Both the position numbers and the translations under genes were made by a program. A DNA stretch of 64,000 nt. It comes from an uncultured Candidatus Saccharibacteria bacterium. GTDB taxonomy: Bacteria > Patescibacteriota > Minisyncoccia > Phycocordibacterales > UBA918. The DNA lies in NCBI GenBank assembly GCA_964399295.1, contig CAYNQD010000001.1, positions 86,454 through 150,453 of the forward strand, written 5' to 3'. The stretch's first letter is position 1; each line of letters starts with the position of its first letter. The notes beneath the pieces were generated by a model that had not been told where the DNA came from, searched no databases, and worked only from the letters and a program-made list of their open reading frames with translations. Below are positions 1 through 64,000 of this stretch, in pieces.

Positions 1-583
1 CACTCAGGAAATTTTCCAGCTCTTCCTCATCATGTATATTTAAGAATGTACCTGAAACCTCAGATAATTTATTTATAACCTGAGAATCCTCTTTGTCCAC
101 GACCAAATCACGCAGCAGCATTTCCATTTCTTTATTGTGGATGGGGTTGTTGAGAATGAAGTTGGGGATTTCAACTTTACCAATATCGTGTAGCAAACAA
201 GCCCGAAAGAATTGCTCGGGAGTAACGTTTTCTTTCGCGATTAAGTCAATTATTTTGACATTAAAATCCAATTCTTTTTCAATCTTTTCTTTGGCAATTC
301 TGTAGGTTTCAAGTGAGTGCAGGGCCAGGTCTTTGTCGTACAATTCTAAAATGGTGAAAATTTTTAAATCCTGCTCGGTCAAAAACTCGATACTTTGCAA
401 AAACTCTTGATATTCAGCTTTGACTCTGAGCATCTCGTCGGCCAAGAGGTTTTCGCTGGTCAATTGAGATTCTATTTCTCTGTAGTCGCCACTGGCGGCG
501 ATAATTCTGGCTCGGGCGGAGCTGTCTTTTTCGATGGCTGATTCCGATTGGTGAGCAAAAGAAAAGGCTTCAGGAGATGTCAT
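1..583 (-). CDS. HD-domain phosphohydrolase, partial (runs off window start)
   Basis: Minus-strand ATG (revcomp of cat at 581-583) opens a frame MTSPEAFSF...ACLLHDIGKVEIPNF... with an HD motif. There is no stop before coordinate 1, so it is absent from the ORF track because it is edge-truncated. Confidence 0.55.
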   Translation of the reverse strand, partial: MTSPEAFSFAHQSESAIEKDSSARARIIAASGDYREIESQLTSENLLADEMLRVKAEYQEFLQSIEFLTEQDLKIFTILELYDKDLALHSLETYRIAKEKIEKELDFNVKIIDLIAKENVTPEQFFRACLLHDIGKVEIPNFILNNPIHNKEMEMLLRDLVVDKEDSQVINKLSEVSGTFLNIHDEEELENFLS

Positions 584-751
584 AAGTATAAGAAAGTTAT
601 TTTAATCAATACTATTACATAATACTGTACCTTTAAATAGGCTAAATGTACATACTATCAACATATTAAGTCCACTGTAAAAATATGTTGACCGGCTAAC
701 GTGTTATTATTTTACTAACTACCGGATGCGTCGCCGAGTTTTTGGGCGTTC

Positions 752-2008
752 GTGTTGGTCTGTAGTTTGATATCATTTATGCGTGTTCTTACTTTCGGCT
801 GGGACTATCCACCATCACGTAATGGTGGTCTTGGTGTCGCTTGTTTTGGTTTGACTCGGGAACTTACTCAAGATGGCGTGGAGGTAATATTTGTCTTGCC
901 AAGACAGCAGGAAGTGATAAGTAATACTCGTTTTGTATTTGCCGATCAGGCTAGAAACGTTAAGTTTAAGTTAAAGGAAATATCATCTTCATTAAGACCT
1001 TACCAAGCCGCTGAAAGCCTGGTGCATTACATTGAGGGTTATGATGCTGATGGTCGGCCAATAATAAAATCAAGAACTATCGTTGAAGAAGCGCACCGCT
1101 TTGCTCACCAAGCTTCTTTAATCGCGCTGGAGGAAGATTTTGATCTCATTCATGCTCATGACTGGACATCATACCTAGCGGGAGTAGCCGCCAAGATCGC
1201 CAGTGGCAAACCGCTTATTTTGCACGTTCACGCTACTTCTTACGATCAAGCCGCGAGTGACAAGGTTGACCCTACTATTTATAAAATTGAACATGATAGC
1301 TTCAGACAGGCGGACAAGGTGGTGACGGTAAGTAATTTTACTCGTGATATTATCGTAAGAAAACACGGTGTTGATCCAAAAAAGGTGGAAGTGATACACA
1401 ATGGTTGTGATACTTGTGAGCCACCACGACACGCCGCTACGCTAACCGACCTAAAAGCCCAAGGCAAGAAAATAATTCTTTACCATGGTCGAATTACTAT
1501 CCAAAAAGGAGTGGACTATTTTATCAAAGCCGCTAGAAGAGTGGTGGACGTGGATCCAAACGTGGTTTTTGTAATTTCCGGTTGGGGAGATATGACCAAT
1601 CAAATAATTGAGCAAGTCGGAGCCATGTCGTTATCAAAAAATGTCATTTTTGCCGGTGCCCTGTGGGAGGAGGAAAGAGACAGAATGTATCAAAGCGTGG
1701 ATTTGGTGGTCATGCCGTCGGTTTCGGAGCCTTTTGGTTTGGTGCCGCTTGAGGCCCTGCAACACAATACAGCCTCTTTGATAAGCAAGCAGTCGGGGGT
1801 GTCTGAGATATTGACGCATGTCTTGAAAGTGGATTTTTGGGACGTGGATGAAATGGCCAACAAAATCCTATCCTCTCTTCGTTATCCGGCGATGAGAAGG
1901 CAGATTGTCAGTGAAGGAAAACGCGACCTGCACAAGATGTCGTGGTCTGAAGCCGCTAAAAAAGTTAAACAACTTTATAAAAATCTGTTAGAATCTATCA
2001 ATAAATAA
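752..2008 (+). CDS. GT-B retaining glycosyltransferase (glycogen/alpha-glucan synthase-like, GT4/GT5). Likely true start at internal Met MRVLTFGW (about 779).
   Basis: N-terminal GGLGV glycine motif typical of starch/glycogen synthase-like GTs. C-terminal EPFGLVPLEAL (E-x7-E) GT-B motif. 418 aa. Confidence 0.7.
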   Translation: MLVCSLISFMRVLTFGWDYPPSRNGGLGVACFGLTRELTQDGVEVIFVLPRQQEVISNTRFVFADQARNVKFKLKEISSSLRPYQAAESLVHYIEGYDADGRPIIKSRTIVEEAHRFAHQASLIALEEDFDLIHAHDWTSYLAGVAAKIASGKPLILHVHATSYDQAASDKVDPTIYKIEHDSFRQADKVVTVSNFTRDIIVRKHGVDPKKVEVIHNGCDTCEPPRHAATLTDLKAQGKKIILYHGRITIQKGVDYFIKAARRVVDVDPNVVFVISGWGDMTNQIIEQVGAMSLSKNVIFAGALWEEERDRMYQSVDLVVMPSVSEPFGLVPLEALQHNTASLISKQSGVSEILTHVLKVDFWDVDEMANKILSSLRYPAMRRQIVSEGKRDLHKMSWSEAAKKVKQLYKNLLESINK

Positions 2009-2009
2009 T

Positions 2010-3428
2010 ATGCTTACTGTCTGCCCTTATTTTCACGTCCATCAACCATATCGAATTAAAAAATACCGAGTCTTTGATATCGGGAATGACAATGAGTATT
2101 TCAATGATGCTAGTGATACGGATTTAAATAATCGTCGGATTGTCGATAAGGTGGCAAATAAGTCCTATCGTCCCACCAACAAAATCTTACAGGAATTGTT
2201 GGACACGCATCCGGAGTTTCGGTTTGCCTTATCTTTTTCCGGTACGGTGTTGGAACAATTTGAAGAGTATGCTCCGGACGTACTTGAGTCATTTCAAAAG
2301 TTAGTCGCCAGCGGGCGGGTTGAGATTTTGGCGGACACTTATCATCACTCGCTGGCTTTCTTTTATTCTGTGCCCGAATTTGAGCGGCAGGTAACGCAAC
2401 ACCGCAATAAAATAAAAAAATTATTTGGTGTCACTCCGAAAGTCTTTCGTAATACCGAATTGTCTTACCGCAACGATTTGGCTAAATGGTGCGAGGACAA
2501 TGGCTACTTGGGAATTATGGCTGAAGGTTGGGATAAATATCTGGGTTGGAGAAGTCCGAATTTTCTTTATCAACCACCAAACACCAAGAAAATAAAAGTC
2601 TTGCTAAAAAATTACAAGCTGTCTGATGATGTTGCTTTTCGGTTTGGAAATCAGGCGTGGGAAAGTTGGCCTTTGTCAGCTGAGACTTACGCCAGCTGGA
2701 TTCATGCTCATCATGGGGATGGGCAAACCATAAACCTCTTTATGGACTATGAAACCTTTGGTGAACACCAATGGGAGGATACCGGAATTTTCAATTTTTT
2801 AAGAGCTTTGCCAAATTTGCTAACACGGCATCCGGATACTACTTTCAAAACTCCAACCGAGACCGTAAATAGTTACGACACGGTGGGGGAGTTGGATGTG
2901 CCGGATATTTTGACTTGGGCTGACACAGACAGAGATTTGACCGCTTGGACAGGAAATGACATTCAACGTGATGCCATAAATTCCATCTACGGCATGGAGG
3001 AAAAAGTCTTGCAAACCAAAAATAAAAGTCTGGTTGAAACCTGGCGCAAGCTCCAGACTTCCGACCACTTTTATTACATGTGTACCAAGTGGTCTCATGA
3101 CGGCGACGTACATGCTTACTTTAGTCCTTACCAATCTCCTTACGACGCGTATATCGCCTTCATGAATGCTTTAAGTGATTTACAATTAAGAGTCAATCAC
3201 GCTCTAATGGAACAGGAAAACAGGATAAGAGAATTAGAGAAAAAAGTTGATAATTTGGAGAAAGAAGACGAGGAAGATGTTAGAGTTAAGGAACAGGAAT
3301 CAGTGACAGTGGTTCAAGAAGGAGGTAGTACCATTTCACCATTGCCATGGTGGCAAAATATTAAGATTAAAGTTACTAATTTTTTGTCACGACTAGGGTT
3401 CTTTAATAATTCTCGTAAGAGAGATTAG
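2010..3428 (+). CDS. Glycoside hydrolase family 57 (alpha-glucan branching/amylolytic enzyme)
   Basis: CPYFHVHQPYR: GH57 proteins begin with an HxHQP signature. 472 aa with coiled-coil tail. Start is 2 nt after the upstream GT stop. Confidence 0.65.
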   Translation: MLTVCPYFHVHQPYRIKKYRVFDIGNDNEYFNDASDTDLNNRRIVDKVANKSYRPTNKILQELLDTHPEFRFALSFSGTVLEQFEEYAPDVLESFQKLVASGRVEILADTYHHSLAFFYSVPEFERQVTQHRNKIKKLFGVTPKVFRNTELSYRNDLAKWCEDNGYLGIMAEGWDKYLGWRSPNFLYQPPNTKKIKVLLKNYKLSDDVAFRFGNQAWESWPLSAETYASWIHAHHGDGQTINLFMDYETFGEHQWEDTGIFNFLRALPNLLTRHPDTTFKTPTETVNSYDTVGELDVPDILTWADTDRDLTAWTGNDIQRDAINSIYGMEEKVLQTKNKSLVETWRKLQTSDHFYYMCTKWSHDGDVHAYFSPYQSPYDAYIAFMNALSDLQLRVNHALMEQENRIRELEKKVDNLEKEDEEDVRVKEQESVTVVQEGGSTISPLPWWQNIKIKVTNFLSRLGFFNNSRKRD

Positions 3429-3440
3429 TTCTTAAAATAT

Positions 3441-3848
3441 ATGCCAAAAAAGATAACAACAACCAAAAAAGTTACCACCAATAAAATTGCTCCCAAGAAA
3501 GCAATAAAAAAAGTTTCTCCTAAAAAAGTTGCTCTGCCGAAGAAAAAAGTTTCAACTGCGGCTAAAAAAGTTACAACCAAGAAGCCTTTAGTCTATGCCG
3601 ACAATGACCACTCTTTCTGGGTGAGTAACGGACAAGTATTAAATAGTCTGATTGCTTTGCAGCAAGCTTTGGCCAATATGGAGAAAGAGGTCTTTGAACA
3701 TCATGTCAGCGATGAAAAACACGATTTTGCCGATTGGGTGGAGGTGGTACTTTGCGATGGGAAATGCGCTAGTGATTTGCGGAAGTCTAAAACTCCTGAT
3801 AAGGCTTGTGGAATAGTAGATAAGCATTTAAAGACCTACAAAATTTAG
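3441..3848 (+). CDS. Lys-rich histone-H1-like / nucleoid-associated small protein with unknown C-terminal domain
   Basis: N-terminal about 50 aa are KK/PKK repeats (PKKAIKKVSPKKVALPKKKVSTAAKKVTTKKP). The C-terminal 80 aa is non-repetitive. Confidence 0.35.
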   Translation: MPKKITTTKKVTTNKIAPKKAIKKVSPKKVALPKKKVSTAAKKVTTKKPLVYADNDHSFWVSNGQVLNSLIALQQALANMEKEVFEHHVSDEKHDFADWVEVVLCDGKCASDLRKSKTPDKACGIVDKHLKTYKI

Positions 3849-3853
3849 CGGTT

Positions 3854-5830
3854 ATGGCGCGCGCTGTCACTATTGGAAATGGGAATTTGTTACTCGGTCT
3901 CGATTGTCGAGGGCAAGTTCGTGATTTGTATTACCCGTTTGTGGGTGAAGCCAATCACGTCAGTGGCGCTAGTGGAAATTTTGTCCATCGGATTGGTATT
4001 TTTGTTGATGGGACTTTATCTTGGCTCGATGATAGTGATTGGCAAATCACTATTGGTTCTGATGAGCATGTAGCGATTGGCAGTATGTTTGCGGTTAATG
4101 ACAAATTGGGAATCAGCTTGACCAGCCGCGACGCTGTTCATAACGAACAAAATGTTTTTATAAGAAACTTCGTGGTCGCAAATCATAGCAATGAAGACCG
4201 CGAAGTAAAATTATTTTTGTCTCAACAATTTCGTATTTCTGAATCCAGGCGCGGAGACACTGCTTTTTTTGATCCCAGGGTCAATGCCATTATTCATTAC
4301 AAAGGCAATGTTTCTTTTCTGATAAATGCCTTTGTGGGTAATAAACAGTTTAAAGATTACAACATCGGCTTGTTTGGAATTGAGAACAAAGAGGGAACCT
4401 ATTTTGATGCTTTGGATGGGATTTTGGAACGCAATCCAATTGAACATGGTTCGGTCGATTCAATAATCGGTCTTACCATGGAGATTCCGGCGAAAGGTAG
4501 TACGGACGCTTATTACTGGATAGTCTGCGGTGAATCCATACCAGTTACTCATACTTTAGATGAGTATATCATTCAAGAAACACCAGCTAGCCTGATAGAC
4601 ACCACCGAGTCCTACTGGCGGGCTTGGCTCAAAAAAGAAGACCGTGATCTGTCTGTTTTGTCTGCTCCTTTGCGAGCTTTGTTTAATCGGTCTTTGGTGA
4701 CAATGCGGATTCACACCGACAATCGGGGCGGTATAATCGCTTCCAGCGACACCGACATGCTTCATCATGGCAGAGATACTTATGGCTATGTCTGGCCAAG
4801 GGACGCGGCTTTTATTGCTTCAGCTTTGGATGTGTCGGGCTATAGTGATATCGTCAAGCGTTTTTATTCTTTTATAGCGGAACGAATTGAATCGGGAGGA
4901 TATTTGATGCACAAATACCGCACTGATGGTATGCTCGGCAGCTCGTGGCATCCTTGGATGCAAAACGGCAAACCACAGCTGCCAATCCAAGAAGATGAAA
5001 CCGCTTCGATTATTTTTACCCTCTGGCAACACTACGAACGCAATCGGGATTTGGAATTTATTGAGTCTTTGTATAATCCATTTATCGAGCCGGCGGCGAA
5101 TTTTATGTGTAATTACATTGAGTCAATCACGGGCTTGCCTCAAGCTTCTTATGACTTATGGGAAGAAAAATACGGCACTTCCACCTACACCGCGGCTTCT
5201 GTCTATGGCGGTTTGATGGCGGCTTCGCGCTTTGCCATGGTTTTGGGAAAAGATGATGATGCTCGGGTGTATCAGGCTGTCGCTCAGCGCATCCAAACAG
5301 CGATTGGAAATATTCTTTACGATGAGAAATTAGAGATGTTTGTAAAACACGTTTTGCATGGCGAGGACGGGGAATTGGTTTATGATAAAACCATAGACAC
5401 CAGCAGTTTCTACGGACTGATACTTTTTGATGTTTTTGATGTAGACGATCCACGCATGGAAAAGTCAGCTAAGACCGTAATGCAAAAATTGCAGGTGCAG
5501 GCTAGTAGTAAAGGTTTTATTCGTTATGAAAATGATAAATATTATCGAATGCAGGACACTTATTATCCAAACCCTTGGGTCATCACTACCTTGTGGATGG
5601 CCGAATATTTGATAAAGAAGGCCAAATCTCTAAAAGAGCTAAAAGCTCCGCTTGAGCTTCTGGAATGGACATGTTCTCACGCCACCACCGGCGGTGTGCT
5701 GGCCGAGCAGATGCATCCCGACACCAGAGAACACCTCTCCACGGCACCACTCATCTGGAGTCATGCCGAGTATGTCTTGGCGGTTGATGAATATTTGAAG
5801 AAGGTGAAGGAGTTGGGTGACAAAGAGTAA
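3854..5830 (+). CDS. Glycoside hydrolase family 15 (glucoamylase/glucodextranase-like)
   Basis: 658 aa. YVWPRDAAFIASAL matches the GH15 WxRDxA catalytic-region motif. An N-terminal beta-sandwich plus (alpha/alpha)6-type organisation is plausible. Confidence 0.65.
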   Translation: MARAVTIGNGNLLLGLDCRGQVRDLYYPFVGEANHVSGASGNFVHRIGIFVDGTLSWLDDSDWQITIGSDEHVAIGSMFAVNDKLGISLTSRDAVHNEQNVFIRNFVVANHSNEDREVKLFLSQQFRISESRRGDTAFFDPRVNAIIHYKGNVSFLINAFVGNKQFKDYNIGLFGIENKEGTYFDALDGILERNPIEHGSVDSIIGLTMEIPAKGSTDAYYWIVCGESIPVTHTLDEYIIQETPASLIDTTESYWRAWLKKEDRDLSVLSAPLRALFNRSLVTMRIHTDNRGGIIASSDTDMLHHGRDTYGYVWPRDAAFIASALDVSGYSDIVKRFYSFIAERIESGGYLMHKYRTDGMLGSSWHPWMQNGKPQLPIQEDETASIIFTLWQHYERNRDLEFIESLYNPFIEPAANFMCNYIESITGLPQASYDLWEEKYGTSTYTAASVYGGLMAASRFAMVLGKDDDARVYQAVAQRIQTAIGNILYDEKLEMFVKHVLHGEDGELVYDKTIDTSSFYGLILFDVFDVDDPRMEKSAKTVMQKLQVQASSKGFIRYENDKYYRMQDTYYPNPWVITTLWMAEYLIKKAKSLKELKAPLELLEWTCSHATTGGVLAEQMHPDTREHLSTAPLIWSHAEYVLAVDEYLKKVKELGDKE

Positions 5831-5875
5831 TACAAAATTAAAGCTATCGCTGTAGGTAGTATAGGGTGTGTTTGC

Positions 5876-6703
5876 CTATTTATTTTCAGCAAAATGTCCG
5901 ATTTTTGTGCGGTGAATACTAAAAGCCAGTCCTTTTGAATCAAGTTTTTCGGCGATGACTTCCGCCAAAGTCCGCATGTAGGTGCCGCTGGAGCAAACGC
6001 ATCTGATTTTGGCAATGGAAAATTTATCTGTTGGTTGGCCGTTTTTGATAAAAGTCTGCCAAGCCAAGCGGACATCCGGCCGACGGAAATCATTACCCAG
6101 AGCTTTGCGCACGTCCGTAACTGGCGGGATGGTGGCAATTTTTTCTAGGGCGGTTTTAGCGATTTCTTCACGTGACGCGGCTTTTAGTTCTAATATTTCC
6201 AGCTCGTGAATGGTGGTTTTTTTGGTGGGGATGGTGATTTCGTTTAGGCGGCCCTCCATTGTCCAGGTGTGCAGGGGTTTGCCCTGCACGGTCTTGGCCG
6301 AAAAAATTGGGTAAGGAAATTCGACTGGGCCAACTAGGGTGGCCAAAATTTTCTCCAGCTCTGTCTGTGTCACCACAATTTTTTCGACCTCTTTCACCAA
6401 TCCCAAAACATCACCAGAGTCAGACGACACGCCAAACAAAACCTCAAACTCATACTCTTTATCCAGATTGTGGTAGGCAGTTTGGTTTTTGCATTCTTCG
6501 CCAATTAACACCAATAATATTCCTGAGGCCATGGGATCAAGCCGGCCGGCATAGGCGAGGGGACTGTCTTTAAATTCTGGCTTGGTGGCTCTCCATTCCT
6601 CAAGACATTCAAGCGGAGTTTGGCCGACTTTCTTTTCGAGTATTACGTAGCGGTCAGTGTCTGGCGCAATAATTTTCATTTGGAAATTATTAAACAGGAT
6701 CAC
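5876..6703 (-). CDS. truB: tRNA pseudouridine(55) synthase TruB
   Basis: AYAGRLDPMASGILLVLIGEECK resembles the TruB [22 protein letters not shown] motif (catalytic Asp). CSSGTYMRTL resembles CSKGTYIRTI. Confidence 0.75.
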   Translation of the reverse strand: MILFNNFQMKIIAPDTDRYVILEKKVGQTPLECLEEWRATKPEFKDSPLAYAGRLDPMASGILLVLIGEECKNQTAYHNLDKEYEFEVLFGVSSDSGDVLGLVKEVEKIVVTQTELEKILATLVGPVEFPYPIFSAKTVQGKPLHTWTMEGRLNEITIPTKKTTIHELEILELKAASREEIAKTALEKIATIPPVTDVRKALGNDFRRPDVRLAWQTFIKNGQPTDKFSIAKIRCVCSSGTYMRTLAEVIAEKLDSKGLAFSIHRTKIGHFAENK

Positions 6704-6754
6704 CTCCTAAAAAGGCGTTGATTATCATAAGTAAAATAAAAAGCCCGATTGCTA

Positions 6755-6790
6755 AAATAATAACCCGCATAATATTATGCGGGTTATTAT
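6755..6790 (-). terminator. Rho-independent terminator for the helicase gene
   Basis: aataacccgcat-aatatt-atgcgggttatt is a perfect 12-bp stem. On the minus strand it is followed by ttatttt, immediately 3' of the helicase stop (6814). Confidence 0.55.
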
Positions 6791-6813
6791 ATCATATAGA
6801 ATTTAAGTCAAAA

Positions 6814-8151
6814 CTAAGCTGGTACGAAAGTCAGAGCTTGTCCGCGCTTGCTCCCTCGTCCGGTACGGCCGATGCGATGCACGTAATCCTCGTAGGTATT
6901 TGGGAGGTCGTAGTTGATGACGTGTGATACGTCGTCAACGTGGATACCTCTGGCCGCCACGTCAGTAGCTACCAAGACCTTTACTTGACCGTCTTTGAAA
7001 CGTTTCAAAGCACGCTGTCTTTGGCCGTGAGATTTGTTGCCGTGAATAGCATCAGAGCTTATACCGGCGTGAACCAGTTCTTGGCTGAGTTTTTCAACAC
7101 TGTGTTTCATCGCGCCAAAAATTATTACTCGTTTAAAATCTTCCTTTTTGAGCAGGTCAACCAGAGTGGTGAATTTTGAATGTGATTCGTAACGAACGAC
7201 ATCTTGCGTAATGCTGTTTGTGATGTCGGTTTTTCGAACAGAAATAGTGACTGGATTGCGCAGAAATTCGTGAATCAAGACTTCAATACTTTTTGACATG
7301 GTGGCGGAGAAGAAAAGAGTTTCTCGTTCTTCCGGAATATCCTTAAGAATTTTCTTGATGTCATGAATAAAACCCATGTCTAGCATGCGGTCGGCCTCGT
7401 CCAAAATTACATTGGTAATAGCACCCGGCTTGATGTGGCCACGGTCAATTAGGTCTTGGACTCTTCCGGGAGTACCAATGATGAAGTGATTTTTGCGACG
7501 CAGACCTCTAATCTGAGGCATGATATTCATTCCGCCGACGCAGACTGTTGAATACAGATGCATTTTTGGCGTTAGTTTGCGTAGTTCTTGTTCCACTTGA
7601 ATAGCTAGTTCTCGGGTAGGGGTGAGGATTAAAGTTTGCAGACTATTTCGACGCAAGGTTTTTTGGATCGTGGGAATTAAGAAAGCGGCGGTTTTACCGG
7701 TTCCGGTTTGGGCTAGGCCAACCACGTCGGTACCTTCTAAAATCAAAGGAATTACCTGATCTTGAATGGCGCTTGGTGTTATTAAATCGGCGCTGGCAAT
7801 AGCGTCTACCAGGATTTTATCTAATTTAAAATCAGCAAACGTGTGCTTGGCTTCGTAAGCTACTTCAGGAGATAAGCTAACTGGATTGAGATTGATAAAT
7901 TTTGATACGTCAAAAGTCGCCAGTTGGCGGCCACCGCCACGGCGCGCGCCACTACCGCTTCTTCCGCCACTTGAAAAAGTACGGCGCGGGGTTGATCGTG
8001 AAAAGCCGCCGGTTTGTCCCGACGTGGGGCGAGAAAATGACCGTCTTGGACTTCTAAATTCACCGCCCCGACTAGGGGCAGATGAATAAGACCGCTGTGG
8101 GCGGCTACTACTAGATGTTGACCGACTAGGTCGGCTGTTGGTGTTATGCAT
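6814..8151 (-). CDS. DEAD-box ATP-dependent RNA helicase with C-terminal RG/RS-rich tail
   Basis: Motifs GTGKTAAF (Walker A), LDEADRMLDMGF (DEAD), SAT and HRIGRTGR are present. The tail is RGGGRQ...SGSGARRGGG...RSTSSSSRPQRSYSS. Confidence 0.85.
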   Translation of the reverse strand: MHNTNSRPSRSTSSSSRPQRSYSSAPSRGGEFRSPRRSFSRPTSGQTGGFSRSTPRRTFSSGGRSGSGARRGGGRQLATFDVSKFINLNPVSLSPEVAYEAKHTFADFKLDKILVDAIASADLITPSAIQDQVIPLILEGTDVVGLAQTGTGKTAAFLIPTIQKTLRRNSLQTLILTPTRELAIQVEQELRKLTPKMHLYSTVCVGGMNIMPQIRGLRRKNHFIIGTPGRVQDLIDRGHIKPGAITNVILDEADRMLDMGFIHDIKKILKDIPEERETLFFSATMSKSIEVLIHEFLRNPVTISVRKTDITNSITQDVVRYESHSKFTTLVDLLKKEDFKRVIIFGAMKHSVEKLSQELVHAGISSDAIHGNKSHGQRQRALKRFKDGQVKVLVATDVAARGIHVDDVSHVINYDLPNTYEDYVHRIGRTGRGSKRGQALTFVPA

Positions 8152-8451
8152 TGTTTTATTGTTATTTAGGCTCTAAATGAGTCCCTGTCGTGTGCAGATA
8201 GTAAATCCAAACTGAAATTGATAGAAAACCACGCCAGTTGGCGGCTCAAGAGCCCTACACGAGAATCTTAAGGTAGCACGATAATAACACTAATTGGTAT
8301 TTTTGTCAAAACCCTGCCACCCCAATAACCGCCCTCCGCAAACAGTGTAATTGGTTGTGGGGCTATTTGGAAGTTGACTGGTTGATTAGCATGAGTCCCA
8401 TTTGTGGAGGTTGTTTTTTAAGATAATTTGAATGTTGTATAATCATTATAT

Positions 8452-8871
8452 ATGGAAATACTTCCTTTAGGTAAAGTCGCGGCCTCAGCTGCTGTTATTA
8501 GACGTAATAAAATTCTTTTATTACAACGTTCTGAAAAATCAATTTTATTCGCTGGCTATTGGACTTTTCCTTCGGGGGGAATTGAAGATTTTGACATAAA
8601 CACAGAATCTGCTGTATCTCGTGAGGTAAGAGAAGAGACAGGTCTGGATTTTACTCCAAAGAAAAAATTTGGATTTTATGAGAGTCATGCTGGAGGAAAG
8701 CGTCATTTTGCTCTTGTATACTTGGGTTCATGCCAAGGTACGCTTAAACTTCAAGAATCTGAAGTTCAAAACGCACGATGGTTTTCTTATAATGAAGCAA
8801 AAAAACTAAATCTAGCATTCGCGTACCAAAATGTAATAAAAGATTTATATAAAAGTAAGTTGATAAAATAA
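8452..8871 (+). CDS. NUDIX hydrolase
   Basis: Nudix box GGIEDFDINTESAVSREVREETGL (G-x5-E-x7-REVxEExG). 139 aa. AT-rich relative to neighbours. Confidence 0.7.
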   Translation: MEILPLGKVAASAAVIRRNKILLLQRSEKSILFAGYWTFPSGGIEDFDINTESAVSREVREETGLDFTPKKKFGFYESHAGGKRHFALVYLGSCQGTLKLQESEVQNARWFSYNEAKKLNLAFAYQNVIKDLYKSKLIK

Positions 8872-8913
8872 AAACCACCCTACAGGAAGTGGGGTGGTGA
8901 AGTGTCCGGGTTC

Positions 8914-10086
8914 TTATTGAATATTTAGCCATTCAGTAGCAATTTGTTGTCTAACAGCTTCGCTGACCTCGTGAATCACGTGATGGTCTAAGTTGTTTTC
9001 GACCAAACGTTTACAGCCTTCAGCCATTTCAGCAAAAACTAAATCCATAGTTTCGTCTGGACAGCTCCCGATAAGGAAATTCACTGCAGCACCGTTTCTA
9101 AGTACATGGACCGTTTTGCCTGAATGCATTACATATTCTGTAATCATCTTGCTGGTGTGTTGGATTTGTTTAGCACGACTACGAATACCCGCCATATCAA
9201 GTTCATTTGCCTTTGAGCCAGCACTTGCGAGTATAATCCCGTCATGAGCATCCTGTATATCAGCAATGTTTATTGCCTGTGAACCTGTGGCACTAATAAC
9301 GATATCAGATGTGTTTAGTAAGCTTTCAAGTGTTAGACAAATATTGTGCCTGAAACTTCGTGCTTCAAGTAATTTCAGAGGATTTTTGTCGAATACTATG
9401 GTATGAGCACCGTTTGCTCTTGCTGCAGTAGCAACTCTTCTACCAATCATTCCGTATCCAACGATTCCAACTCTTTTACCAAAAGCACTAACGCCGACAT
9501 TGCGTAGTATAGAGTCGACAGCGAGCCAAGCACTTTCGCCAACAAAAGTAGCTTCTACGTCTTTGATTTCACTTCTTGCTATGGAAAGAATAGGGATGTT
9601 AATTGCCGATAGTGCCTTCACATATCTGTTGTGTCCAAACGTTGTGACCTCAAGGACGCCAATTGGTAATGGTGCGTTCTTTGCGTTTAGTTCAATTAGT
9701 GGTTTTGCGAAGTATCCACCAACATCAATCAATACTAAAGGCTGGGACACTACTCCAAGTTGCCGAGTAATTGTTTCGTGAAGGACTGATGTATTTTCCA
9801 GAGTATCGTAATCAAGTTGTTCGACACGCACACCCATTCGTTCAATATTTGCAATTACCTCTGCGTTCTTTGAAAACGGTTTTGCAAATATGACAGGCAC
9901 TTCATTCCCAAGATTAAGTAGGTGATATACGAATTCTTGCGTGTCGCTAAGAGCGTGCAGTATTCCTATAACACTCATTTTAGGTGTTCGTGATATGATG
10001 GATTTAGTGACAATGAGTTTCTCGTTCGAGAAATTAATCATGGTTAGACTCCTATGTTTGTTGTTTACAAGGTACTTGACTAGCAA
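8914..10086 (-). CDS. Adenosylhomocysteinase (AhcY)-like NAD-binding protein
   Basis: [31 protein letters not shown] Rossmann segment aligns with AhcY [40 protein letters not shown] resembles [25 protein letters not shown] resembles RIILLAEGRLVNLGCA. Confidence 0.4.
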   Translation of the reverse strand: [390 protein letters not shown]

Positions 10087-10129
10087 TAAAGTACAATACT
10101 TTTTGTTTTATGTCTACACAAATTGTGGA

Positions 10130-10172
10130 GGCATAAAAAAGTACGGTTTTTCTTTAGAAAAACCGTACTGTG
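10130..10172 (-). terminator. Rho-independent terminator downstream of the secreted SLT-like gene
   Basis: aaaagtacggttttt/aaaaaccgtact inverted repeat (about 12-bp stem). On the minus strand it is followed by ttttttat. Confidence 0.45.
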
Positions 10173-10187
10173 ATGGGATTGGCCAGA

Positions 10188-10700
10188 TTAAACTCTTTGC
10201 CCCCAGCAATGCTTGGAGGCGTTCCAGGGATTGAGTCCGTATTTTTGGACCAGATGACTAACAAACTCATAATAGTCGTTATCATCATCCAAATTGAGAC
10301 CTCTTTTTTTTAATTCCGGTTTGTGCACTTTTGCGTGCACTTGGAATATCCCCATAGCTGGAGAGCCGCCCGTATTTTGTAGCAGCCTCCCTTTTTCGTC
10401 ACGGTGTTGAAATCCCGACTCGCATTGAGCAACATGAAACATTGCCCCGATATACTCATCGGGTAGTAGGTTTTTGATTTTCGTGATGTGCCGCATGGTA
10501 TCTGATACCAAGTGTGGCAACAGCTTCTGATCCTCGTATCGGTTGCGGTGGATGTTGGTATAATCCAATTCCCACAGCTTCTGGCTAAGATCCTGCTCGA
10601 AATACGGATAACTGTCTTTATCCGTATTTGTTGTGTTAAGAAATAAAAATACTAATAATACTAAAAAAAGTATTATAGGGGTTCTGATTTCTGAATACAA
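10188..10700 (-). CDS. Secreted lytic transglycosylase (SLT/GH23-like) protein
   Basis: N-terminal hydrophobic signal/anchor (IILFLVLLVFLFL). AQCESGFQH ... GGSPAMGIFQV resembles the SLT E-S ... GLMQI pattern. Confidence 0.4.
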   Translation of the reverse strand: MYSEIRTPIILFLVLLVFLFLNTTNTDKDSYPYFEQDLSQKLWELDYTNIHRNRYEDQKLLPHLVSDTMRHITKIKNLLPDEYIGAMFHVAQCESGFQHRDEKGRLLQNTGGSPAMGIFQVHAKVHKPELKKRGLNLDDDNDYYEFVSHLVQKYGLNPWNASKHCWGQRV

Positions 10701-10895
10701 AATAACTTCTCCTTAAAAAAGTTGAAAGAACTTTCCTCACCAATAATTTATCGGTGTTAGCCTGTAAGACGGATTAAGTGTAACTTTCTTACAAAAGTAC
10801 TCTTTTCCTCCATCTAATCCCCAGATTCAACTTGACTATATATTGATAGGTAGTAAGATGACCGCATTGTAATTTTTAGGCCGAAGCTCGGGGAG

Positions 10896-11252
10896 TTGTT
10901 GCTCTGCAATGATAGCAAAGTTACGGTTTTCGATAAAAATAAAACTAAAAACATGTCATTTAATACTATTATCGAAGCGGAAAAAGAGGCTGATTTTATC
11001 GTTGGCGCGGCTAAGGACAAGTCGAAACAAATGGTAGAGGAAGCCTCAGCCAAGCAAAAAAAAGATATCGAAGAAGCAAAAAGTACCGGCGAAGCCAAGA
11101 TGCGGGAAGACTTGCTGGTCTTTGAGGGTGAGTTGAATCAGACAATAGAAGCTGAGCGAAAAAAAGCTGACGAGCAGATAAAAGTGCTTGAACAAAACGT
11201 AGTGAAGCAAAAAACAGCGGCTTTAGAGCGTATAATCGGAAGTTTTAAATAA
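10896..11252 (+). CDS. V/A-type ATPase peripheral-stalk subunit (G/H-like, NtpF position)
   Basis: 118 aa, highly charged coiled-coil (EAEKEADFIVGAAKDKSKQMVEEASAKQKKDIEEAK). It is the first gene of the operon, as ntpF is in ntpFIKECGABD. Confidence 0.5.
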   Translation: MLLCNDSKVTVFDKNKTKNMSFNTIIEAEKEADFIVGAAKDKSKQMVEEASAKQKKDIEEAKSTGEAKMREDLLVFEGELNQTIEAERKKADEQIKVLEQNVVKQKTAALERIIGSFK

Positions 11253-11255
11253 TTT

Positions 11256-13244
11256 ATGGCTGTAGTTCCCATTAGCAAGGTGCGTATTTTGTCCTACCGT
11301 AGCGATGTGGCTAAAATGCTGGATATCGTGCAAAGGGCTGGGGCTATTGAATTTAAAGAGGTGGCGGAGATTAAGGATTTTTCGGTCGAAGCTGTCGTTT
11401 TAGGCAAAAACTACCAAGATTTGATTAGTAAAATCAAGCATAATATTGATATTTTAGGCCATTACGAGGTGAAGATGGGTACTTTGGCCAAATTAAAGCA
11501 GGGCACGACCATCAATCTTTCCGAATCGCAGCTGGCTGAGCAGCTGGTGGATAATTCAGAGCTGGAAGCCATTTTTGAGGAAATTAGAGCGGGGCATGAC
11601 GAGGAGGTTAATTTAAAGGAGCAAATACGAGTTGCTGGCGAAAGGAAAAAACAATTGTTGCCGTGGCAATCTTTAACAATACCAATGCAAAGCTTGCTGA
11701 CCAAATCCACCAACACCTATCTGCTTAGGGTTAAAAAAATAAAGAGTAAGGGCATTGATCCGAAGAAGCCAATGGCTAAAAAAATTGAAGCGGTGCTTGA
11801 TGACGCCGGCTTTTTGTCTTACGTGGAGGAGGTTAACAGATCTTTGTTTAGCGTGACTGTTTATAGGACTCCAAACGCAAGTTTGTTGCCTGAAATAATA
11901 AAGCTACTTCGGGCGGAATCTGCTTTGTTGCCGGTTGGTGAAGGGACTATTGCTTCCAATCTGGCTACGTTGGAAAAAAAAGCTGTTGAGCTGGAAAAAA
12001 GCTACCAAGAGGCGCAGCTTAAAATGGCTGAACTGGCGCAAAAATATCTAAGAAAGCTCAAAATTGCTCATGATGTTTGGGTTTGGAACCATGACAAGAA
12101 TGCCGCGGCGGAGTTTGGAAAATCTTCAAAATATCTGACGATTTTTGAAGGTTGGTGCAATCAGCAAATCCTGCCCCAGCTTGAAGCCGACTTGACCAAG
12201 GCTGGAGTAATATTTAATATTTCTGACATACCACTGCTGGCAAAGGAATCTTCGCCGGTAGAAATTAAAAATAATCCGTTGGTGGAGCCGTTTGAGGTTG
12301 TGACTCGCTTGGGGGGATTGCCCGGCCCCAGAGATATTGACCCAACGCCATTTATGGCCTTTTTCTTCCTTTTCTTTGCTGCCATGTCTTTGACTGATTC
12401 GGGGTATGGTTTGCTCTTGATGGCTTTTACTTTTCCGGTGGCTTTTTATTTTGCGGTGTCAAAGCAGGTGAAGCTATTTGCGCGGCTGCTATTTATGGTG
12501 GGGGCGGCTACTGTTGTCATGGGCTTATTCTTCGGCGGTTATTTTGGCATCAGCATGAGTCAAATGCCTCAATTCTTGCAAGATTTGCAGGTATTTAATC
12601 CGGTGAACGACCCGCTTAAGGTCTTTGGCTTTGCTTTGATTTTGGGTATTATTCAGGTAATGTTTGGGATGACGCTGGGAATCTTGCGTGAAGCTAAAAA
12701 TGGTCAAGTCATGCAGGGAGTGTTGGACAAAGGGCCTTGGCTTTTGTTATTCATTACACTAATTCTTTATGGAATGTCCAGTATTGGTTTTATTGCCGGT
12801 AGTGTTGATTTTTATCTAAATTTTGTCTACGCGGCGGTGGCAATCATCATGCTTACCAGCGCGCGCAAAGGGGTTGGTATATTTGATAAAATTAAGAAAG
12901 GCGTTTTGAGTTTGTACGGTTCTGTCTCTTACTTCTCAGATATATTGTCCTACTCACGACTTTTGGCTTTGGGGCTAGCTACCAGCGCCTTGGCTTTTGC
13001 TGTAAACTTAATCGCCGGTATCGTGAATGACCTTATCCCCGTTATTGGATTTATAGCGGCAGGTTTGGTTTTGGTTTTTGGACACATGCTGACTTTAGCT
13101 ATAAACACTCTCGGCGCTTTTATCCATAGTGCTCGTTTGCAGTTTATTGAGTTTTTTGGTAAGTTTGTTGTCGAATCTGGTAGGCTTTTTAAGCCTCTAA
13201 CTAGAAAGGAGTCGTATGTAAACTTTAAAAAGGATAGTGGTTGA
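11256..13244 (+). CDS. atpI: V/A-type ATPase subunit I (a-subunit, membrane stator)
   Basis: 662 aa. N-terminal soluble coiled-coil half plus C-terminal polytopic membrane half. Located between the G-like and proteolipid genes. Confidence 0.8.
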   Translation: MAVVPISKVRILSYRSDVAKMLDIVQRAGAIEFKEVAEIKDFSVEAVVLGKNYQDLISKIKHNIDILGHYEVKMGTLAKLKQGTTINLSESQLAEQLVDNSELEAIFEEIRAGHDEEVNLKEQIRVAGERKKQLLPWQSLTIPMQSLLTKSTNTYLLRVKKIKSKGIDPKKPMAKKIEAVLDDAGFLSYVEEVNRSLFSVTVYRTPNASLLPEIIKLLRAESALLPVGEGTIASNLATLEKKAVELEKSYQEAQLKMAELAQKYLRKLKIAHDVWVWNHDKNAAAEFGKSSKYLTIFEGWCNQQILPQLEADLTKAGVIFNISDIPLLAKESSPVEIKNNPLVEPFEVVTRLGGLPGPRDIDPTPFMAFFFLFFAAMSLTDSGYGLLLMAFTFPVAFYFAVSKQVKLFARLLFMVGAATVVMGLFFGGYFGISMSQMPQFLQDLQVFNPVNDPLKVFGFALILGIIQVMFGMTLGILREAKNGQVMQGVLDKGPWLLLFITLILYGMSSIGFIAGSVDFYLNFVYAAVAIIMLTSARKGVGIFDKIKKGVLSLYGSVSYFSDILSYSRLLALGLATSALAFAVNLIAGIVNDLIPVIGFIAAGLVLVFGHMLTLAINTLGAFIHSARLQFIEFFGKFVVESGRLFKPLTRKESYVNFKKDSG

Positions 13245-13295
13245 GATTAGGTTTTCACTGCCTTTTAATTATTAAAAATTTAAAAAAAATAAAAT

Positions 13296-13778
13296 ATGGA
13301 ATTTTCGATGGGAGTAATTTTAGTATTCGTAGGAGCCTTGATTTGTGCTTTGCTTGGTTTTCTTGGTTCGGCTATCGGTATGAGAGGTATCGGTAAAGCT
13401 GCTACTGGTGTTATTAGTGAAAGACCGGAATTGGCCGGTAAGATGATTGTGCTTCAGGCTTTGCTGGGTTCACAGGGTATTTACGGCTTAGTGGGAGCTT
13501 TTTTGCTTTTAAATTTCTCCGGAATTTTGGGCGCGACTGAGCTGCCTTCAATTGATACTATGACCGGTATTCTATTTCTGATAGCTGGTTTGCCGATTGG
13601 TATTTCCGGCTTGTTTACCGCTATGTTTCAGGGAGCGGTGGCTTCATCAGCGGTTTTGATGGTTTCAAAAAATGAGTCAAGTTTGGGATCAGGCATTATC
13701 TTGGTCGCTATGATCGAGACCTGGGCCATCTTTGGTATCCTACTTAGCTTCATTTTCCTGACCTCTATTGGTTCTTAA
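13296..13778 (+). CDS. atpK: V/A-type ATPase proteolipid subunit K (c-ring)
   Basis: 160 aa, four hydrophobic helices (duplicated hairpin). Conserved carboxylate in the last helix (VAMIETWAIFGILL). Confidence 0.8.
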   Translation: MEFSMGVILVFVGALICALLGFLGSAIGMRGIGKAATGVISERPELAGKMIVLQALLGSQGIYGLVGAFLLLNFSGILGATELPSIDTMTGILFLIAGLPIGISGLFTAMFQGAVASSAVLMVSKNESSLGSGIILVAMIETWAIFGILLSFIFLTSIGS

Positions 13779-13789
13779 GCTAAAAAGCG

Positions 13790-14362
13790 ATGTCACTGCA
13801 AGCAATAGTTGAAAAAATAAAGACTGAAGCGCAAACTGAAGCGCAAAAGCTGCTTTCTGTGGCTGAGGATAATTCTCTGGAAATAAAAGAGGAAACGCAA
13901 AACCAAATCAATGAAATTAAAAACAATTTTCAGACGATTCTTGACAAGCAGAAAGAGAAAAAAAGAACTATCGTTCATTCTTTGGAAAGACAAAAATTAG
14001 CTCTGGCCGCACAGACCGTGAAAAGACGATTACTCGACAGTGTTTATTATGAAGCGTTGGAAACGATAATCAAGCTGCCGGCCAATGAATATATTGCAAT
14101 ATTTGTCGGTAAGTACGAAAAACTTGTACCTAAGGATGTTGAGATTGATTTGATTTTGGCGCCAGAAGCCAGACAAGCCGAAACCGCCGAAATCTGTAAG
14201 GCTTTAAATTGGTCGGCACAGGTGGAAGTAAGCCTTAATTTGCGTGGTGGTTGTATTCTAAAAAGTAAGAACTTTGAGTACGATCTATCAATCGAAAAAT
14301 TATTCACCGACACGCGTTCTAATTCTGAAATTGAAATCGCGCAGTTGTTATTCCGGAAGTAA
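13790..14362 (+). CDS. atpE: V/A-type ATPase subunit E
   Basis: 190 aa. N-terminal long charged helix (KIKTEAQTEAQKLL...) and C-terminal globular part. Position in operon. Confidence 0.6.
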   Translation: MSLQAIVEKIKTEAQTEAQKLLSVAEDNSLEIKEETQNQINEIKNNFQTILDKQKEKKRTIVHSLERQKLALAAQTVKRRLLDSVYYEALETIIKLPANEYIAIFVGKYEKLVPKDVEIDLILAPEARQAETAEICKALNWSAQVEVSLNLRGGCILKSKNFEYDLSIEKLFTDTRSNSEIEIAQLLFRK

Positions 14363-14383
14363 TATTATTTGTCATAATTTCTC

Positions 14384-15382
14384 ATGGGAACGTCCTATAC
14401 TTACAGTGCCAGTCGAGTAAAAACTATCGAAAGATTGTTTCTTACCGCTGCCGATATAGAGCGTTTGCTTTCAGCCGCTCCTGGGGCGGAGCTGGTGCAG
14501 GAATTAAAAGACACTTATCTCTCTGAATATATTGCCGGCAACGATATTGAAAGTGTATTCAAAGCGCTAGAGCAAAGCAAAATCGAAACTAAAATTCTTT
14601 TGGAAAAAATATCACCCAAGCCAACTCTGTTTGATTTTGTTTGGGTTCGTTACGATTTTCATAATTTGCGTTTGTTTTTGCGGGCAAAAGCAGCTGGCCT
14701 TAGTCTTGATGAAGTGAGGGTGTACATGTCGACTCTAGGAACGCATAATCCTGACCGACTGCATGAATTGGTTGAAAGTGGCAGCAATATCGACGATAGT
14801 CCGGAAAAATTAGACGCGGATTTGAAAGCAGCCTACAAAAACGCCCTCAAAGTAATGAATGAAAAGGAAATTGCTTTCGCTGACATTGAAATGGATAAAA
14901 GTTATTTTGCCATTATTAAGAAATTGGCTGATAAGTCTAAAAATTCTGTTATAAAAGAAATTGTAAAGTTGCAGATAGATTTATTTAATCTCAAAACCAA
15001 ATTACGCATTTTGTTGGTTCCTAGAGTTGAAGATGACAGGCTTTGGTTTGTGGAGGGTGGTAGTTTTTCTCTGGTTGAAATTGAAACCAAAGAAAAAACC
15101 GTGAAGAAACTAAAGACTTTTGGTGATGAAAAATATTGGCGGGAGGCTTTGCTTTCATACGAAAAGGAAGGAAACCTAACTTCTCTTGACGCTAAAATTG
15201 ATGATTATTTGCTGTCGCGGATAATCAAATCAAACCAAGAAGTTTTCTCTTTTTCTACGCTGTTGGCACACGTTGTCAAGGTGCAAAACATGGCTTTGAT
15301 TATTCAGGCGATAGTGGCAGGCAAAGACAGCGGGCAAAACGAGTTGGCGATAAGAGAACAATTAAGAACTATCTATGTCTAA
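14384..15382 (+). CDS. atpC: V/A-type ATPase subunit C (d-subunit)
   Basis: 332 aa, all-alpha. Position between E and F. Its last 8 nt overlap the next gene. Confidence 0.6.
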   Translation: MGTSYTYSASRVKTIERLFLTAADIERLLSAAPGAELVQELKDTYLSEYIAGNDIESVFKALEQSKIETKILLEKISPKPTLFDFVWVRYDFHNLRLFLRAKAAGLSLDEVRVYMSTLGTHNPDRLHELVESGSNIDDSPEKLDADLKAAYKNALKVMNEKEIAFADIEMDKSYFAIIKKLADKSKNSVIKEIVKLQIDLFNLKTKLRILLVPRVEDDRLWFVEGGSFSLVEIETKEKTVKKLKTFGDEKYWREALLSYEKEGNLTSLDAKIDDYLLSRIIKSNQEVFSFSTLLAHVVKVQNMALIIQAIVAGKDSGQNELAIREQLRTIYV

Positions 15383-15728
15383 AAATCCCAATCAATACAA
15401 AATTGCCATTATTGGCCCGAGCAACGTCGTGTCGGGGTTTAAGGCTCTGGGTGTGGACGCTTTTACCGCTCAAAAATCAGATGAAGTGATTTTGCAATTG
15501 AAGAAGATTAAACAAATAAACAACAGCGAAAACGAGTCGGCTGCCTACGCCGTGGTCTGCATCATTGAGGACTTGATGTTGGATATTGATGAAAAAGAGT
15601 ACGCCAAAGCCGTGCACGGGCCGCTACCGGCGGTGGTGATGTTGCCAAGTTCTAAAGGCAGCCAAGGCTTAGCCGAGGCGCGCTTGCGGAAACTGTCGGA
15701 AAAGGCCATCGGCGCGTCGATTTTTTAA
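15375..15728 (+). CDS. atpF: V/A-type ATPase subunit F
   Basis: 117 aa. [28 protein letters not shown] is a typical subunit-F start. Immediately upstream of A. Confidence 0.6.
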
Positions 15729-15753
15729 AAGCTTTATTATTAAATTTATTACC

Positions 15754-17553
15754 ATGACAAACACAATTAACACACAAGAAATTACAAAAACAGGAAAGAT
15801 TGTCCGAGTAACCGGACCATTGGTGCGCGCTAGCGGCATGTCTAGCGCCAAGCTTTATGAATTGGTGAAAGTTTCAGAAGAACGTCTGCTTGGAGAAATA
15901 ATTGAGTTGCATGGTGATATTGCTTCGATTCAGGTGTATGAAGAAACAGCAGGTATCGGGCCTGGTGATCCTGTATATCGTACCGGCAAGACCATGTCTG
16001 TTGTTTTGGCTCCTGGACTCCTTGAGTCCATCTATGATGGAGTACAAAGGCCTCTCAAAAGCATAGAAGCGGCTTCCGGCTCTTTTTACATTAAGCGAGG
16101 AATCGACGCCGAGGCTTTGGACAAAACCAAGAAATGGGATTTTAAAGCCACGGCCAAAGTCGGTGACAAAGTAATTGGTGGTGATATTTTGGGTATGGTT
16201 GATGAAACTAAGCTGATTGTTCACAAGATAATGGTACCGCCTAATTTGTCTGGAACGATAAGCAGTCTCAAATCCGGTAGTTTTAATATTACTGAAACTA
16301 TAGCCGAGATAAAAACCGAATCAGGCGAAATTGTACCGGTGACGATGCTTCAGTATTGGCCGATTCGTGAGCCGCGTCCAAAAAACAAAAAAATATTTCC
16401 TTCAGAACCACTTCTAACTGGTGTACGCTCAGTTGATACTTTTTTCCCAATTGCCAAGGGCGGGGCTGGTTCTGTTCCTGGGCCGTTTGGTGCTGGTAAG
16501 ACCGTGATTCAGCAATCAATTTCTAAATATTGTAACGCGGAAGTGATTGTTTACATCGGCTGTGGTGAGCGTGGTAATGAAATGACAGAAGTACTTTCTG
16601 AATTTCCGCATCTGATAGACCCAAACTCTGGTGAGTCTTTGATGAAGCGCACAATCCTGATTGCTAATACTTCAAACATGCCGGTAGCTGCTCGTGAGGC
16701 TTCTATTTATACGGGTATTACTATCGCTGAGTATTATCGTGACATGGGCTACAATGTAGCCTTGATGGCCGACTCGACTTCACGCTGGGCTGAGGCGATG
16801 CGTGAGATTTCCGGCCGTTTGGAAGAAATGCCAGGCGAGGAAGGTTATCCGGCTTATTTGTCATCGCGCACAGCGCAATTTTACGAACGAGCGGGGGTGG
16901 TGGAAACTCTTGGTTCGGAAGGACGTACCGGCTCCTTGACGGTGATTGGCGCCGTGTCGCCACCGGGCGGGGATTTGTCTGAGCCGGTATCGCAATCAAC
17001 TTTGCGTGTAACCAAAACTTTCTGGTCGCTGGATGCTGGCTTGGCTTACAAAAAACATTTTCCCTCTATAAATTGGCTGTCTTCATACTCTTTGTACGTG
17101 GACAACTTCACTGATTTCTGGCGTGAAAAAGTAGCTCCGGATTTTGCTACTATCAGAAAACAAGCCATGGAACTTTTAGAAAAGGAGTCAGCCTTGCTTG
17201 AGATTGTGCGTTTGGTCGGTATGGAATCTTTGTCAAACAATGACAGATTGATTCTTGAAGTGGCTGGCATGTTGCGTGAGGATTTCCTAATGCAAAACGC
17301 TTTTGACAAGGAAGACGCTTACATGCCTATTAAAATTCAATACGGATTATTAAAGGCTATCATGACTTTCTACACGGAAGGCGCGTCTGTGGTAGCCGCT
17401 GATGAATTTGATTTTTCTCTCTTCAAGCAGATGGAAACTTTCAAGGAAGTTGGCCGACTAAAGGACAAGAAAGAACTTTCTGATTATGAAGCTTTCATAG
17501 AGAGGGTTAAAAAAGAAATTAGCGCTTTATCAGCTCAAGCTAACACTAAGTAA
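15754..17553 (+). CDS. atpA: V/A-type ATPase catalytic subunit A
   Basis: 599 aa. P-loop GPFGAGKTV. Non-homologous insert region. CGERGNEM and SRWAEA motifs. Confidence 0.9.
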
Positions 17554-17554
17554 C

Positions 17555-18934
17555 ATGAATCAAAAAGAATACAAAACCGTCTCTGCCATTACCGGCCCCT
17601 TGCTGATTGTGGAAGGCATTAGTGGCGTGAAATATGAAGAATTGGTGGAGGTGAATGTGCCTGGGGAGAAGAAGGTTCGTCTGGGAAAGGTTTTGGATAT
17701 TTCGGAGGATAAGGCGGTGGTGCAGATGTTTGACCCAACTACCGGCATGCAAGCGGAAGACACTCGTGTGCGTTTTCGGGGGGAGACTCTAAAGCTTGGC
17801 GTTAGTGAAGATATGCTGGGACGGGTGTTTACCGGATCGGGAGTGGTCAATGACGGCGGGCCGGAAATTATTCCGGAAAAGCGCATCGACATAAACGGCA
17901 ACGCCATCAACCCATACAGCCGCGAATTTCCAAATGATTTTATTCAGACCGGCATCTCATCTATCGACGTGATGAATACTTTGGTGCGCGGCCAGAAGCT
18001 CCCTATCTTCTCGGGAGCCGGTCTTCCGCATTCCAATTTGGCGGCTCAGATTGCTCGCCAAGCCAAGGTAAAGGACGGTGGGGAATTTGCGATTGTGTTT
18101 GCGACTTTAGGAGTTTCTTTTGAAGAAGCGGAATACTTCAGGCGACAATTTCAAGAAGCTGGCTCTTTGGAGCGTAGCGTACTTTTCATCAATACCGCCG
18201 CTGATCCGGTAGTGGAGCGTATTTCTACCCCGCGCATGGCACTCACCACCGCTGAATATCTGGCTTTTGAGAAGGGAATGCACGTGCTGGTAATTCTAAC
18301 GGACATGACCAACTACTGTGAAGCTTTGCGTGAAGTGTCTTCTGTGCGCAAGGAGGTGCCGGGACGGCGCGGTTATCCCGGGTATCTTTATACTGATTTG
18401 TCTACCATTTATGAACGAGCGGGAAGGGTAAGGGGTAAAACCGGCACCATTACACAAATTCCAATTCTCAGTATGCCGGACGACGACAAAACTCATCCGG
18501 TACCAGACTTGACGGGCTATATTACTGAAGGTCAGTTTGTGATTTCTCGTGAACTCTATCGCAAAGGTATTTTACCACCAGTTGACGTGCAAGGTTCACT
18601 TTCAAGACTGTGGGCAGCGGGAGTGGGAGAAGGAAAAACCCGTGACGATCACAAGACTCTGAAAGATCAACTTTTTGCTTCTTATGCTGTGGGCAAGGAG
18701 GTGCGTGAATTGGCCGTGGTGCTGGGCGAGGCTTCGCTTGATGATTCGGACAAGGCCCACTTGCGCTTCGCGGACGCCTTTGAACGCGAATTTGTCGGGC
18801 AGGGCGAATATGAAAATCGCTCTGTGGAAGAATCGCTTGATATCGGCTGGCGACTTTTGACCATGCTTCCGCGGGAGTCACTCAAAAGATTAAAACTCGA
18901 ACTGATAGAGCAATACATGCCGGTGGCAGAGTAG
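17555..18934 (+). CDS. atpB: V/A-type ATPase subunit B (regulatory)
   Basis: 459 aa. [18 protein letters not shown] is a degenerate P-loop characteristic of B subunits. Starts 2 nt after the A stop. Confidence 0.9.
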
Positions 18935-18948
18935 TCTTTGTTATACTA

Positions 18949-19581
18949 TTGATTATGATTTTAAAAGTCAGTCCAACTCGAATATCACTTCTAAATCTTA
19001 AGAAGGAAATTAAGGTGGCCAAGAAAGGGCATAAGCTTCTTAAAGATAAACGTGACGGTCTCATCAAAAAATTCATGATGATTATTTTTGAGACTCGTGA
19101 TTTGCGCAAGTCGGTCGAGGAGCGTCTGGGCTTGGCTTTTGACTCTTATCAAAGGTCCAGTGCTGTTACGCCCAGACTAGCGCAAGAAACGGCTCTTTTG
19201 GTGCCAAACGCCAAGATAAGTCTTGAGGTGGCGATAAAAAATGTAATGTCGGTTAAGATTCCGGAATTTAAAATTTCCAAGGAAGGTTCGGCTTTTGCTT
19301 ATGGGTTTTTGGATACGACCGGAGACTTGGATAACGCGATTGTAAAATTTGACGCGGTGTTTGTGGACATTGTGCGGTTGGCGGCTTTGGAAAAAAGCGC
19401 GGAAAATCTGGCGGAAGAAATTGAAAAAACCCGCCGTCGCGTAAGTTCCCTTGAAAACGTGATGATACCCAACCTAGCAGAAACTATAAAATTCATCGCC
19501 ATGCAGCTTGATGAACGCGCCCGCGACGCGATAGTATCTACCATGCGTGTAAAAGCGATGATTGTGGAGAAGGAGGGGTAG
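18949..19581 (+). CDS. atpD: V/A-type ATPase subunit D (central stalk)
   Basis: 210 aa coiled-coil with a KGHKLLKDKRDGL start typical of subunit D. Last gene of the operon. Confidence 0.8.
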   Translation: MIMILKVSPTRISLLNLKKEIKVAKKGHKLLKDKRDGLIKKFMMIIFETRDLRKSVEERLGLAFDSYQRSSAVTPRLAQETALLVPNAKISLEVAIKNVMSVKIPEFKISKEGSAFAYGFLDTTGDLDNAIVKFDAVFVDIVRLAALEKSAENLAEEIEKTRRRVSSLENVMIPNLAETIKFIAMQLDERARDAIVSTMRVKAMIVEKEG

Positions 19582-19643
19582 AGAGTTTTTAGAGATTGTG
19601 AAGACTTAAAAAATATTTGTAGGTTAGGTAATTTTCTCTAAAC

Positions 19644-20531
19644 CTATGCCACAAAACCACCAACTCTATACAAAGCACTCTCATTAGCTTTCATGTAAGC
19701 GATTTGCAAATTGTTGTTTTTAGCAAAATCGCTGATGGCCTCCGTGTTTAAAAGCAGGGCGGTGGTGGCAGAAGCGTCGGCGTCGCAGGCGTTGTCGCTC
19801 TTGGTAAATACTCCGTCGATTTCTAGTTCGGCATCCTTATCTTTGCCGACTATGTGGTGGTATTTTTTGTTGTTGACCACCCAGCGTCTTTTGTGCGGGC
19901 TGGAGGCGGCAAAACCTTGATTTAAAATAGTGGTCGTACCTATGTACTCGTTGGCCTGTATGGGATGTTCAAGATAAATGGTTATCGACTCTCCATTGTC
20001 ACTGGTGGCGTACATGTCACCGCCGCCATTTATTAGGAAGTAATTTAGATCATAAGTATTTTGCAGTTCTTGCGCCAATAAATCAATCAAGTAACCTTTG
20101 CCAAAACCACCAAGATCAATCTTGCCGGATTTCAAAGTGATTGCTTCACTGGAGATATCTAAATCCGTCAGTGGGTCGGGGTCGGTGAAAATTATTTCTT
20201 TGGGTTTGAAGGAGTAGTCTTTGCCGTAGCCTCGACTTTCTAAGATTTCACCAATCAGCAAATTAAACAAACCTCCGGTTTTTGAATAGAGAGCTTGCCC
20301 GCGTTTTAAAATATCCACGGTCATGGCGTCGGGATTATTTAATTTGCCGGTGTTGTTGATCTGGCTGATGAGGGAAGTGGTTTTAAAGCGTGAGTAGCGG
20401 TTTTCAAAGTCGTAGATAATAGAACGCAGGCCGTCTACGACGGCCTGCGTTCTTGCTTCTGAAATTTCCGCAAAAACTTCAATCCACCAGACGGTGCCAA
20501 GGGCGTTGATGGCGGGAAGAAGAGTGGACAT
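19644..20531 (-). CDS. apbE: FAD:protein FMN transferase (ApbE family)
   Basis: 295 aa. GGFGKGYLIDL resembles ApbE GGIAKGYAVD. Metal/FAD-binding C-terminal acidic residues. Confidence 0.7.
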   Translation of the reverse strand: MSTLLPAINALGTVWWIEVFAEISEARTQAVVDGLRSIIYDFENRYSRFKTTSLISQINNTGKLNNPDAMTVDILKRGQALYSKTGGLFNLLIGEILESRGYGKDYSFKPKEIIFTDPDPLTDLDISSEAITLKSGKIDLGGFGKGYLIDLLAQELQNTYDLNYFLINGGGDMYATSDNGESITIYLEHPIQANEYIGTTTILNQGFAASSPHKRRWVVNNKKYHHIVGKDKDAELEIDGVFTKSDNACDADASATTALLLNTEAISDFAKNNNLQIAYMKANESALYRVGGFVA

Positions 20532-21038
20532 TTAGGAATTGACTTCGGAAATAATTTTAGCCACGGCTTCATTAAAGGCTCCGGAAGTGAGTGAAGCTCC
20601 GCCGACGCGAGACAGAGAAATATCTTCCAATTTCTTGCCGACGACTTCGGTCTTATAAACGCCGTTAAAGCGTTCTTGGTTTGGGTTGGAAAAACCATTT
20701 TCCTTCTTGTCGTAAAGGACGGAAACAGCTGTCACGGTATTGCTTGCGTCTATGGTCAAAGTGACGTCGATGTTGTGGTTGGTTCTGGCGGGAGTGATGT
20801 AGCCAGCGTCACTGGAGTAGCTTCTCTCTGAACTGGTGGCTATTTCGGTGGCGGCGACATCATCTTCTGAAATTTCCGCTTCTTGAACAATCGGCTCGTT
20901 ATTTTGGGTTTCATCATCGCGGTTTGTCTCTAGGGTGTCGGTGGTTAGAACTTCGTTTTCAGGAGTGTTTTTCGTTACCAGAAAAAAAGTTCCCAGCAAA
21001 ATGATTCCTACGCCTAAAATGATTGCAATTAACGGCAT
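20532..21038 (-). CDS. Membrane-anchored FMN-binding domain protein (likely ApbE flavinylation substrate)
   Basis: N-terminal TM helix. C-terminal VGGASLTSGAFNEAV resembles the FMN_bind D-x-x-SGAT-(x)-T flavinylation motif. Start abuts the apbE stop. Confidence 0.55.
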   Translation of the reverse strand: MPLIAIILGVGIILLGTFFLVTKNTPENEVLTTDTLETNRDDETQNNEPIVQEAEISEDDVAATEIATSSERSYSSDAGYITPARTNHNIDVTLTIDASNTVTAVSVLYDKKENGFSNPNQERFNGVYKTEVVGKKLEDISLSRVGGASLTSGAFNEAVAKIISEVNS

Positions 21039-21130
21039 GATGTTTTATATAAGATACTTTATGATTTTTAACTTGACAATCTTACCAAAAAATCAATTAT
21101 GATACAATGTTGGAACTCTAAAAGTTTTTT

Positions 21131-22687
21131 ATGCCTACAATTTTAAACAAAATATTTCAACCAATCAGAAAACGCCTCGACGACACGGCCATGTATCGGA
21201 CAGTAACTCTGGCTTTGCTAAGCTTGGTATTTTGTTCCTTGGTATTGGGTTTTGTTGGTACTTTTCCATACTCTGGCCTGGAGCAACTCATCTCTCTTTT
21301 TACGGCTTTAGCGGTGGCTCTTAGCGCCAATGTTCTTTTGAGCAAATTGTTAAAAGTTCATGTCAATAATGAGTCCGCTATTATCACCGCTTTAATTTTG
21401 TTCTTTTTGGTTATTCCTCCGCAAATATCTAATCTGTCTGATTTGTGGCAAATTTCGGTAGTGGTTTTGTTGGCCATTTTATCAAAATTTTTGTTGGTGT
21501 GGAATAAACAACACCTATTCAATCCGGCGGCTTTTGGAGTTTTCGCTCTGGCTTTAATTTATGAGTTGTTTCCCATAAATGGTTATTTTGAAACTGTATG
21601 GTGGATTGGAAAACCGGAGTTGTTTATTCCACTTTTAATAGCGGGTTCACTTTTAGTTTTTAAAATTAGGCGCTGGACACCGGTCTTGGTTTTTATCGGA
21701 GTGGCATTTGTGATGTTTTTGTTTGAGGAGTGGCGTTTTGGATCTGATGTGCTGGCTCAAGCGCCAAATTTCTGGCTATCCGGTCCGAGTTTGTTTTTGG
21801 CTTTCTTTATGTTGACTGAGCCATTCACCATGCCGCCAACAAAACGCTTGCAAGCCGGATACGGAGCGGTTTTGGGATTTTTGGCACAAACCACCATGTT
21901 TTTGCCGGTATTGAAAATGACACCGGAATTAGCTTTAATTATCAGTAATTTATTATTTTATCCAACAACCTTAAAGCGTAAACTGATTTTGCCGTTGGTA
22001 GAAAAACGAGAATTAGCAACCAACACTTATGAATTTGCTTTTGCCAAACCAAAGGGATTAACTTTCAAAGCCGGACAATATTTAGAGTGGATGTTGCCTC
22101 ACTCTGGTGCGGACAATCGCGGTATACGTCGCTATTTTACCATCGCGTCCGCTCCCAACGATGATTTGTTGAGAATCGGTGTACGTTTTGCGGATACGGT
22201 TAGCAGTTTTAAAACTAAGTTGAAATCTTTGGAAGTCGGCGATAAGATTATTGCCAGTCAGTTGGCGGGGGATTTTGTCTTGCCAAAAAATCCAAATATT
22301 AAATTAGCTTTTATTGCCGGCGGGATTGGTATTACGCCATTTGTGAGCCATTTGGGATACATGGCGGCCGCTGGCGGAAAATTCAATACGATTCTCTTCA
22401 ACTGCAACAACACCTCTATCGAAATTGCTTATAAGGATAATTTGCGTGAAGCGTCGGAAAAAATAGCTTGTAACGTAGTGAACATTTTGGCGAAAGAAAA
22501 TCTGCCTGGATATGAAAGTGGTTTTTTGACAGCCGATATGGTGAAGAAATATAGCCCAGATTATCTGGAGCGACATTGGTATATTTCCGGCCCGCCGCCG
22601 ATGGTCAGTGCTTATAGTCAGCTACTCACAGGTATGGGTGTGCCTAGCAAGCAAATTGTAACTGATTTCTTTCCAGGTTTGGCTTAA
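21131..22687 (+). CDS. Polytopic membrane domain fused to FNR/NOX-type FAD- and NAD(P)-binding reductase domain
   Basis: About 290 aa with at least 8 hydrophobic helices (includes HLFNPAAFG). C-terminal about 230 aa carries RRYFTIASAPNDD (RxY[ST] FAD motif, NOX-like HPFTxxSAP) and GGIGITPF (NAD(P) glycine motif). Confidence 0.55.
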   Translation: MPTILNKIFQPIRKRLDDTAMYRTVTLALLSLVFCSLVLGFVGTFPYSGLEQLISLFTALAVALSANVLLSKLLKVHVNNESAIITALILFFLVIPPQISNLSDLWQISVVVLLAILSKFLLVWNKQHLFNPAAFGVFALALIYELFPINGYFETVWWIGKPELFIPLLIAGSLLVFKIRRWTPVLVFIGVAFVMFLFEEWRFGSDVLAQAPNFWLSGPSLFLAFFMLTEPFTMPPTKRLQAGYGAVLGFLAQTTMFLPVLKMTPELALIISNLLFYPTTLKRKLILPLVEKRELATNTYEFAFAKPKGLTFKAGQYLEWMLPHSGADNRGIRRYFTIASAPNDDLLRIGVRFADTVSSFKTKLKSLEVGDKIIASQLAGDFVLPKNPNIKLAFIAGGIGITPFVSHLGYMAAAGGKFNTILFNCNNTSIEIAYKDNLREASEKIACNVVNILAKENLPGYESGFLTADMVKKYSPDYLERHWYISGPPPMVSAYSQLLTGMGVPSKQIVTDFFPGLA

Positions 22688-22692
22688 GCTCA

Positions 22693-23355
22693 TTACCAAT
22701 CAATTTTTTTCAGTCCGTGTTTTTCTAAATAGGCGTTGGTTTGGCTGAATGGCTTTGAACCAAAGAAACCAGTATGTGCTGAGAAAGGGGAAGGGTGAGG
22801 GGCCTTTAATATTAAATGTTTGTTTTGGTCAATTAAGACGGCTTTGGCCTGAGCAAATTTTCCCCAAAGGATAAAAACGACACGTTCTTTTTTATCGGAA
22901 ATGGTTTTGATTATGGTGTCGGTGAAGGTTTCCCAGCCAATACCTTGGTGCGAGCCAGCTTCGCTGGCGCGCACCGTGAGCGTGGCGTTTAGCAACAACA
23001 CCCCCTGCTTGGCCCATATTTCCAGATTGCCCGAAGCGGGAATAGGCTGGCTCAAATCTTCATTTAGTTCTTTATAAATATTTTGCAGTGATGGCGGCAC
23101 TCTAACTCCATCCGGCACGGAAAAAGACAGACCGTGCGCTTGCCCGGGGCCGTGGTAAGGGTCTTGTCCTAAAATCACCACTTTCACCTCCGCAAACGGA
23201 CAAAAAGCAAAAGCGTTAAAAATATTTTTTGGGTGCGGATAAATTATTTCACGGAGGTAAGATTGCTTGACTGCTTCTGTTAGGTTTTTAAAATAAGGCT
23301 TTTCAAATTCTTCAGTCAGTGCCTCTTGCCAGCTTTTTTCAATTTTTACGCTCAT
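22693..23355 (-). CDS. ung: Uracil-DNA glycosylase (family 1)
   Basis: ILGQDPYHGPGQAHGLSFSV (water-activating loop) and APHPSPFSAH (HPSPLS) motifs. Confidence 0.85.
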   Translation of the reverse strand: MSVKIEKSWQEALTEEFEKPYFKNLTEAVKQSYLREIIYPHPKNIFNAFAFCPFAEVKVVILGQDPYHGPGQAHGLSFSVPDGVRVPPSLQNIYKELNEDLSQPIPASGNLEIWAKQGVLLLNATLTVRASEAGSHQGIGWETFTDTIIKTISDKKERVVFILWGKFAQAKAVLIDQNKHLILKAPHPSPFSAHTGFFGSKPFSQTNAYLEKHGLKKIDW

Positions 23356-23364
23356 AGATTATTT

Positions 23365-24234
23365 TTATTTCTGGCAACTGGGACAAAAATGAGTACCTCG
23401 GCCCGCGGTGCGAATTTTTTGAATCAGAGTTTTACATTTTGGGCAGGGAGTATTTTGTTTACCAAAGACTTTTAAGAAATCAGTGTAATTGCCGGTCTCG
23501 CCGCCGGTGTCCACGAAATGTTGAAAAGTAGTACCGCCAAAGGTCAATGATTTTTTCATTACTTTACCACCAGCCTTTATAATGTCCGACACTTCTTTCT
23601 TGGTAACGAGATTTGACGGCCGGTTTGGGTGAATCTTGGCCAAAAATAAGGCTTCATCGACGTAGATGTTACCAAGACCAGCCACCAATGATTGGTTTAG
23701 CAAAGTCGCTTTGATGGGGGATTTGCGTTTTTGCAGTTTGTTGAAAAAAGTTTCGTAGTCAAAATTATCAGCGATTGGCTCTGGGCCAAATCTGGCTTTG
23801 GCTTTTTCCACCTCTTCCTTAGTGGCGGTTTTTATGTAGCCAAATAAGCGCATGTCATTGAAAAATAAAGACGAACCATCGGTGAAATGAAAAGCTACTC
23901 GGGTGTGGCGATTGGGCAAATCTTCACCATCGCTTTTGGAGGTGGAGTGACCACCGCCGATTATTTCCTGTTTGTTGACATAGAAAAACTGTCCGGTCAT
24001 TTTCAGATGCGCCAACAGAAATAGATTATCTTCATTTGAAAATTTAAATATCAATAATTTTCCGATGCGGTCGATTCCGGAAAAAGATTTACCGGTAACT
24101 TTTTTTGAGAAGTCTGAACGCAAACCTATCGTCTTCGGATTAAAGATTTTTACGCTGGCAATTTTTTTATTTAAAATTTTGTGAAGCAATTGCAGTCTAA
24201 CTGTTTCCACTTCCGGTAATTCAGGCATGGACAT
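23365..24234 (-). CDS. mutM: Formamidopyrimidine-DNA glycosylase
   Basis: N-terminal MPELPEVE (catalytic Pro2/Glu3). C-terminal CPKC...CPSC zinc finger. 289 aa. Confidence 0.85.
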   Translation of the reverse strand: MSMPELPEVETVRLQLLHKILNKKIASVKIFNPKTIGLRSDFSKKVTGKSFSGIDRIGKLLIFKFSNEDNLFLLAHLKMTGQFFYVNKQEIIGGGHSTSKSDGEDLPNRHTRVAFHFTDGSSLFFNDMRLFGYIKTATKEEVEKAKARFGPEPIADNFDYETFFNKLQKRKSPIKATLLNQSLVAGLGNIYVDEALFLAKIHPNRPSNLVTKKEVSDIIKAGGKVMKKSLTFGGTTFQHFVDTGGETGNYTDFLKVFGKQNTPCPKCKTLIQKIRTAGRGTHFCPSCQK

Positions 24235-24340
24235 ATTGTAGAGATGAATATAATTTATTGCAACTTTTTCTTTTTAGTGTTTATAGAGAGAACAATATAA
24301 ATCTGAGTGATGCTATAATTATTTCCGATAAACAAAATTT

Positions 24341-25984
24341 ATGGATACATCAGTGTTTGTTCTTGTGGTAGCCTTTGCTCTCTTTCTTTTGATGGGGGTG
24401 TTGCTGTGGGGTCGAACTCCTTTATTACCAGGTAAATTTACCCACGGCAAAAATAATTTGGAATTTACGGATAATCAAGAGCAATTAGAAAACTACAGCA
24501 CTGATGCCAGCTGGTTTAAAATGAAACCGGAGAAAGTCTATTTTCCAAGGTCGGTTGCGGACATTCAGTCTATTGTAGCAGAGCAGCAGAAAAATAAGCT
24601 GGCTGGACAGCCGGTGTCATTGACAGTCAGAGCCGGCGGAACCTGCATGAGCGGCGGTTCGCTTACGGAAGGAGCTATTGTAGACATGACTCGTCATCTG
24701 AACAAAGTACAAATTGATGCCAAAAATATGACAGCGACAGTGGAGGCGGGAGCTTATTTTCGTGATATAGAAGATAAGGCTGCAAAATTTGGTTTGATGT
24801 TTCCCGCTTATCCGTCGTCGCATCGGATTTGTGGAATTGGAGGCATGATTGGCAACAACGCTTCCGGCGAAAAAAGTCTGCGCGGCGGTGCTACGGGCGA
24901 TAATATCCTTGAGCTTGAAGTGGTGTTGGCTGATGGTTCGGTTTTAAACCTCAAGCCCAAATCTTTGGTGGAAAATAATTTCACCGACATTGAAAAAGCG
25001 GTTTTGGCTTTGTATGACCAGTACAACGCAAAACTAAAAGAGGCGGTTGGTAATGTAAAGAAAGCCGCGTCTGGCTATCGTCTTGATAAAGTGGTGGAGA
25101 ATGGAACCTTCAGCACTATACCGCTTTTTGTGGGCGCTCAAGGTACGCTGGGTATTGTTACCAAGGCTGTCCTAAAATTATCACCAATTCCCAAACACAC
25201 AGAGCTGGTGGTGATATCAGCCGATAATCTTCTTGATTTACCGGAAATTCTACGCGTTGCTTTTGAACACAACCCTGAGAGCTTGGAAACTTTTGACATA
25301 AACACGTTTAAACAAGCTAAAAAGCACTTAAAGGGACACGCCAAGCATTTGTTACCATATATAAATGAGGAAGCAGAGTTGTTTATTTTGGCTCAGTTTA
25401 GTGAAGATACCAAAGAGGCAACCAAAAAACAAACGGCCGCTTTTTCCGATAAATTAAAAGAAAAAAGATTTTTTATCTCTCATATCACTCGGGCTTTAGA
25501 CGTATTTTCGGCTTGGCAGGTGCGGCGAAATTCATTTTTACTAATGCGAGATCACAACCCGCGTGGCTTTAGAGCGGTGCCGTGTATTGAAGACGTGATA
25601 GTTCCCGTTGAAGCTATTGGTCAATTTATCGAATCGTTACAAAAAATACTAAATAAACACACTGTTTATTATGGTTTTCATGGGCATATCGGTGACGGTT
25701 CTTTGCGTATAATTCCGGTGTTTGATTTTGGAAAAGCTGATGCCATGGATAATGTTTTTGCTCTGATGCAAGATACTTTTGCGCTGGTGAAAAAACTAAA
25801 AGGTAACATCAGTGCCGACCACAGCGACGGCATAATCCGCACCCCGTTTTTGCGTAAATTTTATGGGGAAGATACTTACGAGGTCTTTGAGAAGATAAAG
25901 AATATCTATGATCCGGAAAATATAATGAACACAAACAAAAAAGTCAGCGGAACGCTAGACTTAGTTCGCAAATACATGCAATGA
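24341..25984 (+). CDS. FAD-linked oxidase (GlcD/D-lactate dehydrogenase-like) with N-terminal TM helix
   Basis: 547 aa. PCMH-type FAD-binding region (VRAGGTCMSGGS...). N-terminal hydrophobic helix. Confidence 0.65.
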   Translation: MDTSVFVLVVAFALFLLMGVLLWGRTPLLPGKFTHGKNNLEFTDNQEQLENYSTDASWFKMKPEKVYFPRSVADIQSIVAEQQKNKLAGQPVSLTVRAGGTCMSGGSLTEGAIVDMTRHLNKVQIDAKNMTATVEAGAYFRDIEDKAAKFGLMFPAYPSSHRICGIGGMIGNNASGEKSLRGGATGDNILELEVVLADGSVLNLKPKSLVENNFTDIEKAVLALYDQYNAKLKEAVGNVKKAASGYRLDKVVENGTFSTIPLFVGAQGTLGIVTKAVLKLSPIPKHTELVVISADNLLDLPEILRVAFEHNPESLETFDINTFKQAKKHLKGHAKHLLPYINEEAELFILAQFSEDTKEATKKQTAAFSDKLKEKRFFISHITRALDVFSAWQVRRNSFLLMRDHNPRGFRAVPCIEDVIVPVEAIGQFIESLQKILNKHTVYYGFHGHIGDGSLRIIPVFDFGKADAMDNVFALMQDTFALVKKLKGNISADHSDGIIRTPFLRKFYGEDTYEVFEKIKNIYDPENIMNTNKKVSGTLDLVRKYMQ

Positions 25985-25997
25985 TTTCAGCTTTGTT

Positions 25998-26069
25998 CCA
26001 CAGCAACTCACTATTTGCGCAAGGCGGTTTATTGGGGCGGTGGGCGGAGTAAATAGTGAGTTGCTGTGG
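25998..26069. terminator. Bidirectional terminator-like hairpin carrying the GC-rich repeat motif in its 34-nt loop
   Basis: Perfect 19-bp inverted repeat ccacagcaactcactattt (25998-26016) / aaatagtgagttgctgtgg (26051-26069), followed by ggggtggggttttt. Lies between convergent genes ending at 25984 and 26080. Confidence 0.5.
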
Positions 26070-26079
26070 GGTGGGGTTT

Positions 26080-27090
26080 TTAATTAGTATTGGGGACTTG
26101 TTTATTCCTGGCTGTTACTGAAGATCGGTATGACAAGATTACAAAACAAAGACCGATTGAGCCTATTACCACCTCGGGAACGTGGAAGATGAGGTTGGCC
26201 AACATAGTGCCAGCCAAGCCAAGTATGGCCCAGTGCGCGCCGTGCTCCAGATAGACCAGTTCAGTCAGAGTGTCTTGTCGCACAAAATAAAGGGTAATCG
26301 CACGAACAAAGTAAGCTCCAATACCAAGACCAACCATAATAATAATCAGATTATTGGTAAGGGCAAAAGCACCGATTACTCCGTCAAGTGAGAAAGCTGA
26401 GTCAAGAATATTTAGGTAAATAAACAAGGTGGCGCCACCAACCGCTATATCCTTACCCTCAACCGAGAGCGAGCCGGCGACTCCTTCCATAATAATAAAC
26501 AAAATCAAGCCAATAAGCCCAGACACCAGCACGGTGGCCTGATCGTAATTGGTTACAAAAGAAAGAGTGGTAAGCAAGGTAAGAGCAACAGCAATTTCCA
26601 CTGCTTCAATGTGTCCCCATCGCACCAAATGTTTTTCTACAGCTCTAAACCAATGAACAGACTTGGCCTTATCAAAGAAAAATTTTAACGATACCATCAG
26701 AAGAAACACGCCACCAAAAGCGGTGATGGAGGCGTGGACGCTATCCAAGAGAAGGCTGTATTCTTCGGGGTTAGTGAATACTAGTTTTGTGATGTAGGCA
26801 GGTGAAGCCATCACGGCGATGCTAACAATAAGAATTGGCAGCAAGAATCTGGTGCCAAACACGGCGAACAAAATTCCCCAAGTTAAAAAGCGTTTTTGCC
26901 AGACTGTGTCCATGCGCTTAAGAATACGGGCATTTACCACCGCGTTGTCAAAAGATAAAGTAACCTCAAGAACTGAAAGTATGACCACTAGCACAAAAGC
27001 AGAAAATCCCATTCCATACCAGATACCAACAAAAATCAATAGACTGGCAACTGTCGGCCAGAAGAAAAAGTTTTTATGTATTTGCCTCAT
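26080..27090 (-). CDS. Integral membrane protein, TerC/DUF475 family
   Basis: LSFDNAVVNA and LDSAFSLDGVIGAFALT signatures with multiple TM helices. Likely start MRQIHKNF at 27090. The track ORF extends to 27330, but the extension translates the GC-rich repeat (PPTHTLFAAGGYWGGG) and is probably non-coding. Confidence 0.6.
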   Translation of the reverse strand: MRQIHKNFFFWPTVASLLIFVGIWYGMGFSAFVLVVILSVLEVTLSFDNAVVNARILKRMDTVWQKRFLTWGILFAVFGTRFLLPILIVSIAVMASPAYITKLVFTNPEEYSLLLDSVHASITAFGGVFLLMVSLKFFFDKAKSVHWFRAVEKHLVRWGHIEAVEIAVALTLLTTLSFVTNYDQATVLVSGLIGLILFIIMEGVAGSLSVEGKDIAVGGATLFIYLNILDSAFSLDGVIGAFALTNNLIIIMVGLGIGAYFVRAITLYFVRQDTLTELVYLEHGAHWAILGLAGTMLANLIFHVPEVVIGSIGLCFVILSYRSSVTARNKQVPNTN

Positions 27091-27423
27091 TTCCGAGACA
27101 TCATAGCGTAACCGCTTAACTACAGCAAGATGAGGATATCTAAAAACTAACCCACCGCCCCAATAACCGCCCGCCGCAAACAGGGTGTGTGTGGGGGGGT
27201 TGATCAAGGTGGAAAGGACTGTGTGAAAGCTCAAGTTTTGGCGCTGGCCTATAGTTTCAAAGGAACCGGAGTTTATCTTAAAGTCAACTCCGCTTGTGCT
27301 AGCACGACTTGGCTCGACATGGTATCCCAAATTGTAACCTATTGGAAGGAGAATCCGCTCGGAGCGTACCTGCCGAATTTGAGGGATGGGTTGTATCCGG
27401 TGACTAAGCCTACGGCGAAGGAA

Positions 27424-27924
27424 TTAGCTCGGATTTAGAGCGGTCTTAACCTTATCGGCTAACTCTTGAGAATTAAATGCTCCGTGGTTCTGTATTCTCA
27501 AAAGAGGCATGCCTGCACCCTTAAGAATACGCTCAACTTCCTGGTCCCGATCTTGTCTGTCGGGACGGTCGTGCGATTTGTCATCAAGCTCAATAGCCAA
27601 CTTCGGAGAAATGTAAGCCTTATCGCAAAGAACAAAATCTACAGACTTCTGGCTTACATGCCTGAAAGCGGCTCTCCAGTTTTGACCTACCACTTTGTGC
27701 TCGAGGAGTGTTGGCAGATGCACTTGAGCAAAGATTATGTAATCTTGACCGACAGCTTGAGCTAAAGCGTCATAGAACTCATGCTCTGCTTTAGTAAGAA
27801 ACCAGTTGCGGCGTTTATAGTCATACTTCGGCTTTTCATCTTGGATGTCGAACCCTCCCTTTAAAAGTCCTGCGACTATACCGGCAACGATAATTATTCC
27901 GATAAGTATGTAAATTAATGTCAT
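27424..27924 (-). CDS. Membrane-anchored DUF2726-like (restriction-endonuclease-fold) protein
   Basis: N-terminal TM helix (LIYILIGIIIVAGIVAGLL). The remainder resembles the DUF2726/NERD-like nuclease-related fold (FVLCDKAYISPKLAIELDDKSH). Confidence 0.35.
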   Translation of the reverse strand: MTLIYILIGIIIVAGIVAGLLKGGFDIQDEKPKYDYKRRNWFLTKAEHEFYDALAQAVGQDYIIFAQVHLPTLLEHKVVGQNWRAAFRHVSQKSVDFVLCDKAYISPKLAIELDDKSHDRPDRQDRDQEVERILKGAGMPLLRIQNHGAFNSQELADKVKTALNPS

Positions 27925-27975
27925 GGTGTTTATATTTTAACAAAATATGAATTTATTTACATTGACTCCCGTTGA

Positions 27976-28485
27976 TTACTTCTTTGGCCTGTCTCCCTTC
28001 AACAATCTCTCAAACGCCTCAAGGTTACCCATGGCATCATGAACTGGATGATGATCGTGCTTTGTTATGCGCAATCTTTTCCAAGATGATGCATCCTTGA
28101 AGTCTCCGATTAAGCCAGCATAAAAGTCGCCGATTCTGCGAGCGGAATATCCGAATGGATTCTTGCCAAGCGTTCGATGAAAGCTGTCATTGATCCATTG
28201 CCAGTCAAAAGCCGGATTATCACTGACAAATTTAGGTCTTTCTTCACCACATATCTCTTTCAACCACGCATCAAAATTTTCAAATACCTCTTTTTCATCA
28301 AAGACTATACCCGTCGCTATTTTGAACTCAGGATTTTCGGGGTCCGGCTTTCTTTCAACCAACACTCCATGAAAAGTAGCTTTTGATGGATATGCGACCG
28401 CACCAAATTCAGTGAGCTGTCCCATGCTCGGACACTTCCCGTTTGCCTCACAGTCTACAAATATTAAATTCTTTAAATCTTCCAT
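27976..28485 (-). CDS. DEDDh-family 3'-5' exonuclease (DnaQ/RNase T-like)
   Basis: FVDCEANG (Exo I D-x-E) and HDHHPVHDAMGN (Exo III H-x4-D). 169 aa. Confidence 0.6.
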   Translation of the reverse strand: MEDLKNLIFVDCEANGKCPSMGQLTEFGAVAYPSKATFHGVLVERKPDPENPEFKIATGIVFDEKEVFENFDAWLKEICGEERPKFVSDNPAFDWQWINDSFHRTLGKNPFGYSARRIGDFYAGLIGDFKDASSWKRLRITKHDHHPVHDAMGNLEAFERLLKGDRPKK

Positions 28486-28568
28486 ACAGACATTTTAACT
28501 CTTGTGGAAAATTACGCATAATCTGAACTACTAGACTTCCACAAACCTTCTCGGTATGTTCGTGTGCT

Positions 28569-28886
28569 GTGGAAGAAGACATGGATGAGGTCCGCAAAGC
28601 CGCAGAACAAGTGAGGTTTCCGTTCAACCGATACGAGATACTGAATCGGCTTTCCTCTCTTCCGGAACCAAAGGCAAAAATGAAGAAAGCTCTCAAAGAT
28701 AGGATGAGGCACTTAGCGGCCGCTTATGTCTCACTGGCCACTTTTGTTGACGATGAAGACATAGAATTTTCATTTAAATACAAGAAAAGCCGGAAAACAC
28801 GAGCAATTTACCTTAAGGTGATCAAGAATATTAAAAAGGCGCAAAAAGAAATGTGGCAATTCAAGCCCCTAGAGCATATTCAATAA
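28569..28886 (+). CDS. Hypothetical small basic protein
   Basis: 105-aa ORF, no recognisable motif. Directly upstream of the MTase gene. Confidence 0.3.
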   Translation: MEEDMDEVRKAAEQVRFPFNRYEILNRLSSLPEPKAKMKKALKDRMRHLAAAYVSLATFVDDEDIEFSFKYKKSRKTRAIYLKVIKNIKKAQKEMWQFKPLEHIQ

Positions 28887-28895
28887 TTTTCTGTT

Positions 28896-30917
28896 TTGAA
28901 ACAAAAAAATTTAAGGTATAATTGTCTTAACGCTATGCAAACCTCAATCTTAAAAAACAAACAAATAGATTTAGAGGGTGCAGTCTCACTCTTGGGTGTT
29001 TCTTCTGCTACGGTAAGAAATTGGATAAGACATGATTATCTTGTCCCTGACAACAAGGAAGGTAGAAAGCTTCTGTTTGATCATGACCATGTTAGAGATT
29101 TAAAAGAGAAAATAGATTCGGGCGTAATAGACCGTTTGAACAAACGGGCAAACAAAAAGGGGTCTATAAATACGTTTATACCTGATGAATATACGGACAA
29201 CATCGATGTAATTTTATTTGTAGAAAAAATTATCGACCAAAATGTTGAGAATCAACTCGATCGTGACAGTATTCTTCTCTCGGTCGCTCTTAATCTGCTC
29301 AAAAAACAGCAATTGATTACATATACGGATACACTTTCAAAACTTTCCTACAAAAATAAAATTATAAAAGACGAACTAGCTTGGTGGCTGAATAAAACCC
29401 AGAGGAGCTTTTCTTTTGATAAGTATTCGCATCTCTTAAATATTCAATTACCCGAGGCTGGTGACTTATTGGGAGTCGTATATCAATCACTTGTGGCCGA
29501 AGGTAGTAAAGCTCAAGCAGGTTCTTATTACACCCCAAAAAGTGTAGTTGATGAAATCATTAATAGTCACATACAAAATGATTCACTAGTTCTTGATCCC
29601 TGCTGTGGAACAGGCCAATTTCTCTTGTCTGCAGCATCTAAGGTCAAAAATCCTAGAAACATATGGGGCTTTGACATAGATGAAACGGCTACAAGATTAG
29701 CTCGCTTAAATTTGCTAATAAAGTTTCCAGATGAAGAATTTTCACCAAATATATACCACAAGAATACCTTGCTCCATGTTCAATCGGGGGGGCTATTTGC
29801 TGACGATATCCCGAATTTTGATGTAGTTATCACAAATCCACCTTGGGGGGTCCATTTTTCTCAACACGAGACTGATCAACTTCAAGGTATATATCCATCC
29901 ATTCAATCAAATGAGTCTTTTTCGTATTTTCTCAATAAGGGATTAAGCCTTCTCAAAGACGGTGGAATATTGTCGTTTATCCTTCCTGAGTCAATCCTCA
30001 ATATAAAGACTCATCGAGATATAAGAGAAGTAATATTGAACACGTCAAAAATCCAAAAAATTAAGTTCTTGGACCGAGTATTTAAAAATGTTTTTACACC
30101 TGTAATAAGACTTGATGTAGTTAAAACTAGCCCAGCAGATGAGCATACTTTTGAAGCTGAAAAGTATGAGGATATTTTAAGAGTTGATCAGTCGAGATTA
30201 AAAAAGAATCATGACTATATTTTTGATGTATTTTCTAACGGTAGTGATATGGTTATCATCGACAAGGTGTATAGCCTTGAACATGTAACCCTAGAAAATA
30301 ATGCAGAATGGGCGTTAGGAATAGTGACTGGTGATAATAAAAAATATCTAAAAGAAAGAGAGACATCAGACAGCGAACCCATTATTACAGGCAAAGATGT
30401 CAAGAGATTTATAACCTGTAAGCCAAAAAACTTTATTAGGTTTGATATTGAGAAGTTTCAACAGGTTGCTCCAGAATATAAATACCGTACCGAGGAAAAA
30501 TTGATTTATAAATTTATATCGAAAGACCTTGTTTTCTCTTATGACAACAAAAAGACTCTAACTCTCAATAGTGCGAATATTCTTATACCTAAAATAGCTG
30601 GGTATCCTGTAAGGACCATACTAGCACTGTTCAACTCGAGTCTGTATCAGTTTGTGCATCAGAAAAAGTTCGCTTCGATAAAGGTTTTAAGAAGTGATAT
30701 TGAAAAGCTACCTTTGCCTACACTAAACAATAACCAACATCATGAAATAATTTCTCTGGTTGACAAGCTTCTTGATGAGGAAATTTCATCTGAGCAAAGG
30801 AAAGAAAAATATGTGGAGCTCGATAATCTGATTATGGACATCTTCTCCCTAAATGAGGACCAAAAAGCACATGTCGTGTCAAATGTGAAGATTTCTGATA
30901 AACTATTATCCGTATAA
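28896..30917 (+). CDS. N6-adenine DNA methyltransferase, gamma-class Eco57I family, with N-terminal excisionase-type HTH and C-terminal target-recognition region
   Basis: VSSATVRNWIRHDYLVP (HTH_17-like), GSYYTPKSVV, LDPCCGTGQFLL (motif I), VVITNPPWG (motif IV NPPW). 673 aa. Confidence 0.75.
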   Translation: MKQKNLRYNCLNAMQTSILKNKQIDLEGAVSLLGVSSATVRNWIRHDYLVPDNKEGRKLLFDHDHVRDLKEKIDSGVIDRLNKRANKKGSINTFIPDEYTDNIDVILFVEKIIDQNVENQLDRDSILLSVALNLLKKQQLITYTDTLSKLSYKNKIIKDELAWWLNKTQRSFSFDKYSHLLNIQLPEAGDLLGVVYQSLVAEGSKAQAGSYYTPKSVVDEIINSHIQNDSLVLDPCCGTGQFLLSAASKVKNPRNIWGFDIDETATRLARLNLLIKFPDEEFSPNIYHKNTLLHVQSGGLFADDIPNFDVVITNPPWGVHFSQHETDQLQGIYPSIQSNESFSYFLNKGLSLLKDGGILSFILPESILNIKTHRDIREVILNTSKIQKIKFLDRVFKNVFTPVIRLDVVKTSPADEHTFEAEKYEDILRVDQSRLKKNHDYIFDVFSNGSDMVIIDKVYSLEHVTLENNAEWALGIVTGDNKKYLKERETSDSEPIITGKDVKRFITCKPKNFIRFDIEKFQQVAPEYKYRTEEKLIYKFISKDLVFSYDNKKTLTLNSANILIPKIAGYPVRTILALFNSSLYQFVHQKKFASIKVLRSDIEKLPLPTLNNNQHHEIISLVDKLLDEEISSEQRKEKYVELDNLIMDIFSLNEDQKAHVVSNVKISDKLLSV

Positions 30918-30924
30918 TAAATAT

Positions 30925-31665
30925 ATGGATCCCCTTAAAGAAAAGCTAAATAAGCTCGTGGATGGGCTTTCTGCAGATAAAAAGGAAATAATTAAGACTA
31001 GACTTTCAAATCTCGTTTCGGTTTATCCTTTTAATGAATACGAATATATAATTTCTACCTTGTTAGGCTATAGGAAAATTACCATTGACGATTATAACCA
31101 GATTAGAGATGAATATATTGCTAAGAATATATACCTTAATATTTTCGAAATAGGATCGCCGAGGGGATTTGGTGAGCTATGGGCACAAGGACATCTTAAA
31201 GAGCTTGTACCTGAACTCGTAAAACCTACAAAGAAAATCGAAGAGAACTATAAAGGTGACTACGATTTTATATTACCTGGACAAGACCATCTTGTTCGAA
31301 TTGAGGTAAAAGCCTCAAGAGCTGTAGATGGTGATAGTGCAGAGCCTTTATATGTTAAAGCTTTGGCGTTCGACAGTAAGCAACCTTTCTGGATGAATTT
31401 TCAACAAATTAAACCGGCACACTGTGATGTATTTGTCTGGATTGCTGTGTGGCGTGATGTGATCAAGTATTGGGTCCTATCTTCCGACGAAGTAAAGAAT
31501 AATAAGTACTACTCAAAAGGTCAGCACCGAGGAAATGTTGGTGAAGGACAATTACATCTCAAAGATGACAATATCAAAGATTTTCAAATTTATGAGGTAA
31601 AAGCTGCTGAACTTAAAGATGCCATCGTGAGAGCTTATGAACGTCAAAAAAGTTCAAACGGATAA
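30925..31665 (+). CDS. Putative PD-(D/E)xK restriction endonuclease (cognate of upstream MTase)
   Basis: DYDFILPGQDHLVRIEVKASR gives D...E-V-K spacing typical of PD-(D/E)xK. Starts 7 nt after the MTase stop. Confidence 0.4.
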   Translation: MDPLKEKLNKLVDGLSADKKEIIKTRLSNLVSVYPFNEYEYIISTLLGYRKITIDDYNQIRDEYIAKNIYLNIFEIGSPRGFGELWAQGHLKELVPELVKPTKKIEENYKGDYDFILPGQDHLVRIEVKASRAVDGDSAEPLYVKALAFDSKQPFWMNFQQIKPAHCDVFVWIAVWRDVIKYWVLSSDEVKNNKYYSKGQHRGNVGEGQLHLKDDNIKDFQIYEVKAAELKDAIVRAYERQKSSNG

Positions 31666-31757
31666 GGCTATTTAGCCCCTAAATGCCCCTGTGTACGCTT
31701 TTCTGGCCCCATTCGGGGCTTCTTGCGTATATGCCAGATTTCGCCAACTTTTTAGAG

Positions 31758-31830
31758 GGTCCAAAGTAATTCCTACTCTTAGAAATCTAGGAGGTCCTAA
31801 AATCACAAGCATTGTAGGCCCAAAAGTAAT
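31758..31830. repeat. Three direct imperfect 13-14-nt iteron-like repeats
   Basis: gggtccaaagtaat (31758-31771), aggtcctaaaatca (31792-31805), aggcccaaaagtaat (31816-31830). Consensus GG(T/C)CC(A/T)AAAGTAAT. Confidence 0.5.
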
Positions 31831-31960
31831 GCAACACGTTTTTCACTTTTTGGAGCCGACAATGTAAATATTCCCGTTGCACGGAAAAAGCTGGACCACT
31901 TGCAACGGGGGTCTAGCTTTTTCCGTTTTCAGGAAGAACTACGCAAGGTCGAAACCCCTC

Positions 31961-32230
31961 ATGATAAGCAAACACGCATTCGAAGAATACAAGCAGATAC
32001 ACCGAGAAGAAATCGGCAAGGCTTTTTCCGATGATGTGCTTTTCGATGAGGCAACTAATCTGCTTACGCTCTTTGATCGCGTCTATCGGCCGATCAAGAA
32101 AGCGTGGCTCAAGGAATATGGACAACGAACAAGAGATAACTCCGATATGGCGAAACGAAAGACCGAGGTCGCCAGCCAGGATGGCTCTCAACGCAAATCA
32201 GAAAAACGCAAATCTGAAAAAGCAGATTGA
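31961..32230 (+). CDS. Hypothetical small protein (island sub-element)
   Basis: Likely start ATG at 31961 (MISKHAFEEY...). The track ORF from 31877 translates the upstream hairpins. Overlaps the next gene out of frame by about 50 nt. Confidence 0.3.
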   Translation: MISKHAFEEYKQIHREEIGKAFSDDVLFDEATNLLTLFDRVYRPIKKAWLKEYGQRTRDNSDMAKRKTEVASQDGSQRKSEKRKSEKAD

Positions 32231-33029
32231 TCAGATGGACAAGTCAAAGCTTCGGACCAAGCGCAAGCCGAGCAGATTCTTTGTCGAAAACGAATACGTG
32301 CATGGCGGATATGTAGCCATACTTCCTAACGCATGCTCAAGAATCTATTACGTTCTCTCGGTCCATTGTAATAACGAAACACAAGTGGCATTCCCGAGCA
32401 TCACGACTATTCAAGAGATGTCAGGCTGTACCAATCGCAACACGACCATGAAGGCTCTCTCCATACTTGAGTCGTATGGCATCATCGGAATCCTCAAGAC
32501 CAAAGGATTCAATATGGTGAATGTGTACGCCTTTCAAGCCACTCGATACTGGAAACCGATCCCTGAATGGAAAGAAAGGATGGAGAAATACAGAAACAAA
32601 TCGCAGTATCAATTCACCCCACATCGTAGTAACAAAAAGACCGACTATCGCAGTGACAGGGATGATACCCTAACTAACCTAAGTGATAACTCTCCTAATA
32701 CTATAACTAGCATCGGAGATGTCTTAAGAAAAATGCAGTTGCAGGGACCCGATTCGGTTGCTATTCAGGAGCCTTCTGGGCATAGTGTCGTCGGTCCAGC
32801 TAAGCATGAACTTTTACCCGTAATAACGGGTAATTTACGGGAACATCGTAATAACACCAGTGATACTACGATAGACCAAGAAAGCACCGTTAATAAACGG
32901 GAAGAAACGGTGGACACAGTCGAAAGTGCACCATTTATAAATGGAGAAAAATGGACTAAGGAAGATGAGGGCATTGGTCTGATGGACATCAACAATGAAG
33001 ACATCGGGCCAGGAAACGCAACATTATAA
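32181..33029 (+). CDS. Putative winged-helix DNA-binding protein (replication initiator/regulator of mobile element)
   Basis: HGGYVAILPNACSRIYYVLSVHCNNETQVAFPSITTIQEMSGCTNRNTTMKALSILESYGIIG resembles wHTH replication-initiator/regulator N-termini. Likely start at 32181 (MALNANQ). Confidence 0.3.
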   Translation: MALNANQKNANLKKQIDQMDKSKLRTKRKPSRFFVENEYVHGGYVAILPNACSRIYYVLSVHCNNETQVAFPSITTIQEMSGCTNRNTTMKALSILESYGIIGILKTKGFNMVNVYAFQATRYWKPIPEWKERMEKYRNKSQYQFTPHRSNKKTDYRSDRDDTLTNLSDNSPNTITSIGDVLRKMQLQGPDSVAIQEPSGHSVVGPAKHELLPVITGNLREHRNNTSDTTIDQESTVNKREETVDTVESAPFINGEKWTKEDEGIGLMDINNEDIGPGNATL

Positions 33030-33033
33030 AACT

Positions 33034-34707
33034 ATGAATAAAACACCACCAATCAAATACTTCCTCTACGCCCGCAAGTCGAGCGAAGCGGAAGACAGAC
33101 AGGCGGCATCCATCGATGCCCAAAAAGACGAGCTCCTGAAGATTGCCAAAGAGCAGGGCTTGGCAATCGTAGACGTTCTTGAGGAATCGCAATCGGCCAA
33201 GAAGCCAGGCAGACCAATCTTCAACAAAATGCTCGAACGAATTTACAAGGGCGAGGCCAACGGCATCATCTGCTGGAAATTGGATCGTCTCGCTCGCAAT
33301 CCGGTAGACGGCGGACAGATAAGCTGGATGCTCCAGCAAAGCGCCATCGCAGAGATCATCACCTTCGGCCGAACCTACTATCCGACCGACAACGTCCTCA
33401 TGATGCAAGTTGAACTTGGCATGGCCAACCAATATATTCGAGACTTATCAGTGAATGTAAAAAGAGGCTTGGCCAAGAAAGTCCGAGAAGGTTGGCTCCC
33501 GAGCATGTGTCCCGTCGGCTACATGAGCACTCCTGACAGAGAAAAGGGATTTAAGACTATCACCAAAGACCCCGACCGCTTTCCAATCGTGCGGCGCATC
33601 TTTGACCTCATGCTCACCGGCAACTACACGGTCCAACAGATATGGAATATCTCACGCAAAGAACTCAATCTCACCACTTTCAAACGCCGAAGCCTCGGCG
33701 GCAAACATCTCTCAAAGAGCGGCATGTATGCGCTCCTGAGCAATCCCTTTTACTACGGTTGGTTTGAGTATCCGTACAAAAGCGGAGAATGGCACAAAGG
33801 CTCACATGAGCCGATGATCACCGAAGACGAATTCAACAAGGTCCAGCAATACATGGGCAGAAAGAACAGACCGTCGCTCGCCAAGAACCTCAACTTCGCA
33901 TTTACCGGCCTCATGCATTGCGGCACCTGCGGTTGCGGCATCACCGCCCAAGCGAAAGTAAAGCGATGTAAGAATGGCAATGTCCACCACTACGTCTACT
34001 ACAATTGCACCAAGAAGAAAGTAGATGTGAAGTGTCCCGAGCAATGTATCGAGCTCAAGAACCTCGAACTGGATATCAAAGGCAAACTCAGCGAAATCAC
34101 CATTTCAGAGCGATTCAAGGATTGGGCGATCAAGCATCTGCATGAACTTCGCAAGACCGAGGCTGATAGCGACTCGGCGGTACTCAAAGGCAAGAACAAA
34201 GAGCTTGAGGAAATCACCAAGAAACTGCAATCGCTCACCCTCAATTTCACCTCGCCGGCCAATCAGGAGCGCACTCTCATTTCAGACGAGGAGTACCAGA
34301 ATTTGAAGATGGGCATGGTCCGAAGAAAGCTCAAGCTCGAAGACGAGCTCAAGGTGCAGAACAAGGAGATCTTGGAATGGGTGGAGCTGTCGGAACGGAC
34401 CTTTGACTTTGCCTGCTACGCCCACATCTGGTTTGAAAAAGGCGATGAAAAGACCAAGCGAGCCATCCTTTCATGCCTTGGCTCGAACCTCACTCTAAAG
34501 GGCAAAAAAGTCTTTGTAAATTACCATTCTTTCGTGAAGACACTCATAAAAAGTCGTCAGGCGGTTGAAGACGAATTAGAGAAGGTTAGAACCTCTAAAG
34601 TATCAAGCAATAAAAGACAAAACCCTACAAATTGTGAGGTTTCGTCACTAGGGCTCCCCGTCTCGAGTTGGGGACTTTTGCCGCCTTGCCCCGCAATGCT
34701 TTTTTGA
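33034..34707 (+). CDS. Large serine recombinase (resolvase/invertase N-domain plus recombinase domain plus Zn-ribbon)
   Basis: YFLYARKSSEAEDRQAASIDAQKDEL carries the catalytic Ser of Y-x-R-x-S. Cys cluster CGTCGCGITAQ...CTKKKVDVKCPEQC and coiled-coil C-terminus. The track ORF starts 32995, but internal Met 33034 is likely. Confidence 0.8.
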   Translation: MNKTPPIKYFLYARKSSEAEDRQAASIDAQKDELLKIAKEQGLAIVDVLEESQSAKKPGRPIFNKMLERIYKGEANGIICWKLDRLARNPVDGGQISWMLQQSAIAEIITFGRTYYPTDNVLMMQVELGMANQYIRDLSVNVKRGLAKKVREGWLPSMCPVGYMSTPDREKGFKTITKDPDRFPIVRRIFDLMLTGNYTVQQIWNISRKELNLTTFKRRSLGGKHLSKSGMYALLSNPFYYGWFEYPYKSGEWHKGSHEPMITEDEFNKVQQYMGRKNRPSLAKNLNFAFTGLMHCGTCGCGITAQAKVKRCKNGNVHHYVYYNCTKKKVDVKCPEQCIELKNLELDIKGKLSEITISERFKDWAIKHLHELRKTEADSDSAVLKGKNKELEEITKKLQSLTLNFTSPANQERTLISDEEYQNLKMGMVRRKLKLEDELKVQNKEILEWVELSERTFDFACYAHIWFEKGDEKTKRAILSCLGSNLTLKGKKVFVNYHSFVKTLIKSRQAVEDELEKVRTSKVSSNKRQNPTNCEVSSLGLPVSSWGLLPPCPAMLF

Positions 34708-34754
34708 CATTTTTATTTTACCACAACGACGCATCCTGAGCACCTTAAAATCGC

Positions 34755-35465
34755 CTACTTCTCTACATACTTTATTGGATTTTGACTGCCTTTCTTCCAA
34801 ATATGTGCGACGGATGTATTAAGATATTTTTCACGAATTTTAGATGGTGCGATAAAACCCTCAAATATATATCTCCCAGATACATCCTGAGAGGGTAGCC
34901 ACTTTTTTATGACATACACCTCACGAATGATTCCTGCATATACGGCGCAGGCTATTTTAAATGTTTTTGCACGAGCGCCGACTTTCCAATCCTTTCGCGT
35001 TACCTGATAAAGTTCTTCTTTGGACATGTCGTGTCTAAATGCTTTGTTGATGCGAATGAGTATCACGGGGTCATCAAATACTGCTGGTCGAGCCTGATAT
35101 TCTATCTCAATATCCCGCAAAGACATTTTTCCGCGCAAATAGGCATGATGACCTGTTACAAGATTGGTTAAATTATTCAATCCAAAATAATCGATCATTG
35201 CACTCTCTACTTCAAACGCCTCCTTTTCTTCCAGCCCGTGGCGCAAGACGATAAGCCCGACTTCGTGGCCAGCTTTCTGTATCTCACGAATAGTTTTTAT
35301 CTTCTCGGTTTCTTTTGTCTTTTCCTCAAGCGCCCCAAGCAAATGATGATTTATTCGATTGCCTTTTCCTTTACCAACATAGAAAACTTTTCCTGCCTGA
35401 GGGTTGATAAGAAAATAGACATAATATTTGAGCTTCTCTATAGTTGACTGTGATAGCCTACTCAT
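34755..35465 (-). CDS. GIY-YIG nuclease-domain protein
   Basis: YYVYFLINPQAGKVFYVGKGKGNRINHHL has the GIY...YIG catalytic-motif arrangement with Arg/His downstream. 236 aa. Confidence 0.55.
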   Translation of the reverse strand: MSRLSQSTIEKLKYYVYFLINPQAGKVFYVGKGKGNRINHHLLGALEEKTKETEKIKTIREIQKAGHEVGLIVLRHGLEEKEAFEVESAMIDYFGLNNLTNLVTGHHAYLRGKMSLRDIEIEYQARPAVFDDPVILIRINKAFRHDMSKEELYQVTRKDWKVGARAKTFKIACAVYAGIIREVYVIKKWLPSQDVSGRYIFEGFIAPSKIREKYLNTSVAHIWKKGSQNPIKYVEK

Positions 35466-35581
35466 GCTCCGCGGGATGGACGGGTTCAGAACTCTTGGTA
35501 AGCCAATTCAAGCAAGTAGATTGGTCACAAATTCAGAAAGAGTTAGCGTTTAGTGGAATTTTAAATAATTATTGTTTAGAA

Positions 35582-36859
35582 CTACGGTAGTCTTTTTACA
35601 AAGCTAAATAGTTCATTATCAGCTTCATTCAAATCTTCAGCTGTGATCAGTTCGCAAATTTTTGTAGCTAACTTTACTTTTGAAATAGCTATACCATTAT
35701 GACAGTTAGGATCATTAGATAAATAATCCTTAACAATCTCGGTCCTTGTCTGTGTTGAGTTAAAAATCGACTGAAGGTGTCTTTCTGGATAGTAATACTC
35801 TATAGCATCTTTGGTTAAAGTTAGGATATGATCATCCTTTCCAATCAATAATTTCCACTCTCTTTCCAGCGTGTCTTTCAAAGGATTGTCTACTATTACA
35901 TAAGTACGATCCTTATATACTGGAACATTTTTTTCATTAAATTTTAAAAAATTAGTGATTGAATTTATTGCGTATTTAACGCTTCCGTTTCCTCCAGAAT
36001 TATGTACACCAAAGCCAGATTTACCTAAGAGACTAAGAATTTTCTTGATAAAACTAGTATCAGAAGGTCCTTCGAATATAAGCACTTTTTCAGGTAATAA
36101 GTAACTTGCGAGAGTGTTTCCTAATAATCTAAATATAACATCATTCATCTGCTCAACAGGTTTTATTTCAATTTTATCGTCCCCGTTTCGTTGGCAAATA
36201 TAATTATTTGATGGATCTTCTAGATCTAGGAAATGATGAGAATGTGTAGCAATAAAGATTTTTTTCTTCGGTAAAGCCTTATCTTTAATTGCTTGAAATA
36301 AATACTTCTGTAAATACGGTTCCAGGCCAAGCTCTGGCTCATCGATACATAGATATTCAACTTCTGGGTCGAACAGTCTGATGAAAATCTCGATTGTCGC
36401 TCTCATCCCAGAACCCTGTTTTGTAATTGAGTATTTGTTTGCCTTTAGTAACATAGGCGACGCTGAATTGTCTACATCCTCTCGCTCTTCAATGAGGGGA
36501 TTAGGAAAATATTTGTTATACCATTCAATAATTGGCTCTCGGTCCTTATCCTTGAGACTAAAGAAATCTTGCAAAGGCTGAATTTGGCGACTTGAGTTAT
36601 CATCCTCTTGTTGCAGTGTTCGTGAATTGTATACTGGCAGGTTCTTTTTATAGTCTTCTTTCATAGACCCTTCGCCTGTTAGTAGAGTTCTATTCACTGG
36701 TACAACATAACTTTTTTGATCCTGAAAAGTTTTAGCTATACTTCGAAGAAGTGTTGATTTGCCACCATTGTTAGAGCCAACGAAAATGAAGAAATTTTTA
36801 TCATCAGGCAGGTTTATGTTTTGTGTAGCGAACTGTTTTTCTTTATCTTGTATTTCCAT
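35582..36859 (-). CDS. OLD-family-like ATP-dependent nuclease (ABC-type ATPase plus TOPRIM)
   Basis: Walker A FIFVGSNNGGKSTLL, Walker B LCIDEPELGLEP, H-loop IFIATHSHHF. The C-terminal VLIFEGPSDTSF ... YVIVDNPLKD is consistent with the TOPRIM E ... DxD. Confidence 0.55.
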   Translation of the reverse strand: MEIQDKEKQFATQNINLPDDKNFFIFVGSNNGGKSTLLRSIAKTFQDQKSYVVPVNRTLLTGEGSMKEDYKKNLPVYNSRTLQQEDDNSSRQIQPLQDFFSLKDKDREPIIEWYNKYFPNPLIEEREDVDNSASPMLLKANKYSITKQGSGMRATIEIFIRLFDPEVEYLCIDEPELGLEPYLQKYLFQAIKDKALPKKKIFIATHSHHFLDLEDPSNNYICQRNGDDKIEIKPVEQMNDVIFRLLGNTLASYLLPEKVLIFEGPSDTSFIKKILSLLGKSGFGVHNSGGNGSVKYAINSITNFLKFNEKNVPVYKDRTYVIVDNPLKDTLEREWKLLIGKDDHILTLTKDAIEYYYPERHLQSIFNSTQTRTEIVKDYLSNDPNCHNGIAISKVKLATKICELITAEDLNEADNELFSFVKRLP

Positions 36860-36908
36860 ATCTGTTAGAAGAATTATAAATTATTGTAAAGTATTGTAAA
36901 CTATAGTA

Positions 36909-37823
36909 ATGGATCCGATTACCATTACTCAAAAGGACGAACTCGCGCTATTTAAGCTTTCTGAACAAGGTCCGCTTGGGAAAAGAGCATTATTTATATT
37001 TCAGTATCTCTTCATACGTGCTGACTTCAGGGACCTTGTAAAAGAGTTACGTGCGGAATTTGATATACCACCAGAAGGTTTTGACTTATCTGACCATAGT
37101 CAAAGTGAAATCGTAAGACAGAAGTACGTTGACACGGGCGGTTTCTCAGGAGAGATGATTTTTACAGCTAGTTTTAGACTAGATCCAAAAATGTCACATC
37201 GTATTGATCAGTTTATCGAGCAGTGTGGAGTTGTGCAGTATTCGCCTAATATGGATCTTGCAGAAGGTTTTATCTCAGCAATTGTCCGAGAGTACATTCT
37301 CCTTAATGATTTTATCGGTCTCTACAAAAATCGTTTTGGTCTGATTACTGTAGAACAGTACGATGTTTATGATCGCGAGGATGAGAATTACAGCGAAAAA
37401 GATGTTGAACTTCGTTTCTCTATACCGATCTCTGTGAAGAGGGATGAATTTAAAGAGTATATTGATAATATTTGGGACGTTCTTGAAAGCTCAAGAAAGG
37501 ATTTTTTACGTAAACAAGACCAAGTTCGTTTTCGTCCGAGAAATAACTTTGTCCGTGATGTGCTTATTTTGAATAAGTACATAGAGCTTGAGAATTTACC
37601 GAAGTCCAAACAAACGGCTCGTGGTATAAACTATTTAGATGTAGCTACTAGAAAAGAGCTTATTGCAGAAGGTCATTTAGATATACCTGATGAGGGGTCA
37701 ATAAGAAGTATAGTGAGTAGATTAAAACGTGAAATTAAAGAGAAGAGTGCATATTGGGAAGAACGAGAACCTGATCCAGAACCCGATCCAAACTACAAAC
37801 CATCAGATAATGATGGCTTCTAG
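36909..37823 (+). CDS. Hypothetical protein (divergent from OLD-like gene), acidic EPDPEPDP tail
   Basis: 304-aa ORF with no recognisable motif. Divergently arranged 50 bp from the ATPase-TOPRIM gene start. Confidence 0.3.
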   Translation: MDPITITQKDELALFKLSEQGPLGKRALFIFQYLFIRADFRDLVKELRAEFDIPPEGFDLSDHSQSEIVRQKYVDTGGFSGEMIFTASFRLDPKMSHRIDQFIEQCGVVQYSPNMDLAEGFISAIVREYILLNDFIGLYKNRFGLITVEQYDVYDREDENYSEKDVELRFSIPISVKRDEFKEYIDNIWDVLESSRKDFLRKQDQVRFRPRNNFVRDVLILNKYIELENLPKSKQTARGINYLDVATRKELIAEGHLDIPDEGSIRSIVSRLKREIKEKSAYWEEREPDPEPDPNYKPSDNDGF

Positions 37824-38076
37824 CGTTTAAGCCCACTGCTTAAATGCAACAATGTGGCTTTTAAACTGAACTCTTAAATTCAGTATTTTACTTTTGCCTA
37901 CTGTAATAACGTATGAGCAACCTTCGGGTTGTTTATGAGTTGTTCAGACACACAAAAGATAAGTATCTCTGATATGACCTGTGAAGACAGGGGTCGACTT
38001 GTTAGTGCTTTTGAGTGGCTGATGAAGCAGGATAAAAAGCAAAATCCTGCTCTTTATCAGGAAAAATACAGGGAAA

Positions 38077-39207
38077 ATGATCGACACAGTATGTCTCCTC
38101 ATTCCGAAGGACAAGATGAAATTTATCGAAGGTGTGTCTAATTGGGAACTCTATTCACGTACAGACACCTATCAAAAGTTTGTACGGAACCCTTCAAAGA
38201 TCGAGAAGAATACGGGTAAGTATTTTCCAAGACTGACGGGCTATAAAAGACGCTTCGGAGATGATGCAAATGTACGCATTGAGTTCTCGGTCCCGAAACT
38301 GCTTTTACTAAATAATCTCGATGAAGTTACTGAAAGTGACTTCTCGAGAATAGTAAATGTTTTATACGACCGTCTAACCGAAATGGGCGTAGTTATTCCA
38401 AAATCAGAGCTTAAAAGTGCGAATGTTAGCTCCGTTCATTATTCAAAGAATATCGCCCTGACTAACGGGTATACTGCCAGCTATATCCTTTCGGAGATTA
38501 ACAAGATTGATCTTAGAAAGAGCTTTGATTTCTCGAAGGCACGCTTCACAAATGATGGTCAGAGTTTGTACATTCACACTACAAGTCATCAGTTCGTGCT
38601 CTATGACAAGATTGCTGATTTAGCTAAGGGCAAGAAGCGAGCTATCGATAAGGATCAGACAATATACCAGCGGTCCTTGTTTGAACAGATAGATCAATCA
38701 TCAACCGAGGTACTTAGGTTAGAAGTAAGGCTGAATAAGAAGCAGAAGTTGAAAGAAGTGTTAGCTAAGTTCGGTCAAAATCAAACTCCGATCTTCTCGG
38801 ATATTTTCTCAGAAAAAATAAGCAAAAAAATCGTAGTGGATTATTGGAATACACTTATTAAAGCCAACAATCTAGCAGTACTCTCTTTGGACCTCAAACC
38901 CAAAGACCTACTACAGCTATTAATCCGATCCGAGTTTAAGGCGAAGCCCAATCGACTGCTATATCTCATAGGTTTACATTGCCTTGCACGGGACGGAACT
39001 GGTACAAGGCAATTACGATCTGTGCTCGAGAAGAAGTCTAGTGATAGAAGTTGGTACCGTATCTCAAGTGACCTCAAACTTCTAGGTGAACTTATTTCTG
39101 ATGATTATCTGAGAGATTGGGTCAAACATATCGATCAAGCACTAAAAGATTACAAAACATTTAAAGTTAATGAATATGCAAAACCGATCGCATCAAAAGA
39201 CTTTTAA
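38077..39207 (+). CDS. Putative replication initiation protein (Rep_trans/rolling-circle-like)
   Basis: 376 aa. Mobile-element context. Candidate catalytic SSVHYSKN Tyr motif. Weak evidence overall. Confidence 0.25.
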   Translation: MIDTVCLLIPKDKMKFIEGVSNWELYSRTDTYQKFVRNPSKIEKNTGKYFPRLTGYKRRFGDDANVRIEFSVPKLLLLNNLDEVTESDFSRIVNVLYDRLTEMGVVIPKSELKSANVSSVHYSKNIALTNGYTASYILSEINKIDLRKSFDFSKARFTNDGQSLYIHTTSHQFVLYDKIADLAKGKKRAIDKDQTIYQRSLFEQIDQSSTEVLRLEVRLNKKQKLKEVLAKFGQNQTPIFSDIFSEKISKKIVVDYWNTLIKANNLAVLSLDLKPKDLLQLLIRSEFKAKPNRLLYLIGLHCLARDGTGTRQLRSVLEKKSSDRSWYRISSDLKLLGELISDDYLRDWVKHIDQALKDYKTFKVNEYAKPIASKDF

Positions 39208-39451
39208 CACTTCATTTCTTAATCGAGTAATTACGTATAAAGAGAAGCTCAAGGAAGTCGAGACATCTTCCATTGAAGAGGTGTTAGAAAACTTCTCAAA
39301 AGATCTATACCCAGAGCAAGAATTAATCGTGTGGGAAATGATTAGTTTACATTATGAAAATGGCACTTTGATGCACCCAGAATGGGACTTAACTGCCAAA
39401 AAAGAGCATTATAAGTCAGTATTCGCTCAATCTTTCGGTATCAACGGGTAG
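39170..39451 (+). CDS. Hypothetical small protein
   Basis: 93-aa ORF overlapping the end of the upstream gene. No motif found. Confidence 0.25.
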   Translation: MNMQNRSHQKTFNTSFLNRVITYKEKLKEVETSSIEEVLENFSKDLYPEQELIVWEMISLHYENGTLMHPEWDLTAKKEHYKSVFAQSFGING

Positions 39452-39493
39452 TTACTAGGGATGTAAAGAATAGTAAAGTATAATAAAACACAT

Positions 39494-39670
39494 ATGGAGG
39501 AAAAAGAATTTTACACAGCGCAAGAACTTGCTGAAATGTTACGTGTGAACATTATGACAGTCTATAGGTATATAGATGCAAAAAAACTCAACGCCTACAA
39601 GTTTGGAAAAGAGTATCGTATTGATAAGGTTGAGTTTAAAAGTTTTCTAGAAAAGGCAAAAACAAAGTGA
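39494..39670 (+). CDS. Excisionase-family HTH DNA-binding protein (HTH_17/MerR-like)
   Basis: 58-aa ORF below the track cutoff: MEEKEFYTAQELAEMLRVNIMTVYRYIDAKKLNAYKFGKEYRIDKVEFKSFLEKAKTK matches the Xis/HTH_17 pattern. Stops 4 nt before the Dcm start. Confidence 0.6.
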   Translation: MEEKEFYTAQELAEMLRVNIMTVYRYIDAKKLNAYKFGKEYRIDKVEFKSFLEKAKTK

Positions 39671-39673
39671 TAT

Positions 39674-40666
39674 ATGGCGAAACAAAAATTTACATTCATT
39701 GATCTATTTGCAGGAATTGGCGGTATTAGAATTGCATTTGATAATGTTGGCGGTAAGTGCGTTTTTACTTCTGAGATTGATGAGCAATGTCAGAAGATGT
39801 ATGAAAATTATTTTGGTGACAAGCCACACGGCGATATAACTAAAATTGATGCAAAGGATATTCCCGATCACGATATTCTAACTGGCGGTTTCCCTTGTCA
39901 GGCTTTCAGTATCATCGGTGGGATGAAGGGTTTTGCGGATACTAGAGGAACGCTTTTCTTCGATGTTGAGAGGATATTAAAAGAGAAGCGACCAAAAGCA
40001 TTTCTACTAGAGAATGTAAGAAATTTGACTGTGCACGATGGGGGTAGAACTTTTCAAACCATAAAAGATAGACTGCTCGATTTGGGTTATTTTGTGCACT
40101 ATAAAGTTCTTAACGGACTGGATTTTGGGGTTCCTCAAAAAAGAGAGCGAATAATGATTGTTGGTTTTGAAAAAAATTATCCCTTTGTCTTTCCTGATGG
40201 TTCTAAAGTGAAGAAAAAGTTATTAACTGATATTCTTGAAGACGAAAGTACGATTGACCCTAAGCACTTTGTCAGTGATTACGTTAAGCAAAACTTGCAA
40301 CAAAAGTTAATCGACCAAAATAAGCAGAGACCTGATTATCCAACTATTTGGCACGAAAATAAGTCAGGCAATATTGGTATTCACGAGTTTTCTTGTGCTT
40401 TGAGGGCTGGGGGTTCTTATAATTATTTGCTAGTTAATGGAACCCGAAGACCAACTCCTAGAGAGATGTTTCGGTTACAAGGTTTTCCAGATAATTACCC
40501 TATAATTGTTCCTTTAACCCAAGCTAGAAAGCAGGCTGGGAACGCTGTGGTTGTGCCAAAAATTCAAGCTGTTGCTGAAGCAATGATTGAAGCAATGTCA
40601 AAGAAACCTATTTCTTCATTAGATCAAGATGAAGTTTCCAATGTTGTCTTGGAGTTTAGTAAGTAA
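39674..40666 (+). CDS. DNA cytosine-5 methyltransferase
   Basis: FAGIGG (motif I), GFPCQAFS (motif IV, catalytic Cys), ENVRNL (motif VI), VPQKRER (motif VIII). 330 aa. Confidence 0.85.
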   Translation: MAKQKFTFIDLFAGIGGIRIAFDNVGGKCVFTSEIDEQCQKMYENYFGDKPHGDITKIDAKDIPDHDILTGGFPCQAFSIIGGMKGFADTRGTLFFDVERILKEKRPKAFLLENVRNLTVHDGGRTFQTIKDRLLDLGYFVHYKVLNGLDFGVPQKRERIMIVGFEKNYPFVFPDGSKVKKKLLTDILEDESTIDPKHFVSDYVKQNLQQKLIDQNKQRPDYPTIWHENKSGNIGIHEFSCALRAGGSYNYLLVNGTRRPTPREMFRLQGFPDNYPIIVPLTQARKQAGNAVVVPKIQAVAEAMIEAMSKKPISSLDQDEVSNVVLEFSK

Positions 40667-40679
40667 TAATTAATGAATT

Positions 40680-41723
40680 ATGCCCGAAGAGAAAAAAGCA
40701 CTTGATAGTTTGATTAAAAAGTCTAGAGTGCACTTTTACAAGCCAATTCAGATTGCAGAAATTCTGCATCATAAAAGGAATGGAGCCGACATCGAACTCT
40801 CGGATCTTGAACAGTATCGTAATATATCCAAAAGATGGCGAGACGAGGTCTCAACTCGACTAATCGGACGAAGAAGCACATCTAGTCAAAAGTATCAGGA
40901 TAATCTTTTTGAGAATAACGCTATTCCGCCAAACATCTTGGCGAAATTAGGTAGTGTAAATCAAGAAAGCGCAGGTGGCGTAGAAGCATATATTTACTAT
41001 ACGATGAAGGAGAAATTCTCAGAATTACATTCTGTTGCCACCTACATTGGAACTGCAACACCTGAGACATTTGACTTAGATGAAGTAGTAAATATTTTCA
41101 CAAGAACTGCAGGTTTAAAAAGAAGTATTGATAAGGTTTATGAAATCGCTGTTTATGCCTTGTTTGCGACTATTGTTAGGGCGTTGCGTGCAGAAATTAC
41201 GCTTGCTATTAAGAATGAGGACGAAGAAATCTTAGCTGACTTTAATACGTTTATAAAAAATGTTTTAGGGATTTCAGCAAACCAGACCCAGCTTACTGTA
41301 CCAGCTAACTTATATCGAGTAGGTGCTACAAATGCAGCAGATAGAGGCTTAGATATGTGGTCAAATTTTGGTCCTGTAGTGCAGGTTAAACACCTTACAA
41401 TCACTCCTGAAACTGTTGAGGATATAGCTGAGGGAATTGCGGCTGATAAAATAGTAATCGTCTGTCTTGATGCAGAAAGAGAAGCTATAGCGGTATTGTT
41501 GGCACAGGTTGGATGGGGTGAAAGAATTCAAGGTATCATAACTCTAAGTGATCTTCGAGAGTGGTATTTACTTTGTATGAGCGAAAAATACCGAGAAAAA
41601 TTAGGAGTTGCATTGCTTAGCGACTTACGAAGGGAGTTTGCAAATGAATTTCCTTCTGGAGCTGAATTAAACCCTTTTATTGCTGAAAGAAACTACCAGC
41701 AATCTTTCCCTGTAGGTTGGTAA
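40680..41723 (+). CDS. Putative type II restriction endonuclease (cognate of C5-MTase)
   Basis: 347-aa ORF 14 nt downstream of Dcm in the same orientation. No family-level motif recognised. Call is by operon context only. Confidence 0.35.
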   Translation: MPEEKKALDSLIKKSRVHFYKPIQIAEILHHKRNGADIELSDLEQYRNISKRWRDEVSTRLIGRRSTSSQKYQDNLFENNAIPPNILAKLGSVNQESAGGVEAYIYYTMKEKFSELHSVATYIGTATPETFDLDEVVNIFTRTAGLKRSIDKVYEIAVYALFATIVRALRAEITLAIKNEDEEILADFNTFIKNVLGISANQTQLTVPANLYRVGATNAADRGLDMWSNFGPVVQVKHLTITPETVEDIAEGIAADKIVIVCLDAEREAIAVLLAQVGWGERIQGIITLSDLREWYLLCMSEKYREKLGVALLSDLRREFANEFPSGAELNPFIAERNYQQSFPVGW

Positions 41724-41731
41724 GTTAAGTT

Positions 41732-43306
41732 ATGAAAGCAATAGTACTAGCTCGTGTATCTACTGAAGAACAACGTGAAGCTGGTAACTCATTGCCAGCA
41801 CAACAAGCGAGACTTATCTCTTACATTGAGAAATCATTCAGTAAGACAAACAATCAAAAATTAGTGCTCGAAAAAGAGTTCGTTTTTGACGAGAGTGCCT
41901 ATAAAGAGCATCGAAAAGAGTTTAATAAAATAACCGAGTACATTGAAGGTTTTAAAGAAACTGTAGCTCTTTGCTGTGATAAAGTTGACCGACTATCGAG
42001 AGACTTTTTAATCGGTCTGCCTGTGTTAGAGAGGTTGAGACGAGATGGAAAGATTGAGCTTCACTTTCCATCAGATAACTTAGTTCTACACCAAAATTCG
42101 CCTGCCACAGACCTTTTCCACTACAACATCGCCCTTGCTCTAGCCCAGTACTATTCAAACGCCATCAGTGATAATACTAAAAGAGCACTTGAACAAAAGC
42201 GAAGAAATGGAGAATGGACTGGTAAGGTACGTATAGGTTATTTGAACGTGTCGCTTGATGCTGAAAAACGCCTTCGAAAAGATATAATCATAGATCCGTT
42301 TAGAGGACCGCTTATTCAGAAGTTGTTTGAGCTGTATGCAACAGGCAACCATTCACTTGAAAGCGTTCGCTCCGAAATCATTAAACTTGGTTTGAGAAGT
42401 CTTGATGAAAATAAGCCTTCCAAAAGTAATATCGATCTAATTCTCAATGATCCTTTTTACTGTGGTATTGCTGTGTCGAAAAAGTACGGTAAGTTTGCTC
42501 ATCGCTATCCGAAACTAATTTCGAAAGAGCTTTTTGACCGATGCCAAGAAGTGCGAACTAAGAGAACCAATAACCGAAATAAGGTAGTCTCAAAGGATTT
42601 CATCTTCAAAGGGATGCTTAAATGTGCTAATTGTGGCTGTTCGATGAGTGCTGAAACGAAAGTAAAACCGAGTGGCAAATCCTATACGTATTATTCTTGC
42701 ACGAATGCCAAAAAAACCTGCAAAAAACAATACGTTACTGAGCAAGACCTCCTAAAGCCCATCTGGGACGTACTGGGACGTTTCGGAACGATTTCAGAGC
42801 AGGTACAGGCTGATCTAGTATCTGAGCTAAGAAAGACCACAGAAGCCGAAATTGAGTTCCATAAGGCACAATTAAACCGTATCCGAAATGAATACGAAGA
42901 ACTTAAGAAGAAGGACGATCGTTTGCTGGATGCTTATCTAGACCAGAGTATTACTAAAGATGTCTATGACAAAAAACATCAAGACTATGCTGACAAGCTC
43001 CAGCTCCTTGAGATAGAATTATCAGAGTACCGAAAAGCTGACTACGACTACCAAACAACCGTTGCTACAGTCATATCTTTGGCACGAAGAGCACAAGCCA
43101 TCTTCGATGGTTGTTCTGAAGTTGCTGAAAAGAGAGCGTTTTTGAATTTGATACTTCAGAACCCGACCGTAAACGGAAAAAAGCTAGATTTTACACTAGC
43201 TTCTCCGTTTAATTTGGTCCTTGATTTAGCTGACGTCTCTTCTGGCTCCGCAGGTAGGATTCGAACCTACGACCAATCGGTTAACAGCCGATTGCTCTAC
43301 CGCTGA
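41732..43306 (+). CDS. Large serine recombinase (second copy); 3' end overlaps tRNA-Asn
   Basis: MKAIVLARVSTEEQREAGNSLPAQQ resolvase motif with catalytic Ser. Cys cluster CANCGCSMSAETK...CTNAKKTCKKQ and coiled-coil. The last about 21 codons are read through the tRNA gene on the opposite strand. Confidence 0.8.
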   Translation: MKAIVLARVSTEEQREAGNSLPAQQARLISYIEKSFSKTNNQKLVLEKEFVFDESAYKEHRKEFNKITEYIEGFKETVALCCDKVDRLSRDFLIGLPVLERLRRDGKIELHFPSDNLVLHQNSPATDLFHYNIALALAQYYSNAISDNTKRALEQKRRNGEWTGKVRIGYLNVSLDAEKRLRKDIIIDPFRGPLIQKLFELYATGNHSLESVRSEIIKLGLRSLDENKPSKSNIDLILNDPFYCGIAVSKKYGKFAHRYPKLISKELFDRCQEVRTKRTNNRNKVVSKDFIFKGMLKCANCGCSMSAETKVKPSGKSYTYYSCTNAKKTCKKQYVTEQDLLKPIWDVLGRFGTISEQVQADLVSELRKTTEAEIEFHKAQLNRIRNEYEELKKKDDRLLDAYLDQSITKDVYDKKHQDYADKLQLLEIELSEYRKADYDYQTTVATVISLARRAQAIFDGCSEVAEKRAFLNLILQNPTVNGKKLDFTLASPFNLVLDLADVSSGSAGRIRTYDQSVNSRLLYR

Positions 43307-43317
43307 GCTACTGCGGA
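43243..43317 (-). tRNA. tRNA-Asn (anticodon GUU) with encoded CCA
   Basis: Minus-strand UCCGCAGUAGCUCAGCGGUAGAGCAAUCGGCUGUUAACCGAUUGGUCGUAGGUUCGAAUCCUACCUGCGGAGCCA. The 7-bp acceptor, D arm GCUC/GAGC, anticodon stem AUCGG/CCGAU with loop CUGUUAA, and T-arm GUAGG-UUCGAAU-CCUAC all form. Confidence 0.85.
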
Positions 43318-43478
43318 ATGTTTCTCTATTTCGTTTGTTTTGTTCTTGAACTTGAAGCTGATTAATTTGCTGATTCCTAATCAATCTAACCAATTCAGTC
43401 CAAGTGCTTGTATTGTACAGAAAAAAAATGATTATTCAACCTTTTCTGGTGGCTGTTTTGAAGGTTTGGTGTTGGTGG

Positions 43479-43539
43479 GGACAAATTGGCCATAAGGGGG
43501 CGGCAACGTAGTTGCCGCCCCCTTATGGCCAATTTGTCC
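43479..43539. repeat. Perfect 29-bp inverted repeat with 3-nt spacer
   Basis: ggacaaattggccataagggggcggcaac-gta-gttgccgcccccttatggccaatttgtcc. The arms are exact reverse complements. Confidence 0.8.
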
Positions 43540-43632
43540 TGTGCAAAACTCCAAAAAAACCAACAAAACAAAGAAAGTTTAATTTGTCCAAAAAGATAGT
43601 ATAATTAGGGAGTTATAAGTTAAAGATTTTCT

Positions 43633-43932
43633 ATGCTTACACTTTATTACAAACCAACTTGTCAATTTTGTCGGCGAGTGCTAGCTGTGATTGATCGTTT
43701 GGAACTGGAGGTGGAAATGAAGGATGTTACCGAGTCGGAAGTAGAGGCCGATTTAGTTGCTAGAGCGGGAAAAATGCAGGTCCCTTACTTAGTAGATACT
43801 GAAATCGGAATTGAAATGTTTGAATCAGATCTAATTGTCGCTCACTTACAGACCAATTATGGAAAATCATCAATTCCGGCTCGTCCGCGCGTTCATATCA
43901 GCGACAGCACCTGCGTTTCTTGCGAGGGATAG
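43633..43932 (+). CDS. Glutaredoxin-like thioredoxin-fold protein
   Basis: LTLYYKPTCQFCRRV has CxxC in a glutaredoxin-like N-terminal context. 99 aa. Confidence 0.45.
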   Translation: MLTLYYKPTCQFCRRVLAVIDRLELEVEMKDVTESEVEADLVARAGKMQVPYLVDTEIGIEMFESDLIVAHLQTNYGKSSIPARPRVHISDSTCVSCEG

Positions 43933-43935
43933 TTT

Positions 43936-44163
43936 ATGTACGTTAAGGTTCGGGTGATACCGAAAGCAAAGAAGGAAACAATGAAAAAGATTGCCGACCA
44001 GACCTTTGAAATGACGGTAAAACAGCCTGCTGAAAGAAATTTGGCCAATAATCGCGTAAGAGAACTGTTGGCTAATGAATATAATATAGACAGCAAAGCG
44101 GTTAGAATTGTTTCCGGTCATCATTCAGGCAGTAAAATATTTGACGTAAAAATTGATTATTAG
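43936..44163 (+). CDS. DUF167/YggU (UPF0235) family protein
   Basis: 75 aa. VKVIPKAKKE ... NNRVRELLANEYNIDSKAVRIVSGHHSGSKIFDV resembles YggU. Confidence 0.45.
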   Translation: MYVKVRVIPKAKKETMKKIADQTFEMTVKQPAERNLANNRVRELLANEYNIDSKAVRIVSGHHSGSKIFDVKIDY

Positions 44164-44181
44164 AAAGATAAGTCTAAAAAT

Positions 44182-44547
44182 ATGTCATTCAATAATATTA
44201 TTTTCAAAAACACTGACGCTAATGTTAAAAAAAGTTTACATGATTTGGTTGAACAAAAACTAACTTCACTGGAGAAATATGTTGGTGATGAAACCGATGT
44301 GAAATGTGAGGTTGAATTTGAAAAAGTTGCTCCGCATAATTCTGGTGATATTTATCGGGTGGAATTAAATCTTTGGGTGGCCGGAAAAATGTATCGCGCT
44401 GAGTCTACCAAATCCACTTATGAGGCAGCTATAGATTTGGTGCGCGACGAACTAGATCGAGATTTGAGCAAAAGTCACGACAAACGCCATACCCTAGAGA
44501 GAAAAGGAGGTAGAGAAATCAAGGAAGCGCTTCGGTCTATAGAATAA
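44182..44547 (+). CDS. hpf: Ribosome hibernation-promoting factor / RaiA (YfiA) family
   Basis: 121 aa with the beta-alpha-beta-beta-beta-alpha size and pattern. NIIFKNTDANVKKSLHDLVEQKL is a typical start. Confidence 0.55.
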   Translation: MSFNNIIFKNTDANVKKSLHDLVEQKLTSLEKYVGDETDVKCEVEFEKVAPHNSGDIYRVELNLWVAGKMYRAESTKSTYEAAIDLVRDELDRDLSKSHDKRHTLERKGGREIKEALRSIE

Positions 44548-44549
44548 AA

Positions 44550-45404
44550 TCAGCGGAAACAGAGACTAAAATCAGTCTCTGTTTTTCCTTCCGGAACGAT
44601 GCGGGTAATTTGCAGCTTGTTGTTAATAATATCAGCGTGTTTGATTTTGTAGCGCTTTCCTTGATGAATAAAAAAAGTTTCAGGCCAGCCGTCAAAAGCG
44701 CGGATTTTTAGAAGTGCTTGGTAAGCTTCATTGCCGGATGGTAGATTGTAAGGGTTGATGGCAAGTTCGCCCATGTTTTTTTTGATTTTGGTACAAAAAG
44801 TAGCTTGCGAGTGGTCTTGGGTGGTGGGCGAAATTTCACCGGCCAGATAGCGAGGAATCAAATCTGCCAACATGGCTCCGCCTTGGTGCGCCATGGCCAC
44901 GTCTAATTCTTCGCCGGCAACCGGCCAGTTTTCCTCAGAAATTTGTATTGCCATCTGACTTAAAATGGGGCCGTGATCCAAATCTTCGTCCATGAGCATA
45001 AGGGTCACGCCGGTTTTTCTTTCGTCATTTAAAATCGCACTGCGAATCGGGCTGGCGCCGCGGAGTTTGGGAAGTAGAGAAGGGTGAACATTAATGGTTC
45101 CAAATTTTGGCAAATCCAAAAGCCAAGCCGGCAGGATTTTTCCGTAAGCGACAACAATAAATAAATCCCAAGCACTTTCGGTTAATTCTGGAACCAAACT
45201 TGCTTCTTTGAGGGTTTTTGGTTGAATGACGGGAATGTCATTATCCTGTCCCCAGATTTTTACCAGTGGGGGCGTGAGAATCTGTTTTCTTCCCACCGGC
45301 GCGTCGGGATTGGTGACAATTAAATTTGGTAAGATATTGGCTACTTTCAACTCATCCAGCACGATTGAAGCTATTTTAGGCGTGCCAAAGAAAGCTATTT
45401 TCAT
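44550..45404 (-). CDS. fmt: Methionyl-tRNA formyltransferase
   Basis: MKIAFFGTPKIA start, HPSLLPKLRGASPI (SLLP active site), C-terminal domain. 4-nt overlap with def upstream. Confidence 0.8.
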   Translation of the reverse strand: MKIAFFGTPKIASIVLDELKVANILPNLIVTNPDAPVGRKQILTPPLVKIWGQDNDIPVIQPKTLKEASLVPELTESAWDLFIVVAYGKILPAWLLDLPKFGTINVHPSLLPKLRGASPIRSAILNDERKTGVTLMLMDEDLDHGPILSQMAIQISEENWPVAGEELDVAMAHQGGAMLADLIPRYLAGEISPTTQDHSQATFCTKIKKNMGELAINPYNLPSGNEAYQALLKIRAFDGWPETFFIHQGKRYKIKHADIINNKLQITRIVPEGKTETDFSLCFR

Positions 45405-45943
45405 GTTAGGGGAGTTTCGGTGTTACTGATTTCCACGTCTTTACCATCTTTTTTGATCCAGACTTTTTCCGCTTTGTCGGTAAATAAAATACCATCGAGA
45501 TGATCGTGTTCGTGTTGCATTATTTGCGCTAGAAGTCCACCGGCGCCGCGGGTAAATTTTTTGCCATGTTCATCTAAAGCTTCCAAGGTAACATTAGTGG
45601 CTCGGCGTACCAATCCATAACGGTCGGGAATAGAAAGGCAGCCTTCGCCAGACACACGGGTTTTTTTGGAAATTTTCGTGAAGCGGGGATTGATGGCTAT
45701 GATGGTCGGTAGACGCTCTTCTTCTTTTCCGCTTTGATCTTCAATGATAAACATTCTTTTACCAACGCCAATTTGTGGCGCCGCGATGGCGACAGCCGTA
45801 AAACCGTCAACTTTATAGGTCTTGATTGCTTTACGTAAATCTTTTAGAAGTTTGGTAACGGCACCGGCAGCAAAATCTTCCGCTGTAATTTCTTCCGCTA
45901 CGGTGTGCAATACTGGATTGTTTTCTGGTACTAATTTTGCCAT
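45401..45943 (-). CDS. def: Peptide deformylase
   Basis: GVGKRMFII (GxGxAAxQ-like), EGCLSIP (EGCLS), QHEHDHLDG (HExxH metal site). Confidence 0.85.
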   Translation of the reverse strand: MAKLVPENNPVLHTVAEEITAEDFAAGAVTKLLKDLRKAIKTYKVDGFTAVAIAAPQIGVGKRMFIIEDQSGKEEERLPTIIAINPRFTKISKKTRVSGEGCLSIPDRYGLVRRATNVTLEALDEHGKKFTRGAGGLLAQIMQHEHDHLDGILFTDKAEKVWIKKDGKDVEISNTETPLT

Positions 45944-45991
45944 AAATTTAAAACGTGTTGTAATTATAGCAAATTACCACAATCATTAAAA

Positions 45992-47887
45992 CTAAACAAT
46001 ACGGCTAGGATCAATTTCCACTCTGACATAAGGCGGAAGATTCCTGATGATATCTATCAGTGCCTTATATTCCTTGCTGCCGACAGGCAGTCTAAACAAA
46101 GAATGCCGCAGTAATTTCCCTTGTCCAAAAGTGGGATTGCTATAAAAAAGACCATTGTAAGGCTTGGTTAAAGCTTTTATTGTTTCCTCTGTGGATAGGA
46201 TAAATTCTTTGGTGCCTGTCCAGCTCAGTAGTACAAAAGTTGAAAAAGGTGGGTAATTCAAACTTTCTCTCAGGGCTAATTCATCACTGTAGAAGTTTTC
46301 CAAACTGCCGGTTTTGACGTAATTGATCAATTCATCAGGCGGGGTACGGGTTTGAACCAGCACTTCCTTGTGGGAAATTTCTCGTAGTTGCAGCAGGAGT
46401 CTGAAAGTGTCTTCGTCGGCTCTCCAGGTGGGATTGGAACGAGTGGCATCCAGAGAAATGATGGCGCTTAAATCCACTCCGCGTAGCGTCAGGTAGGGTA
46501 AGGTCATGGTCGTGCCAATCAAAATCACGCCGCGTTTGGAATAAAATTCATCAATAATTTTTTCCGCTCGTTTTTTGGTAGCGGCAGTGGTGTTGTCAAA
46601 AAGTAAAACGGTTTGGTTGGGGAAATTGGCGACGGCCTCATCAAAGACATGTTGAATACCGATGCCGCGTTGTTTTAGCCTCCAAGAGCCGCAGTCGGTA
46701 CAAGTATCGGCCGCTCGCACTCTTCGTCCAGAAGTGCTGGAAACAAACCACCTTTCTTCTTCACCGTCTTTTTTATATGTCCGCAGTAGTGAATAGGGGG
46801 TGTTGGAATCGGGGCAACGAAAAATAAAACCACAATCAATACAGGCTACAACTGGAGAAATTCCCCGTCTAGCTCCATACAAAAAGACTCGTCCACGGCT
46901 TTCTAAAGTACTGTTAATTCTTTTTTTTAGCTCTGTGGAGAATAGCAAAAAAGGCAAGTGCGGCGAGGGCTTGTCTTTTTGTTCGATGATGGTGAATGGA
47001 GTGGAGAAGGCGATGCGTTTTGTTTCTTCGTTGTGGGTGAGGTATTTTTCGGTTCTTCGATAATGTTCATCTTCGGCGCGCGGCAAAATGTCCCCCAGCA
47101 AAATACTACGACCGGTAACTTTGGCTTGAGTGATTAGGGCGGTGCGATGGTCGAGGTAGGGGCGGGTTCGGTCTTTGTATAAGTTATTGGCGCTTCTTTC
47201 GATTATTATTGAGAGCAGATCAACACGGTCCAGGTAGGCGTGAGAAGGGGTGGTCAAAATTACTTTGGCGATACTGGTATCTTCAAAAGCAGCATAAGCC
47301 TTTTTGCGTTCGGTTTTTGATTGCTGGGGAGAAAATTTAACAATTCTATCTTCAATCCCGTGAGAAAGATGAGAGTGAGCATATTCCAAATCAACGGAAT
47401 TGGGAATCACAAACATAACAGAACCTCTCCTAGCCAAAGTGCTTCTGATATGGCTGCGGTAGGTGACGTATCTTTCTGGGATAATGGCGGTCAAAATCTG
47501 TGGCGCGGTATCTTCGTGGTGGGTGAGTGAGGATACTGTCGGGTATTGATACTGGCCATTACGGAGATCGGGTGATAGGAGTTGGTACAAGATTGCTCCC
47601 AGTGAACTGGGGTAAATTTCGGTTAATTTTTCTGCGGTTTGTCGTAAACATAGAGGAATTATGGCTGGGTTGGTTTGTTCGGGGAGTTTGCGCAGGGCAA
47701 AGGAGGCGTTTCTGAGTGAGGTTTTGTGGTCGGTAGCTGGTTTGCTGCTGGTTATGATGGCGCGGTGGTTTTTATTCCTAATTGGCACGGTCACAAAAGT
47801 ACCGACTTCATAGTTTACGCTACTAAAATAAGTCAGAGTGTTTATTTTGGTGGCTTTAATAAGGGGAATGACCTGGATGACAAACAT
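45992..47887 (-). CDS. priA: Primosomal protein N' (PriA) with degenerate helicase Walker A/B motifs
   Basis: N-terminal 3'-DNA-binding-type start. CIDCGFIFRCP...CTDCGSW zinc-binding region. Aligns with the E. coli PriA helicase core, but GVTGSGKT becomes AIIPERYV and VIDEEHDSSYKQ becomes IIIERSANNLYKD. Confidence 0.7.
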   Translation of the reverse strand: MFVIQVIPLIKATKINTLTYFSSVNYEVGTFVTVPIRNKNHRAIITSSKPATDHKTSLRNASFALRKLPEQTNPAIIPLCLRQTAEKLTEIYPSSLGAILYQLLSPDLRNGQYQYPTVSSLTHHEDTAPQILTAIIPERYVTYRSHIRSTLARRGSVMFVIPNSVDLEYAHSHLSHGIEDRIVKFSPQQSKTERKKAYAAFEDTSIAKVILTTPSHAYLDRVDLLSIIIERSANNLYKDRTRPYLDHRTALITQAKVTGRSILLGDILPRAEDEHYRRTEKYLTHNEETKRIAFSTPFTIIEQKDKPSPHLPFLLFSTELKKRINSTLESRGRVFLYGARRGISPVVACIDCGFIFRCPDSNTPYSLLRTYKKDGEEERWFVSSTSGRRVRAADTCTDCGSWRLKQRGIGIQHVFDEAVANFPNQTVLLFDNTTAATKKRAEKIIDEFYSKRGVILIGTTMTLPYLTLRGVDLSAIISLDATRSNPTWRADEDTFRLLLQLREISHKEVLVQTRTPPDELINYVKTGSLENFYSDELALRESLNYPPFSTFVLLSWTGTKEFILSTEETIKALTKPYNGLFYSNPTFGQGKLLRHSLFRLPVGSKEYKALIDIIRNLPPYVRVEIDPSRIV

Positions 47888-47963
47888 TTGGGATATTGTA
47901 ACAGAATATAGGTGGGTAGTCAGGTTGTGGGGCGAGGGTTGTGATTCTCCGGTGAAAACTCAC

Positions 47964-49463
47964 CTAAAACTCATCTAAATATTCAATTTTGGCACCAAGT
48001 GAAGACAGTCTTTCTACTAATTTTTCATAACCGCGGTTGATGCTGTAGATGTTGCGTAAGACGCTGTGTCCGTTGGCCCCCAGCATGGCAATCAAGAGTA
48101 TGGTGGCGGGACGAAGGGCGGGCGGGCAGATGAGTTCAGTTGGTTTGAGTTCGGTGGGGCCGGTGATGTAGATGCGGTGCGGATCAGCCAAAACCGTGTC
48201 CGCTCCCAGCTTTTCCAGTTCGGTAAAATAAATGGCTCGCTTCTCATAAACCCAGTCGTGGATTAGGGTTTGGCCTTCCGCTTGAGTAGCGATAACGGCA
48301 AAAAAGGGAAGGTTGTCTATATTGAGTCCGGGATAAACAGAGGGGTGGATTTTTTCGTGCAAGGCGATTAGTTTTGATGGTTTGGTGGTGATATTGACTA
48401 ATTTTGTAAAATTATTATCAGATAAATAAACTTTAGATTTGGTGTACTTAAAACCCATTTTCTCCAGCTTTAAAAGCTCAAGTTCCAGAAATTCAATGGG
48501 GCAACGAGTGATGGTTATAGCTGAATTGGTGACAATAGCTGTCGCTAAAAAAAACATACTGTCGGTTGGGTCTTCCGACAAGGTGTAGGTAATGTTTTTA
48601 TTTATATCCGCCACTCCCGTGACTTTCAGTGTGGTGGTGCCGATACCTTCAATCTTAACTCCTAATAATTGGAGAAAAATACAAATTTCCTGCACCATGT
48701 AATTGGCGGAAGCGTACTTTATAACGGTGGTGGACGGAGTTCTGGCTGCCGCAAAAAGAGCATTTTCCGTAACGGTGTCGCCGGATTCATAAAGAATGAC
48801 TTCCTCCGGACTTTTATTAGTATGAATTATTTCATAACTATCATCAGTGGTTTTGATATCAACGCCAAAATGTTCCAGGGCGTAGAAATGCGGTCTGACA
48901 GTCCGGCTTCCGAGCTTGCAGCCGCCTGATTGCGGGAGATTAAATTTTGGTAAAAAATGAATCAGCGGCCCGATAAACATCACGATGCTGCGAGTACGCT
49001 TGGCGGCTTCAGTATCGATCTTTCTTAATTGGTACTGCTTGGGCGGGGTAATAACGACCGTGCTGTCTTTCCAGTCTACCTTGGCGCCGATACTCTCTAG
49101 GACTTCAATAATACGGTGCACTTCCTCAATTCGAGGCATGCGGTGCAGGGTGGTTGTGCCGCGATTGAGGATACTGGCGCAGAGCAAGCCCACAGCGCCA
49201 TTTTTGGAGGTGTTTGTCTCGATGGTGCCGCTCAGCTTTTTTTTGCCTTCAATCTCGACATTGACCGTCCCCAGGGAAAGGGTAATCAGGTTTTTGCCGA
49301 GGGCCTTGCTGATTTTTTTCAACATATCAGCGCTGATGTTTTGTCGGCCTGATTCCATGCGAGCAACGGCACTTTGAGTAGTGTTGATTTTTTTTGCCAA
49401 TTCAGCTTGCGTCAAGCCTTTGGTTTCGCGCATATCGGCGATGCGATGTCCAATATTTAACAT
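47964..49463 (-). CDS. murA: XRE-family HTH fused to UDP-N-acetylglucosamine 1-carboxyvinyltransferase (MurA)
   Basis: N-terminal about 65 aa LTQAELAKKINTTQSAVARMESGRQNIS (HTH_XRE). Remainder is EPSP-synthase fold with GGCKLGSRTVRPHFYALEHFG matching MurA GGCAIGARPVDLHI (catalytic Cys). Confidence 0.75.
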   Translation of the reverse strand: MLNIGHRIADMRETKGLTQAELAKKINTTQSAVARMESGRQNISADMLKKISKALGKNLITLSLGTVNVEIEGKKKLSGTIETNTSKNGAVGLLCASILNRGTTTLHRMPRIEEVHRIIEVLESIGAKVDWKDSTVVITPPKQYQLRKIDTEAAKRTRSIVMFIGPLIHFLPKFNLPQSGGCKLGSRTVRPHFYALEHFGVDIKTTDDSYEIIHTNKSPEEVILYESGDTVTENALFAAARTPSTTVIKYASANYMVQEICIFLQLLGVKIEGIGTTTLKVTGVADINKNITYTLSEDPTDSMFFLATAIVTNSAITITRCPIEFLELELLKLEKMGFKYTKSKVYLSDNNFTKLVNITTKPSKLIALHEKIHPSVYPGLNIDNLPFFAVIATQAEGQTLIHDWVYEKRAIYFTELEKLGADTVLADPHRIYITGPTELKPTELICPPALRPATILLIAMLGANGHSVLRNIYSINRGYEKLVERLSSLGAKIEYLDEF

Positions 49464-49544
49464 ATCTTGCCATTATAGCATATATGCTATGGAAAAATAC
49501 TTTGTAGTTTTGGATAAAAGCGGTACTATGGTGTATCTATAGCT

Positions 49545-50561
49545 ATGTCTTGGAATAATCTAACTCCCAAAATAGGAATTGATCTTGGTACGACTAGTAT
49601 TTTGGTTTTTGTACCTGGACACGGCATTGTTCTCAATGAACCGTCAGTGGTTGCCATATCGGACGACAATCGAGTGGTGGCTGTCGGCGCTGAGGCCAAA
49701 CAAATGATTGGTAGAACTCCCGACACCATCAGAGCCTATCGTCCGATGAAAGATGGCGTGATTGCTGATTATCGCGTGACGGAAGCCATGCTTCGTTATT
49801 TTCTTCGTAAAGCTCTGGGGAAATATAATATTTTTAAACCGGATGTCATGGTGTCGGTGCCGGCGGGCGTAACCTCGACCGAGAGACGAGCAGTGGTGGA
49901 AGCCACTCTCAAGGCAGGAGCCAAAAATGCCTACGTGGTGAAAGAGCCAATTTTGGCAGCTATCGGAGCGGGTGTACCAATCTACGAAGCACAAGGGCAT
50001 ATGATTATTGATATTGGCGGTGGGACTATCGACGTGGCTGTTATTTCACTCGGCGGTATTGTAGCTTCAAATTCAGTCAAATGTGCCGGCAACCGCATCG
50101 ACACCGCCATCATAGATTATGTTAAGAAATCCAGAAATTTATCTATCGGTGAAAAAACCGCTGAGGAAATTAAGATTACCATTGGTTCCGCTTTGCCGTT
50201 GGAGGAAGAGTTGGTAATGGATATAAATGGAAGAGATGTCTTGTCGGGTTTGCCGCGGACGACTGAAATTCGTACCAATGAAGTCGTCAAGGCTATTGGC
50301 AAGGAGTTGAGAGAAATGATAAAAGCCATAAAGGATGTCTTCCAAGAGACTCCGCCAGAATTAGCTTCAGACATTATTGACGGTGGTATCATCATGACAG
50401 GAGGAACTTCTCAATTGCGAAATTTTCCGGAACTGGTGAAAAGACGCACTGGAGTCAAAGCCCAGCTGGCTGATCGAGCTCTATTTTGCGTGGTCACCGG
50501 CACCGGTATCGCGCTTGAGCACCTTGATACCTACAAACGCACAGTTTTGGCAAAACGTTAA
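49545..50561 (+). CDS. MreB-like actin homolog (paralog, outside mreBCD operon)
   Basis: IGIDLGTTSILVFV phosphate-1, DIGGGTIDVAVIS phosphate-2, GGIIMTGGTSQL adenosine motif. 338 aa. Confidence 0.8.
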   Translation: MSWNNLTPKIGIDLGTTSILVFVPGHGIVLNEPSVVAISDDNRVVAVGAEAKQMIGRTPDTIRAYRPMKDGVIADYRVTEAMLRYFLRKALGKYNIFKPDVMVSVPAGVTSTERRAVVEATLKAGAKNAYVVKEPILAAIGAGVPIYEAQGHMIIDIGGGTIDVAVISLGGIVASNSVKCAGNRIDTAIIDYVKKSRNLSIGEKTAEEIKITIGSALPLEEELVMDINGRDVLSGLPRTTEIRTNEVVKAIGKELREMIKAIKDVFQETPPELASDIIDGGIIMTGGTSQLRNFPELVKRRTGVKAQLADRALFCVVTGTGIALEHLDTYKRTVLAKR

Positions 50562-50613
50562 TTTAGGGGATAGTTGCCATCGTCTTCTGTATTTTTGAGT
50601 TACAATAGCAAAT

Positions 50614-53355
50614 ATGTCAGAGGAAATACCAAAGAGATTTTCCTCACCGGAGGAAGAGATATCTTATTTACGGGAACAAATCGCCGCTCGTGAGCGGGAG
50701 CTATTGTCTCGCTCTATTGAGTTAGACAAAACAGACATAGAAACTATCGGCAAGGAAGAAATTAGAGAATACGCGTCTTTTACACCCAGGATTATTCTGG
50801 ATCCAAGTCATAAATTAGACGATGCCAGCGTGGCTATTTCCGTTGAGCAGATTAAAGAGACATCCAATCCGGTGGAAGAAATAATTGCCTTGGCTTTGGA
50901 GAAGGGTATTCGTAATGCTTTGTCTGTTTTAGAAAAAATAGACAATGCTTACATAGTAGATGAAGTGCATAAGCGGCTGGTCGAACAGATTCGTTCGGGC
51001 GTGAATTTGCAGGATATAAAAGAGGGTGTGAAGGAATGGCATCTTCTGCACATGACGCTTTATGAATTGACTCTACCGGAGACAAAAGCCGCCAACGGCC
51101 GAGAGTACCAATTGGCGGAATTGGTGGGGATGATGGAGCAGTTATTCGCGGGTCTCCGAACTATAGGCTCAGTATATTCGTATAATCACTTCGCTATTGA
51201 AATTGCCGTGGCTGATTTTAGCGACGATATTATTTTCTACGTGGCGGTTCCAAATAAATTCGTTAATCTGTTTGAAAAACAAACTCTGTCTTTGTTTCCG
51301 CAAGCCCAACTAACAATCCAATCTCACGACTATAATATTTTTGTTAATGAGGGCACGACTCTCATTTCAGAAATGTCCTTAAAGAAACATCCGATCTATC
51401 CGATTCGCACTCACGACGGCTTTACTTCCGATCCTCTGTCTGTCATCTTGAACGCTTTTTCCAAAATCGACCGCGAAGGTGGCGGAGCAGCAGTACAGTT
51501 TTTGATGCGTTTTCCTCAGAAAAAGTATCGAAAAAGTTACGAAGAAATCATAAAAAGCATGCAAAAAGGCATGAAGGCCGGGGAGGCTATTTCTCGCAGC
51601 ACGGTCGGGGGAGAGATTATGGGTTCGTTGTCGGATTTTTTCTTCGCCAAGAAAAAGGGGGATGAGAGCGCGTCGTCTGAAATTGATAACGAAAAAATTG
51701 AACTTTTCTCACGGAAATTAAAATCTGAAATATTTGAAACCAATATTCGAATCGCGGTGTCAGCCAAGGAAAAAAGTCTGGCCGAACAAAGTCTAACCGA
51801 AATCGAATCCACTTTTAATCAATTTGATTTGGTTGAGAGCAATACTTTCGTGTCCAAGAGAGCCAAGGGTAATATAAAAAATTTACAAAAAGCCTTTGCG
51901 TTTCGCGAATTTTCTTCAAGTTCTGTCATTCCTTTCAATTTGACTGAATTATCTACTTTGATTCACTTTCCGGGCAATGGCATCGCTTCTTCTCCGCAAT
52001 TTAAACAATCTCATTCCGCGACAGCCGCTGCTCCGACAGATATGCCGACCGAAGGCACTATTATTGGCATCAATCGCCACCGCAATTCCGAACAAACCAT
52101 CTACATGAGCGAACTCGACCGTATGCGGCATTTGTACGTTATCGGGCAAACCGGTACCGGTAAATCAAAGTTTCTTACCAATCTAATCATTCAAGATATT
52201 CAGCAAGGAAACGGCGTGTGTATGATTGACCCGCATGGGACTGATATTGAAGAAGTATTGGGAGCGATTCCGCCGGAGCGAGAGCAAGATATCATATATT
52301 TTGATCCTTCCAGGATGGATCGGGTGGTTGGTCTTAATATGCTCGAATATGATATAAACAAACCCGAGCAAAAAACTTTCGTGGTCAATGAGTTGTTTTC
52401 TATTTTCCAAAAATTATACGGCGGCAATCCGGAATCAATGGGGCCGATGTTTGAACAATACTTTCGTAACGCCACGCTTTTGGTGATGGAAGACCCAGAC
52501 AGCGGCAATACTTTGATGGACATTTCCCGAGTGATGGCCGACGCAAAGTATCGTCGCATGAAGCTGGAAAAAGCCAAAAATCCGGTGGTGGTGCAATTTT
52601 GGCGAGAGATTGCCGGCAAGGCGGGAGGAGAAGCTTCGCTCGAAAATATTGTGCCGTACATTGTGTCAAAATTTGACGTTTTTACCGCCAACGATTACAT
52701 GCGGCCGATTATTGGCCAGCAAAAGTCAGCCTTTAATTTTCGGAAGGTGATGGACGAACGAAAGATTTTACTGGTAAATTTGTCAAAGGGGCGATTGGGA
52801 GAAATAAACGCCAATCTTATCGGCATGATATTTGTCGGCAAAATCCTGATGGCGGCTTTGTCGCGAGTCGACGATTCTTCCAAGTCCTTCGCTCCTTTTT
52901 ATCTGCATATAGATGAGTTTCAAAATGTCTCTACTCCGGCCATTGCTTCTATCTTGTCCGAAGCGCGAAAATACAAACTCAGCCTTACCATGGCGCACCA
53001 ATTTATCGCTCAGCTTGACTCCAGCATCAAAGACGCGGTGTTTGGCAACGTGGGTTCTCTGGTATCGTTCCGGGTCGGATCAGAGGATTCTCATTTCCTA
53101 GAGCAGCAATTCACGCCGGACTTTGAAGCCAAAGACCTGATGAATATACCAAATTACAATGCCATAGTCAGAATCCTCGCCAATGGCAAACCTACCAAAC
53201 CATTTAGTATGGCTACTTTGGCACCTATTACTTCGGATCAGACCCAAGTCAAACGATTGATTGAGCAGAGTGCCACTCGCTATGGCCGTTTGCGCGGGGA
53301 GGTGGAAGCGGAGATATCCGCAAGATACTCCAAGCCGGAGATTTTACCATTATAA
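50614..53355 (+). CDS. Large P-loop ATPase with TraG/VirD4/TrwB-like (T4SS coupling-protein-type) C-terminal domain and unknown N-terminal half
   Basis: Walker A YVIGQTGTGKSKF followed by MIDPHGTD (resembles coupling-protein IDPKGD). Walker B YLHIDEFQN. LSLTMAHQFIAQLD resembles the VirD4 QSxxQL region. No N-terminal TM helices. Confidence 0.45.
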   Translation: MSEEIPKRFSSPEEEISYLREQIAARERELLSRSIELDKTDIETIGKEEIREYASFTPRIILDPSHKLDDASVAISVEQIKETSNPVEEIIALALEKGIRNALSVLEKIDNAYIVDEVHKRLVEQIRSGVNLQDIKEGVKEWHLLHMTLYELTLPETKAANGREYQLAELVGMMEQLFAGLRTIGSVYSYNHFAIEIAVADFSDDIIFYVAVPNKFVNLFEKQTLSLFPQAQLTIQSHDYNIFVNEGTTLISEMSLKKHPIYPIRTHDGFTSDPLSVILNAFSKIDREGGGAAVQFLMRFPQKKYRKSYEEIIKSMQKGMKAGEAISRSTVGGEIMGSLSDFFFAKKKGDESASSEIDNEKIELFSRKLKSEIFETNIRIAVSAKEKSLAEQSLTEIESTFNQFDLVESNTFVSKRAKGNIKNLQKAFAFREFSSSSVIPFNLTELSTLIHFPGNGIASSPQFKQSHSATAAAPTDMPTEGTIIGINRHRNSEQTIYMSELDRMRHLYVIGQTGTGKSKFLTNLIIQDIQQGNGVCMIDPHGTDIEEVLGAIPPEREQDIIYFDPSRMDRVVGLNMLEYDINKPEQKTFVVNELFSIFQKLYGGNPESMGPMFEQYFRNATLLVMEDPDSGNTLMDISRVMADAKYRRMKLEKAKNPVVVQFWREIAGKAGGEASLENIVPYIVSKFDVFTANDYMRPIIGQQKSAFNFRKVMDERKILLVNLSKGRLGEINANLIGMIFVGKILMAALSRVDDSSKSFAPFYLHIDEFQNVSTPAIASILSEARKYKLSLTMAHQFIAQLDSSIKDAVFGNVGSLVSFRVGSEDSHFLEQQFTPDFEAKDLMNIPNYNAIVRILANGKPTKPFSMATLAPITSDQTQVKRLIEQSATRYGRLRGEVEAEISARYSKPEILPL

Positions 53356-53380
53356 ATATGTGCTATCATAATCCTAAGTT

Positions 53381-56242
53381 ATGAGTGAGAAACTATCCAC
53401 ATCTGAAAGCGAACTTTCTTCAAGGTTAGAAAACGGGAATATTTCCGATGCTGTAGTTTTGGAAGATATAAAGAGAGAGGATGTAAGTTCAGAAAATACG
53501 GAGCAAGCTGAGTCTGATTCCAATAATCAAGAAACAAACGAATCCAGTCCGAAAGCCAAGCATGAATCTGATTTGAATAGTCAGGAAAAAATGGAGCTAG
53601 AGTTAAATCTCTTGGATAGAGAATTGAAAGACGCTATAGGTAACTTCAATCACATGATCGAAGTTAATGGTGTTCCTGATGGTTATACATATAAGGATTA
53701 TGTACAAAATATAATAAATAAAGTCGAGCAGTATGTTCACGATGATATTAAAACTGAGATTTTAGAAAAAGAAAATTATTTAAGAACAATAATAAAATAT
53801 ACAGAGATAATTGAAAAAGGTCATCATCCGGAGAGAGGGGGGGTCGACTCTGAAAACGCTAAAGAAGTTGAAGAAGAATCAATAGAGAAAAAAGAAGAAG
53901 ATTTAGCTGATGTAAACACAAAAGAAGAACCGGTAGAAGAAGTTGCAGAAGAAAAAAGTCAGGAACAAGAATTTTATGAAATAGCCAGAGAAGATTTATT
54001 TAAGTCTAAGGAAGGCTATAGAAATAAAAAAGCCGCCTATGAGGAAGCTCTGGAGAAATATCAAGAAGAACAAGCTGCAGTCGGTTTTTTTGGAAAGACA
54101 ACCACAAAAATCAAAAGTATTTTTGGTATAAAGCCGGAAATTCCTGAAGCTATAAAGAAATTAGAGACTAAGTACAAAGAAGCTCGAAAAGAATATTCTG
54201 AGAACTTGAGGCATTCTTTGATTAAAAGAGGTGAGGTAAGCGGCAATAAAGAATTTCAAGAAAGAGAGAGTGTGAGTCCCGCTGCCGTAGAAAAGTCTAA
54301 ATTCAGTAAAGCAGAAGCTTACGATTCCAATTCATTTGCTTTTAAAAATGCCTTCGCTCATAAATTTATTATTAAGCCCCATCAGAAGGCTATAGAAAAA
54401 CAACAGGAGATATTACTGAGCGAAGCCGAGAAGTCAAGATTAAGAAAAATAATGCTAACCCTGTCCAAAAATAAGTGGCATATTCGTACCGGTTTGGTGG
54501 TGGGGGCTGGAGTTTTGGGAGCGGTGACAGGAGGGGCAGCAGCGGCAGCTTTGGCCGGAGCCGGTATGCAAGCCGGGCGAATAGCGTTTGGGTCTATTGC
54601 TGGTATGGCGGGTGGTATGGCGGGGCATGCGATTTTCTCAGGACATGTTGAAAAATCAAATGAAGCTCTGGCTAAACAAGAGGCATTTACCAGAAAAAAT
54701 TATATATCTAGTAATTTAGATTATTTGGAAGAGCAATTGCTTAAGGCTCAAAAAACCAAAGATACGGCGGAAAAAAATCAGAGACGAGCCTCGGTGGCGG
54801 GGGCGGTGCTGGGAGGTGGACTTACGGCTTATAGTATGCCTGATATGGAAGCGGCAGAGTTGGTAAATAATATTTCCCAAAAGTCCGGTGAAGTGATGGA
54901 CACTTCACAAGAAGCTCTTGGAAAGGCTTTAGACCAGATGAATGAGGAGGCAAAAGATGCTCTCAAGGCTCTTGATAAAGTTATTGAAGAGAGTAAAGCT
55001 ACTGCCGCTAACGTCTCTGAGAAGGTCTCCGGCTCAGTTCCTGATGTTGTTAAAGATACTTATTCAGAATTAACTGAAGAAGCTAAAGAACAACTTTCAA
55101 ATCTTGCCCGACAAATGGGTGTAGGAGAAACAGATTCTACACCTACGTCGAAAATTGATGACTTAGCGTATGGAGTGCAAACGCCTGAGACAGTGTCTTC
55201 TATAGAATCTGGTGAAGTTGTATCGCATATGTACGAGGTGGTTAAAGGGGATACTTTGTGGCACATAATGAAAAGAGAGTACGCGGAGGTTTTAGATCAA
55301 CTTCCAGAAAATGAGCACAATAAAATCCTGGATAAGTTTTTTGATAAAGTCAGAGATGATGCTACTTTGATAAATTCACTGGGTCTAAAAAGTGTTGATG
55401 ATATTGATTTAATTTATCCTAAGGAAAATATTGATATCGGTCTGATTGGTGAGGAGTTAACAAAAATGGTTAATGGGGAAGTTGGAGATGAGGGTATCGC
55501 GATTCATGAGAAGAGCGCTACTTTGGAGGTCAAGGTTGAAGGCTCTGAAGAAACCAGTATCCCCATTAAAATAAACAACGATCCTTTTGCGTATGGTGCG
55601 GATTCGTTTGCCGGCGACGGAGTATATACGCCTGAGGCAGATATTTCGTCCAATACTCCTCATACCAGCGTACCTTTTCACACCGAACCAATCGTCGATG
55701 CTAGCAAATTAAACTTCGCTGAGACACCTATTCCCACAGAATCTACAGAAACGAACCTTCCTGTTCCTGTAGAACCTATAAAAACAACCGTCCCCCCAGA
55801 GAAAAATTATTTTGACAACATAAAGCCCGAGGTTCTTCCTCAAGAAATGATAGCTAAAGCGATTGATCGTTATGTCGAGGGAATAGAGTCAGGTACCTAC
55901 GATTTTATGGACAGGTTTGCCAATCACACCAGTCCCTTTCTATTTTTTAAAGAGATGGACTTGCGTGATTTTGATGAGTTTGGACAATCTGATGTTCGTG
56001 GTCAGTTTGCGGATCTGGCGAGAAGTGGTGGCGCGAATATAAAATATGAGACATACTTGGCTTTGAATGATCTTGTGGATATGATGAGAAAGGAGGTTGA
56101 TGCACCTTCAGACATATCTTTAAATGAATACTTTTCAAGATACTTAAAGGAACATCCACAGATAGTTGAGGCGCTTAATTCTAAAAATTTTGCTACAGTG
56201 CAAAATAAGCTTGCTCATGATTTATACTACTTAAGATCATAA
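53381..56242 (+). CDS. Giant acidic coiled-coil protein with Gly/Ala-rich membrane-like segment and LysM-like motif
   Basis: 953 aa. E/K-rich N-terminus. GLVVGAGVLGAVTGGAAAAALAGAG...GMAGGMAGHAIFSG hydrophobic glycine-zipper region. YEVVKGDTLWHIMKREY LysM-like. Confidence 0.4.
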   Translation: MSEKLSTSESELSSRLENGNISDAVVLEDIKREDVSSENTEQAESDSNNQETNESSPKAKHESDLNSQEKMELELNLLDRELKDAIGNFNHMIEVNGVPDGYTYKDYVQNIINKVEQYVHDDIKTEILEKENYLRTIIKYTEIIEKGHHPERGGVDSENAKEVEEESIEKKEEDLADVNTKEEPVEEVAEEKSQEQEFYEIAREDLFKSKEGYRNKKAAYEEALEKYQEEQAAVGFFGKTTTKIKSIFGIKPEIPEAIKKLETKYKEARKEYSENLRHSLIKRGEVSGNKEFQERESVSPAAVEKSKFSKAEAYDSNSFAFKNAFAHKFIIKPHQKAIEKQQEILLSEAEKSRLRKIMLTLSKNKWHIRTGLVVGAGVLGAVTGGAAAAALAGAGMQAGRIAFGSIAGMAGGMAGHAIFSGHVEKSNEALAKQEAFTRKNYISSNLDYLEEQLLKAQKTKDTAEKNQRRASVAGAVLGGGLTAYSMPDMEAAELVNNISQKSGEVMDTSQEALGKALDQMNEEAKDALKALDKVIEESKATAANVSEKVSGSVPDVVKDTYSELTEEAKEQLSNLARQMGVGETDSTPTSKIDDLAYGVQTPETVSSIESGEVVSHMYEVVKGDTLWHIMKREYAEVLDQLPENEHNKILDKFFDKVRDDATLINSLGLKSVDDIDLIYPKENIDIGLIGEELTKMVNGEVGDEGIAIHEKSATLEVKVEGSEETSIPIKINNDPFAYGADSFAGDGVYTPEADISSNTPHTSVPFHTEPIVDASKLNFAETPIPTESTETNLPVPVEPIKTTVPPEKNYFDNIKPEVLPQEMIAKAIDRYVEGIESGTYDFMDRFANHTSPFLFFKEMDLRDFDEFGQSDVRGQFADLARSGGANIKYETYLALNDLVDMMRKEVDAPSDISLNEYFSRYLKEHPQIVEALNSKNFATVQNKLAHDLYYLRS

Positions 56243-56246
56243 TTCT

Positions 56247-56543
56247 ATGCAAAATAATAATCAAAACAACAACGCACCCATAGCTTTAGATTTAGACCAT
56301 CTTGAAGACGAACAGCAGCAACTCTTTTTAGAGGAAGTTGGAACTGTCGTTTTTCAAAGTGCTTTGATGAAGTATTTGGCCGTTGAAACGGAAGAAGTGG
56401 CTAGCGAGTTTGAAACTTTTATCAATTTACAAGTCGGTTCACCTGATTTCATTGAAAGCTTGTGTTTGAAGTACCCGAGTTTTGGTGAAGCTTTAAATGA
56501 AGAAATAACCGCTTTCACCGCGGAAATAAATTCTCTGGCGTAG
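56247..56543 (+). CDS. Small acidic protein
   Basis: 98-aa ORF, Gln/Asn-rich start then acidic. 5 nt after the upstream stop. Confidence 0.3.
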   Translation: MQNNNQNNNAPIALDLDHLEDEQQQLFLEEVGTVVFQSALMKYLAVETEEVASEFETFINLQVGSPDFIESLCLKYPSFGEALNEEITAFTAEINSLA

Positions 56544-56611
56544 ACTTAATTCACACTTATAATTTAAAATTCGCTGTGTTTTATTTTACATAATGTTATT
56601 ATGTGTAGGTT

Positions 56612-58165
56612 ATGGATCAAAACAGTTCTTTAGTTACTTCGTACGATTTTAATTCTCAAGCTGGAATAACTTCAGTCTTAGCTGCTGTTAGGCAAAGCGG
56701 TTTAAATTCCGCCGACAAAAATGAATTAAGGGATTTAGTTTTTTTATACAAAAGTGGAGGTGGCGATGAGTCGGTAAGAATTTCTTTAGAGCAAAAATTA
56801 AAAGCTCATAAAATTGAGGTTATGTTGCCAAAGTCGGTAGTGACCAGCTCTGCGCCAGCTCCTAGTTTACCTTTTGGTAGCTACAGGCCGGCTCCGGTTT
56901 TTAAATCCCCTAAAGTTGAGTTTTCGCCAGTAGCTTCAAAACCAGTAGCCACGCCTCAGATGGCGACTGAGGTAGCTACACCCAATGTCGCGGCTGAGGA
57001 GGTCGTTGTTGCCGAGGCGGCGGCACCAGTCGAAGCACCGATTGCTGTCTCCAAGCCAATGCCGGCTTTTGTACCCAAACCAGAGCCAACTCCCGTATTT
57101 ACTCCTCCGGTATCTATACCACCAGTTGAGCCAGTACTACCAGCTGAGGTTGTAAAAAGTGATGATATGGACACTCCCGCTGTTGCTCCACCATCAGTTT
57201 CAAACAACACTAATTATTTAGACCGAATCAGAGAAATAAAGTCCGTGGTCAACAACAAAGTTGGTAATCCGGTTAATTTGGTTGATATCAATAATGAAGT
57301 CGGAAGGGAATACATGAATGCTCTCCTCGACTCGATGAAAAAATTAAACGGCGGTCTGGCCGGAGATTTGGATAAAGCCATGCAAAGGCTAGAGATAGCT
57401 TTTTTAGCAGTTGAAAAAGCAATCATCGAACACGCCAAAACCACCCAAAATGCAGACTCGGCTAGTCGACAAATAAATTCAAATCTATCACCAAGCTCAG
57501 TCATCAAAAAAGAGGCTGCTTCCAATAATGTAGAAATCAAGTCCGGTTTTGATGATGTAAAAACAGACGATGTGCGGACGGGTTTTGAAGTCAATGGTGT
57601 GTCTGGTGCAGTAAACGCCAATGCGGTTTCTGAGACTAAGGTAGACTCAGCGGTCTATGTACCTGTAACTCAGTCGGAAAATTCGCCAACTTTTTCTGTT
57701 CCCCCTACACCTACACCCGCTCCAGCTGCGGTGCCCAGCCCTTCCCCCAGAAAGATAGTTTCCTTGGCGGAAGAAAAGAAAATACTAACCCCAGCCGACT
57801 TGCCAGAATACTCCGTCACCGCCGAAGATCTAGCCAATCCACTTTTTACTGGTGAGGTTGATAGGGGTTTGGATCAGTTGTTGTCTGATTGGCCGCTATT
57901 CAAAAAGAGCGGTTTGTTTGGAACTGGTCCAAAAGGTAGAGAGCATCCTCTCTACAAAAAAATATCCGGACTGCAAATACCGCTTTTGTTGGCAGGGCGT
58001 TTTGAGGGAGCTAGTCAAGAAATCAAGCAAAGCATAACCGACTACATGAATGGGTGGCGGTATGAACAGGGTATTATTTATGAGCAAGGTGAAACTTTTG
58101 ATACTTACTTAAGGCGTGTTATAAAGCATATTATTGATTTACAAAAAAGACGAAATCCAGCATAA
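56612..58165 (+). CDS. Pro/Ala/Val-rich linker protein with conserved N- and C-terminal domains
   Basis: 517 aa. Central about 130 aa PAP/PVP-rich low-complexity region (PAFVPKPEPTPVFTPPVSIPPVEPVLPAEV). Confidence 0.3.
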   Translation: MDQNSSLVTSYDFNSQAGITSVLAAVRQSGLNSADKNELRDLVFLYKSGGGDESVRISLEQKLKAHKIEVMLPKSVVTSSAPAPSLPFGSYRPAPVFKSPKVEFSPVASKPVATPQMATEVATPNVAAEEVVVAEAAAPVEAPIAVSKPMPAFVPKPEPTPVFTPPVSIPPVEPVLPAEVVKSDDMDTPAVAPPSVSNNTNYLDRIREIKSVVNNKVGNPVNLVDINNEVGREYMNALLDSMKKLNGGLAGDLDKAMQRLEIAFLAVEKAIIEHAKTTQNADSASRQINSNLSPSSVIKKEAASNNVEIKSGFDDVKTDDVRTGFEVNGVSGAVNANAVSETKVDSAVYVPVTQSENSPTFSVPPTPTPAPAAVPSPSPRKIVSLAEEKKILTPADLPEYSVTAEDLANPLFTGEVDRGLDQLLSDWPLFKKSGLFGTGPKGREHPLYKKISGLQIPLLLAGRFEGASQEIKQSITDYMNGWRYEQGIIYEQGETFDTYLRRVIKHIIDLQKRRNPA

Positions 58166-58811
58166 TAGAGCCATGGTATTCGGTCATCATGCGTACTTAG
58201 CAAGGGAGGATTTGCATGAAGTTGATAAGTGCGAGAGGATAGTTACCAGCCTTGGTTTTGATGAGGTAAATTACGTGATGGATGAAACTTTTGGCATAGA
58301 TGAAGCGAGAAAGTTGATAAAAACCGCTTACATCAAGCCAAATGTTTCCGAGAAAAAATTGATTGTCGTAAAAGTAAAAACCTTAACCTTGGAAGCCCAG
58401 CAGTCTTTATTGAAAATTTTGGAGGAACCGCCGGCTACCACCGTTTTTCTTTTTCTGGTAGACAAAGGGATAAAAATTTTACCCACTCTACAGTCACGTT
58501 TTCAAGAATATAGACTGGACGAAAAAAAAGAAAAACCAAAAGAGAATGTAACTTTTGTTGATTTTTGTAAATTATCTTACGCCGATCGTTTGGCTACCAT
58601 CTCTAAAAAATTGGAGAAACCGGATTCGGTTTGGTTGAATGAAATCAGTGATGGCTTGGCTTTGGAATCACTAGACAATATTCAAAAAATGAAACCAAAA
58701 GTTTTGACCACCTTAAATATGATAATTATGAATCTAAACACCAGAGGAGCTTCCAATAAAATGTTGTTGGAAGAAATGGCCTTAACCATTCCTTTGCAGG
58801 CGAGTAAATAA
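58134..58811 (+). CDS. holB: DNA polymerase III delta'-like clamp-loader subunit (short)
   Basis: LTLEAQQSLLKILEEPPATTVFLFL (sensor-1/box VII region) and TLQSRFQ (SRC-like motif) without a P-loop. True start probably an internal Met. Confidence 0.5.
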   Translation: MIYKKDEIQHNRAMVFGHHAYLAREDLHEVDKCERIVTSLGFDEVNYVMDETFGIDEARKLIKTAYIKPNVSEKKLIVVKVKTLTLEAQQSLLKILEEPPATTVFLFLVDKGIKILPTLQSRFQEYRLDEKKEKPKENVTFVDFCKLSYADRLATISKKLEKPDSVWLNEISDGLALESLDNIQKMKPKVLTTLNMIIMNLNTRGASNKMLLEEMALTIPLQASK

Positions 58812-58847
58812 AAAAATGGTAAACTATTAAGGATAATTAGATTTAGT

Positions 58848-59390
58848 ATGAATAATGAAATTAAACAAAAACTAAAAGAAGCCGTTGATTGGCTGGTGAA
58901 GGAGTATTCAGGGATTAGGACCGGTCAAGCTAGCCCAGCTTTGCTTGACGGTGTAAAAGTGGAAAGTTATGGTTCTTACATGACTCTCCAACAAATCGGC
59001 TCCATCAGCATTGAAGATATTCGCACGCTTAGGGTGGTGCCTTGGGACAATAATATGATTACGCCGGTGGAAAAAGCGATTAGAGATGCTGATTTGGGAA
59101 TTTCGGTAGTTGTCGATTCATCAGGGTTGCGGGTAATTTTTCCGGAGTTGACCAGCGAGCGTCGGACACAGCTTTTGAAATTAGCCAAAAACAAGCTTGA
59201 GGACGCTCGCATTACTGTGCGTTCCATTCGTGATGAGGTGATGAAAGAAATTGAAAAGCAATTCAAAGCCAGTGAAATCAGTGAGGATGAAAAATTTACC
59301 TTGAAAGAAAATATTCAAAAGAACGTTGAAGAAGCCAATAACAGTTTGGAAAATTTGTTTATCAATAAAGAACGTGAGTTACAAAAATAA
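58848..59390 (+). CDS. frr: Ribosome recycling factor
   Basis: 180 aa. GIRTGQASPALLDGVKVESYGS and LRVIFPELTSERRTQLLK are typical RRF segments. Confidence 0.85.
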   Translation: MNNEIKQKLKEAVDWLVKEYSGIRTGQASPALLDGVKVESYGSYMTLQQIGSISIEDIRTLRVVPWDNNMITPVEKAIRDADLGISVVVDSSGLRVIFPELTSERRTQLLKLAKNKLEDARITVRSIRDEVMKEIEKQFKASEISEDEKFTLKENIQKNVEEANNSLENLFINKERELQK

Positions 59391-59396
59391 TATTTT

Positions 59397-60497
59397 ATGT
59401 CAGTTATCCTTTTTTTATTGGTCTTGTTTGTACTTATCTTGGTGCATGAATGGGGGCATTTTATAGTAGCCAAAAAAACCGGTATGCGTGTGGATGAGTT
59501 TGGGATTGGTTTTCCGCCCAAGATGTACAGCGTAAAAAAAGGGGAAACGGAATATAGTTTTAATGCTCTGCCGATTGGTGGATTTGTTAGAATTTACGGA
59601 GAAAATCTTGAAGCTATCCCCGACGACGAACCAGACAAGTCCAAGGCTTTTGGTTCAAAACCAAGATGGGCTCAGGCTTTGGTTTTGATAGCGGGCGTGA
59701 CCATGAACGTTTTGTTTGCTTGGCTGTTGTTTTTTATTGTTTTTATGACTGGAATTCCAACTTCCGTGGATGAAGCGACGGCTTCCGATCAAGCTGTTTT
59801 GTATGTGTCAGGAATTCTGCCTGATAGCCCGCTGAAGGAAAATCTGCCTTTAGGGGCGGAAATCACTAGCGTGGCTAGCGTAAACGGAGAAATAATAAAG
59901 CCAACTCCATCATCTTTCACGGAGTTTATTCAAAACAACGCCAATGATGAAGTGAGTATTAGTTATAAGCTTGGAGAAAATACCGGAGTTGTAACTGCGG
60001 TGCCGGTGGTCGGATTGATACAGGATGACATTGAGCGGCCGGCGGTGGGAGTGTCATTGTCTTTGGTTGAAAATATCGGACTTTCCATGCCGGAAGCTTT
60101 TACTAAATCATTCACTGCGACGGTTAGTGGTTTAAAAAATATTACCCTGGGTCTTTACACCCTGATTGTCGGTGCTTTTACCGGCGCGGCTGATTTAAGT
60201 CAGGTGGCTGGGCCGGTGGGTATTGTTGGTATGGTGGGTGAAGCGGCGGAATTTGGGATAGTGGCTCTGCTTACTTTTACGGCGATAATTTCTCTTAATT
60301 TGGCGGTTATAAATCTGCTGCCGATTCCGGCTCTTGATGGCGGGCGGTTGGTGTTTGTGGCGATTGAGGCGGTTACTCGGCGGCCGATAAACCCCAATTG
60401 GGCGGGGCGGGTAAATTTGGTTGGTTTTGTTCTTTTGATGCTCCTTATGATTATGGTAACTTACAATGATATCGTTCGTATTTTTTTCACCAACTAA
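59397..60497 (+). CDS. rseP: Site-2 protease (RseP-type zinc metalloprotease) with PDZ region
   Basis: LVHEWGHFIVAKK (HExxH) in the first TM segment. LNLLPIPALDGG (LDG motif) near the C-terminus. 366 aa. Confidence 0.8.
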   Translation: MSVILFLLVLFVLILVHEWGHFIVAKKTGMRVDEFGIGFPPKMYSVKKGETEYSFNALPIGGFVRIYGENLEAIPDDEPDKSKAFGSKPRWAQALVLIAGVTMNVLFAWLLFFIVFMTGIPTSVDEATASDQAVLYVSGILPDSPLKENLPLGAEITSVASVNGEIIKPTPSSFTEFIQNNANDEVSISYKLGENTGVVTAVPVVGLIQDDIERPAVGVSLSLVENIGLSMPEAFTKSFTATVSGLKNITLGLYTLIVGAFTGAADLSQVAGPVGIVGMVGEAAEFGIVALLTFTAIISLNLAVINLLPIPALDGGRLVFVAIEAVTRRPINPNWAGRVNLVGFVLLMLLMIMVTYNDIVRIFFTN

Positions 60498-60513
60498 CAC
60501 CCCTTAAAATTAT

Positions 60514-61779
60514 ATGCGTCAATCAAAATTATTTACAAAAACTCGAAGAGAAACTCCGGCCGATGAGCAGTCCAAGAATGCTCAGCTTTTGATAAAGGCC
60601 GGTTATGTTTATAAGGAAATGGCTGGAGTCTACGCTTACCTGCCTTTGGGACTCAAGGTGCTGGAAAAAATTAAATCAATTGTCAGAGAAGAAATGAACC
60701 AGCTCGGCGGACAAGAACTAATAATGACTACTCTCCAAAACAAAGAGCTGTGGCAGTCTACTGGCCGTTGGGACGACGACGTGGTGGATATTTGGTTTAA
60801 GTCTGAATTAAAATCCGGCGGCGAGATCGGTTTTGGTTGGAGTCATGAAGAACCGATCGGTGAAATGATGAAAAACTACATAACCAGCTACAAAGACTTG
60901 CCGATTTATGTTTATCAATTCCAGACAAAATTGAGAAATGAATTGCGTGCCAAGAGCGGCGTTATGCGCGGGCGGGAATTTTTGATGAAGGACATGTATT
61001 CATTCTGTGTTGATGGTGATGAGCATGAATCGTTTTATACCGCCACTATTGCTGCTTACAACCGTATCTACAGCCGGTTGGGATTAGGTAATGACACGTT
61101 CGTTACTTTTGCTTCCGGTGGAGCTTTTACGGAGTTTAGTCACGAATTTCAAACCATCTGCGAAGCGGGCGAGGATTCTATTTATATCAATCGAGAAAAG
61201 AACATCGCCATCAATAGCGAAGTGCTAAGTGACGATACGCTACAAAAATTAAATATTTCCCGAGATGATTTGGAGGAAGTAAAGACTGCTGAAGTTGGTA
61301 ACATTTTTAATTTCGGCCGCCAAAAAGCCAGTGATCTTAATTTGACTTTCAAAAATGAATCTGGCGAAGATTTGTCGGTGTGGATGGGTTCTTATGGAAT
61401 TGGCGTGACACGCTTGATGGGCGTGATTGTCGAAAAATTTTCTGATGAAAAGGGAATTGTTTGGCCTGAAAGTATTGCTCCGTACCAAATGCATTTGGTG
61501 TTGCTAAATAATGATGACAAAGCGGTCGTTGATTGGGCGGATGGAATTTATGGTAATTTGACGGAAAAGGGAGCTGAAGTTTTGTATGATGATCGTGACG
61601 CTCGCGCGGGAGAAAAGTTTGCTGACAGCGATCTTTTGGGTATTCCGTATCGGGTGGTAATCAGCAAAAAGGCCAAAGAAGAGGGTAAATTTGAAGTAAT
61701 AAATCGCGCCACCGGTGAAATTAGATATTTGACGGAAGACGATTTATACGCGGATTTTGATAGCGATCAAAATACATAG
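60514..61779 (+). CDS. proS: Proline--tRNA ligase, minimal form without editing insertion
   Basis: Class II motif 2 MRGREFLMKDMYSF and motif 3 GSYGIGVTRLMG. C-terminal anticodon-binding domain. 421 aa. Confidence 0.7.
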   Translation: MRQSKLFTKTRRETPADEQSKNAQLLIKAGYVYKEMAGVYAYLPLGLKVLEKIKSIVREEMNQLGGQELIMTTLQNKELWQSTGRWDDDVVDIWFKSELKSGGEIGFGWSHEEPIGEMMKNYITSYKDLPIYVYQFQTKLRNELRAKSGVMRGREFLMKDMYSFCVDGDEHESFYTATIAAYNRIYSRLGLGNDTFVTFASGGAFTEFSHEFQTICEAGEDSIYINREKNIAINSEVLSDDTLQKLNISRDDLEEVKTAEVGNIFNFGRQKASDLNLTFKNESGEDLSVWMGSYGIGVTRLMGVIVEKFSDEKGIVWPESIAPYQMHLVLLNNDDKAVVDWADGIYGNLTEKGAEVLYDDRDARAGEKFADSDLLGIPYRVVISKKAKEEGKFEVINRATGEIRYLTEDDLYADFDSDQNT

Positions 61780-61796
61780 TACAATTACACCTCCAG

Positions 61797-62870
61797 ATGA
61801 GTTTTTTAACCCAAAATCTAAATAAGTTTTTGTCGGTAATTTCCACCGATATGGCTATTGACCTTGGTACGGCCAATACTTTAGTTTACGTAAAAGGCAA
61901 AGGAATTGTTTTGAATGAACCAACAATCGTTGCCATAAACAAAAAAACCGGACAATTAGTAGCTGTTGGCCAGGAGGCAAAAGCGATGCAGGGGCGGACC
62001 CCGCAGCACGTTGAAGTGATTCGTCCTTTGGTCGACGGCGTTATTTCAGATTTTGAAATGACAGAGGAAATGTTGAGTTACTTAATCAACAAAACACAAA
62101 ATGACAATCGTGCTTTCATTTCGCCAAAAATCCTAATTGGAGTGCCGTCGGGCATAACCAACGTAGAAATGAGAGCCGCCCGCGACGCCGCCAAAAATGC
62201 CGGCGCCCGTGACGTTTTTTTGATTGAAGAACCAATGGCGGCCGCTATTGGCGCCAAATTACCAATTGGTAAAGCGGCTGGAAATATGATTATTGATATC
62301 GGCGGCGGTACTACGGATATTGCGGTCATTTCGCTCAATGGTATCGTGGTGGCAAAAAATTTACGGGTGGCGGGCGACCATTTAAATTCAGCCATTTCTT
62401 CTTATGTTAGAGATCAGTTTAAAATCTATGTTGGTGAGAAGACGGCTGAGGATGCAAAAATCGCCCTGGCTTCTGTCAAACGAGATGGCAGTGGTAGTGA
62501 GATGGTGATTCGCGGTAGAGATGTGATGACGGGCTTGCCCAGAGAAGTAATTATCACCGCTGGCGACGTAAAAGACGCCGTCATCAACCAAATCGACAGC
62601 ATCGTGGAGTCCACCAAAACTGTGCTTGAAAAAACACCGCCGGAAGTATTGGCTGATATAATGCAAAGAGGAATACATATCTGCGGCGGCGGGGCTTTGA
62701 TTCCAGGGCTGGCGGCTTTGTTGGAAGAAAGTTTGCAAGTGCCGGTGATTGTGGTGCCGGATCCATTGCGGTCAGTGGTACGAGGAGCCGGTATTGTTAT
62801 TGAAAATTTTGATCAATATGAAGAAATACTCATCGACAACGAAGGTGAATTATCACCATACCTTGCGTAA
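61797..62870 (+). CDS. mreB: Rod shape-determining protein MreB
   Basis: MAIDLGTANTLVYV, DIGGGTTDIAVIS and HICGGGALIPGL motifs. Followed by mreC/mreD. Confidence 0.85.
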   Translation: MSFLTQNLNKFLSVISTDMAIDLGTANTLVYVKGKGIVLNEPTIVAINKKTGQLVAVGQEAKAMQGRTPQHVEVIRPLVDGVISDFEMTEEMLSYLINKTQNDNRAFISPKILIGVPSGITNVEMRAARDAAKNAGARDVFLIEEPMAAAIGAKLPIGKAAGNMIIDIGGGTTDIAVISLNGIVVAKNLRVAGDHLNSAISSYVRDQFKIYVGEKTAEDAKIALASVKRDGSGSEMVIRGRDVMTGLPREVIITAGDVKDAVINQIDSIVESTKTVLEKTPPEVLADIMQRGIHICGGGALIPGLAALLEESLQVPVIVVPDPLRSVVRGAGIVIENFDQYEEILIDNEGELSPYLA

Positions 62871-63780
62871 GAAACGTCAGCTTTGGTTTGGCGTGGCGGT
62901 TGTTTTAATTGTTGTTGGTTTGTTGTTGCCTTGGTTGGTGTCTAAAGTGGCTACCATTGCTTTATATCCGATTCATGCGACTGCTGCTTGGGTTAAAAAT
63001 TCTGATGGCGTAATACCGACTTATTTTCGTTCCAAAGCTGATTTGGTTTCTGAACTGGAGGCGCTGCGAACAAAAGTCGCCACCGAAACCGAAACCAAAT
63101 TGTCTGTTGACAGACTATTGGAGGAAAATATGAAATTACGCGCTCTTACCAATGTAAGCACTTCTTCCAAGCGAGTGGTGGCCAGGGTAATGGCCAGTCC
63201 CAACAGCTTGGTCTACGACTCGCTGCAGATTGACCAAGGTTCTCAAAGCGGATTGGAGGTTGGTATGCCGGTTTACTCCGGATTGGATACTGTTGTTGGT
63301 ATGGTTTTGCATGTTACTCCCAAGTATTCTTTCGTAGAACTTTTTACCGCGCCCAATTTTGAAGCCACCGCTTTTATTGTCGGTCCGAATGTGTTTGGGG
63401 TAATTGAAGGCATGGGAGGAGGTGTTTCCAGAGTGCGATTGCCGCAAGGAATCAGTCTGCACGAAGGGCAGTTGGTACTTTTGCCGGCGGTTTTCAGTGG
63501 AGTTTATGGAGAAATTGCTTGGGTGGAAAATCACCCCACTCAGCCGGAGCAGTATGGTTACGTCGTTCCGCCTTTATCCATAAATAATATTTTCTACGTT
63601 TCGGTAGATACCGAAGTTGTTCAGCCGAAAACGGAAGCGGTAATTGAGGCTGAAATCAGAGCGGAAATCCAAAATAAAGCCCGTCTGCAGAGTCCGATTA
63701 TTGATAGTTTAAACAGTCGATTGGCAGATGAATTTTCAACCACCACCGCTACCACTACGACGGAAGAAATAATTGAATAG
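62749..63780 (+). CDS. mreC: Rod shape-determining protein MreC (start uncertain; track ORF overlaps the mreB end)
   Basis: N-terminal TM helix (WFGVAVVLIVVGLLLPWLV). Coiled-coil (VSELEALRTKVATETETKLSVDRLLEENMKLRAL). C-terminal beta domain. Position between mreB and mreD. Confidence 0.65.
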   Translation: MWCRIHCGQWYEEPVLLLKILINMKKYSSTTKVNYHHTLRKKRQLWFGVAVVLIVVGLLLPWLVSKVATIALYPIHATAAWVKNSDGVIPTYFRSKADLVSELEALRTKVATETETKLSVDRLLEENMKLRALTNVSTSSKRVVARVMASPNSLVYDSLQIDQGSQSGLEVGMPVYSGLDTVVGMVLHVTPKYSFVELFTAPNFEATAFIVGPNVFGVIEGMGGGVSRVRLPQGISLHEGQLVLLPAVFSGVYGEIAWVENHPTQPEQYGYVVPPLSINNIFYVSVDTEVVQPKTEAVIEAEIRAEIQNKARLQSPIIDSLNSRLADEFSTTTATTTTEEIIE

Positions 63781-63784
63781 TTTT

Positions 63785-64000
63785 ATGTGGCGTTTATTTG
63801 CGTTTATTTTAATTGCTTCTCTAGCCATAACACCGCTTTACTGGGGCGCGTTTATTTTGGCGATTTGGTATATTTTTCGGTTTTCTGGTTATGAGTTGAT
63901 TGTTTTGGCTGTCTTGGTTGATGGTTATTTTGGCGCTTTTTATAATGTGCCTGTCATTACGATTGTGACGACGGTTTTAGTTTTTACCATAGATTTCCTC
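63785..64000 (+). CDS. mreD: MreD-like membrane protein, partial (runs off window end)
   Basis: ATG at 63785 opens MWRLFAFILIASLAITPLYWGAFILAIWYIF..., hydrophobic throughout. Immediately after mreC. No stop within window. Confidence 0.45.
   Translation, partial: MWRLFAFILIASLAITPLYWGAFILAIWYIFRFSGYELIVLAVLVDGYFGAFYNVPVITIVTTVLVFTIDFL

Follow-up and report, generated by a model that had tools for sequence, protein, structure and literature searches.

Positions 35466–43251 of the DNA analysed here, a 64,000-nucleotide stretch from an uncultured Candidatus Saccharibacteria bacterium (the window), are best explained overall as a small mobile element of Patescibacteria, non-viral in nature and present here as one integrated copy. 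We give this reading a probability of roughly 0.8. The initial annotation had described four genes at 39494–43306 as a restriction-modification (RM) cassette mobilised by its own recombinase. The RM pair is indeed cargo of a recombinase element, but the four-gene block is not the unit that moves. As its putative attachment sites delimit it, the mobile unit is about 35466–43251 (7,779 bp); because attL lies at 35466, the element spans 7.8 kb and the four genes make up its right-hand half. Its features are:

35466–35472, unstranded: attL core GCTCCGC, the same 7 nt as the tRNA-Asn acceptor 3' strand at attR
35473–35580, plus: P' arm GGGA-TGGACGGGTTCAGAAC...GATTGG...GTTTAGTGG, matching the family P' motif at 15 of 16 positions
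35582–36859, minus: ABC-type ATPase (AAA_15/AAA_21), 425 aa, similar to OLD, PARIS AriA, GajA and PtuA (Pfam, PADLOC)
36876–36906, plus: second GTAAAG-N4-GTAAA(G/C) operator/promoter motif, directly upstream of the 304-aa gene
36909–37823, plus: 304-aa protein with no assigned function, homolog in locus L052 only
37929–38141, plus: small conserved backbone ORF, 70 aa, overlapping the start of the 376-aa gene; tblastn matches in 38 loci
38077–39207, plus: conserved backbone protein, 376 aa, Rep_trans-like; the predicted model resembles Rep_trans rolling-circle initiators
39170–39451, plus: accessory ORF, 93 aa, present in 9 loci
39459–39484, plus: predicted promoter/operator of the HTH-M-R-LSR operon (exact family motif, alignment A6)
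39494–39670, plus: HTH_17 (excisionase/MerR-like) backbone protein, 58 aa (Pfam HTH_17 6e-14; NCBIfam; PHROG)
39674–40666, plus: C5 cytosine DNA methyltransferase, M subunit of a HaeII-like type II RM system, 330 aa (Pfam, PADLOC)
40680–41723, plus: HaeII-family type II restriction endonuclease, 347 aa (Pfam, PADLOC)
41732–43306, plus: large serine recombinase (LSR, integrase), 524 aa (Pfam, NCBIfam, family alignment)
43245–43251, unstranded: attR core GCTCCGC, inside the tRNA-Asn acceptor stem and discriminator
43243–43317, minus: tRNA-Asn(GTT), the integration target (ARAGORN; Rfam 75 bits)

The four plus-strand ORFs (58, 330, 347 and 524 aa) are separated by only 3, 13 and 8 nt, as had been noticed, and such packing recurs in the family: the slot between the HTH_17 and LSR genes holds 0–3 closely spaced plus-strand genes in 57 related loci. 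The name 'Dcm' given to the methyltransferase is a superfamily label only; the enzyme is the M.HaeII-like partner of the endonuclease. PF00145 DNA_methylase covers 300 of its 330 residues (1e-91), PADLOC MTase_II matches at 2.5e-117, and the translation shows the conserved catalytic motifs FAGIGG, PCQ, ENV, QKRERI and GNAV. Located 13 nt downstream on the same strand, the 347-aa ORF matches PF09554 RE_HaeII over model positions 2–338 of 338 (5e-127) and PADLOC REase_II at 5.6e-116, in agreement with its earlier designation as a putative endonuclease. The counter-scenario of an ORF unrelated to nucleases next to a solitary, orphan Dcm fails, because a full-length HaeII-family enzyme is here paired with an intact C5 methyltransferase. 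On family membership only, the specificity would be HaeII-like (RGCGCY). RGCGCY sites are not significantly depleted in the window (36 sites vs 41.2 ± 6.6 expected), and their count of zero inside the element is a weak signal. The sole HaeII endonuclease homolog among the loci (73% identity) is found in L049, where the closest RM system (78% and 73% identity) sits on a divergent backbone (Rep 37%, LSR 54%). The RM pair would protect the host against phage and may, as an addiction module, stabilise the element.

The reported reading of the recombinase ORF into tRNA-Asn was borne out; the ORF overlaps the 3' part of the tRNA by 64 nt, and this overlap marks the attachment site. The arrangement is that of a serine integrase, with attL at one end of the element, attR at the other, a short core common to both, and a P arm within the 3'-terminal part of the LSR gene. 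The identity between attL and attR is 7 nt only. The core followed by 6 nt and TGGAC occurs a single time in the window by pattern search, and the spacing and orientation of core and P' motif at attL are as expected. In total 33 P' arm sites were detected across the loci; this copy, aligned with the attL and attP junctions of relatives, has a 23-nt insertion compared with most of them. The GC content is 37.7% in the element vs 42.8% in the flanking DNA. Both the anatomy and the comparison indicate that the large serine recombinase used the 3' end of tRNA-Asn as the insertion site of the element. The tRNA remains intact after insertion because the crossover lay within GCTCCGC, and the LSR ORF now reads into it because the recombinase gene contains the P arm of attP at its 3' end, the last 21 codons being the reverse complement of the intact tRNA-Asn. 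A crossover in the anticodon loop was ruled out, as searches with 29-nt, 18-nt and T-loop patterns, covering the window and 50 relatives, detected no displaced tRNA half beside attL. There are no long direct repeats around 39494–43306.

The DNA to the left of attL is another element and not pristine host DNA, and a P-arm-like remnant is located at 35446–35465. Together with a second serine-recombinase element, which is unrelated and carries another type II RM system, and a PD-T4-3 gene wedged between the elements, the element forms a tandem array. Synteny comparison of the left flank yielded no left border of this composite island (element A).

The HTH protein matches NCBIfam TIGR01764 (excisionase family) and PHROG 66/2907, annotated as 'excisionase and transcriptional regulator'. 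Its gene is found in 65 of 80 related loci at 60–75% identity, with unrelated RM systems or none in the slot. Judged by this conservation it is a backbone gene and not a canonical C protein: it is neither of the Xre-type HTH_3 nor RM-specific, and upstream of it GTAAAG-N4-GTAAAG forms a direct repeat, not a palindromic C-box. In the suggestion that it is a C-protein-like controller, 'controller' is loosely right, but an HTH_17 protein conserved whatever the cargo is not the C protein of one RM system.

The conserved promoter/operator upstream of the HTH gene reads TTGCnA-TGTAAAG-N4-GTAAAG-TATAAT (alignment A6 consensus TTGCnATGTAAAGnnnnGTAAAGTATAAT). The exact motif matches 49 of 89 loci, once in 47 and twice in L012 and L076, nearly always on the plus strand and upstream of the HTH gene. 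Here the repeats at 39463–39468 and 39473–39478 adjoin the TATAAT -10 box (39479–39484), and the -35 element is weak. The second operator copy overlaps the best promoter-like site of the divergent ATPase gene. HTH, M, R and recombinase genes would be transcribed as one operon from the conserved promoter, and HTH_17 may bind the two GTAAAG repeats, which are one helical turn apart in the promoter spacer. HTH_17 probably controls the operon containing the RM genes; it would repress the operon once established, and entry into a naive cell would be followed by a burst of methylase, nuclease and integrase.

A role of HTH_17 as recombination directionality factor (RDF) is possible. That it is chiefly the excisionase of the serine recombinase, and not a transcriptional regulator, seems rather unlikely to us. 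Its matches to the excisionase families are consistent with such a function, it is co-transcribed and co-conserved with the recombinase, and the RDF of phiRv1, a large-serine-integrase element, is reportedly a small Xis-type protein. However, the GTAAAG repeats lie in promoters (39463, 36886) and not at the att arms, two loci (L051 and L054) have Rep and LSR genes without the HTH gene, and RDFs of large serine integrases usually bind the integrase and not DNA.

The recombinase has the domains of a serine integrase (Resolvase PF00239, Recombinase PF07508 and Zn_ribbon_recom PF13408), and its catalytic region R8-V9-S10-T11 is invariant in the family alignment. In the excised form it would, as a reconstructed ORF, be extended to 545 aa through the P' arm (...DWSQIQKELAFSGIL...), and the reading frame of the LSR is still maintained in the distal part of this attP-spanning extension. 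In a relative, the contigs L088 and L089, from two samples, differ by exact rotation of one 9,406-bp circle, whose gene order is the same and whose LSR ORF contains attP; therefore an excised form of this relative exists. Neither an excised circle nor an empty attB of the window's own element was found, the carrier contigs L001, L002 and L086 all being integrated, and a search for an empty site or strain variant via the exact flank proteins gave only the integrated form, or contigs breaking in the palindrome at 43474–43543. The copy could also be a fixed, immobile remnant with an inactive or idle recombinase, its RM system having no role other than resident host defence in a defence island. 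This would agree with the integrated state of every recovered contig, with the short attL core and the insertion in the P' arm, and with signs of decay in the tandem array (the P-arm-like remnant and the PD-T4-3 gene between elements). We nevertheless consider it unlikely, since the backbone ORFs are all intact with the catalytic R8-S10 block conserved, the distal LSR extension has kept its frame, the GC content is still 5 points below that of the host, and relatives exist as circles.

The 376-aa protein contains an invariant Y176-D177-K178, and its gene is present in 61 loci. Judged by its predicted model, it is probably a rolling-circle initiator or relaxase of Rep_trans-like type; searches of the PDB, by structure with Foldseek and by sequence profile, gave zero matches. 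It would drive rolling-circle replication and/or mobilisation of the excised circle. The backbone is composed of the Rep_trans-like protein, one or two small ORFs (the 70-aa ORF was called as 55 aa in L002), the HTH_17 protein and the recombinase. The cargo occupies the slot between the HTH_17 and recombinase genes, here with the HaeII-like pair, and a second variable region beside attL, which here holds the ATPase gene and in the circular L088 other minus-strand genes.

The relatives are nearly all from Patescibacteria, and the family is represented in 336 species genomes and in over 1,500 protein clusters. In at least 65 of 80 loci a tRNA 3' end, mostly that of tRNA-Asn, borders the element. 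Among the 80 genome loci, about 44 have an LSR ORF that ends at an intact tRNA-Asn, 9 have one that ends at a different tRNA (His, Gln, Leu or Asp), and in a further 14 it ends at a tRNA-like 3' half, broken off in the anticodon loop. Of 8 loci lacking an ARAGORN tRNA call, 6 have an Rfam group I intron just downstream. The 'tRNA 3' half plus unrelated sequence' seen after some LSR genes was considered as attP and rejected; there, a group I intron interrupts tRNA-Asn. The slot almost always holds an RM system, with type II, IIG and III all represented in diverse forms. The first slot gene is a DNA methyltransferase in about 41 of 57 loci, and later ones include 14 ResIII proteins; a C5 methyltransferase is found in 15 loci and a HaeII endonuclease in 1. 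Endonucleases among the later genes include members of the HpaII, BpuJI, ThaI, TdeIII, AlwI, MvaI/BcnI, CfrBI and HaeII families.

Descent from a prophage, or membership of the phage satellites, instead of a plasmid-like or mobilisable integrative element, is very unlikely. The LSR does match PHROG 95 'integrase', and P4-like satellites are likewise small integrase-plus-replication elements with defence cargo. However, no capsid, terminase or other virion genes were found in the 7.8-kb element or the 9.4-kb circle (Pfam, PHROG), and IMG/VR, with 2.9 million contigs, gave only 2 weak matches vs 336 in species genomes. That 39494–43306 is a self-contained RM and recombinase cassette moving alone, with HTH as its C protein, is scarcely credible: the four genes are co-oriented, tightly packed and probably one transcription unit with a promoter/operator just upstream, and some type II methyltransferases have an N-terminal HTH_17 domain (one at 28896), but there is no att-like sequence near 39494, P' arm and core being at 35466, the Rep-like gene and small ORFs travel with HTH and LSR in relatives and in the circular form, and the HTH gene, of a family other than the Xre/HTH_3 of C proteins, is kept where the slot is empty (L032, L040, L065, L074, L076, L077) or holds unrelated RM types.

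The integrated element is a new variant of known integrative elements; in the literature searched, whose coverage was incomplete, no prior description of the family was found. SCC/ECC elements, according to PMC6222049, use a large serine recombinase (CcrAB/CcrC), the rlmH 3' end, a circular intermediate, short end repeats and variable cargo. The element resembles them in its type of recombinase, in an insertion at the 3' end of a housekeeping gene that is conserved and left undamaged, in short direct end repeats, in the circular form found in a relative, in its place within a tandem or composite array and in its highly variable cargo. In contrast, it targets tRNA-Asn and not rlmH, has one recombinase gene, a fixed RM slot and a Rep_trans-like gene, is found in Patescibacteria and, at 7.8 kb, is much smaller. 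The NCBIfam models that its LSR matches best are those of Ccr, but at scores far below their cut-offs (CcrC 77.5 bits vs 900; CcrA 71 vs 700), too low for Ccr orthology.

Serine-recombinase integrative and mobilisable elements (IMEs) of Firmicutes, according to PMC5704250, are also small, combine an integration module with a Rep_trans/MobT-type initiator or relaxase, and accrete in tandem at one site; in some of them type II RM is present for maintenance or as cargo. The same review has them inserting inside genes and disrupting them, and tRNA 3' ends being used by tyrosine recombinases, whereas the Patescibacteria family has a serine recombinase at tRNA 3' ends. The Rep_trans likeness of the element is structural only, and no conjugative helper or oriT is known for it.

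Islands with tyrosine integrases (Islander/TIGER) likewise target the 3' part of a tRNA, keep it intact with element-supplied bases and stack at one tRNA. Their recombinase is unrelated, however, and the element has a core of 7 nt (up to about 24 nt in some relatives) and leaves no displaced tRNA half at attL. As in RM systems with C proteins, a small HTH gene with a conserved operator before it lies directly upstream of M and R and is probably co-transcribed with them; here, in contrast, an HTH_17 protein takes the place of the Xre-type one, direct repeats within the promoter spacer form the operator, and the gene, which is conserved whatever the RM cargo, also stands ahead of the recombinase gene. 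In P2 prophages and P4-like satellites, defence systems are swapped at a fixed position of a conserved mobile backbone. The element shares this layout but lacks phage-related genes, carries almost exclusively RM cargo, and differs in recombinase and host phylum. Mycobacteriophages such as BPs have attP inside the repressor gene, which is truncated upon integration. Here too attP lies inside a coding sequence, so that integration alters the C-terminus of the encoded protein, but the split gene is that of the recombinase itself.

In recombinase biology and engineering, the family is a source of many natural serine integrases that target the universal, conserved tRNA 3' end, a niche assigned to tyrosine recombinases in the IME review (PMC5704250). 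It also provides a natural example of an integrase whose gene is divided by its own attP. Because the gene spans attP, the excised circle would encode a longer integrase and the integrated copy a truncated one. The circle-encoded form may have a conserved extension of about 30 aa (...NWxxIKxELxFSGILxLFP), lost in the integrated copy, and this integration-dependent isoform switch may set the direction of recombination or limit activity after insertion. As a speculation on our part, the family may be an undescribed class of Patescibacteria elements, small rolling-circle integrative plasmids with an integrase isoform switch, that act as exchangeable 'RM cartridges' and as a main route by which RM systems are swapped in the CPR. 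Patescibacteria have tiny genomes and few CRISPR systems, and RM is therefore probably a large part of their phage defence. One conserved vehicle with one slot holds HaeII-, HpaII-, HindIII-, AlwI- and MmeI-like as well as type III systems, and such a vehicle would help explain the turnover of RM repertoires in Patescibacteria.

The close packing of genes for an excisionase-like protein, a methyltransferase, an endonuclease and a recombinase noted in the initial annotation is borne out by ORF coordinates and domain matches (Pfam and NCBIfam). The four genes are separated by 3, 13 and 8 nt in gene order, and the 3'-terminal 64 nt of the recombinase ORF are the reverse complement of a tRNA gene:

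39494-39670, plus strand: HTH_17/excisionase-family gene (58 aa)
39674-40666, plus strand: C5 DNA methyltransferase gene
40680-41723, plus strand: full-length HaeII-family restriction endonuclease gene (5e-127)
41732-43306, plus strand: large serine recombinase (LSR, 524 aa) gene, with Resolvase, Recombinase and zinc-ribbon domains
43243-43317, minus strand: tRNA-Asn(GTT), intact

The 347-aa ORF, for which a lack of relation to nucleases would have spoken against the proposal, is the full-length HaeII-family enzyme, and PADLOC labels the central pair MTase_II and REase_II (~1e-116). The restriction-modification (RM) system is itself ordinary.

Homologs of the LSR number more than 1,500, and the C-termini of the best 120 (58-77% identical, mostly from Patescibacteria) are conserved as far as ...SPFNLVLELADSPNWL. 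Past this point they continue either as translated tRNA 3' ends, recognisable by a W (TGG, that is CCA) and by QDSNLRP from the T-arm, or as a second conserved tail, WLPLVDKFRTLNW... When one genome per species was scanned, 336 relatives were found, from which 80 loci were retrieved. In about 44 of these 80 the LSR ORF terminates at an intact, convergent tRNA-Asn; nine have tRNA-His, -Gln, -Leu or -Asp in this position, and 14 a tRNA-like 3' half interrupted within the anticodon loop. Of eight loci where ARAGORN called no tRNA, six carry a group I intron (Rfam) immediately downstream; an intron in the tRNA-Asn anticodon loop causes ARAGORN to miss the tRNA. Such splitting of tRNA-Asn occurs in many Patescibacteria (loci L004, L009, L020, L026, L028, L046 and L075), the intron lying just 3' of the LSR gene (RF00028, 52-94 bits). 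Since most LSR ORFs of the family end at a tRNA, abutting the tRNA 3' end is a family trait, and the LSR/tRNA-Asn junction is an attachment site.

No displaced tRNA half was found in the window or its relatives, so the crossover must lie at the extreme 3' end of the tRNA. In relatives, the left element end (attL) begins as a short copy of this end and continues into a conserved arm, (T)GGCTCC-N6-TGGACGAGTTCAGAAC..., and 33 comparable attL/attP arm sites were found in related loci. The arm motif occurs once in the window, at 35477-35492 with one mismatch. In front of it, at the right spacing, stands GCTCCGC (35466-35472), a heptamer that recurs in the tRNA acceptor stem at 43245-43251. The region can be aligned with the attL/attP junctions of relatives over about 110 nt. 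Core and arm at 35466 together with the tRNA core at 43245 place the element at approximately 35466-43251; excision would give a circle of 7,779 bp. The element has 37.7% GC, versus 42.8% in the flanking DNA.

About 200 nt left of attL, a 16-24-nt copy of the tRNA 3' end is present in loci L042, L012, L044, L075, L015 and L043 (copy/attL regions at L042 2409-2610, L012 3783-4000, L044 3248-3444 and L075 1517-1696), and in L042 it includes 5 nt of the LSR P arm. Between these copies and attL lie a plus-strand, inverted T-arm/acceptor-like copy and a terminator-like hairpin, with no Rfam match and nothing similar within the window. This arrangement could be an old attR (right-end) remnant or a structured RNA. 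In locus L037 a LOOT RNA (RF03000, 69 bits) is located at 5470-5595 on the minus strand, about 1.9 kb left of the backbone and near the expected attL position. A near-perfect 70-nt palindrome with a 20-bp GC-rich stem (43474-43543) separates tRNA-Asn from a glutaredoxin-like gene; it gave only spurious miRNA-like matches in Rfam, and the Logan contigs L083 and L084, both from other samples, start inside it.

Past the expected half-site, the P' arm of attP, the junction in the excised circle, shows coding constraint in the frame of the LSR. Codon periodicity in this frame is seen at window 35473-35580 and the 33 sites (L007-L088); per-position entropy in P' codons 11-29 was 0.96/0.70/1.40 at positions 1/2/3 (Wilcoxon p ~1e-4), and synonymous changes made up 32% of P' codon differences in the LSR frame versus 13% and 9% in the other two, the sequences having been picked by a short peptide motif that biases a few of those codons. 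The LSR read from the excised circle is therefore about 30 aa longer in most family members, with the tail ...NWxxIKxELxFSGILxLFP; integration swaps this tail for a few residues encoded by the tRNA. For the window's element, reconstruction of the excised ORF gives 545 aa, with the distal part of the extension, DWSQIQKELAFSGIL, kept in frame despite a +1 junction shift and a 23-nt P' insertion.

Circular relatives were also found. L088 and L089, contigs of 9,436 nt recovered in two separate samples, each have a 30-nt terminal overlap and are exact rotations of one another with 0 mismatches, giving a 9,406-bp circle. It carries small ORFs, a Rep-like gene, HTH_17, a type IIG RM enzyme (MmeI-like, 1,008 aa) and the LSR, after which come three genes on the minus strand. 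The LSR ORF of this circle spans attP (TGGCTACC-CTTAGTGTACAAGTTCAGAAC), with the terminus ...WLPLVYKFRTLNWVSIMSDLQFSGF... A similar contig, L087 (7,412 nt, 43-nt terminal overlap), carries a Tsp45I-type RM system. For the element of the window itself, neither a circle nor an empty site turned up among the contigs found. The family is nearly absent from IMG/VR (2 weak matches only), which argues that the elements are not phages.

A tblastn comparison of the window proteins with the 80 loci separates a backbone from its cargo. Homologs of the HTH_17 protein are present in 65 loci (60-75% identity), of a 376-aa protein in 61 (mostly 47-59% identical) and of a 70-aa ORF in 38; the LSR is a further conserved member of the backbone. 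The C5 methyltransferase has a cargo-like distribution, with homologs in only 15 of the 80, and the HaeII-type endonuclease has one in a single locus, L049. Between HTH and LSR, relatives carry 0-3 closely packed plus-strand genes, the slot being empty in six loci. A DNA methyltransferase gene comes first in the slot in about 41 of 57 loci (N6/N4 in 20, C5 in 13, D12 in 4, N6_Mtase in 4); among the genes after it are those of 14 type III Res proteins, along with endonucleases of the HpaII, BpuJI, ThaI, TdeIII, AlwI, MvaI/BcnI, CfrBI and HaeII families. L049 has the RM pair closest to that of the window (78% and 73% identity) on a far more divergent backbone (Rep 37%, LSR 54%), indicating cassette exchange between backbones. 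The L042 slot holds homologs of the RM pair from a second element that neighbours the first in the window. With slot content variable and backbone constant, the RM pair is cargo in a dedicated slot. The proposal that it travels with a recombinase element therefore holds, but the vehicle is the whole 7.8-kb element rather than the four-gene block. RGCGCY (HaeII) sites number 36 in the window and 0 within 35466-43251, where ~3-4 are expected per 7.8 kb; this absence is suggestive of self-avoidance, though not significant.

In most loci the HTH gene is preceded by TTGCnA-TGTAAAGnnnnGTAAAG-TATAAT, that is, a -35 box, a 17-nt spacer formed by two GTAAAG repeats at a 10-nt interval, and a -10 box. 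Of all 89 loci, 49 carry the exact 14-base operator motif; L012 and L076 have two copies, the other 47 a single one. Its copies in the window are:

39463-39484: operator motif, upstream of the HTH_17 gene
36886-36903: second copy, one mismatch, directly upstream of the 304-aa gene

The second copy overlaps the best promoter-like site of the divergent ATPase gene. HTH_17 is the sole dedicated DNA-binding protein of the backbone, and we propose that it would bind the GTAAAG repeats and repress both transcription units. The suggestion that it is a C-protein-like controller is not upheld: it belongs to another fold family, has a direct-repeat operator and is kept independently of the cargo, so it is not a canonical C protein. 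It may be a recombination directionality factor.

The 376-aa protein has 1,255 homologs. It received no Pfam or PHROG assignment, and PDB searches with Foldseek and by profile-sequence comparison were negative; one of 36 family members matched Pfam Rep_trans (E=0.0019). Relatives of Rep_trans serve as both initiators and relaxases in Firmicute ICEs and IMEs (PMC5704250), and the protein is probably a replication initiator or relaxase.

The element belongs to a tandem defence island and adjoins further defence genes to its left:

34755-35465, minus strand: GIY-YIG gene, full-length match to PD-T4-3 (2e-52)
28569-34707: second serine-recombinase element, farther left
32995-34707: its LSR (570 aa), unrelated to the first (26% identity)
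32031-33029: its HTH_36 replication-initiator-like gene
28896-30917: its N6 methyltransferase (673 aa) with a fused N-terminal HTH_17 domain
30925-31665: REase_II (246 aa) of its type II RM system (4.5e-72)

The GIY-YIG gene sits between the two elements, its start codon adjoining the attL core; PD-T4-3 is a single-gene anti-phage system. The 20 nt preceding the core resemble the 3' end of an LSR gene (P arm), and this may be what is left of a third element. A relative of the second LSR (54% identity) in L061 ends exactly at the attL of a first-type element, thus stacking of both element types at tRNA-Asn recurs. No left border of the second element or composite island was found. Between a TerC-like host gene and the second element, minus-strand genes at 27424-28485 encode a DUF2726 protein (nuclease-like fold) and a DEDDh/Rv2179c-like exonuclease (PADLOC 'Effector', 8e-16), which may be more defence cargo or part of the second element.

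Cassette chromosomes (SCC/ECC) combine an LSR, insertion at the 3' end of a housekeeping gene, short repeats, a circular form, arrays and variable cargo (PMC6222049). The window element works like these, and like serine-recombinase IMEs with Rep_trans genes (PMC5704250), but belongs to neither; its LSR scores far under the cut-offs of the SCC Ccr models. According to the IME review, serine-recombinase elements insert within genes, whereas tyrosine recombinases use tRNA 3' ends (PMC5704250), and a large LSR survey preprint makes no mention of tRNA. We found no description of the family in the literature searched, the coverage of which was incomplete, so that an earlier description is possible; the family is apparently undescribed. 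What carries the RM pair is a widespread serine-integrase element of Patescibacteria that targets tRNA genes and has a slot dedicated to RM systems.

Follow-up and report, generated by a model that had tools for sequence, protein, structure and literature searches.

A perfect palindrome with compensating arm changes between divergent tRNA-Asn and grx promoters in a clade of Paceibacteria

What is a perfect palindrome with 29-bp arms doing beside a tRNA gene, close to an island that carries a serine recombinase, and what keeps its arms complementary? A preliminary description of this DNA offered three candidates: an unoccupied att site with dyad symmetry, a palindromic operator, and an insulator or terminator guarding the tRNA. 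Here we weigh these and further readings against the structure of the palindrome and its counterparts at orthologous loci. The setting is bacteria with very small genomes, and the locus is suited to asking whether template switching perfects bacterial palindromes.

Results

Structure of the palindrome

An inverted-repeat search of the window (the whole 64-kb stretch of DNA analysed here) returns a perfect palindrome of 61 bp, with arms at 43479-43507 and 43511-43539 that are complementary at 29 of 29 positions around the loop GTA (Table 1). These coordinates are identical to those of the two exact 29-nt arms in the preliminary description, and the distances given there, 160 bp from the tRNA and 95 bp to the glutaredoxin-like gene, measure 161 nt and 93 nt. 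The left arm is composed of an AT-richer outer portion, GGACAAATTGGCCATAA, and a GC-rich inner core, GGGGGCGGCAAC.

The palindrome is the longest inverted repeat of the window. The longest perfect stem in 20 shuffles of the 64 kb is 12 bp, which excludes a 29-bp stem by chance. Folded as single-stranded DNA, the palindrome reaches -39.5 kcal/mol (z = -11.9), and it also dominates the RNA fold of the region (z = -7.9). The same species was assembled independently in Logan (L149, from SRR16797988), and that sequence is identical to the window over 341 bp across the palindrome, which is therefore not an assembly artefact. For the palindrome, a search against Rfam at a permissive E-value reached no family threshold; it gave only generic hairpin matches to miRNA models, the best with 36.5 bits against a cut-off of 70.

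A replication origin, a terminus and a dif site were also considered and rejected, as the cumulative GC skew rises monotonically across the window.

The window holds a second perfect palindrome, with 15-bp arms, at 20421-20453 (AGAACGCAGGCCGTC-TAC-GACGGCCTGCGTTCT), whose centre reads C-GTA-G on the minus strand. It lies in frame inside an ApbE-family gene, where it encodes RTQAVVDGLRS, and it exceeds any stem found in the shuffles.

Table 1. Features around the palindrome in the window, and the hairpins found at orthologous loci
Feature	Position	Strand	Description
tRNA-Asn (GTT)	43243-43317	-	Rfam tRNA, 75 bits
tRNA-Asn promoter	43412-43439	-	-35 TTGAAT (43439-43434), 16-nt spacer, -10 TACAAT (43417-43412)
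Left flank	43440-43478	.	G/T-rich; on the minus strand it reads as A/C-rich sequence upstream of the tRNA promoter; conserved in relatives as GTTTTGARGGTTTRG
Left arm	43479-43507	.	GGACAAATTGGCCATAAGGGGGCGGCAAC; homologous to left arms and flanks of relatives
Loop	43508-43510	.	GTA closed by C:G (C-GTA-G), GNA-type triloop
Right arm	43511-43539	.	Complementary to the left arm at every position; same sequence in L149, L147 and L148
Right flank	43540-43577	.	A/C-rich, upstream of the grx promoter
grx-yggU-hpf promoter	43578-43605	+	-35-like TTTAAT (43578-43583), 16-nt spacer, TATAAT (43600-43605), TAG before TATAAT
grx-yggU-hpf operon	43633-44547	+	Glutaredoxin-like 43633-43932, YggU/DUF167 43936-44163, hibernation factor HPF 44182-44547
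Hairpin, window			29-bp stem, loop GTA
Hairpin, L017			22-bp stem, loop TTC
Hairpin, L007			20-bp stem with a 4-nt bulge, loop TTC
Hairpin, L002			13-bp stem, loop GAA
Hairpin, L010			25-bp stem, loop TTC
Hairpin, L150-156			20-bp stem, loop TTT
Hairpin, L159/160			20-bp stem, loop GAA
Hairpin, L161/162			21-bp stem with one G.T, loop TTC

Position between divergent promoters

The palindrome is located 39 nt from the -35 element of the tRNA-Asn promoter and 38 nt from the -35-like hexamer of the grx promoter. Both units are transcribed away from it, and neither should transcribe it. On the tRNA side, more than 30 orthologous loci share the motif TATTGTACAGAAA...ATTCAA; on the grx side, TAGTATAAT (43597-43605) is conserved across all orthologous loci. 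Small open reading frames overlap the palindrome on each strand (plus, 43340-43495; minus, 43395-43571); they were treated as spurious, since neither the sequence nor the length of the spacer is conserved in relatives.

Beyond the arms, the left flank is weakly mirror-symmetric to the right flank, with a score that none of 500 shuffles reaches in the window. The same symmetry is not significant in L017, L002, L007 or L010. The whole spacer might conceivably descend from the sequence upstream of the tRNA promoter, duplicated long ago in inverted orientation, an idea that we hold only weakly because the symmetry is significant in the window alone.

On the grx-sense strand, the spacer is persistently G-rich and contains G-runs (window 43440-43478, L002, L007, L017, L150, L027 and L014; for example, GGGGGGTGGAGGGAGGGGG in L007 and GGTGGTGGGTGGGGTG in L150), which, from their sequence, may be prone to form G-quadruplexes. 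Several short-spacer relatives that lack the hairpin, L027 and L014 among them, share this G-richness.

At the far end of the operon (44547-44584), hpf on the plus strand and fmt on the minus strand converge with 2 bp between their stop codons. The sole hairpin near this junction in the window has an 11-bp stem (44557-44584) and lies inside the coding end of fmt; the corresponding gap in relatives is 50-60 bp long and holds perfect terminator palindromes of 16-31 bp. Further along, 47964-49463 on the minus strand encodes a MurA-like protein (EPSP_synthase family) with an N-terminal XRE-type HTH domain (Pfam).

Distribution among relatives

Homologues of the Grx protein place the host in the Paceibacteria/Parcubacteria (CPR), and the divergent tRNA-Asn/grx pair is conserved across dozens of Paceibacteria contigs. 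At about 30 orthologous loci, only 36-60 nt separate the tRNA -35 element from the grx -10 element, and no notable hairpin is present. A single clade, defined by a rough tree and by Grx identities, has a hairpin at this site within a longer spacer, in eight variants (Table 1) whose Grx proteins are 63-80% identical to that of the window. The flanks of the hairpin are homologous within this clade, with GTTTTGARGGTTTRG on the left and AAAGAAAGTTTAAT, part of the grx promoter region, conserved on the right. The left arms are visibly related as well (CATAAGGGGGCGGCAAC, CATAAAGGCCCGCAAGC and ATAATGTGGGGCGGAAGC are examples). Within the clade, the hairpin has been lost twice, once by a clean deletion (L158) and once in the long-spacer type of L003, L004 and L142.

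Most relatives thus have the same neighbourhood without the palindrome. The preliminary description had named this pattern among those that would refute its reading, and an essential sequence-specific site is ruled out by it; by its absence from most relatives with the same gene pair, the palindrome is evidently dispensable.

The distance from the hairpin centre varies between 42 and 90 bp to the tRNA -35 element and between 45 and 127 bp to the grx -10 element. A fixed helical phasing to the promoters was rejected on account of this variation, which also argues against a finely tuned device.

The same spacing bears on the second candidate of the preliminary description, an operator, here taken as the site of a dimeric transcription factor that would co-regulate both promoters. 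The dyad symmetry and the location midway between the two promoters are what such an operator would have, but promoter spacing varies by tens of bp (40-80 bp), the arms of 13-29 bp far exceed a half-site, no regulator gene is conserved beside the hairpin and most relatives do without it. The arm sequence is, moreover, not conserved at orthologous sites: 11 of the 13 inner positions vary while complementarity is complete along the stem. We regard an operator as highly improbable.

A further hairpin is found in the same neighbourhood of L012, at a different place. It is a perfect 26-bp hairpin (121-176) with the loop TTGC (GCAA on the tRNA strand) and no U-tract, and it abuts the 3' end of tRNA-Asn, with one arm overlapping the acceptor end.

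Independence from the recombinase island

The island, to the left of the tRNA, encodes a large serine recombinase together with a C5 methyltransferase and a HaeII-type endonuclease. The ORF of the recombinase (41732-43306, plus strand) reaches 64 nt into tRNA-Asn, which is on the opposite strand, and ends there. Dyad symmetry, together with a distance of 173 nt from the end of the recombinase gene, gave the palindrome the appearance of an unoccupied or secondary att site for this enzyme. This reading fails because hairpin and recombinase occur independently across relatives. The hairpin is present without a recombinase at tRNA-Asn in L017 (whose left neighbours are, by sequence, housekeeping-type ORFs), L002, L007, L010, L150-156 and L159/160; the recombinase is present without the hairpin in L003, L016, L019, L064 and L158; the two occur together only in the window and L161.

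Other observations agree with this. The palindrome is situated 161 nt beyond the 5' end of tRNA-Asn and not at the island junction. A search for the half-site, as proposed in the preliminary description and allowing up to three mismatches, found no copy beyond the two arms in the 64-kb window, island included, so that no partner half-site is available there. A search for marks of the island ends or of att partners, namely a duplicated tRNA fragment or direct repeats, found none. Among relatives that lack the island, the other comparison proposed, several carry the hairpin, with changed arm sequence, and the sequence is likewise not conserved among loci with related recombinases. An att site is accordingly scarcely credible. 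The palindrome as a target of the HaeII-type restriction system of the island was also rejected, as it contains no RGCGCY site.

The last ~20 residues of the recombinase are encoded antisense to tRNA-Asn. Related recombinases are found at the same tRNA in many relatives (including L016, L003, L064, L158 and L161), which marks tRNA-Asn as a recurrent integration hotspot in the clade. Another large serine recombinase, distant from this one and sharing 26% identity with it, is encoded at 32995-34707 (plus strand), and the pair of C5 cytosine methyltransferase and HaeII-family restriction endonuclease (Pfam) occupies 39674-41723 (plus strand) of the island. The tRNA-Asn gene itself is split by a group I intron (Rfam RF00028, 56-76 bits) on the minus strand of L003 (1067-1320), L007 (1583-1883) and L010 (928-1251), and ARAGORN misses tRNA-Asn at these loci because of the intron. 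In L003 and L010, an unannotated ORF of 108-125 aa lies partly inside it.

The centre of the hairpin

The hairpin centre reads C-GNA-G on one strand in seven of the eight variants, and the exact heptamer GCGAAGC is present in six. The exception is the L150 lineage, which has a TTT/AAA loop instead of GNA. A GC-rich centre, such as this one, normally slows cruciform extrusion.

Extrusion of the promoter hairpins of phage N4 needs a C:G closing pair and a loop with 5' G and 3' A; it has been detected at sigma -0.035 and is gyrase-dependent in vivo (PMC4496689). Mini-hairpins of the GCGNAGC type have a far higher stability in DNA than in RNA (PMC13037366; PMC3201870). The palindrome of the window has the N4-type sequence features, namely perfect 29-bp arms, a 3-nt spacer and a C:G-closed loop with 5' G and 3' A.

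Compensated changes in the arms and inversion of the loop

With the eight variants aligned on the loop, we analysed covariation over their inner 13 bp. Changes on both sides affect 11 of these 13 pairs (30 cells), against a single cell changed on one side (G.U / G.T), and GC to CG transversions on the arms are fully compensated. The covariation score is 0.887, a value reached by none of 500 shuffles; slid controls give 0.065-0.164. All cells (100%) form standard pairs and none is unpaired, a figure that is partly a product of construction, as seven of the eight hairpins were found by a perfect-stem search. The two-sided changes at homologous positions, as read from the alignment, are not such a product.

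The closest comparison is provided by L159 and L161, which encode an identical Grx protein and have almost identical flanks. Their hairpins differ by an inverted loop (GAA in L159, TTC in L161), one compensated change from G-C to A-T, changed outer ends and one G.T. According to published work, template switching between the arms of inverted repeats makes the arms alike and inverts the spacer between them (PMC8604942; PMC7202029). Both traits are found in this pair, alongside the excess of double-sided over single-sided changes in the clade as a whole. We infer that template switching homogenises the arms.

At their outer ends, the stems differ in extent. The sequence GGGGATAA lies outside the stem in L002 and inside the stem in L017; the right arm therefore looks like a templated copy, or else L002 has lost the outer right arm. 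From such comparisons, the palindrome appears to grow and shrink at its outer ends, and the left side looks like the template. In contrast to flanks that can barely be aligned, a core of 25 nt together with the loop is identical in L007 and L017. Since the orientation of the loop differs among lineages, any activity of the hairpin would be strand-independent.

Contig breaks at the loop

Two Logan contigs of the same species, L147 and L148, start exactly at 43510 and 43511, the junction between loop and right arm. Their first 31-mers are 'A + right arm + T' and 'right arm + TG', respectively. By our own reasoning, a k = 31 assembly graph is expected to be unambiguous with one loop orientation and to branch at those 31-mers if both orientations coexist. 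The breaks thus suggest a flip-flop of the loop within populations, in which AACGTAGTT and AACTACGTT would alternate at the centre. The start of contig L157 also falls at the loop/arm junction of its hairpin or inside the right arm. As a practical caveat, such palindromes fragment metagenome assemblies.

Copy number and persistence

A dispersed palindromic repeat of the REP/BIME or MITE kind could have been inserted between the promoters by chance. L010 does carry the same 25-nt core at two sites 1 kb apart, and the window covers only ~11% of the ~594-kb genome. Against this, the 64-kb window and 560 kb of related loci contain no second arm and no second copy of the 161-bp module, and the position is orthologous across lineages with homologous flanks. 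A blastn-short search of these 560 kb with the arm, the palindrome and the 161-bp module matched same-species contigs only, apart from the promoter motif AAAGAAAGTTTAAT in long-spacer relatives. Exact scans of collections without the source genome gave no match to the palindrome centre in genome_contigs and none to a 20-nt half-arm in metagenome_contigs; in viral_contigs, neither the palindrome centre nor the L007/L017 core was matched. There is therefore no sign of a dispersed or phage-borne family in the sequence searched, and we consider a mobile repeat very unlikely.

A neutral origin deserves more weight. A GC core of the terminator type may have landed in a permissive spacer in the ancestor of the clade and have been kept there, with no benefit to the cell, only because hairpin-templated synthesis restores its perfection and alters its size. 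The sporadic distribution and absence from most relatives, the clean losses (L158 and the L003 type) with unchanged neighbouring genes, and the variable stem length and spacing are all compatible with such a relic, and the 15-bp palindrome in the ApbE-family gene (20421-20453) hints at a palindrome-making mutational process in this genome. Palindromes are prone to deletion, though, and this one is found at the same place in eight variants with 63-80% Grx identity; the identity of core and loop in L007 and L017, despite flanks that barely align, suggests purifying selection on the core. We consider neutral persistence rather unlikely, yet a serious rival.

Comparison with terminators of the clade

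The third candidate of the preliminary description was an insulator or terminator guarding the tRNA. Its terminator-like GC core stands: the palindrome is a GC-rich stem-loop, and its design, with a GC-rich core at the loop and AT-richer outer arms, is that of the real terminators of the clade, which form perfect palindromes of 14-31 bp at the convergent hpf/fmt junction in relatives. In L010, the 25-nt core of the spacer hairpin, AGCCGGAAAGC-TTC-GCTTTCCGGCT, is the exact reverse complement of the hpf/fmt terminator core 1 kb away. A terminator scan flags 43488-43530 with the tail AATTTGTCCT.

What does not stand is its role as a canonical intrinsic terminator, which is rejected on two counts. 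First, no U-tract follows the full stem, beyond which the plus strand reads TGTGCAAAAC and the minus strand CCACCAACAC; a weak AATTTGT is present only inside the outer arm. The U-tract is missing on either strand in every lineage, whereas A-tract/T-tract terminators are present in the same genomes. Second, the hairpin does not follow the 3' end of a transcription unit, being located between divergent promoters in all eight variants. An insulating role may still be hypothesised.

A broader form of this reading is a bidirectional barrier at the RNA level, in which a terminator-like hairpin or a long stem of the RNase III type would stop or cut read-through and pervasive transcripts that enter the spacer from either side. 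Examples of its targets would be transcripts of the recombinase operon that run antisense through tRNA-Asn to grx, and antisense transcripts from fmt-def-priA toward the tRNA promoter. Several features of the window fit these targets: no stem of at least 9 bp lies between the end of the recombinase ORF, inside the tRNA gene, and the palindrome, and hpf and fmt converge with a 2-bp gap. In the window and in L161 the hairpin, besides its place between the promoters, follows the recombinase ORF on the far side of the antisense tRNA. Pairing restricted to Watson-Crick pairs is, in addition, what function on both strands would require. On the other hand, both flanking units fire away from the hairpin, which has no gene 3' end ahead of it in L017, in L002 or in the other lineages; relatives that share the recombinase island do without it; and the conserved GCGAAGC centre has a much lower stability in RNA than in DNA (PMC13037366). 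We judge an RNA-level barrier to be unlikely on balance, though with a real chance of being correct that makes it a serious rival.

In L010, the promoter-spacer hairpin (1627-1679) and the hpf/fmt terminator (2663-2707) bracket grx-yggU-hpf with the same 25-nt core in opposite orientation.

Discussion

Perfection alone cannot tell an element acting at the DNA level from one acting at the RNA level, long perfect palindromes being the normal bidirectional terminators of this clade. We nevertheless think it likely that the palindrome is a DNA-level element whose arms are homogenised. This is favoured because pairing by Watson-Crick pairs only, together with free orientation of the loop, fits a property of the duplex or of either strand and not of one RNA strand; because the GCGAAGC or C-GTA-G centre is a DNA mini-hairpin motif with the features of N4 extrusion; because homogenised arms and spacer inversion match the known pattern of template switching; and because a spacer between divergent promoters is expected to concentrate negative supercoiling.

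The mechanism that we propose starts from the GC-rich core, which, capped by a C:G-closed GNA triloop (GCGAAGC in most variants, C-GTA-G in the window), would form a stable nucleating centre. Intramolecular template switching during DNA synthesis would copy one arm onto the other. Such copying would keep the arms Watson-Crick perfect during drift, resize the outer ends (13-29 bp) and flip the loop.

Transcription concentrates negative supercoiling between divergent promoters, as described by the twin-domain model. At this locus, the divergent promoters, one of them a tRNA promoter, would pump negative supercoiling into the spacer and so drive what we take as the most likely activity of the palindrome, extrusion of a cruciform independently of its orientation. 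Extrusion would absorb ~6 helical turns and thereby buffer or insulate the two promoters. Both extrusion in vivo and any regulatory effect are put forward here as what the structure and position would allow. A function of the palindrome in supercoiling or as a cruciform is plausible, but we are doubtful about it. Taken as a whole, a clade-inherited DNA hairpin or cruciform element between back-to-back promoters is our best explanation, and a tentative one, for which we would claim somewhat less than an even chance.

A bolder version would make the locus a supercoil-sensing cruciform switch. Negative supercoiling accumulated by divergent firing of the tRNA-Asn and grx-yggU-hpf units would extrude the GNA-capped hairpins, relax the spacer and tune or uncouple the promoters; growth-related tRNA expression would thus be linked to ribosome hibernation without a protein, by a device that perfects itself through template switching and flips its loop in populations. 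A protein-free link of this kind, if real, would suit a regulator-poor, ultra-small bacterium. We regard such a switch as improbable.

If the DNA-level reading is correct, the locus would be a natural chromosomal case of concerted evolution of palindrome arms over long divergence, it would show an N4-like, extrusion-prone, GNA-capped centre in use outside phages, and it would place a structural DNA element where divergent transcription concentrates negative supercoiling. If the palindrome is instead only a weak terminator or a relic without function, there is nothing unusual in it; the att-site idea is dropped either way. The palindrome is chiefly of interest as a clean case, open to comparison across lineages, of concerted evolution.

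Among known systems, Rho-independent bidirectional terminators share with the palindrome a perfect GC-cored stem-loop, a short loop and AT-richer outer arms, and the L010 core is identical to that of a real one. Unlike them, it has no A-tract or U-tract, its stem is 2-3 times the usual length, and it is situated between divergent promoters and not after a gene end. REP/BIME elements and serine-recombinase att sites are likewise palindromic or dyad-symmetric intergenic DNA, but the palindrome is single-copy as searched, lacks sequence conservation and occurs independently of the recombinase.

The hotspots of template switching at quasipalindromes resemble it in having arms that stay complementary though they diverge, with compensated multi-nucleotide changes and loop inversion between near-identical strains. 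The published cases, from E. coli, yeast and primates, are accounts of mutational events, whereas here the process is deduced by comparison, at one orthologous site and over long divergence. With the N4 promoter hairpins and the GCGNAGC mini-hairpins, the palindrome shares a C:G-closed GNA triloop on a GC stem and a location in a promoter region. The N4 hairpins have stems of 5-7 bp and are recognised as promoters by the phage RNA polymerase; the stems described here are 13-29 bp long, lie 40-90 bp upstream of ordinary sigma-70-type promoters with no phage polymerase, and are predicted to extrude.

Follow-up and report, generated by a model that had tools for sequence, protein, structure and literature searches.

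MurA enzymes with an N-terminal XRE-type helix-turn-helix and a palindrome at their own promoter: candidate autoregulators at the committed step towards peptidoglycan

MurA, which fosfomycin targets, catalyses the committed step in building the bacterial cell wall. It is known to be controlled after translation, through (i) ClpCP/ReoM-dependent proteolysis, and (ii) feedback by UDP-MurNAc; we know of no canonical MurA that is controlled by a built-in repressor. Elsewhere in metabolism, BirA, PutA and NadR each combine an enzyme and a DNA-binding domain in one polypeptide and control the promoter of their own pathway or gene, from an operator that overlaps the core promoter. A second type of regulator—BzdR, with its shikimate-kinase-like domain, and the XRE-cupin proteins PuuR and PsdR—consists of an XRE-type helix-turn-helix (HTH), a linker and a C-terminal small-molecule-binding domain of enzymatic ancestry, with a palindromic operator at the regulated promoter. 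Finally, the cytoplasmic domain of the cell-wall-related protein RodZ is an XRE-like HTH that binds MreB.

The protein described here shares features with each of these systems. It is encoded in the window, by which we mean the whole 64-kb stretch of DNA that was analysed (GC content 42%). A sequence-only reading had proposed that an XRE-type HTH is fused to MurA at this locus, and the gene does consist of one 499-aa open reading frame, with neither a stop codon nor a frameshift between the domains. Its parts are the following:

47964..49463, minus strand: HTH-MurA fusion gene, 499 aa plus stop codon, ATG start (open reading frame list, Pfam, NCBIfam)
49296..49463, minus strand: XRE/Cro-C1-type HTH domain, residues 1–56, four helices (HTH_3 profile, AlphaFold2)
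49260..49295, minus strand: interdomain linker, residues 57–68 (low pLDDT, weakest conservation)
47967..49259, minus strand: MurA (UDP-GlcNAc 1-carboxyvinyltransferase) domain, residues 69–499 (PF00275, NF006873, PDB alignments)
48891..48926, minus strand: catalytic loop GGCKLGSRTVRP, residues 180–191 (alignment with E. coli MurA)

Both halves are readily recognised by profile searches. In Pfam, HTH_3 matches residues 8–59 (E = 5.7e-16; 58.7 bits, cut-off 23) and EPSP_synthase (PF00275) spans residues 72–486 (E = 1.6e-43). The HTH also gives weak matches to PRK08154 (BzdR-type) and PuuR, and phage 434 repressor is among the PDB matches of this part of the protein. In NCBIfam, the fusion exceeds the cut-off of MurA subfamily NF006873 (303.3 bits; cut-off 297) and falls below that of the strict MurA equivalog TIGR01072 (297.6 bits; cut-off 392.7); it is a divergent branch of the MurA family, with ~26–27% identity to E. 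coli MurA. MurA chains in the PDB match from residue ~58–72 through to the end, and the PDB search found no solved MurA structure with an N-terminal HTH-like domain. In the AlphaFold2 model (whole-model mean pLDDT 89.9) the MurA fold is confident, the HTH helices occupy residues 2–14, 19–25, 30–37 and 45–55, and pLDDT drops below 50 at two places: the linker (residues 60–65) and the catalytic loop (residues 181–187). This loop is likewise flexible in experimental MurA structures. The protein contains no transmembrane segment; MurA follows directly after the HTH and linker.

The earlier claim that the MurA is complete, including its catalytic-Cys loop, holds up. The fusion has the fold, the Cys115 loop, K22/R120/R397 and N23/D305 in common with canonical MurA (E. 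coli, Enterobacter cloacae; Gram-positive MurA1/MurA2). In the alignment with the E. coli enzyme, eight of nine active-site residues are retained (K22, N23, R91, C115, R120, D305, R371 and R397), with Cys182 of the fusion corresponding to Cys115 and Arg187 to Arg120; only D369 is replaced. It differs from canonical MurA further in its 68-residue HTH plus linker and in a 14-residue insertion, relative to E. coli MurA, ahead of the D305 motif. Judged by these residues, the MurA half looks catalytically competent. This separates it from BzdR, PuuR and PsdR: there, the C-terminal domain is not the working enzyme of the pathway, whereas the MurA of the fusion keeps its catalytic residues, D369 excepted.

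How widespread is the fusion? Full-length copies occur in more than 240 protein clusters (90% identity) and in 80 species-representative genomes. The best 120 protein clusters, with Nomurabacteria, Paceibacterota and Parcubacteria among their named organisms, are all single open reading frames with both domains (499–536 aa, 80–100% identity). An exhaustive search of 50%-identity representatives extends full-length fused proteins down to 33% identity and also contains unfused relatives of the fusion MurA, at 37–59% identity. A second protein search found the fusion in Nonomuraea, Streptomyces, Actinacidiphila, Streptacidiphilus, Marinactinospora and others. Lastly, scanning one genome per species for the recognition-helix motif gave at least 592 confirmed stretches, the best 80 of which were fetched as loci. 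The sequence-only reading had suggested such a survey of related genomes, and its outcome is uniform: all 80 are full-length fusions in a single uninterrupted open reading frame. They belong to Paceibacteria, Kaiser-, Taylor-, Uhr-, Doudna- and Liptonbacteria, to many Saccharibacteria/Saccharimonadales including Nanosynbacter, and to cultured Nocardioides, Streptomyces and Knoellia. RefSeq labels some of the fused proteins "helix-turn-helix domain-containing protein" and others MurA. That the fusion is an artefact of annotation or assembly, with two genes joined by a sequencing error, has a vanishingly small probability and is refuted by the uninterrupted open reading frame in hundreds of independent assemblies, including those of Streptomyces, Nocardioides and Nonomuraea isolates. 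The description of the fusion as "not standard" is thus correct relative to model organisms and wrong for Patescibacteria and Actinomycetota, where the HTH-MurA architecture is very common.

The two domains are conserved to a similar degree. Mean pairwise identity is 58% for the HTH versus 60% for MurA, and mean column conservation is 0.67 and 0.70, respectively, versus 0.42 for the linker. The recognition helix, T[ST]QSA[VI][AN]R[IM]E, hardly varies within the fused family, and all 81 fused proteins compared keep the eight catalytic and binding residues. Actinobacterial fused proteins are 53–56% identical to the protein of the window. Actinomycetota are known hosts of Saccharibacteria, and the close likeness of the copies from Saccharibacteria-like and actinobacterial loci hints that epibiont and host lineages have exchanged genes.

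On the minus strand, the neighbours of the fusion gene are a 631-aa PriA-like open reading frame, def and fmt. In the other direction, it is divergent from an mreB paralog, as the sequence-only reading had stated:

49545..50561, plus strand: mreB, divergent from the fusion gene and 81 bp away from it (Pfam MreB_Mbl, E = 7e-128)

A second mreB copy, with 41% identity, lies at ~61839–62834. No Rfam RNA family was found in the region.

The mreB neighbour invites a comparison with RodZ, with which the fusion shares an N-terminal, XRE-like HTH on a cell-wall-related protein. Conceivably, the HTH could be a RodZ-like protein-protein module that anchors MurA to the elongation machinery by binding MreB, without any DNA binding. 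The divergent arrangement with mreB, seen in the window and in the closest clade, would fit such a role; across the family, however, it is found in 15 of the 80 loci, all within the closest Paceibacteria clade (among L001–L018), and is absent from the other 65, including all Saccharibacteria-like and actinobacterial ones. Owing to this restricted distribution, mreB is not the key to the fusion. The domain itself also differs from that of RodZ: scanned alone, it scores 62.3 bits against HTH_3 and 14.8 bits against the RodZ-type HTH_25 (cut-off 24.6), and it is not accompanied by a transmembrane segment. Given, in addition, a conserved, dyad-symmetric DNA site that tracks the HTH (see below), we consider a RodZ-like role very improbable.

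The remaining neighbours of fused genes vary—SHMT in 25 loci, aconitase in one Streptomyces, an immediately divergent murB in ~9 loci—and the one constant feature is a palindrome on the gene's own promoter. In the window, it was spotted by eye and then confirmed by a DNA pattern search. It lies within the interval 49464–49544, where the sequence-only reading had proposed to look for a palindromic operator:

49475..49490, no strand assigned: putative operator, perfect 16-bp palindrome ATAGCATATATGCTAT (sequence and comparison across loci)
49472..49480, minus strand: extended -10 element TGcTATAAT (read from sequence), overlapping the right half of the palindrome

The ATG of the fusion gene is 8 nt downstream of the extended -10 box. 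A promoter scan missed this promoter, which lacks a good -35 box; one relative does have such a box, TTGACA, directly upstream of the site. The one match that the scan did return, 49415–49387, falls within the HTH coding region, where no in-frame start yields a MurA-only product. The centre of the palindrome is ~62 bp upstream of the mreB ATG, making co-regulation of mreB possible.

Comparison across loci revealed three properties of the site. Firstly, it is strongly enriched upstream of fused genes: 66 of 77 loci contain a site of at least 13/16 positions within 200 nt upstream, against a background of 0.0075 such sites per 200 nt elsewhere in the same loci. At the stricter threshold of at least 14/16, the figures are 46 of 77 loci versus 0.0016 per 200 nt; no site of at least 13/16 positions is present within the 200 nt upstream in 11 of the 77. 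Secondly, the site is symmetric and stays so as it changes between clades. The version ATAGCATATATGCTAT is that of close Paceibacteria, ATATCATATATGATAT that of most other Patescibacteria, and ATCTCATATcTGAGAT that of Streptomyces and Nocardioides, despite their ~70% GC. In 47 loci, the same variant occupies both half-sites (ATATC in 28, ATAGC in 12, ATCTC in 7); changes in one half-site are mirrored complementarily in its partner, as a symmetric dimer would impose. Thirdly, the geometry is nearly fixed, with a sharp peak at 27–29 nt between the site's first base and the start codon in both Patescibacteria and Actinomycetota. This near-constant spacing implies a leaderless or near-leaderless mRNA, and it places the site over the spacer and -10 hexamer—the classical position of a repressor.

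Outside the promoters of fused genes, good sites are scarce. In a search of the 64-kb window for a wider regulon, only the palindrome at 49475–49490 matched without a mismatch, and no second good site was found. This disfavours nucleoid tethering, which had been raised alongside autoregulation as a function of the HTH. Beyond the window, extra sites were seen in L005, L006 (in the interval separating def from the priA-like gene), L037, L038, L060 and the Saccharibacteria-like L051. Only the last looks meaningful, a second site of 15/16 positions upstream of a MurC-type ligase.

Since the right half-site also serves as the extended -10 box, part of its conservation is promoter conservation. This raises the question of whether the palindrome might be a mere promoter element, or the site of another regulator, while the HTH does something else, such as associating non-specifically with the nucleoid. 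The right half does coincide with TGnTAnnnT, and XRE domains are abundant enough that other regulators could recognise such sites. A promoter element, however, does not account for the left half, which lies in the spacer, where no element is expected, and yet is conserved and co-varies with the right half.

Five unfused relatives from this MurA branch (37–59% identity) serve as controls. The palindrome is absent upstream of all five, with best matches of 9–12/16 positions. One of them, P0122 (locus L081), has the same divergent mreB as the gene in the window; it keeps the promoter half, TATGCTATACT, and its left half-site has decayed. Because only the -10 half is retained in this unfused gene, the left half goes with the HTH rather than with the promoter. 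The unfused relatives also bear on whether the HTH might be a separate small gene in other genomes, which the sequence-only reading had named as the outcome that would count against a fusion: no small HTH gene was found near them, and the HTH is simply missing rather than split off. With the site present in none of five unfused relatives and in five of six degenerate relatives that keep the HTH (described next), and with a single good site in 64 kb arguing against nucleoid association, a role of the palindrome that is unconnected with this HTH is unlikely.

The degenerate relatives are seven distant fused representatives in which the HTH is kept and the Cys loop is gone, along with most of the residues that bind PEP. 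Six of the seven were traced to contigs:

P0131 (L082): operator 16/16; a separate murA (438 aa) and murB on the divergent side, ddl and a Mur ligase downstream
P0132 (L089): operator 16/16; clustered with a Mur ligase and a separate, opposite-strand murA, a Mur ligase downstream
P0136 (L090): operator 15/16; murA-murB on the divergent side, a Mur ligase downstream
P0227 (L088): operator 15/16; no mur genes nearby
P0147 (L091): operator 15/16; third gene in a NUDIX/nucleotidyl-transferase operon
P0142 (L087): no operator found; short contig

Three of the six thus sit within murA/murB/ddl/Mur-ligase clusters. The separate 438-aa murA at L082 is 27% identical to the protein of the window. In the case of P0147, the site is 49 nt upstream of the first gene of the operon. 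A small unannotated open reading frame was seen immediately upstream of P0132. It is only such degenerate relatives (P0131, P0132, P0136, P0227 and others) that match the logic of BzdR, and those inside mur clusters form a natural series from an enzyme-regulator to a pure regulator.

Could the protein of the window itself be such a regulator? In that case, it would be mainly a transcription factor in its source genome, with the MurA fold as a sensor and MurA activity provided by another gene. The small size of patescibacterial genomes counts against this, as do (i) the invariance of the eight catalytic and substrate-binding residues in all 81 proteins of this kind, (ii) the score above the NF006873 cut-off, and (iii) the finding that neither the 64-kb window nor the 4 kb around the fused gene in the 80 loci contains a second murA. 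What speaks for it is that catalytically dead family members exist and adjoin a separate murA, and that actinomycetes have a second MurA (two in S. coelicolor; PMC12161575). We judge a sensor-only protein to be improbable.

Taken together, the comparisons describe a site that, at the level of DNA sequence, is conserved, dyad-symmetric, of fixed geometry and found only at promoters of HTH-bearing family members. The most plausible explanation is that HTH-MurA is a bifunctional trigger enzyme and acts as the repressor of its own promoter, placing the committed step under negative autoregulation; this reading is probably correct. The proposed mechanism has four parts: (i) the MurA domain would act as an enzyme of the committed peptidoglycan step, (ii) the XRE-type HTH, on its flexible linker, would bind the ATAGCATATATGCTAT palindrome as a dimer, (iii) since the palindrome extends over the spacer and the TG motif into the start of the -10 hexamer, in a promoter of the fusion gene that appears to be leaderless, bound protein would exclude RNA polymerase, such that MurA represses its own synthesis, and (iv) in some lineages, where the site extends to murB- and murC-type promoters, control may reach other mur genes. 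Autoregulation had been a guess in the sequence-only reading, and it is now strongly supported in silico by an operator that is conserved across two phyla and confined to fused-gene promoters.

Several steps of this mechanism are inferred. It would be this HTH, and not another protein, that binds the palindrome, and binding would repress rather than activate. MurA enzymes are generally described as monomers, and the model therefore presupposes a dimerisation surface, which the MurA domain may supply. MurA also switches between open and closed states with its ligands, and these states (UDP-GlcNAc, PEP, UDP-MurNAc) may tune the affinity for DNA. More tentatively still, HTH-MurA could be a metabolite-sensing trigger enzyme, in which ligand state sets operator affinity and couples flux through the committed step to murA transcription, and in some lineages to that of murB, murC and ddl as well. 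Under this extended proposal, the module would have moved between Saccharibacteria and Actinomycetota, and would have decayed to a pure regulator in some lineages. We regard the extended proposal as possible, with the odds somewhat against it.

The resemblance to BirA, PutA and NadR is one of design: a metabolic enzyme and a DNA-binding domain in one polypeptide, predicted to control its own gene from an operator that overlaps the core promoter. The components differ, in that MurA of cell-wall synthesis is combined with an XRE-type HTH. Ligand-dependent DNA binding, which defines BirA, PutA and NadR, is a tentative proposal for HTH-MurA. From RodZ, the fusion is set apart by an HTH_25 score below the cut-off, the lack of a transmembrane segment, a family mostly unlinked to mreB and the presence of a DNA operator.

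One member of the family may already have been studied under another name. Actinomycetes have a separate housekeeping MurA besides the fused one. In Streptomyces, murA2 (SCO5998) encodes one of two MurA enzymes and adjoins the aconitase gene SCO5999, from which it is divergent (PMC12161575); it is SigB-dependent (PMC8346170) and a BldM-WhiI sporulation target (PMC4125116; PMC11005364). The gene is also named sven5810 and vnz_28735. In the literature found, MurA2 is treated as a plain enzyme, with no mention of an HTH. The fused gene of S. adustus is likewise divergent from aconitase (L073, the one of five Streptomyces loci with this synteny), and because it shares this neighbour with SCO5998, Streptomyces MurA2 is probably a fused HTH-MurA. 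In L079, from an uncultured Actinomycetota MAG, aconitase is instead downstream of the fused gene.

We found no description of an HTH-MurA fusion in the literature. It is apparently an undescribed, and very common, version of the combined enzyme and repressor, in this case for the first step in making the cell wall. If true, a sequence-specific repressor domain carried by the enzyme itself would be a third and very economical way of controlling MurA, beside proteolysis and product feedback. Patescibacteria have few regulators, and the fusion is used by a large share of them and by many actinomycetes. Since cultured and genetically tractable Streptomyces and Nocardioides share both the protein and the operator, the idea is directly testable in these organisms, and the results would be transferable to the uncultured Patescibacteria.

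The fused XRE helix-turn-helix–MurA gene appears to begin almost at its transcription start. In the window (49461-49480) and at 57 related loci, the -10 hexamer lies 8 ± 1 nt upstream of the start codon, and no Shine-Dalgarno sequence was found between the two. Together, the short spacing and the missing Shine-Dalgarno sequence imply that the HTH-MurA gene is probably translated without a leader, in both Patescibacteria and Actinomycetota. A few related loci (L026-L028, L031, L036 and L049) are exceptions, where a 65–150 nt leader separates the operator (the inferred 16-bp promoter palindrome) from the start codon.

Several other genes of the window also stand out. Those on the side of the divergent mreB (49545-50561, + strand) are:
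50614-53355, + strand, very large ORF of 913 aa, with no Pfam match at E <= 1e-5
53381-56242, + strand, very large ORF of 953 aa, with no Pfam match at E <= 1e-5
61797-62870, + strand, another MreB paralog, sharing 41% identity with the divergent MreB at 49545-50561
The 913-aa ORF contains a P-loop motif (GQTGTGKS), and adjoins mreB in related Paceibacteria too (58–67% identity).

Directly 3' of murA lies a further ORF:
45992-47887, - strand, 631-aa ORF with Cys-rich zinc-binding motifs, recognized by eye
This ORF looks PriA-like; it has no Pfam match at E <= 1e-5. The gene order murA, 631-aa ORF, def, fmt is kept in the closest clade.

Further along, two features overlap, the 3' end of the first running into the second:
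41732-43306, + strand, large serine recombinase of 524 aa (Pfam Resolvase, Recombinase and Zn_ribbon_recom)
43246-43317, - strand, tRNA gene (the only one detected by Rfam in the window)
The overlap may mark the edge of an integrated element. Separately, at two loci of unfused murA relatives (L085 and L086), the DNA just 5' of murA resembles a tRNA gene by eye.

At the locus of a degenerate HTH-MurA (L091), a 15/16 operator match (4686-4701) stands 49 nt 5' of an operon encoding a NUDIX hydrolase, a sugar nucleotidyl-transferase and the degenerate HTH-MurA itself. This placement hints that the targets of some family members lie in nucleotide-sugar metabolism and not among the mur genes.

Finally, the identity between actinobacterial HTH-MurA proteins and certain Saccharibacteria-like copies reaches 70% (L048 and L056, against the actinobacterial loci of L055-L080), while Saccharibacteria-like copies share a mean identity of only 57% with other Patescibacteria copies. 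Actinomycetota are known hosts of Saccharibacteria. The higher cross-phylum identity suggests that the fused gene may have been transferred between Saccharibacteria and Actinomycetota.

What the first reader, a model, noticed from the sequence alone, without database searches (positions are those of the whole stretch)
49545..58165. MreB paralog, TraG/VirD4-like ATPase, giant LysM protein, acidic and Pro-rich proteins
A second MreB sits apart from the canonical mreBCD operon at 61.8 kb. It heads a co-directional run comprising a 913-aa ATPase, a 953-aa protein, a 98-aa acidic protein and a 517-aa protein. The ATPase has a coupling-protein-like core (Walker A followed by DPHG, HIDEF Walker B, AHQ motif) but no TM anchor and a 480-aa unknown N-terminal domain. 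The 953-aa protein is acidic and coiled-coil, with a glycine-zipper membrane segment and a LysM-like peptidoglycan-binding motif. The 517-aa protein has a Pro-rich linker. Together these look like an envelope-spanning translocation or attachment apparatus built around an actin-like filament, possibly DNA-uptake or surface-appendage related. It is not a described system as far as I can tell.
Basis: partly seen in the sequence, partly recalled or inferred. Interest (0 to 1): 0.6.

Follow-up and report, generated by a model that had tools for sequence, protein, structure and literature searches.

The report
Conjugation-derived ATPase module beside second MreB
A tiny-genome Patescibacteria (CPR) chromosome carries a strongly conserved, uncharacterised motor protein descended from conjugation machinery together with dedicated partner proteins, next to a second MreB gene. 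The motor module is real and widespread, but its cargo and its link to MreB are unproven.

Summary
All five ORFs exist as described, in a Paceibacteria (Nomurabacteria/Kaiserbacteria-like) chromosome.

The 913-aa ATPase is not a plain VirD4.
- Its C-terminal motor is coupling-protein-like by sequence (TrwB, DotL).
- It has no membrane anchor.

The family is near-universal in Patescibacteria, in housekeeping contexts away from virB4. Relatives occur in Bacillus phages and in plasmids of monoderm bacteria and archaea.

Two neighbours recur with the ATPase across distant lineages and in different gene orders, so these three form a genuine module:
- the giant acidic protein;
- the 98-aa acidic protein, which belongs to the DUF5663 family.

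The 517-aa Pro-rich protein is a lineage-specific addition. It is always present and tightly packed with the ATPase and holB.

The MreB paralog is linked in 57 of 61 related loci. However, the gap to the ATPase is loose, insertions occur, and the block has moved without it. Distant lineages show no linkage, and the protein looks like a canonical cell-wall MreB beside murA.

The LysM call is sub-threshold and the membrane segment is not conserved. An envelope-spanning, actin-built apparatus is therefore not shown. The best reading is an exapted type IV secretion system (T4SS)-type recruitment/translocation ATPase module.

The parts
49545..50561 (+). MreB paralog (MreB2), 338 aa. Canonical-looking MreB. 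Membership in the module is unproven.
   Evidence: PF06723 E=7e-128. 41% identical to the mreB at 61797. 356 bits to Geobacillus MreB 7zpt. Found upstream of the ATPase in 57 of 61 group-I loci, but the gap is 3-2048 nt. Median 84% identity across 23 loci.
50614..50988 (+). ATPase residues 1-125: N-terminal helical module, encoded as a separate small gene in other Patescibacteria.
   Evidence: An HMM of the roughly 137-aa proteins upstream of group-III ATPases hits residues 10-125, E=6.7e-10. Helical in the AF2 model.
51031..51978 (+). ATPase residues about 140-455: DUF8128, a VirB4-type N-terminal domain.
52051..53328 (+). ATPase residues about 480-905: P-loop motor domain of the coupling-protein (VirD4/TrwB/TraD) type.
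   Evidence: Pfam T4SS-DNA_transf 23.4 bits (cutoff 20.1) and TraG-D_C 24 bits (cutoff 22). NCBIfam TraD/CD1115 hits. Profile against the PDB: TrwB 5e-7, DotL 2e-5. Walker A/B motifs are invariant.
53381..56242 (+). Giant acidic variable protein (VAR), 953 aa. Recurrent partner of the ATPase.
   Evidence: No Pfam hit. 52 of 60 position-equivalent proteins form one family. Pieces also hit the large neighbours of group-II/III ATPases. Starts 25 nt after the ATPase.
54488..54841 (+). VAR residues 370-487: Gly/Ala-rich hydrophobic (glycine-zipper-like) segments. Probable membrane hairpin or anchor in this genome.
   Evidence: Uncharged stretches at 370-399, 401-423 and 470-487. The HMM is found in only 12 of 60 orthologs, plus L032 and L044. 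29 of 49 orthologs have no such segment.
55136..55510 (+). VAR residues 586-710: LysM-like 'MID' region (sub-threshold).
   Evidence: Pfam LysM matches only profile positions 1-15, at 14-17.5 bits against a threshold of 20.9. The MID HMM is found in 22 of 60 orthologs and in L050 and L079.
55799..56161 (+). VAR residues 807-927: conserved C-terminal domain, the most conserved part of the family.
   Evidence: The CT HMM is found in 44 of 60 orthologs, including short soluble ones.
56247..56543 (+). 98-aa acidic protein, DUF5663 family. Recurrent partner of the ATPase.
   Evidence: pI 4.05. The family HMM hits roughly 100-aa ORFs next to group-II and group-III ATPases. 13 of 31 family members match PF18908, best E=1.5e-6.
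56612..58165 (+). 517-aa protein: three conserved helical modules (residues 16-65, 199-285, 404-514) joined by disordered Pro-rich linkers. Specific to the group-I lineage.
   Evidence: 805 homologs, none with a Pfam domain. Alignments A1 and A4. AF2 model. No significant fold match. Present downstream in 64 loci and never missing. No hits near group-II/III ATPases.
58134..58811 (+). holB (short DNA polymerase III delta'), immediately downstream. Probably the same transcription unit; a neighbour, not shown to be part of the module.
   Evidence: PF13177 E=2.6e-17. The gap from the 517-aa protein to holB has a median of 18.5 nt and is <=150 nt in 52 of 52 loci.
47964..49463 (-). HTH_3-MurA fusion, divergently transcribed from MreB2 (context).
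   Evidence: PF01381 plus PF00275. NF006873 murA 303 bits. Conserved upstream in group-I loci.

Best explanation
The core of the finding is a chromosomally fixed, exapted T4SS-type ATPase module, not an actin-based machine.

What is shown:
- The 913-aa protein combines a VirB4-type N-terminal docking domain with a VirD4/TrwB-type P-loop motor.
- It has no membrane anchor.
- It co-occurs, in different gene orders across Patescibacteria, with a small acidic DUF5663 protein and a giant, fast-evolving acidic protein whose most conserved part is a roughly 100-aa C-terminal domain.

What is inferred about how it works:
- The ATPase assembles as a hexamer, like its relatives.
- It uses the DUF5663 protein as an adaptor or chaperone.
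- It engages the conserved C-terminal domain of the giant protein. That protein is then either a cargo handed to a translocation channel (the Patescibacterial T4SS encoded elsewhere) or the ATPase's dock at the membrane. In this genome the giant protein has Gly-zipper hydrophobic segments.
- In this Paceibacteria sublineage the module gained the 517-aa three-module, Pro-linked scaffold protein. It is expressed in one tight unit with holB.

MreB2, just upstream and divergent from murA, is most simply a second cell-wall MreB co-inherited in a syntenic housekeeping block. A positioning role for it is possible but not shown.
For: ATPase domains:
- C-terminal domain: Pfam T4SS-DNA_transf and TraG-D_C pass their thresholds. 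Profile hits to TrwB and DotL.
- No transmembrane segment.

Conservation and spread:
- 64% median identity, like frr and proS.
- 5,329 cluster representatives at E<=1e-30.
- Literature: 5,713 VirD4-type homologues in 2,918 of 3,035 Patescibacteria genomes, with only 148 near virB4 (PMC12102498).

Partners:
- The DUF5663 HMM hits roughly 100-aa ORFs within 3 kb of group-II/III ATPases in 11 loci. Each lies beside a 440-1050-aa protein, and they sit both upstream and downstream of the ATPase.
- VAR's TM and MID HMMs hit those large proteins.
- The VAR C-terminal domain is the most conserved part (44 of 60), including in soluble orthologs.

Packing:
- ATPase to next gene: median 12 nt, and <=150 nt in 80 of 82 loci.
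- 517-aa protein to holB: median 18.5 nt, and <=150 nt in 52 of 52 loci.
- MreB2 to ATPase: 3-2048 nt.

Other points:
- The block has relocated without MreB2 in L008 and L102-L104.
- Plasmid and phage relatives sit in conjugation or 'DNA translocation' operons (PMC3357382).
Against: - No interaction, hexamer or translocation has been shown. The cargo-versus-dock role of the giant protein is pure inference.
- No T4SS channel genes (VirB4, VirB6, VirB3) are visible in the 64-kb window (one search covers only the ten largest other ORFs). The rest of the genome could not be read.
- Only 11 of roughly 78 group-II/III loci show the DUF5663 plus large-protein partners next to the ATPase. In most of those lineages the partners, if present, are elsewhere.
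- Four group-I loci lack the giant protein between the ATPase and the 517-aa protein.
- The t4cp homologue of Southlakia was reported as not essential for epibiotic growth, while T4SS genes were (PMC12102498). This argues against an obligatory role with the T4SS.
- MreB2 linkage in 57 of 61 loci, and its 84% conservation, are compatible with a functional tie that I may be underrating.
Confidence: 0.45

Rival explanations
1. A DNA pump tied to replication or segregation. The ATPase is a soluble FtsK/T4CP-like double-stranded or single-stranded DNA translocase that has become a housekeeping factor in Patescibacteria, for chromosome segregation, DNA import or DNA hand-over. The acidic partners act as regulators or DNA mimics.
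For: - The motor is of the DNA-transfer coupling-protein type.
- The family's relatives sit next to relaxase-like genes in phage SPO1 (Replic_Relax), in the phage 0305phi8-36 'DNA translocation operon' (PMC3357382), and in a phage replication module (BCE1).
- Relatives also sit in plasmid conjugation operons (TcpC/D/E).
- Chromosomal neighbours are repeatedly replication or recombination genes. In group I these are priA upstream and holB immediately downstream. In groups II/III they are dnaX within 1-4 genes in about 14 loci and rmuC in 8.
Against: - There is no relaxase, DNA-binding domain or KOPS-type gamma domain in the module.
- Hits to FtsK, Ced and HerA models are confined to the P-loop.
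- Many neighbours are unrelated housekeeping genes: map, ndk, frr, FKBP, TGT. Guilt by association is therefore weak.
- This does not explain the giant variable partner with a conserved C-terminal domain.
Confidence: 0.25
2. An envelope-spanning apparatus organised by an MreB2 filament: MreB2 positions the ATPase through the 517-aa scaffold, and the giant protein spans the membrane and binds peptidoglycan through LysM.
For: - MreB2 lies upstream in 57 of 61 group-I loci and is more conserved than MreB1 (84% against 75%).
- An independent actin-like plus homologous-ATPase linkage exists in Bacillus phages: SPO1 gp27.9 ALP_N with gp27.4, and 0305phi8-36 orf207 with orf201 (PMC3357382).
- The giant protein here has hydrophobic Gly-zipper segments and a LysM-like motif.
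Against: - The whole 20-kb region is syntenic housekeeping DNA, so linkage alone is uninformative.
- The MreB2-ATPase gap is loose, with insertions of up to 2 kb. The block has relocated without MreB2 in four loci.
- No MreB lies adjacent to group-II or group-III ATPases (a canonical mreB lies 6-9 kb away in three loci).
- MreB2 is a canonical MreB divergent from murA.
- LysM is below threshold, and the region occurs in orthologs with no transmembrane segment or signal peptide. The C-terminal domain must be cytoplasmic in the soluble orthologs.
Confidence: 0.2
3. No module at all. These are unrelated housekeeping genes that happen to be syntenic in one order of Paceibacteria.
For: The flanking genes (fmt, def, priA, murA ... 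holB, frr, rseP, proS, mreBC) are equally syntenic. Group-II ATPases sit alone after secY-adk-map.
Against: - The ATPase, the DUF5663 protein and the large acidic protein recur together in distant lineages in rearranged order: downstream in groups I and II, upstream in group III.
- Intergenic gaps of about 12 nt.
- The 517-aa protein is never missing.
Confidence: 0.07
4. A remnant of an integrated conjugative element, or an anti-phage defence system built on a HerA/mad8-like ATPase.
For: Relatives occur on plasmids and phages. There is a weak PADLOC mad8 hit (E=1e-14) and HerA P-loop hits.
Against: - It occupies the same core-genome position in about 80 loci, with housekeeping-level conservation.
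- GC content is not deviant.
- There is no integrase, relaxase or other mad/defence component in the block.
- The window's two serine recombinases lie 6-16 kb away in a separate low-GC stretch.
Confidence: 0.03

Closest known systems
Type IV coupling proteins (VirD4 / TrwB / TraD / DotL)
   Same: Homologous P-loop motor. Pfam T4SS-DNA_transf and TraG-D_C pass their thresholds, and profile hits to TrwB and DotL are the best in the PDB.
   Different: There is no N-terminal transmembrane anchor; instead there is a roughly 450-aa soluble N-region. No relaxase or mating-pair genes lie nearby. The position is in the core chromosome, and the gene is far from virB4 in nearly all Patescibacteria (PMC12102498).
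VirB4 (TrwK of R388)
   Different: There is no sequence-level match to VirB4 profiles. The C-terminal domain scores as T4CP, not VirB4. The canonical Patescibacterial VirB4 is a different gene near oriC (PMC12102498). It has an extra roughly 125-aa N-terminal helical module.
Bacillus phage 'DNA translocation operon' (0305phi8-36 orf200-207; SPO1 gp27.3-27.9)
   Same: It contains a homolog of this ATPase that includes the DUF8128 region: phrog_5156 E=3e-86, and SPO1 gp27.4 at 22% identity over residues 202-901. An actin-like gene sits in the same operon (PMC3357382).
   Different: The phage operons carry a relaxase-type nickase and an Alp/ParM-type actin rather than MreB. No DUF5663, VAR or 517-aa-protein homologs were detected there. 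The phage operon is dispensable in the laboratory and its function is also unknown.
TM-less DUF87/T4CP-like ATPase of pLS20-like Bacillus plasmids, and related ATPases of Streptomyces, haloarchaeal and Sulfolobus plasmids
   Same: Same two-part architecture and length (913 aa, no transmembrane segment). It aligns to residues 205-884 of the window protein.
   Different: It sits at the head of a TcpC/TcpD/TcpE conjugation operon on a plasmid. Identity is about 22%.
MreB paralogs of Firmicutes (Mbl, MreBH)
   Same: MreB2 is a full-length canonical MreB with intact nucleotide-binding motifs. It is separate from the mreBCD operon.
   Different: No data exist on its function. Here it is divergent from an HTH-MurA fusion and upstream of the ATPase block.

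Membership tests
Type IV coupling protein (VirD4/TrwB/TraG) | P-loop nucleotide-binding domain homologous to TrwB, with Walker A and B motifs | tested here: met
   PF02534 23.4 bits (cutoff 20.1) over residues 495-803. PF12696 24 bits (cutoff 22). Profile against the PDB: TrwB 5e-7, DotL 2e-5. Motifs are invariant.
Type IV coupling protein (VirD4/TrwB/TraG) | N-terminal transmembrane anchor | tested here: not met
   No hydrophobic stretch anywhere in residues 1-480. The N-region is a soluble alpha/beta domain.
Type IV coupling protein (VirD4/TrwB/TraG) | All-alpha domain inserted in the nucleotide-binding domain | tested here: inconclusive
   The 250-aa spacing between Walker A and Walker B is compatible. 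PF10412 TrwB_AAD_bind scores only 18.4 bits, below its 20.5 cutoff, and only on the P-loop. The C-terminal domain was not modelled.
Type IV coupling protein (VirD4/TrwB/TraG) | Genetic association with a relaxase and/or mating-pair-formation genes | tested here: not met
   None in the block or among the large ORFs of the window. None in about 165 related loci. Literature: 148 of 5,713 lie near virB4.
VirB4 | VirB4-type N-terminal domain fold | tested here: met
VirB4 | Sequence match to VirB4/CagE/TrbE family profiles | tested here: not met
   No PF03135 or VirB4 NCBIfam hit at E<=0.01. No VirB4 chain appears in the PDB profile search.
VirB4 | Neighbouring VirB3/VirB6/VirB8-type membrane partners | tested here: inconclusive
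   The only membrane-capable neighbour is the giant protein, which has no Pfam match. No profile comparison with VirB3/6/8 was possible.
FtsK/SpoIIIE | FtsK_SpoIIIE motor domain above threshold, N-terminal transmembrane segments and a gamma domain | tested here: not met
   PF01580 scores 19.5 bits, below its 24 cutoff, over 36 residues of P-loop only. There are no transmembrane segments. The gamma domain was not seen.
HerA | HAS-barrel N-domain plus HerA ATPase | tested here: not met
MreB | Full-length MreB_Mbl domain with intact phosphate and adenosine motifs | tested here: met
   PF06723 residues 9-331 of 338, E=7e-128. DLGTT, DIGGGT and TGGTS are read in the sequence. 356 bits to 7zpt.
MreB | Operon with mreC/mreD/PBP2 (canonical rod complex context) | tested here: not met
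   That context belongs to the other copy at 61797-62870, which is followed by mreC. MreB2 lies beside murA.
LysM | Match to PF01476 above the gathering score, covering the beta-alpha-alpha-beta unit | tested here: not met
   14.2-17.5 bits against a 20.9 cutoff, covering profile positions 1-15 only, in three orthologs.
LysM | Extracytoplasmic location | tested here: inconclusive
   The region follows hydrophobic segments in this protein. It also occurs in orthologs with no transmembrane segment or signal peptide (L111, L108, L110, L118).
DUF5663 (PF18908) | Match to the Pfam profile | tested here: met
   13 of 31 members of the family seeded on the window protein match, best E=1.5e-6. The window member alone does not reach E<=0.1.
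Phage 'DNA translocation operon' (Pathria et al. 2012) | Relaxase, coupling ATPase, actin-like protein and VirB6-like membrane protein together | tested here: not met
   An ATPase homolog and an actin-family neighbour are present. There is no relaxase. VirB6 likeness of the giant protein was not testable.
Known anti-phage defence systems (PADLOC) | A complete set of system components | tested here: not met
   Only a partial mad8 hit and HerA P-loop hits on the ATPase. Nothing was found for the other four proteins apart from one marginal hit on MreB2 (PDC-M61B, E 8.8e-4).

The most novel reading that the evidence does not exclude
A T4SS-independent, cytoskeleton-positioned translocation machine that is part of the core cell biology of a large CPR lineage. 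In this reading, MreB2 filaments and the three-module Pro-linked 517-aa scaffold place a VirB4/VirD4-hybrid hexamer at defined membrane sites. There, with DUF5663 and the giant acidic Gly-zipper protein, it moves DNA (chromosome hand-over or import) or a surface protein across the envelope. It would be the cellular counterpart of the actin-plus-translocase operons of Bacillus jumbo phages.
Probability: 0.12. Interest if true: 0.85.

Novelty: new variant of a known kind. Interest (0 to 1): 0.6.

Why it matters
Patescibacteria make up a large fraction of bacterial diversity, and almost none of their lineage-specific core genes have a function.

A 2025 survey counted about two VirD4-type genes per genome in 96% of these genomes. 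Almost all lie away from the T4SS, and the authors could only say that exaptation 'cannot be ruled out'.

This analysis gives that orphan family an anatomy:
- a VirB4-type N-domain joined to a coupling-protein motor;
- a detachable N-terminal module;
- no membrane anchor.

It also gives the family a partner list: DUF5663, a giant acidic protein with a conserved C-terminal domain, and in one lineage a Pro-linked scaffold. Together these turn an annotation puzzle into testable binding and localisation experiments.

The analysis also links the family to the unexplained actin-plus-translocase operons of Bacillus phages and to anchor-less coupling proteins of monoderm plasmids. This bears on how conjugation ATPases diversified.

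Tried and rejected
- Conventional FtsK, SpoIIIE or HerA: only P-loop-level hits below threshold, and the N-domain is VirB4-like. Rejected.
- Defence system: PADLOC gave only partial mad8 and HerA P-loop hits. Rejected.
- Mobile element: the locus has a core-genome position and housekeeping-level conservation. Rejected.
- True LysM: below threshold.
- Are group-I and group-II ATPases paralogs in the same genome? I compared the contig lengths of 120 group-II hits with those of group-I hits and found no shared contig. This is inconclusive. The literature average of about two copies per genome is the only support.
- 517-aa protein: a profile search against PDB sequences and Foldseek on its model gave nothing significant. 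HMMs of its modules found nothing near group-II/III ATPases.
- Is the 403-aa protein upstream of the plasmid homolog actin-like (Alp7A)? No Pfam support.
- Promoter and terminator scan of 47.5-64 kb: no informative intergenic signals.
- DUF5663, VAR and 517-aa-protein HMMs found nothing in the two phage loci that were held.
- Paper searches for DUF8128, and for Patescibacteria + VirD4 + MreB, returned nothing. No paper on a CPR MreB paralog tied to this ATPase was found.


Full report
**Origin and observation**

The window is a Patescibacteria (class Paceibacteria, Nomurabacteria/Kaiserbacteria-like) chromosome segment of about 42% GC.

- ORF 49545-50561 is a full-length MreB (PF06723 E=7e-128). 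It is 41% identical to the mreB at 61797-62870, which precedes mreC.
They are invariant across a 23-sequence alignment of relatives down to 29% identity. The protein has no hydrophobic segment in its first 480 residues.
- The 953-aa protein is acidic (pI 4.8), with Gly/Ala-rich uncharged stretches at residues 370-423 and 470-487.
- The 98-aa protein has pI 4.05.
- The 517-aa protein has Pro-rich linkers.
- The one part of the observation that weakens is 'LysM'. Only the first 12-15 positions of PF01476 are matched, at 14-17.5 bits against a threshold of 20.9.

**What the ATPase is**

By sequence, the C-terminal half (about residues 480-905) is a coupling-protein-type motor.
- Pfam T4SS-DNA_transf, TraG-D_C and DUF87 just pass their thresholds.
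- NCBIfam's best hits are TraD and CD1115 models.
- A family profile finds TrwB (5e-7) and DotL (2e-5) as the best solved relatives. It finds no VirB4, FtsK or classical HerA.

The N-terminal half is Pfam DUF8128 in precomputed annotations. No paper mentions this family. I modelled residues 1-478 with a 21-sequence alignment. Mean pLDDT was 77.9, with the core at residues 147-450 mostly at 80-95.
- Foldseek independently returns nine TrwK chains as its only significant hits.

So the protein joins a VirB4-type N-terminal domain to a VirD4-type motor, without the membrane anchor that defines coupling proteins.

Residues 10-125 form a further helical module. In another large branch of the family this module is a separate small gene immediately upstream of an 800-aa ATPase (HMM E=6.7e-10 to the window protein).

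**Distribution**

An exhaustive search finds 5,329 cluster representatives at E<=1e-30. Loci from one-genome-per-species and metagenome collections fall into three contexts according to my ORF maps.
- Group I: 58-81% identical to the window protein, with the arrangement seen here.
- Group II: about 45-50% identical, full length, typically placed after L15-secY-adk-map and before ndk.
- Group III: about 40% identical, with the N-module split off, often followed within a few genes by dnaX.

This matches a 2025 survey. It found 5,713 VirD4-type homologues in 2,918 of 3,035 Patescibacteria genomes, only 148 near virB4. The authors suggested possible exaptation (PMC12102498).

Outside Patescibacteria, relatives that include the DUF8128 region occur in two settings.
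- Bacillus phages: phrog_5156 E=3e-86, SPO1 gp27.4 and phage G gp156.
- Plasmids of Bacillus, Streptomyces, haloarchaea and Sulfolobus. One example is a 913-aa anchor-less protein at the head of a TcpC/D/E conjugation operon.

**Which neighbours belong**

Across 85 group-I loci the order is fmt-def-priA(-) murA(-) | mreB2 ATPase VAR [98-aa] 517-aa holB frr rseP proS mreB mreC (priA and murA). Because the whole region is syntenic, conservation alone proves little. I therefore looked for linkage that survives rearrangement.

1. The 98-aa protein's family HMM finds roughly 100-aa ORFs within 3 kb of group-II and group-III ATPases in 11 loci.
   - Each lies beside a 440-1050-aa protein.
   - They are downstream of the ATPase in group II and upstream in group III.
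   - 13 of 31 members match Pfam DUF5663.
2. The giant proteins downstream of group-I ATPases are one family despite lengths of 296-1633 aa (52 of 60 connected).
   - HMMs of their hydrophobic region and LysM-like region hit the large neighbours in groups II and III.
   - The ATPase, DUF5663 protein and giant acidic protein are therefore a real module.
3. The 517-aa protein is present in all 64 loci with enough downstream sequence, but it has no detectable relative near group-II/III ATPases.
   - It has three very conserved helical modules separated by disordered Pro-rich linkers.
   - It has no significant fold match.
4. Spacing.
   - ATPase to next gene: median 12 nt, and <=150 nt in 80 of 82 loci.
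   - 517-aa protein to holB: median 18.5 nt, and <=150 nt in 52 of 52 loci.
   - MreB2 to ATPase: 3 to 2048 nt, with inserted genes in many loci (for example an HD-domain protein plus an inositol monophosphatase in L002).
5. In four loci (L008, L102-L104) the ATPase-to-holB block sits behind unrelated genes, with no MreB2.
6. No MreB lies adjacent to group-II/III ATPases; in three of those loci (L064, L067, L077) a canonical-type mreB lies 6-9 kb away.

**MreB2 itself**

MreB2 is a textbook MreB.
- It scores 356 bits against Geobacillus MreB, more than MreB1 does (337 bits).
- Its nucleotide-binding motifs are intact.
- It is more conserved across 23 loci than MreB1 (84% against 75% median identity).
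- It is transcribed divergently from an HTH-MurA fusion.

The simplest reading is a second cell-wall MreB, as in Firmicutes.

The counter-argument is an independent linkage. In Bacillus phages, a homolog of this ATPase shares an operon with an actin-like protein and a relaxase-type nickase. The SPO1 proteins are gp27.9 (ALP_N, E=2e-27), gp27.4 and gp27.3 (Replic_Relax). This arrangement was described as a dispensable 'DNA translocation operon' in phage 0305phi8-36 (PMC3357382). I rate a functional MreB2 tie at roughly one in three.

**The giant protein**

Only 20 of 49 distinct orthologs have any uncharged hydrophobic stretch. The short orthologs (296-635 aa) are soluble, yet they keep the C-terminal domain, which is the most conserved part of the family (44 of 60).

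That domain must therefore be cytoplasmic, at least before any export. LysM-like regions also occur in orthologs with no membrane segment or signal peptide. An obligatory envelope-spanning, peptidoglycan-binding role is therefore not supported.

Several features together resemble coupling-protein recruitment of substrates by C-terminal signals and small acidic chaperones or adaptors. This comparison rests on established knowledge of T4SS biology and is an inference here.
- a hypervariable body;
- a conserved roughly 100-aa C-terminal domain;
- an adjacent small acidic protein;
- a coupling-type ATPase.

Equally, the giant protein could be the ATPase's membrane or scaffold dock.

**Mechanism and verdict**

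Shown:
- the domain architecture;
- the absence of a membrane anchor;
- the partner set;
- the tight operon-like packing;
- the lineage-specific gain of the 517-aa protein;
- housekeeping-level conservation.

Inferred:
- hexameric motor action;
- recognition of the giant protein's C-terminal domain with DUF5663 as adaptor;
- translocation or docking at the membrane.

A DNA-handling role remains a serious rival. The supporting neighbours are priA, holB, dnaX and rmuC, and the relatives include relaxase-linked phage and plasmid genes. Mobile-element, defence-system, FtsK and HerA readings are rejected.

The system is not a member of any described family in the strict sense. It fails the transmembrane-anchor and relaxase/T4SS-linkage criteria for coupling proteins, and it fails the sequence criteria for VirB4. 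I classify it as a new variant of a known kind (a T4SS-derived ATPase module).

**Limits**
- Gene calls in related loci come from my own simple ORF caller.
- The structure evidence rests on a predicted model.
- The rest of this genome could not be read, so the presence of a T4SS channel or of a second family member is unknown.
- Organism labels on third-party MAGs are unreliable.

Noticed in passing
window 47964-49463 (- strand): MurA carries an N-terminal Cro/C1-type HTH_3 domain (residues 4-59), fused to a full UDP-GlcNAc 1-carboxyvinyltransferase. The 499-aa fusion is conserved in nearly all group-I loci. A DNA-binding domain on a peptidoglycan-precursor enzyme is unusual.
   Followed up: partly
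window 45992-47887 (- strand): The 631-aa basic protein has no Pfam hit but is a very divergent PriA replication-restart helicase. NCBIfam E=1e-49, far below the curated cut-offs. It sits in the classical priA-def-fmt arrangement.
   Followed up: partly
window 11256-19581: A V/A-type ATP synthase operon: subunit I at 11256-13244, A at 15754-17553, B at 17555-18934. It stands in place of, or in addition to, an F-type enzyme in this Paceibacteria genome.
   Followed up: no
window about 28900-43320: A possible integrated element or elements. It contains an Eco57I/TaqI_C-type N6 DNA methylase (28896-30917) and two large serine recombinases (32995-34707 and 41732-43306). The second recombinase overlaps tRNA-Asn (43243-43317, - strand). 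GC drops to 36-39%.
   Followed up: no
L045-L086 (group-III loci), e.g. L064 9481-9894: In a large branch of the family, the first roughly 125 residues of the ATPase are encoded as a separate 125-150-aa gene directly upstream. This is a split or fusion event. A second, unrelated-looking small protein family (about 164 aa, for example L063 9114-9608) occupies the same position in other loci.
   Followed up: partly
L006 (phage SPO1) 3782-9292: The operon comprises gp27.9 (Alp-type actin, annotated 'partition protein'), four small ORFs, gp27.4 (a DUF8128-type ATPase) and gp27.3 (a Replic_Relax nickase). This is an actin plus translocase plus relaxase cassette of unknown role in a lytic phage.
   Followed up: partly
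window 58134-58811: holB (delta') is very short (about 200-225 aa) and poorly conserved: 34% median identity, when neighbouring genes are at 60-84%. Its listed TTG start overlaps the end of the 517-aa gene by 32 nt.
   Followed up: no
L102-L104 and L008, directly upstream of the relocated ATPase block: A 372-aa protein with a repetitive 'GDV...G' beta-type N-terminal half and a multi-pass membrane C-terminal half replaces MreB2 as the upstream neighbour. It was not identified.
   Followed up: no
window 50614-53355: PADLOC mad8 (a MADS defence component) aligns to the motor domain at residues 483-852, E=1e-14. This suggests mad8 belongs to the same coupling-protein-like ATPase branch.
   Followed up: no
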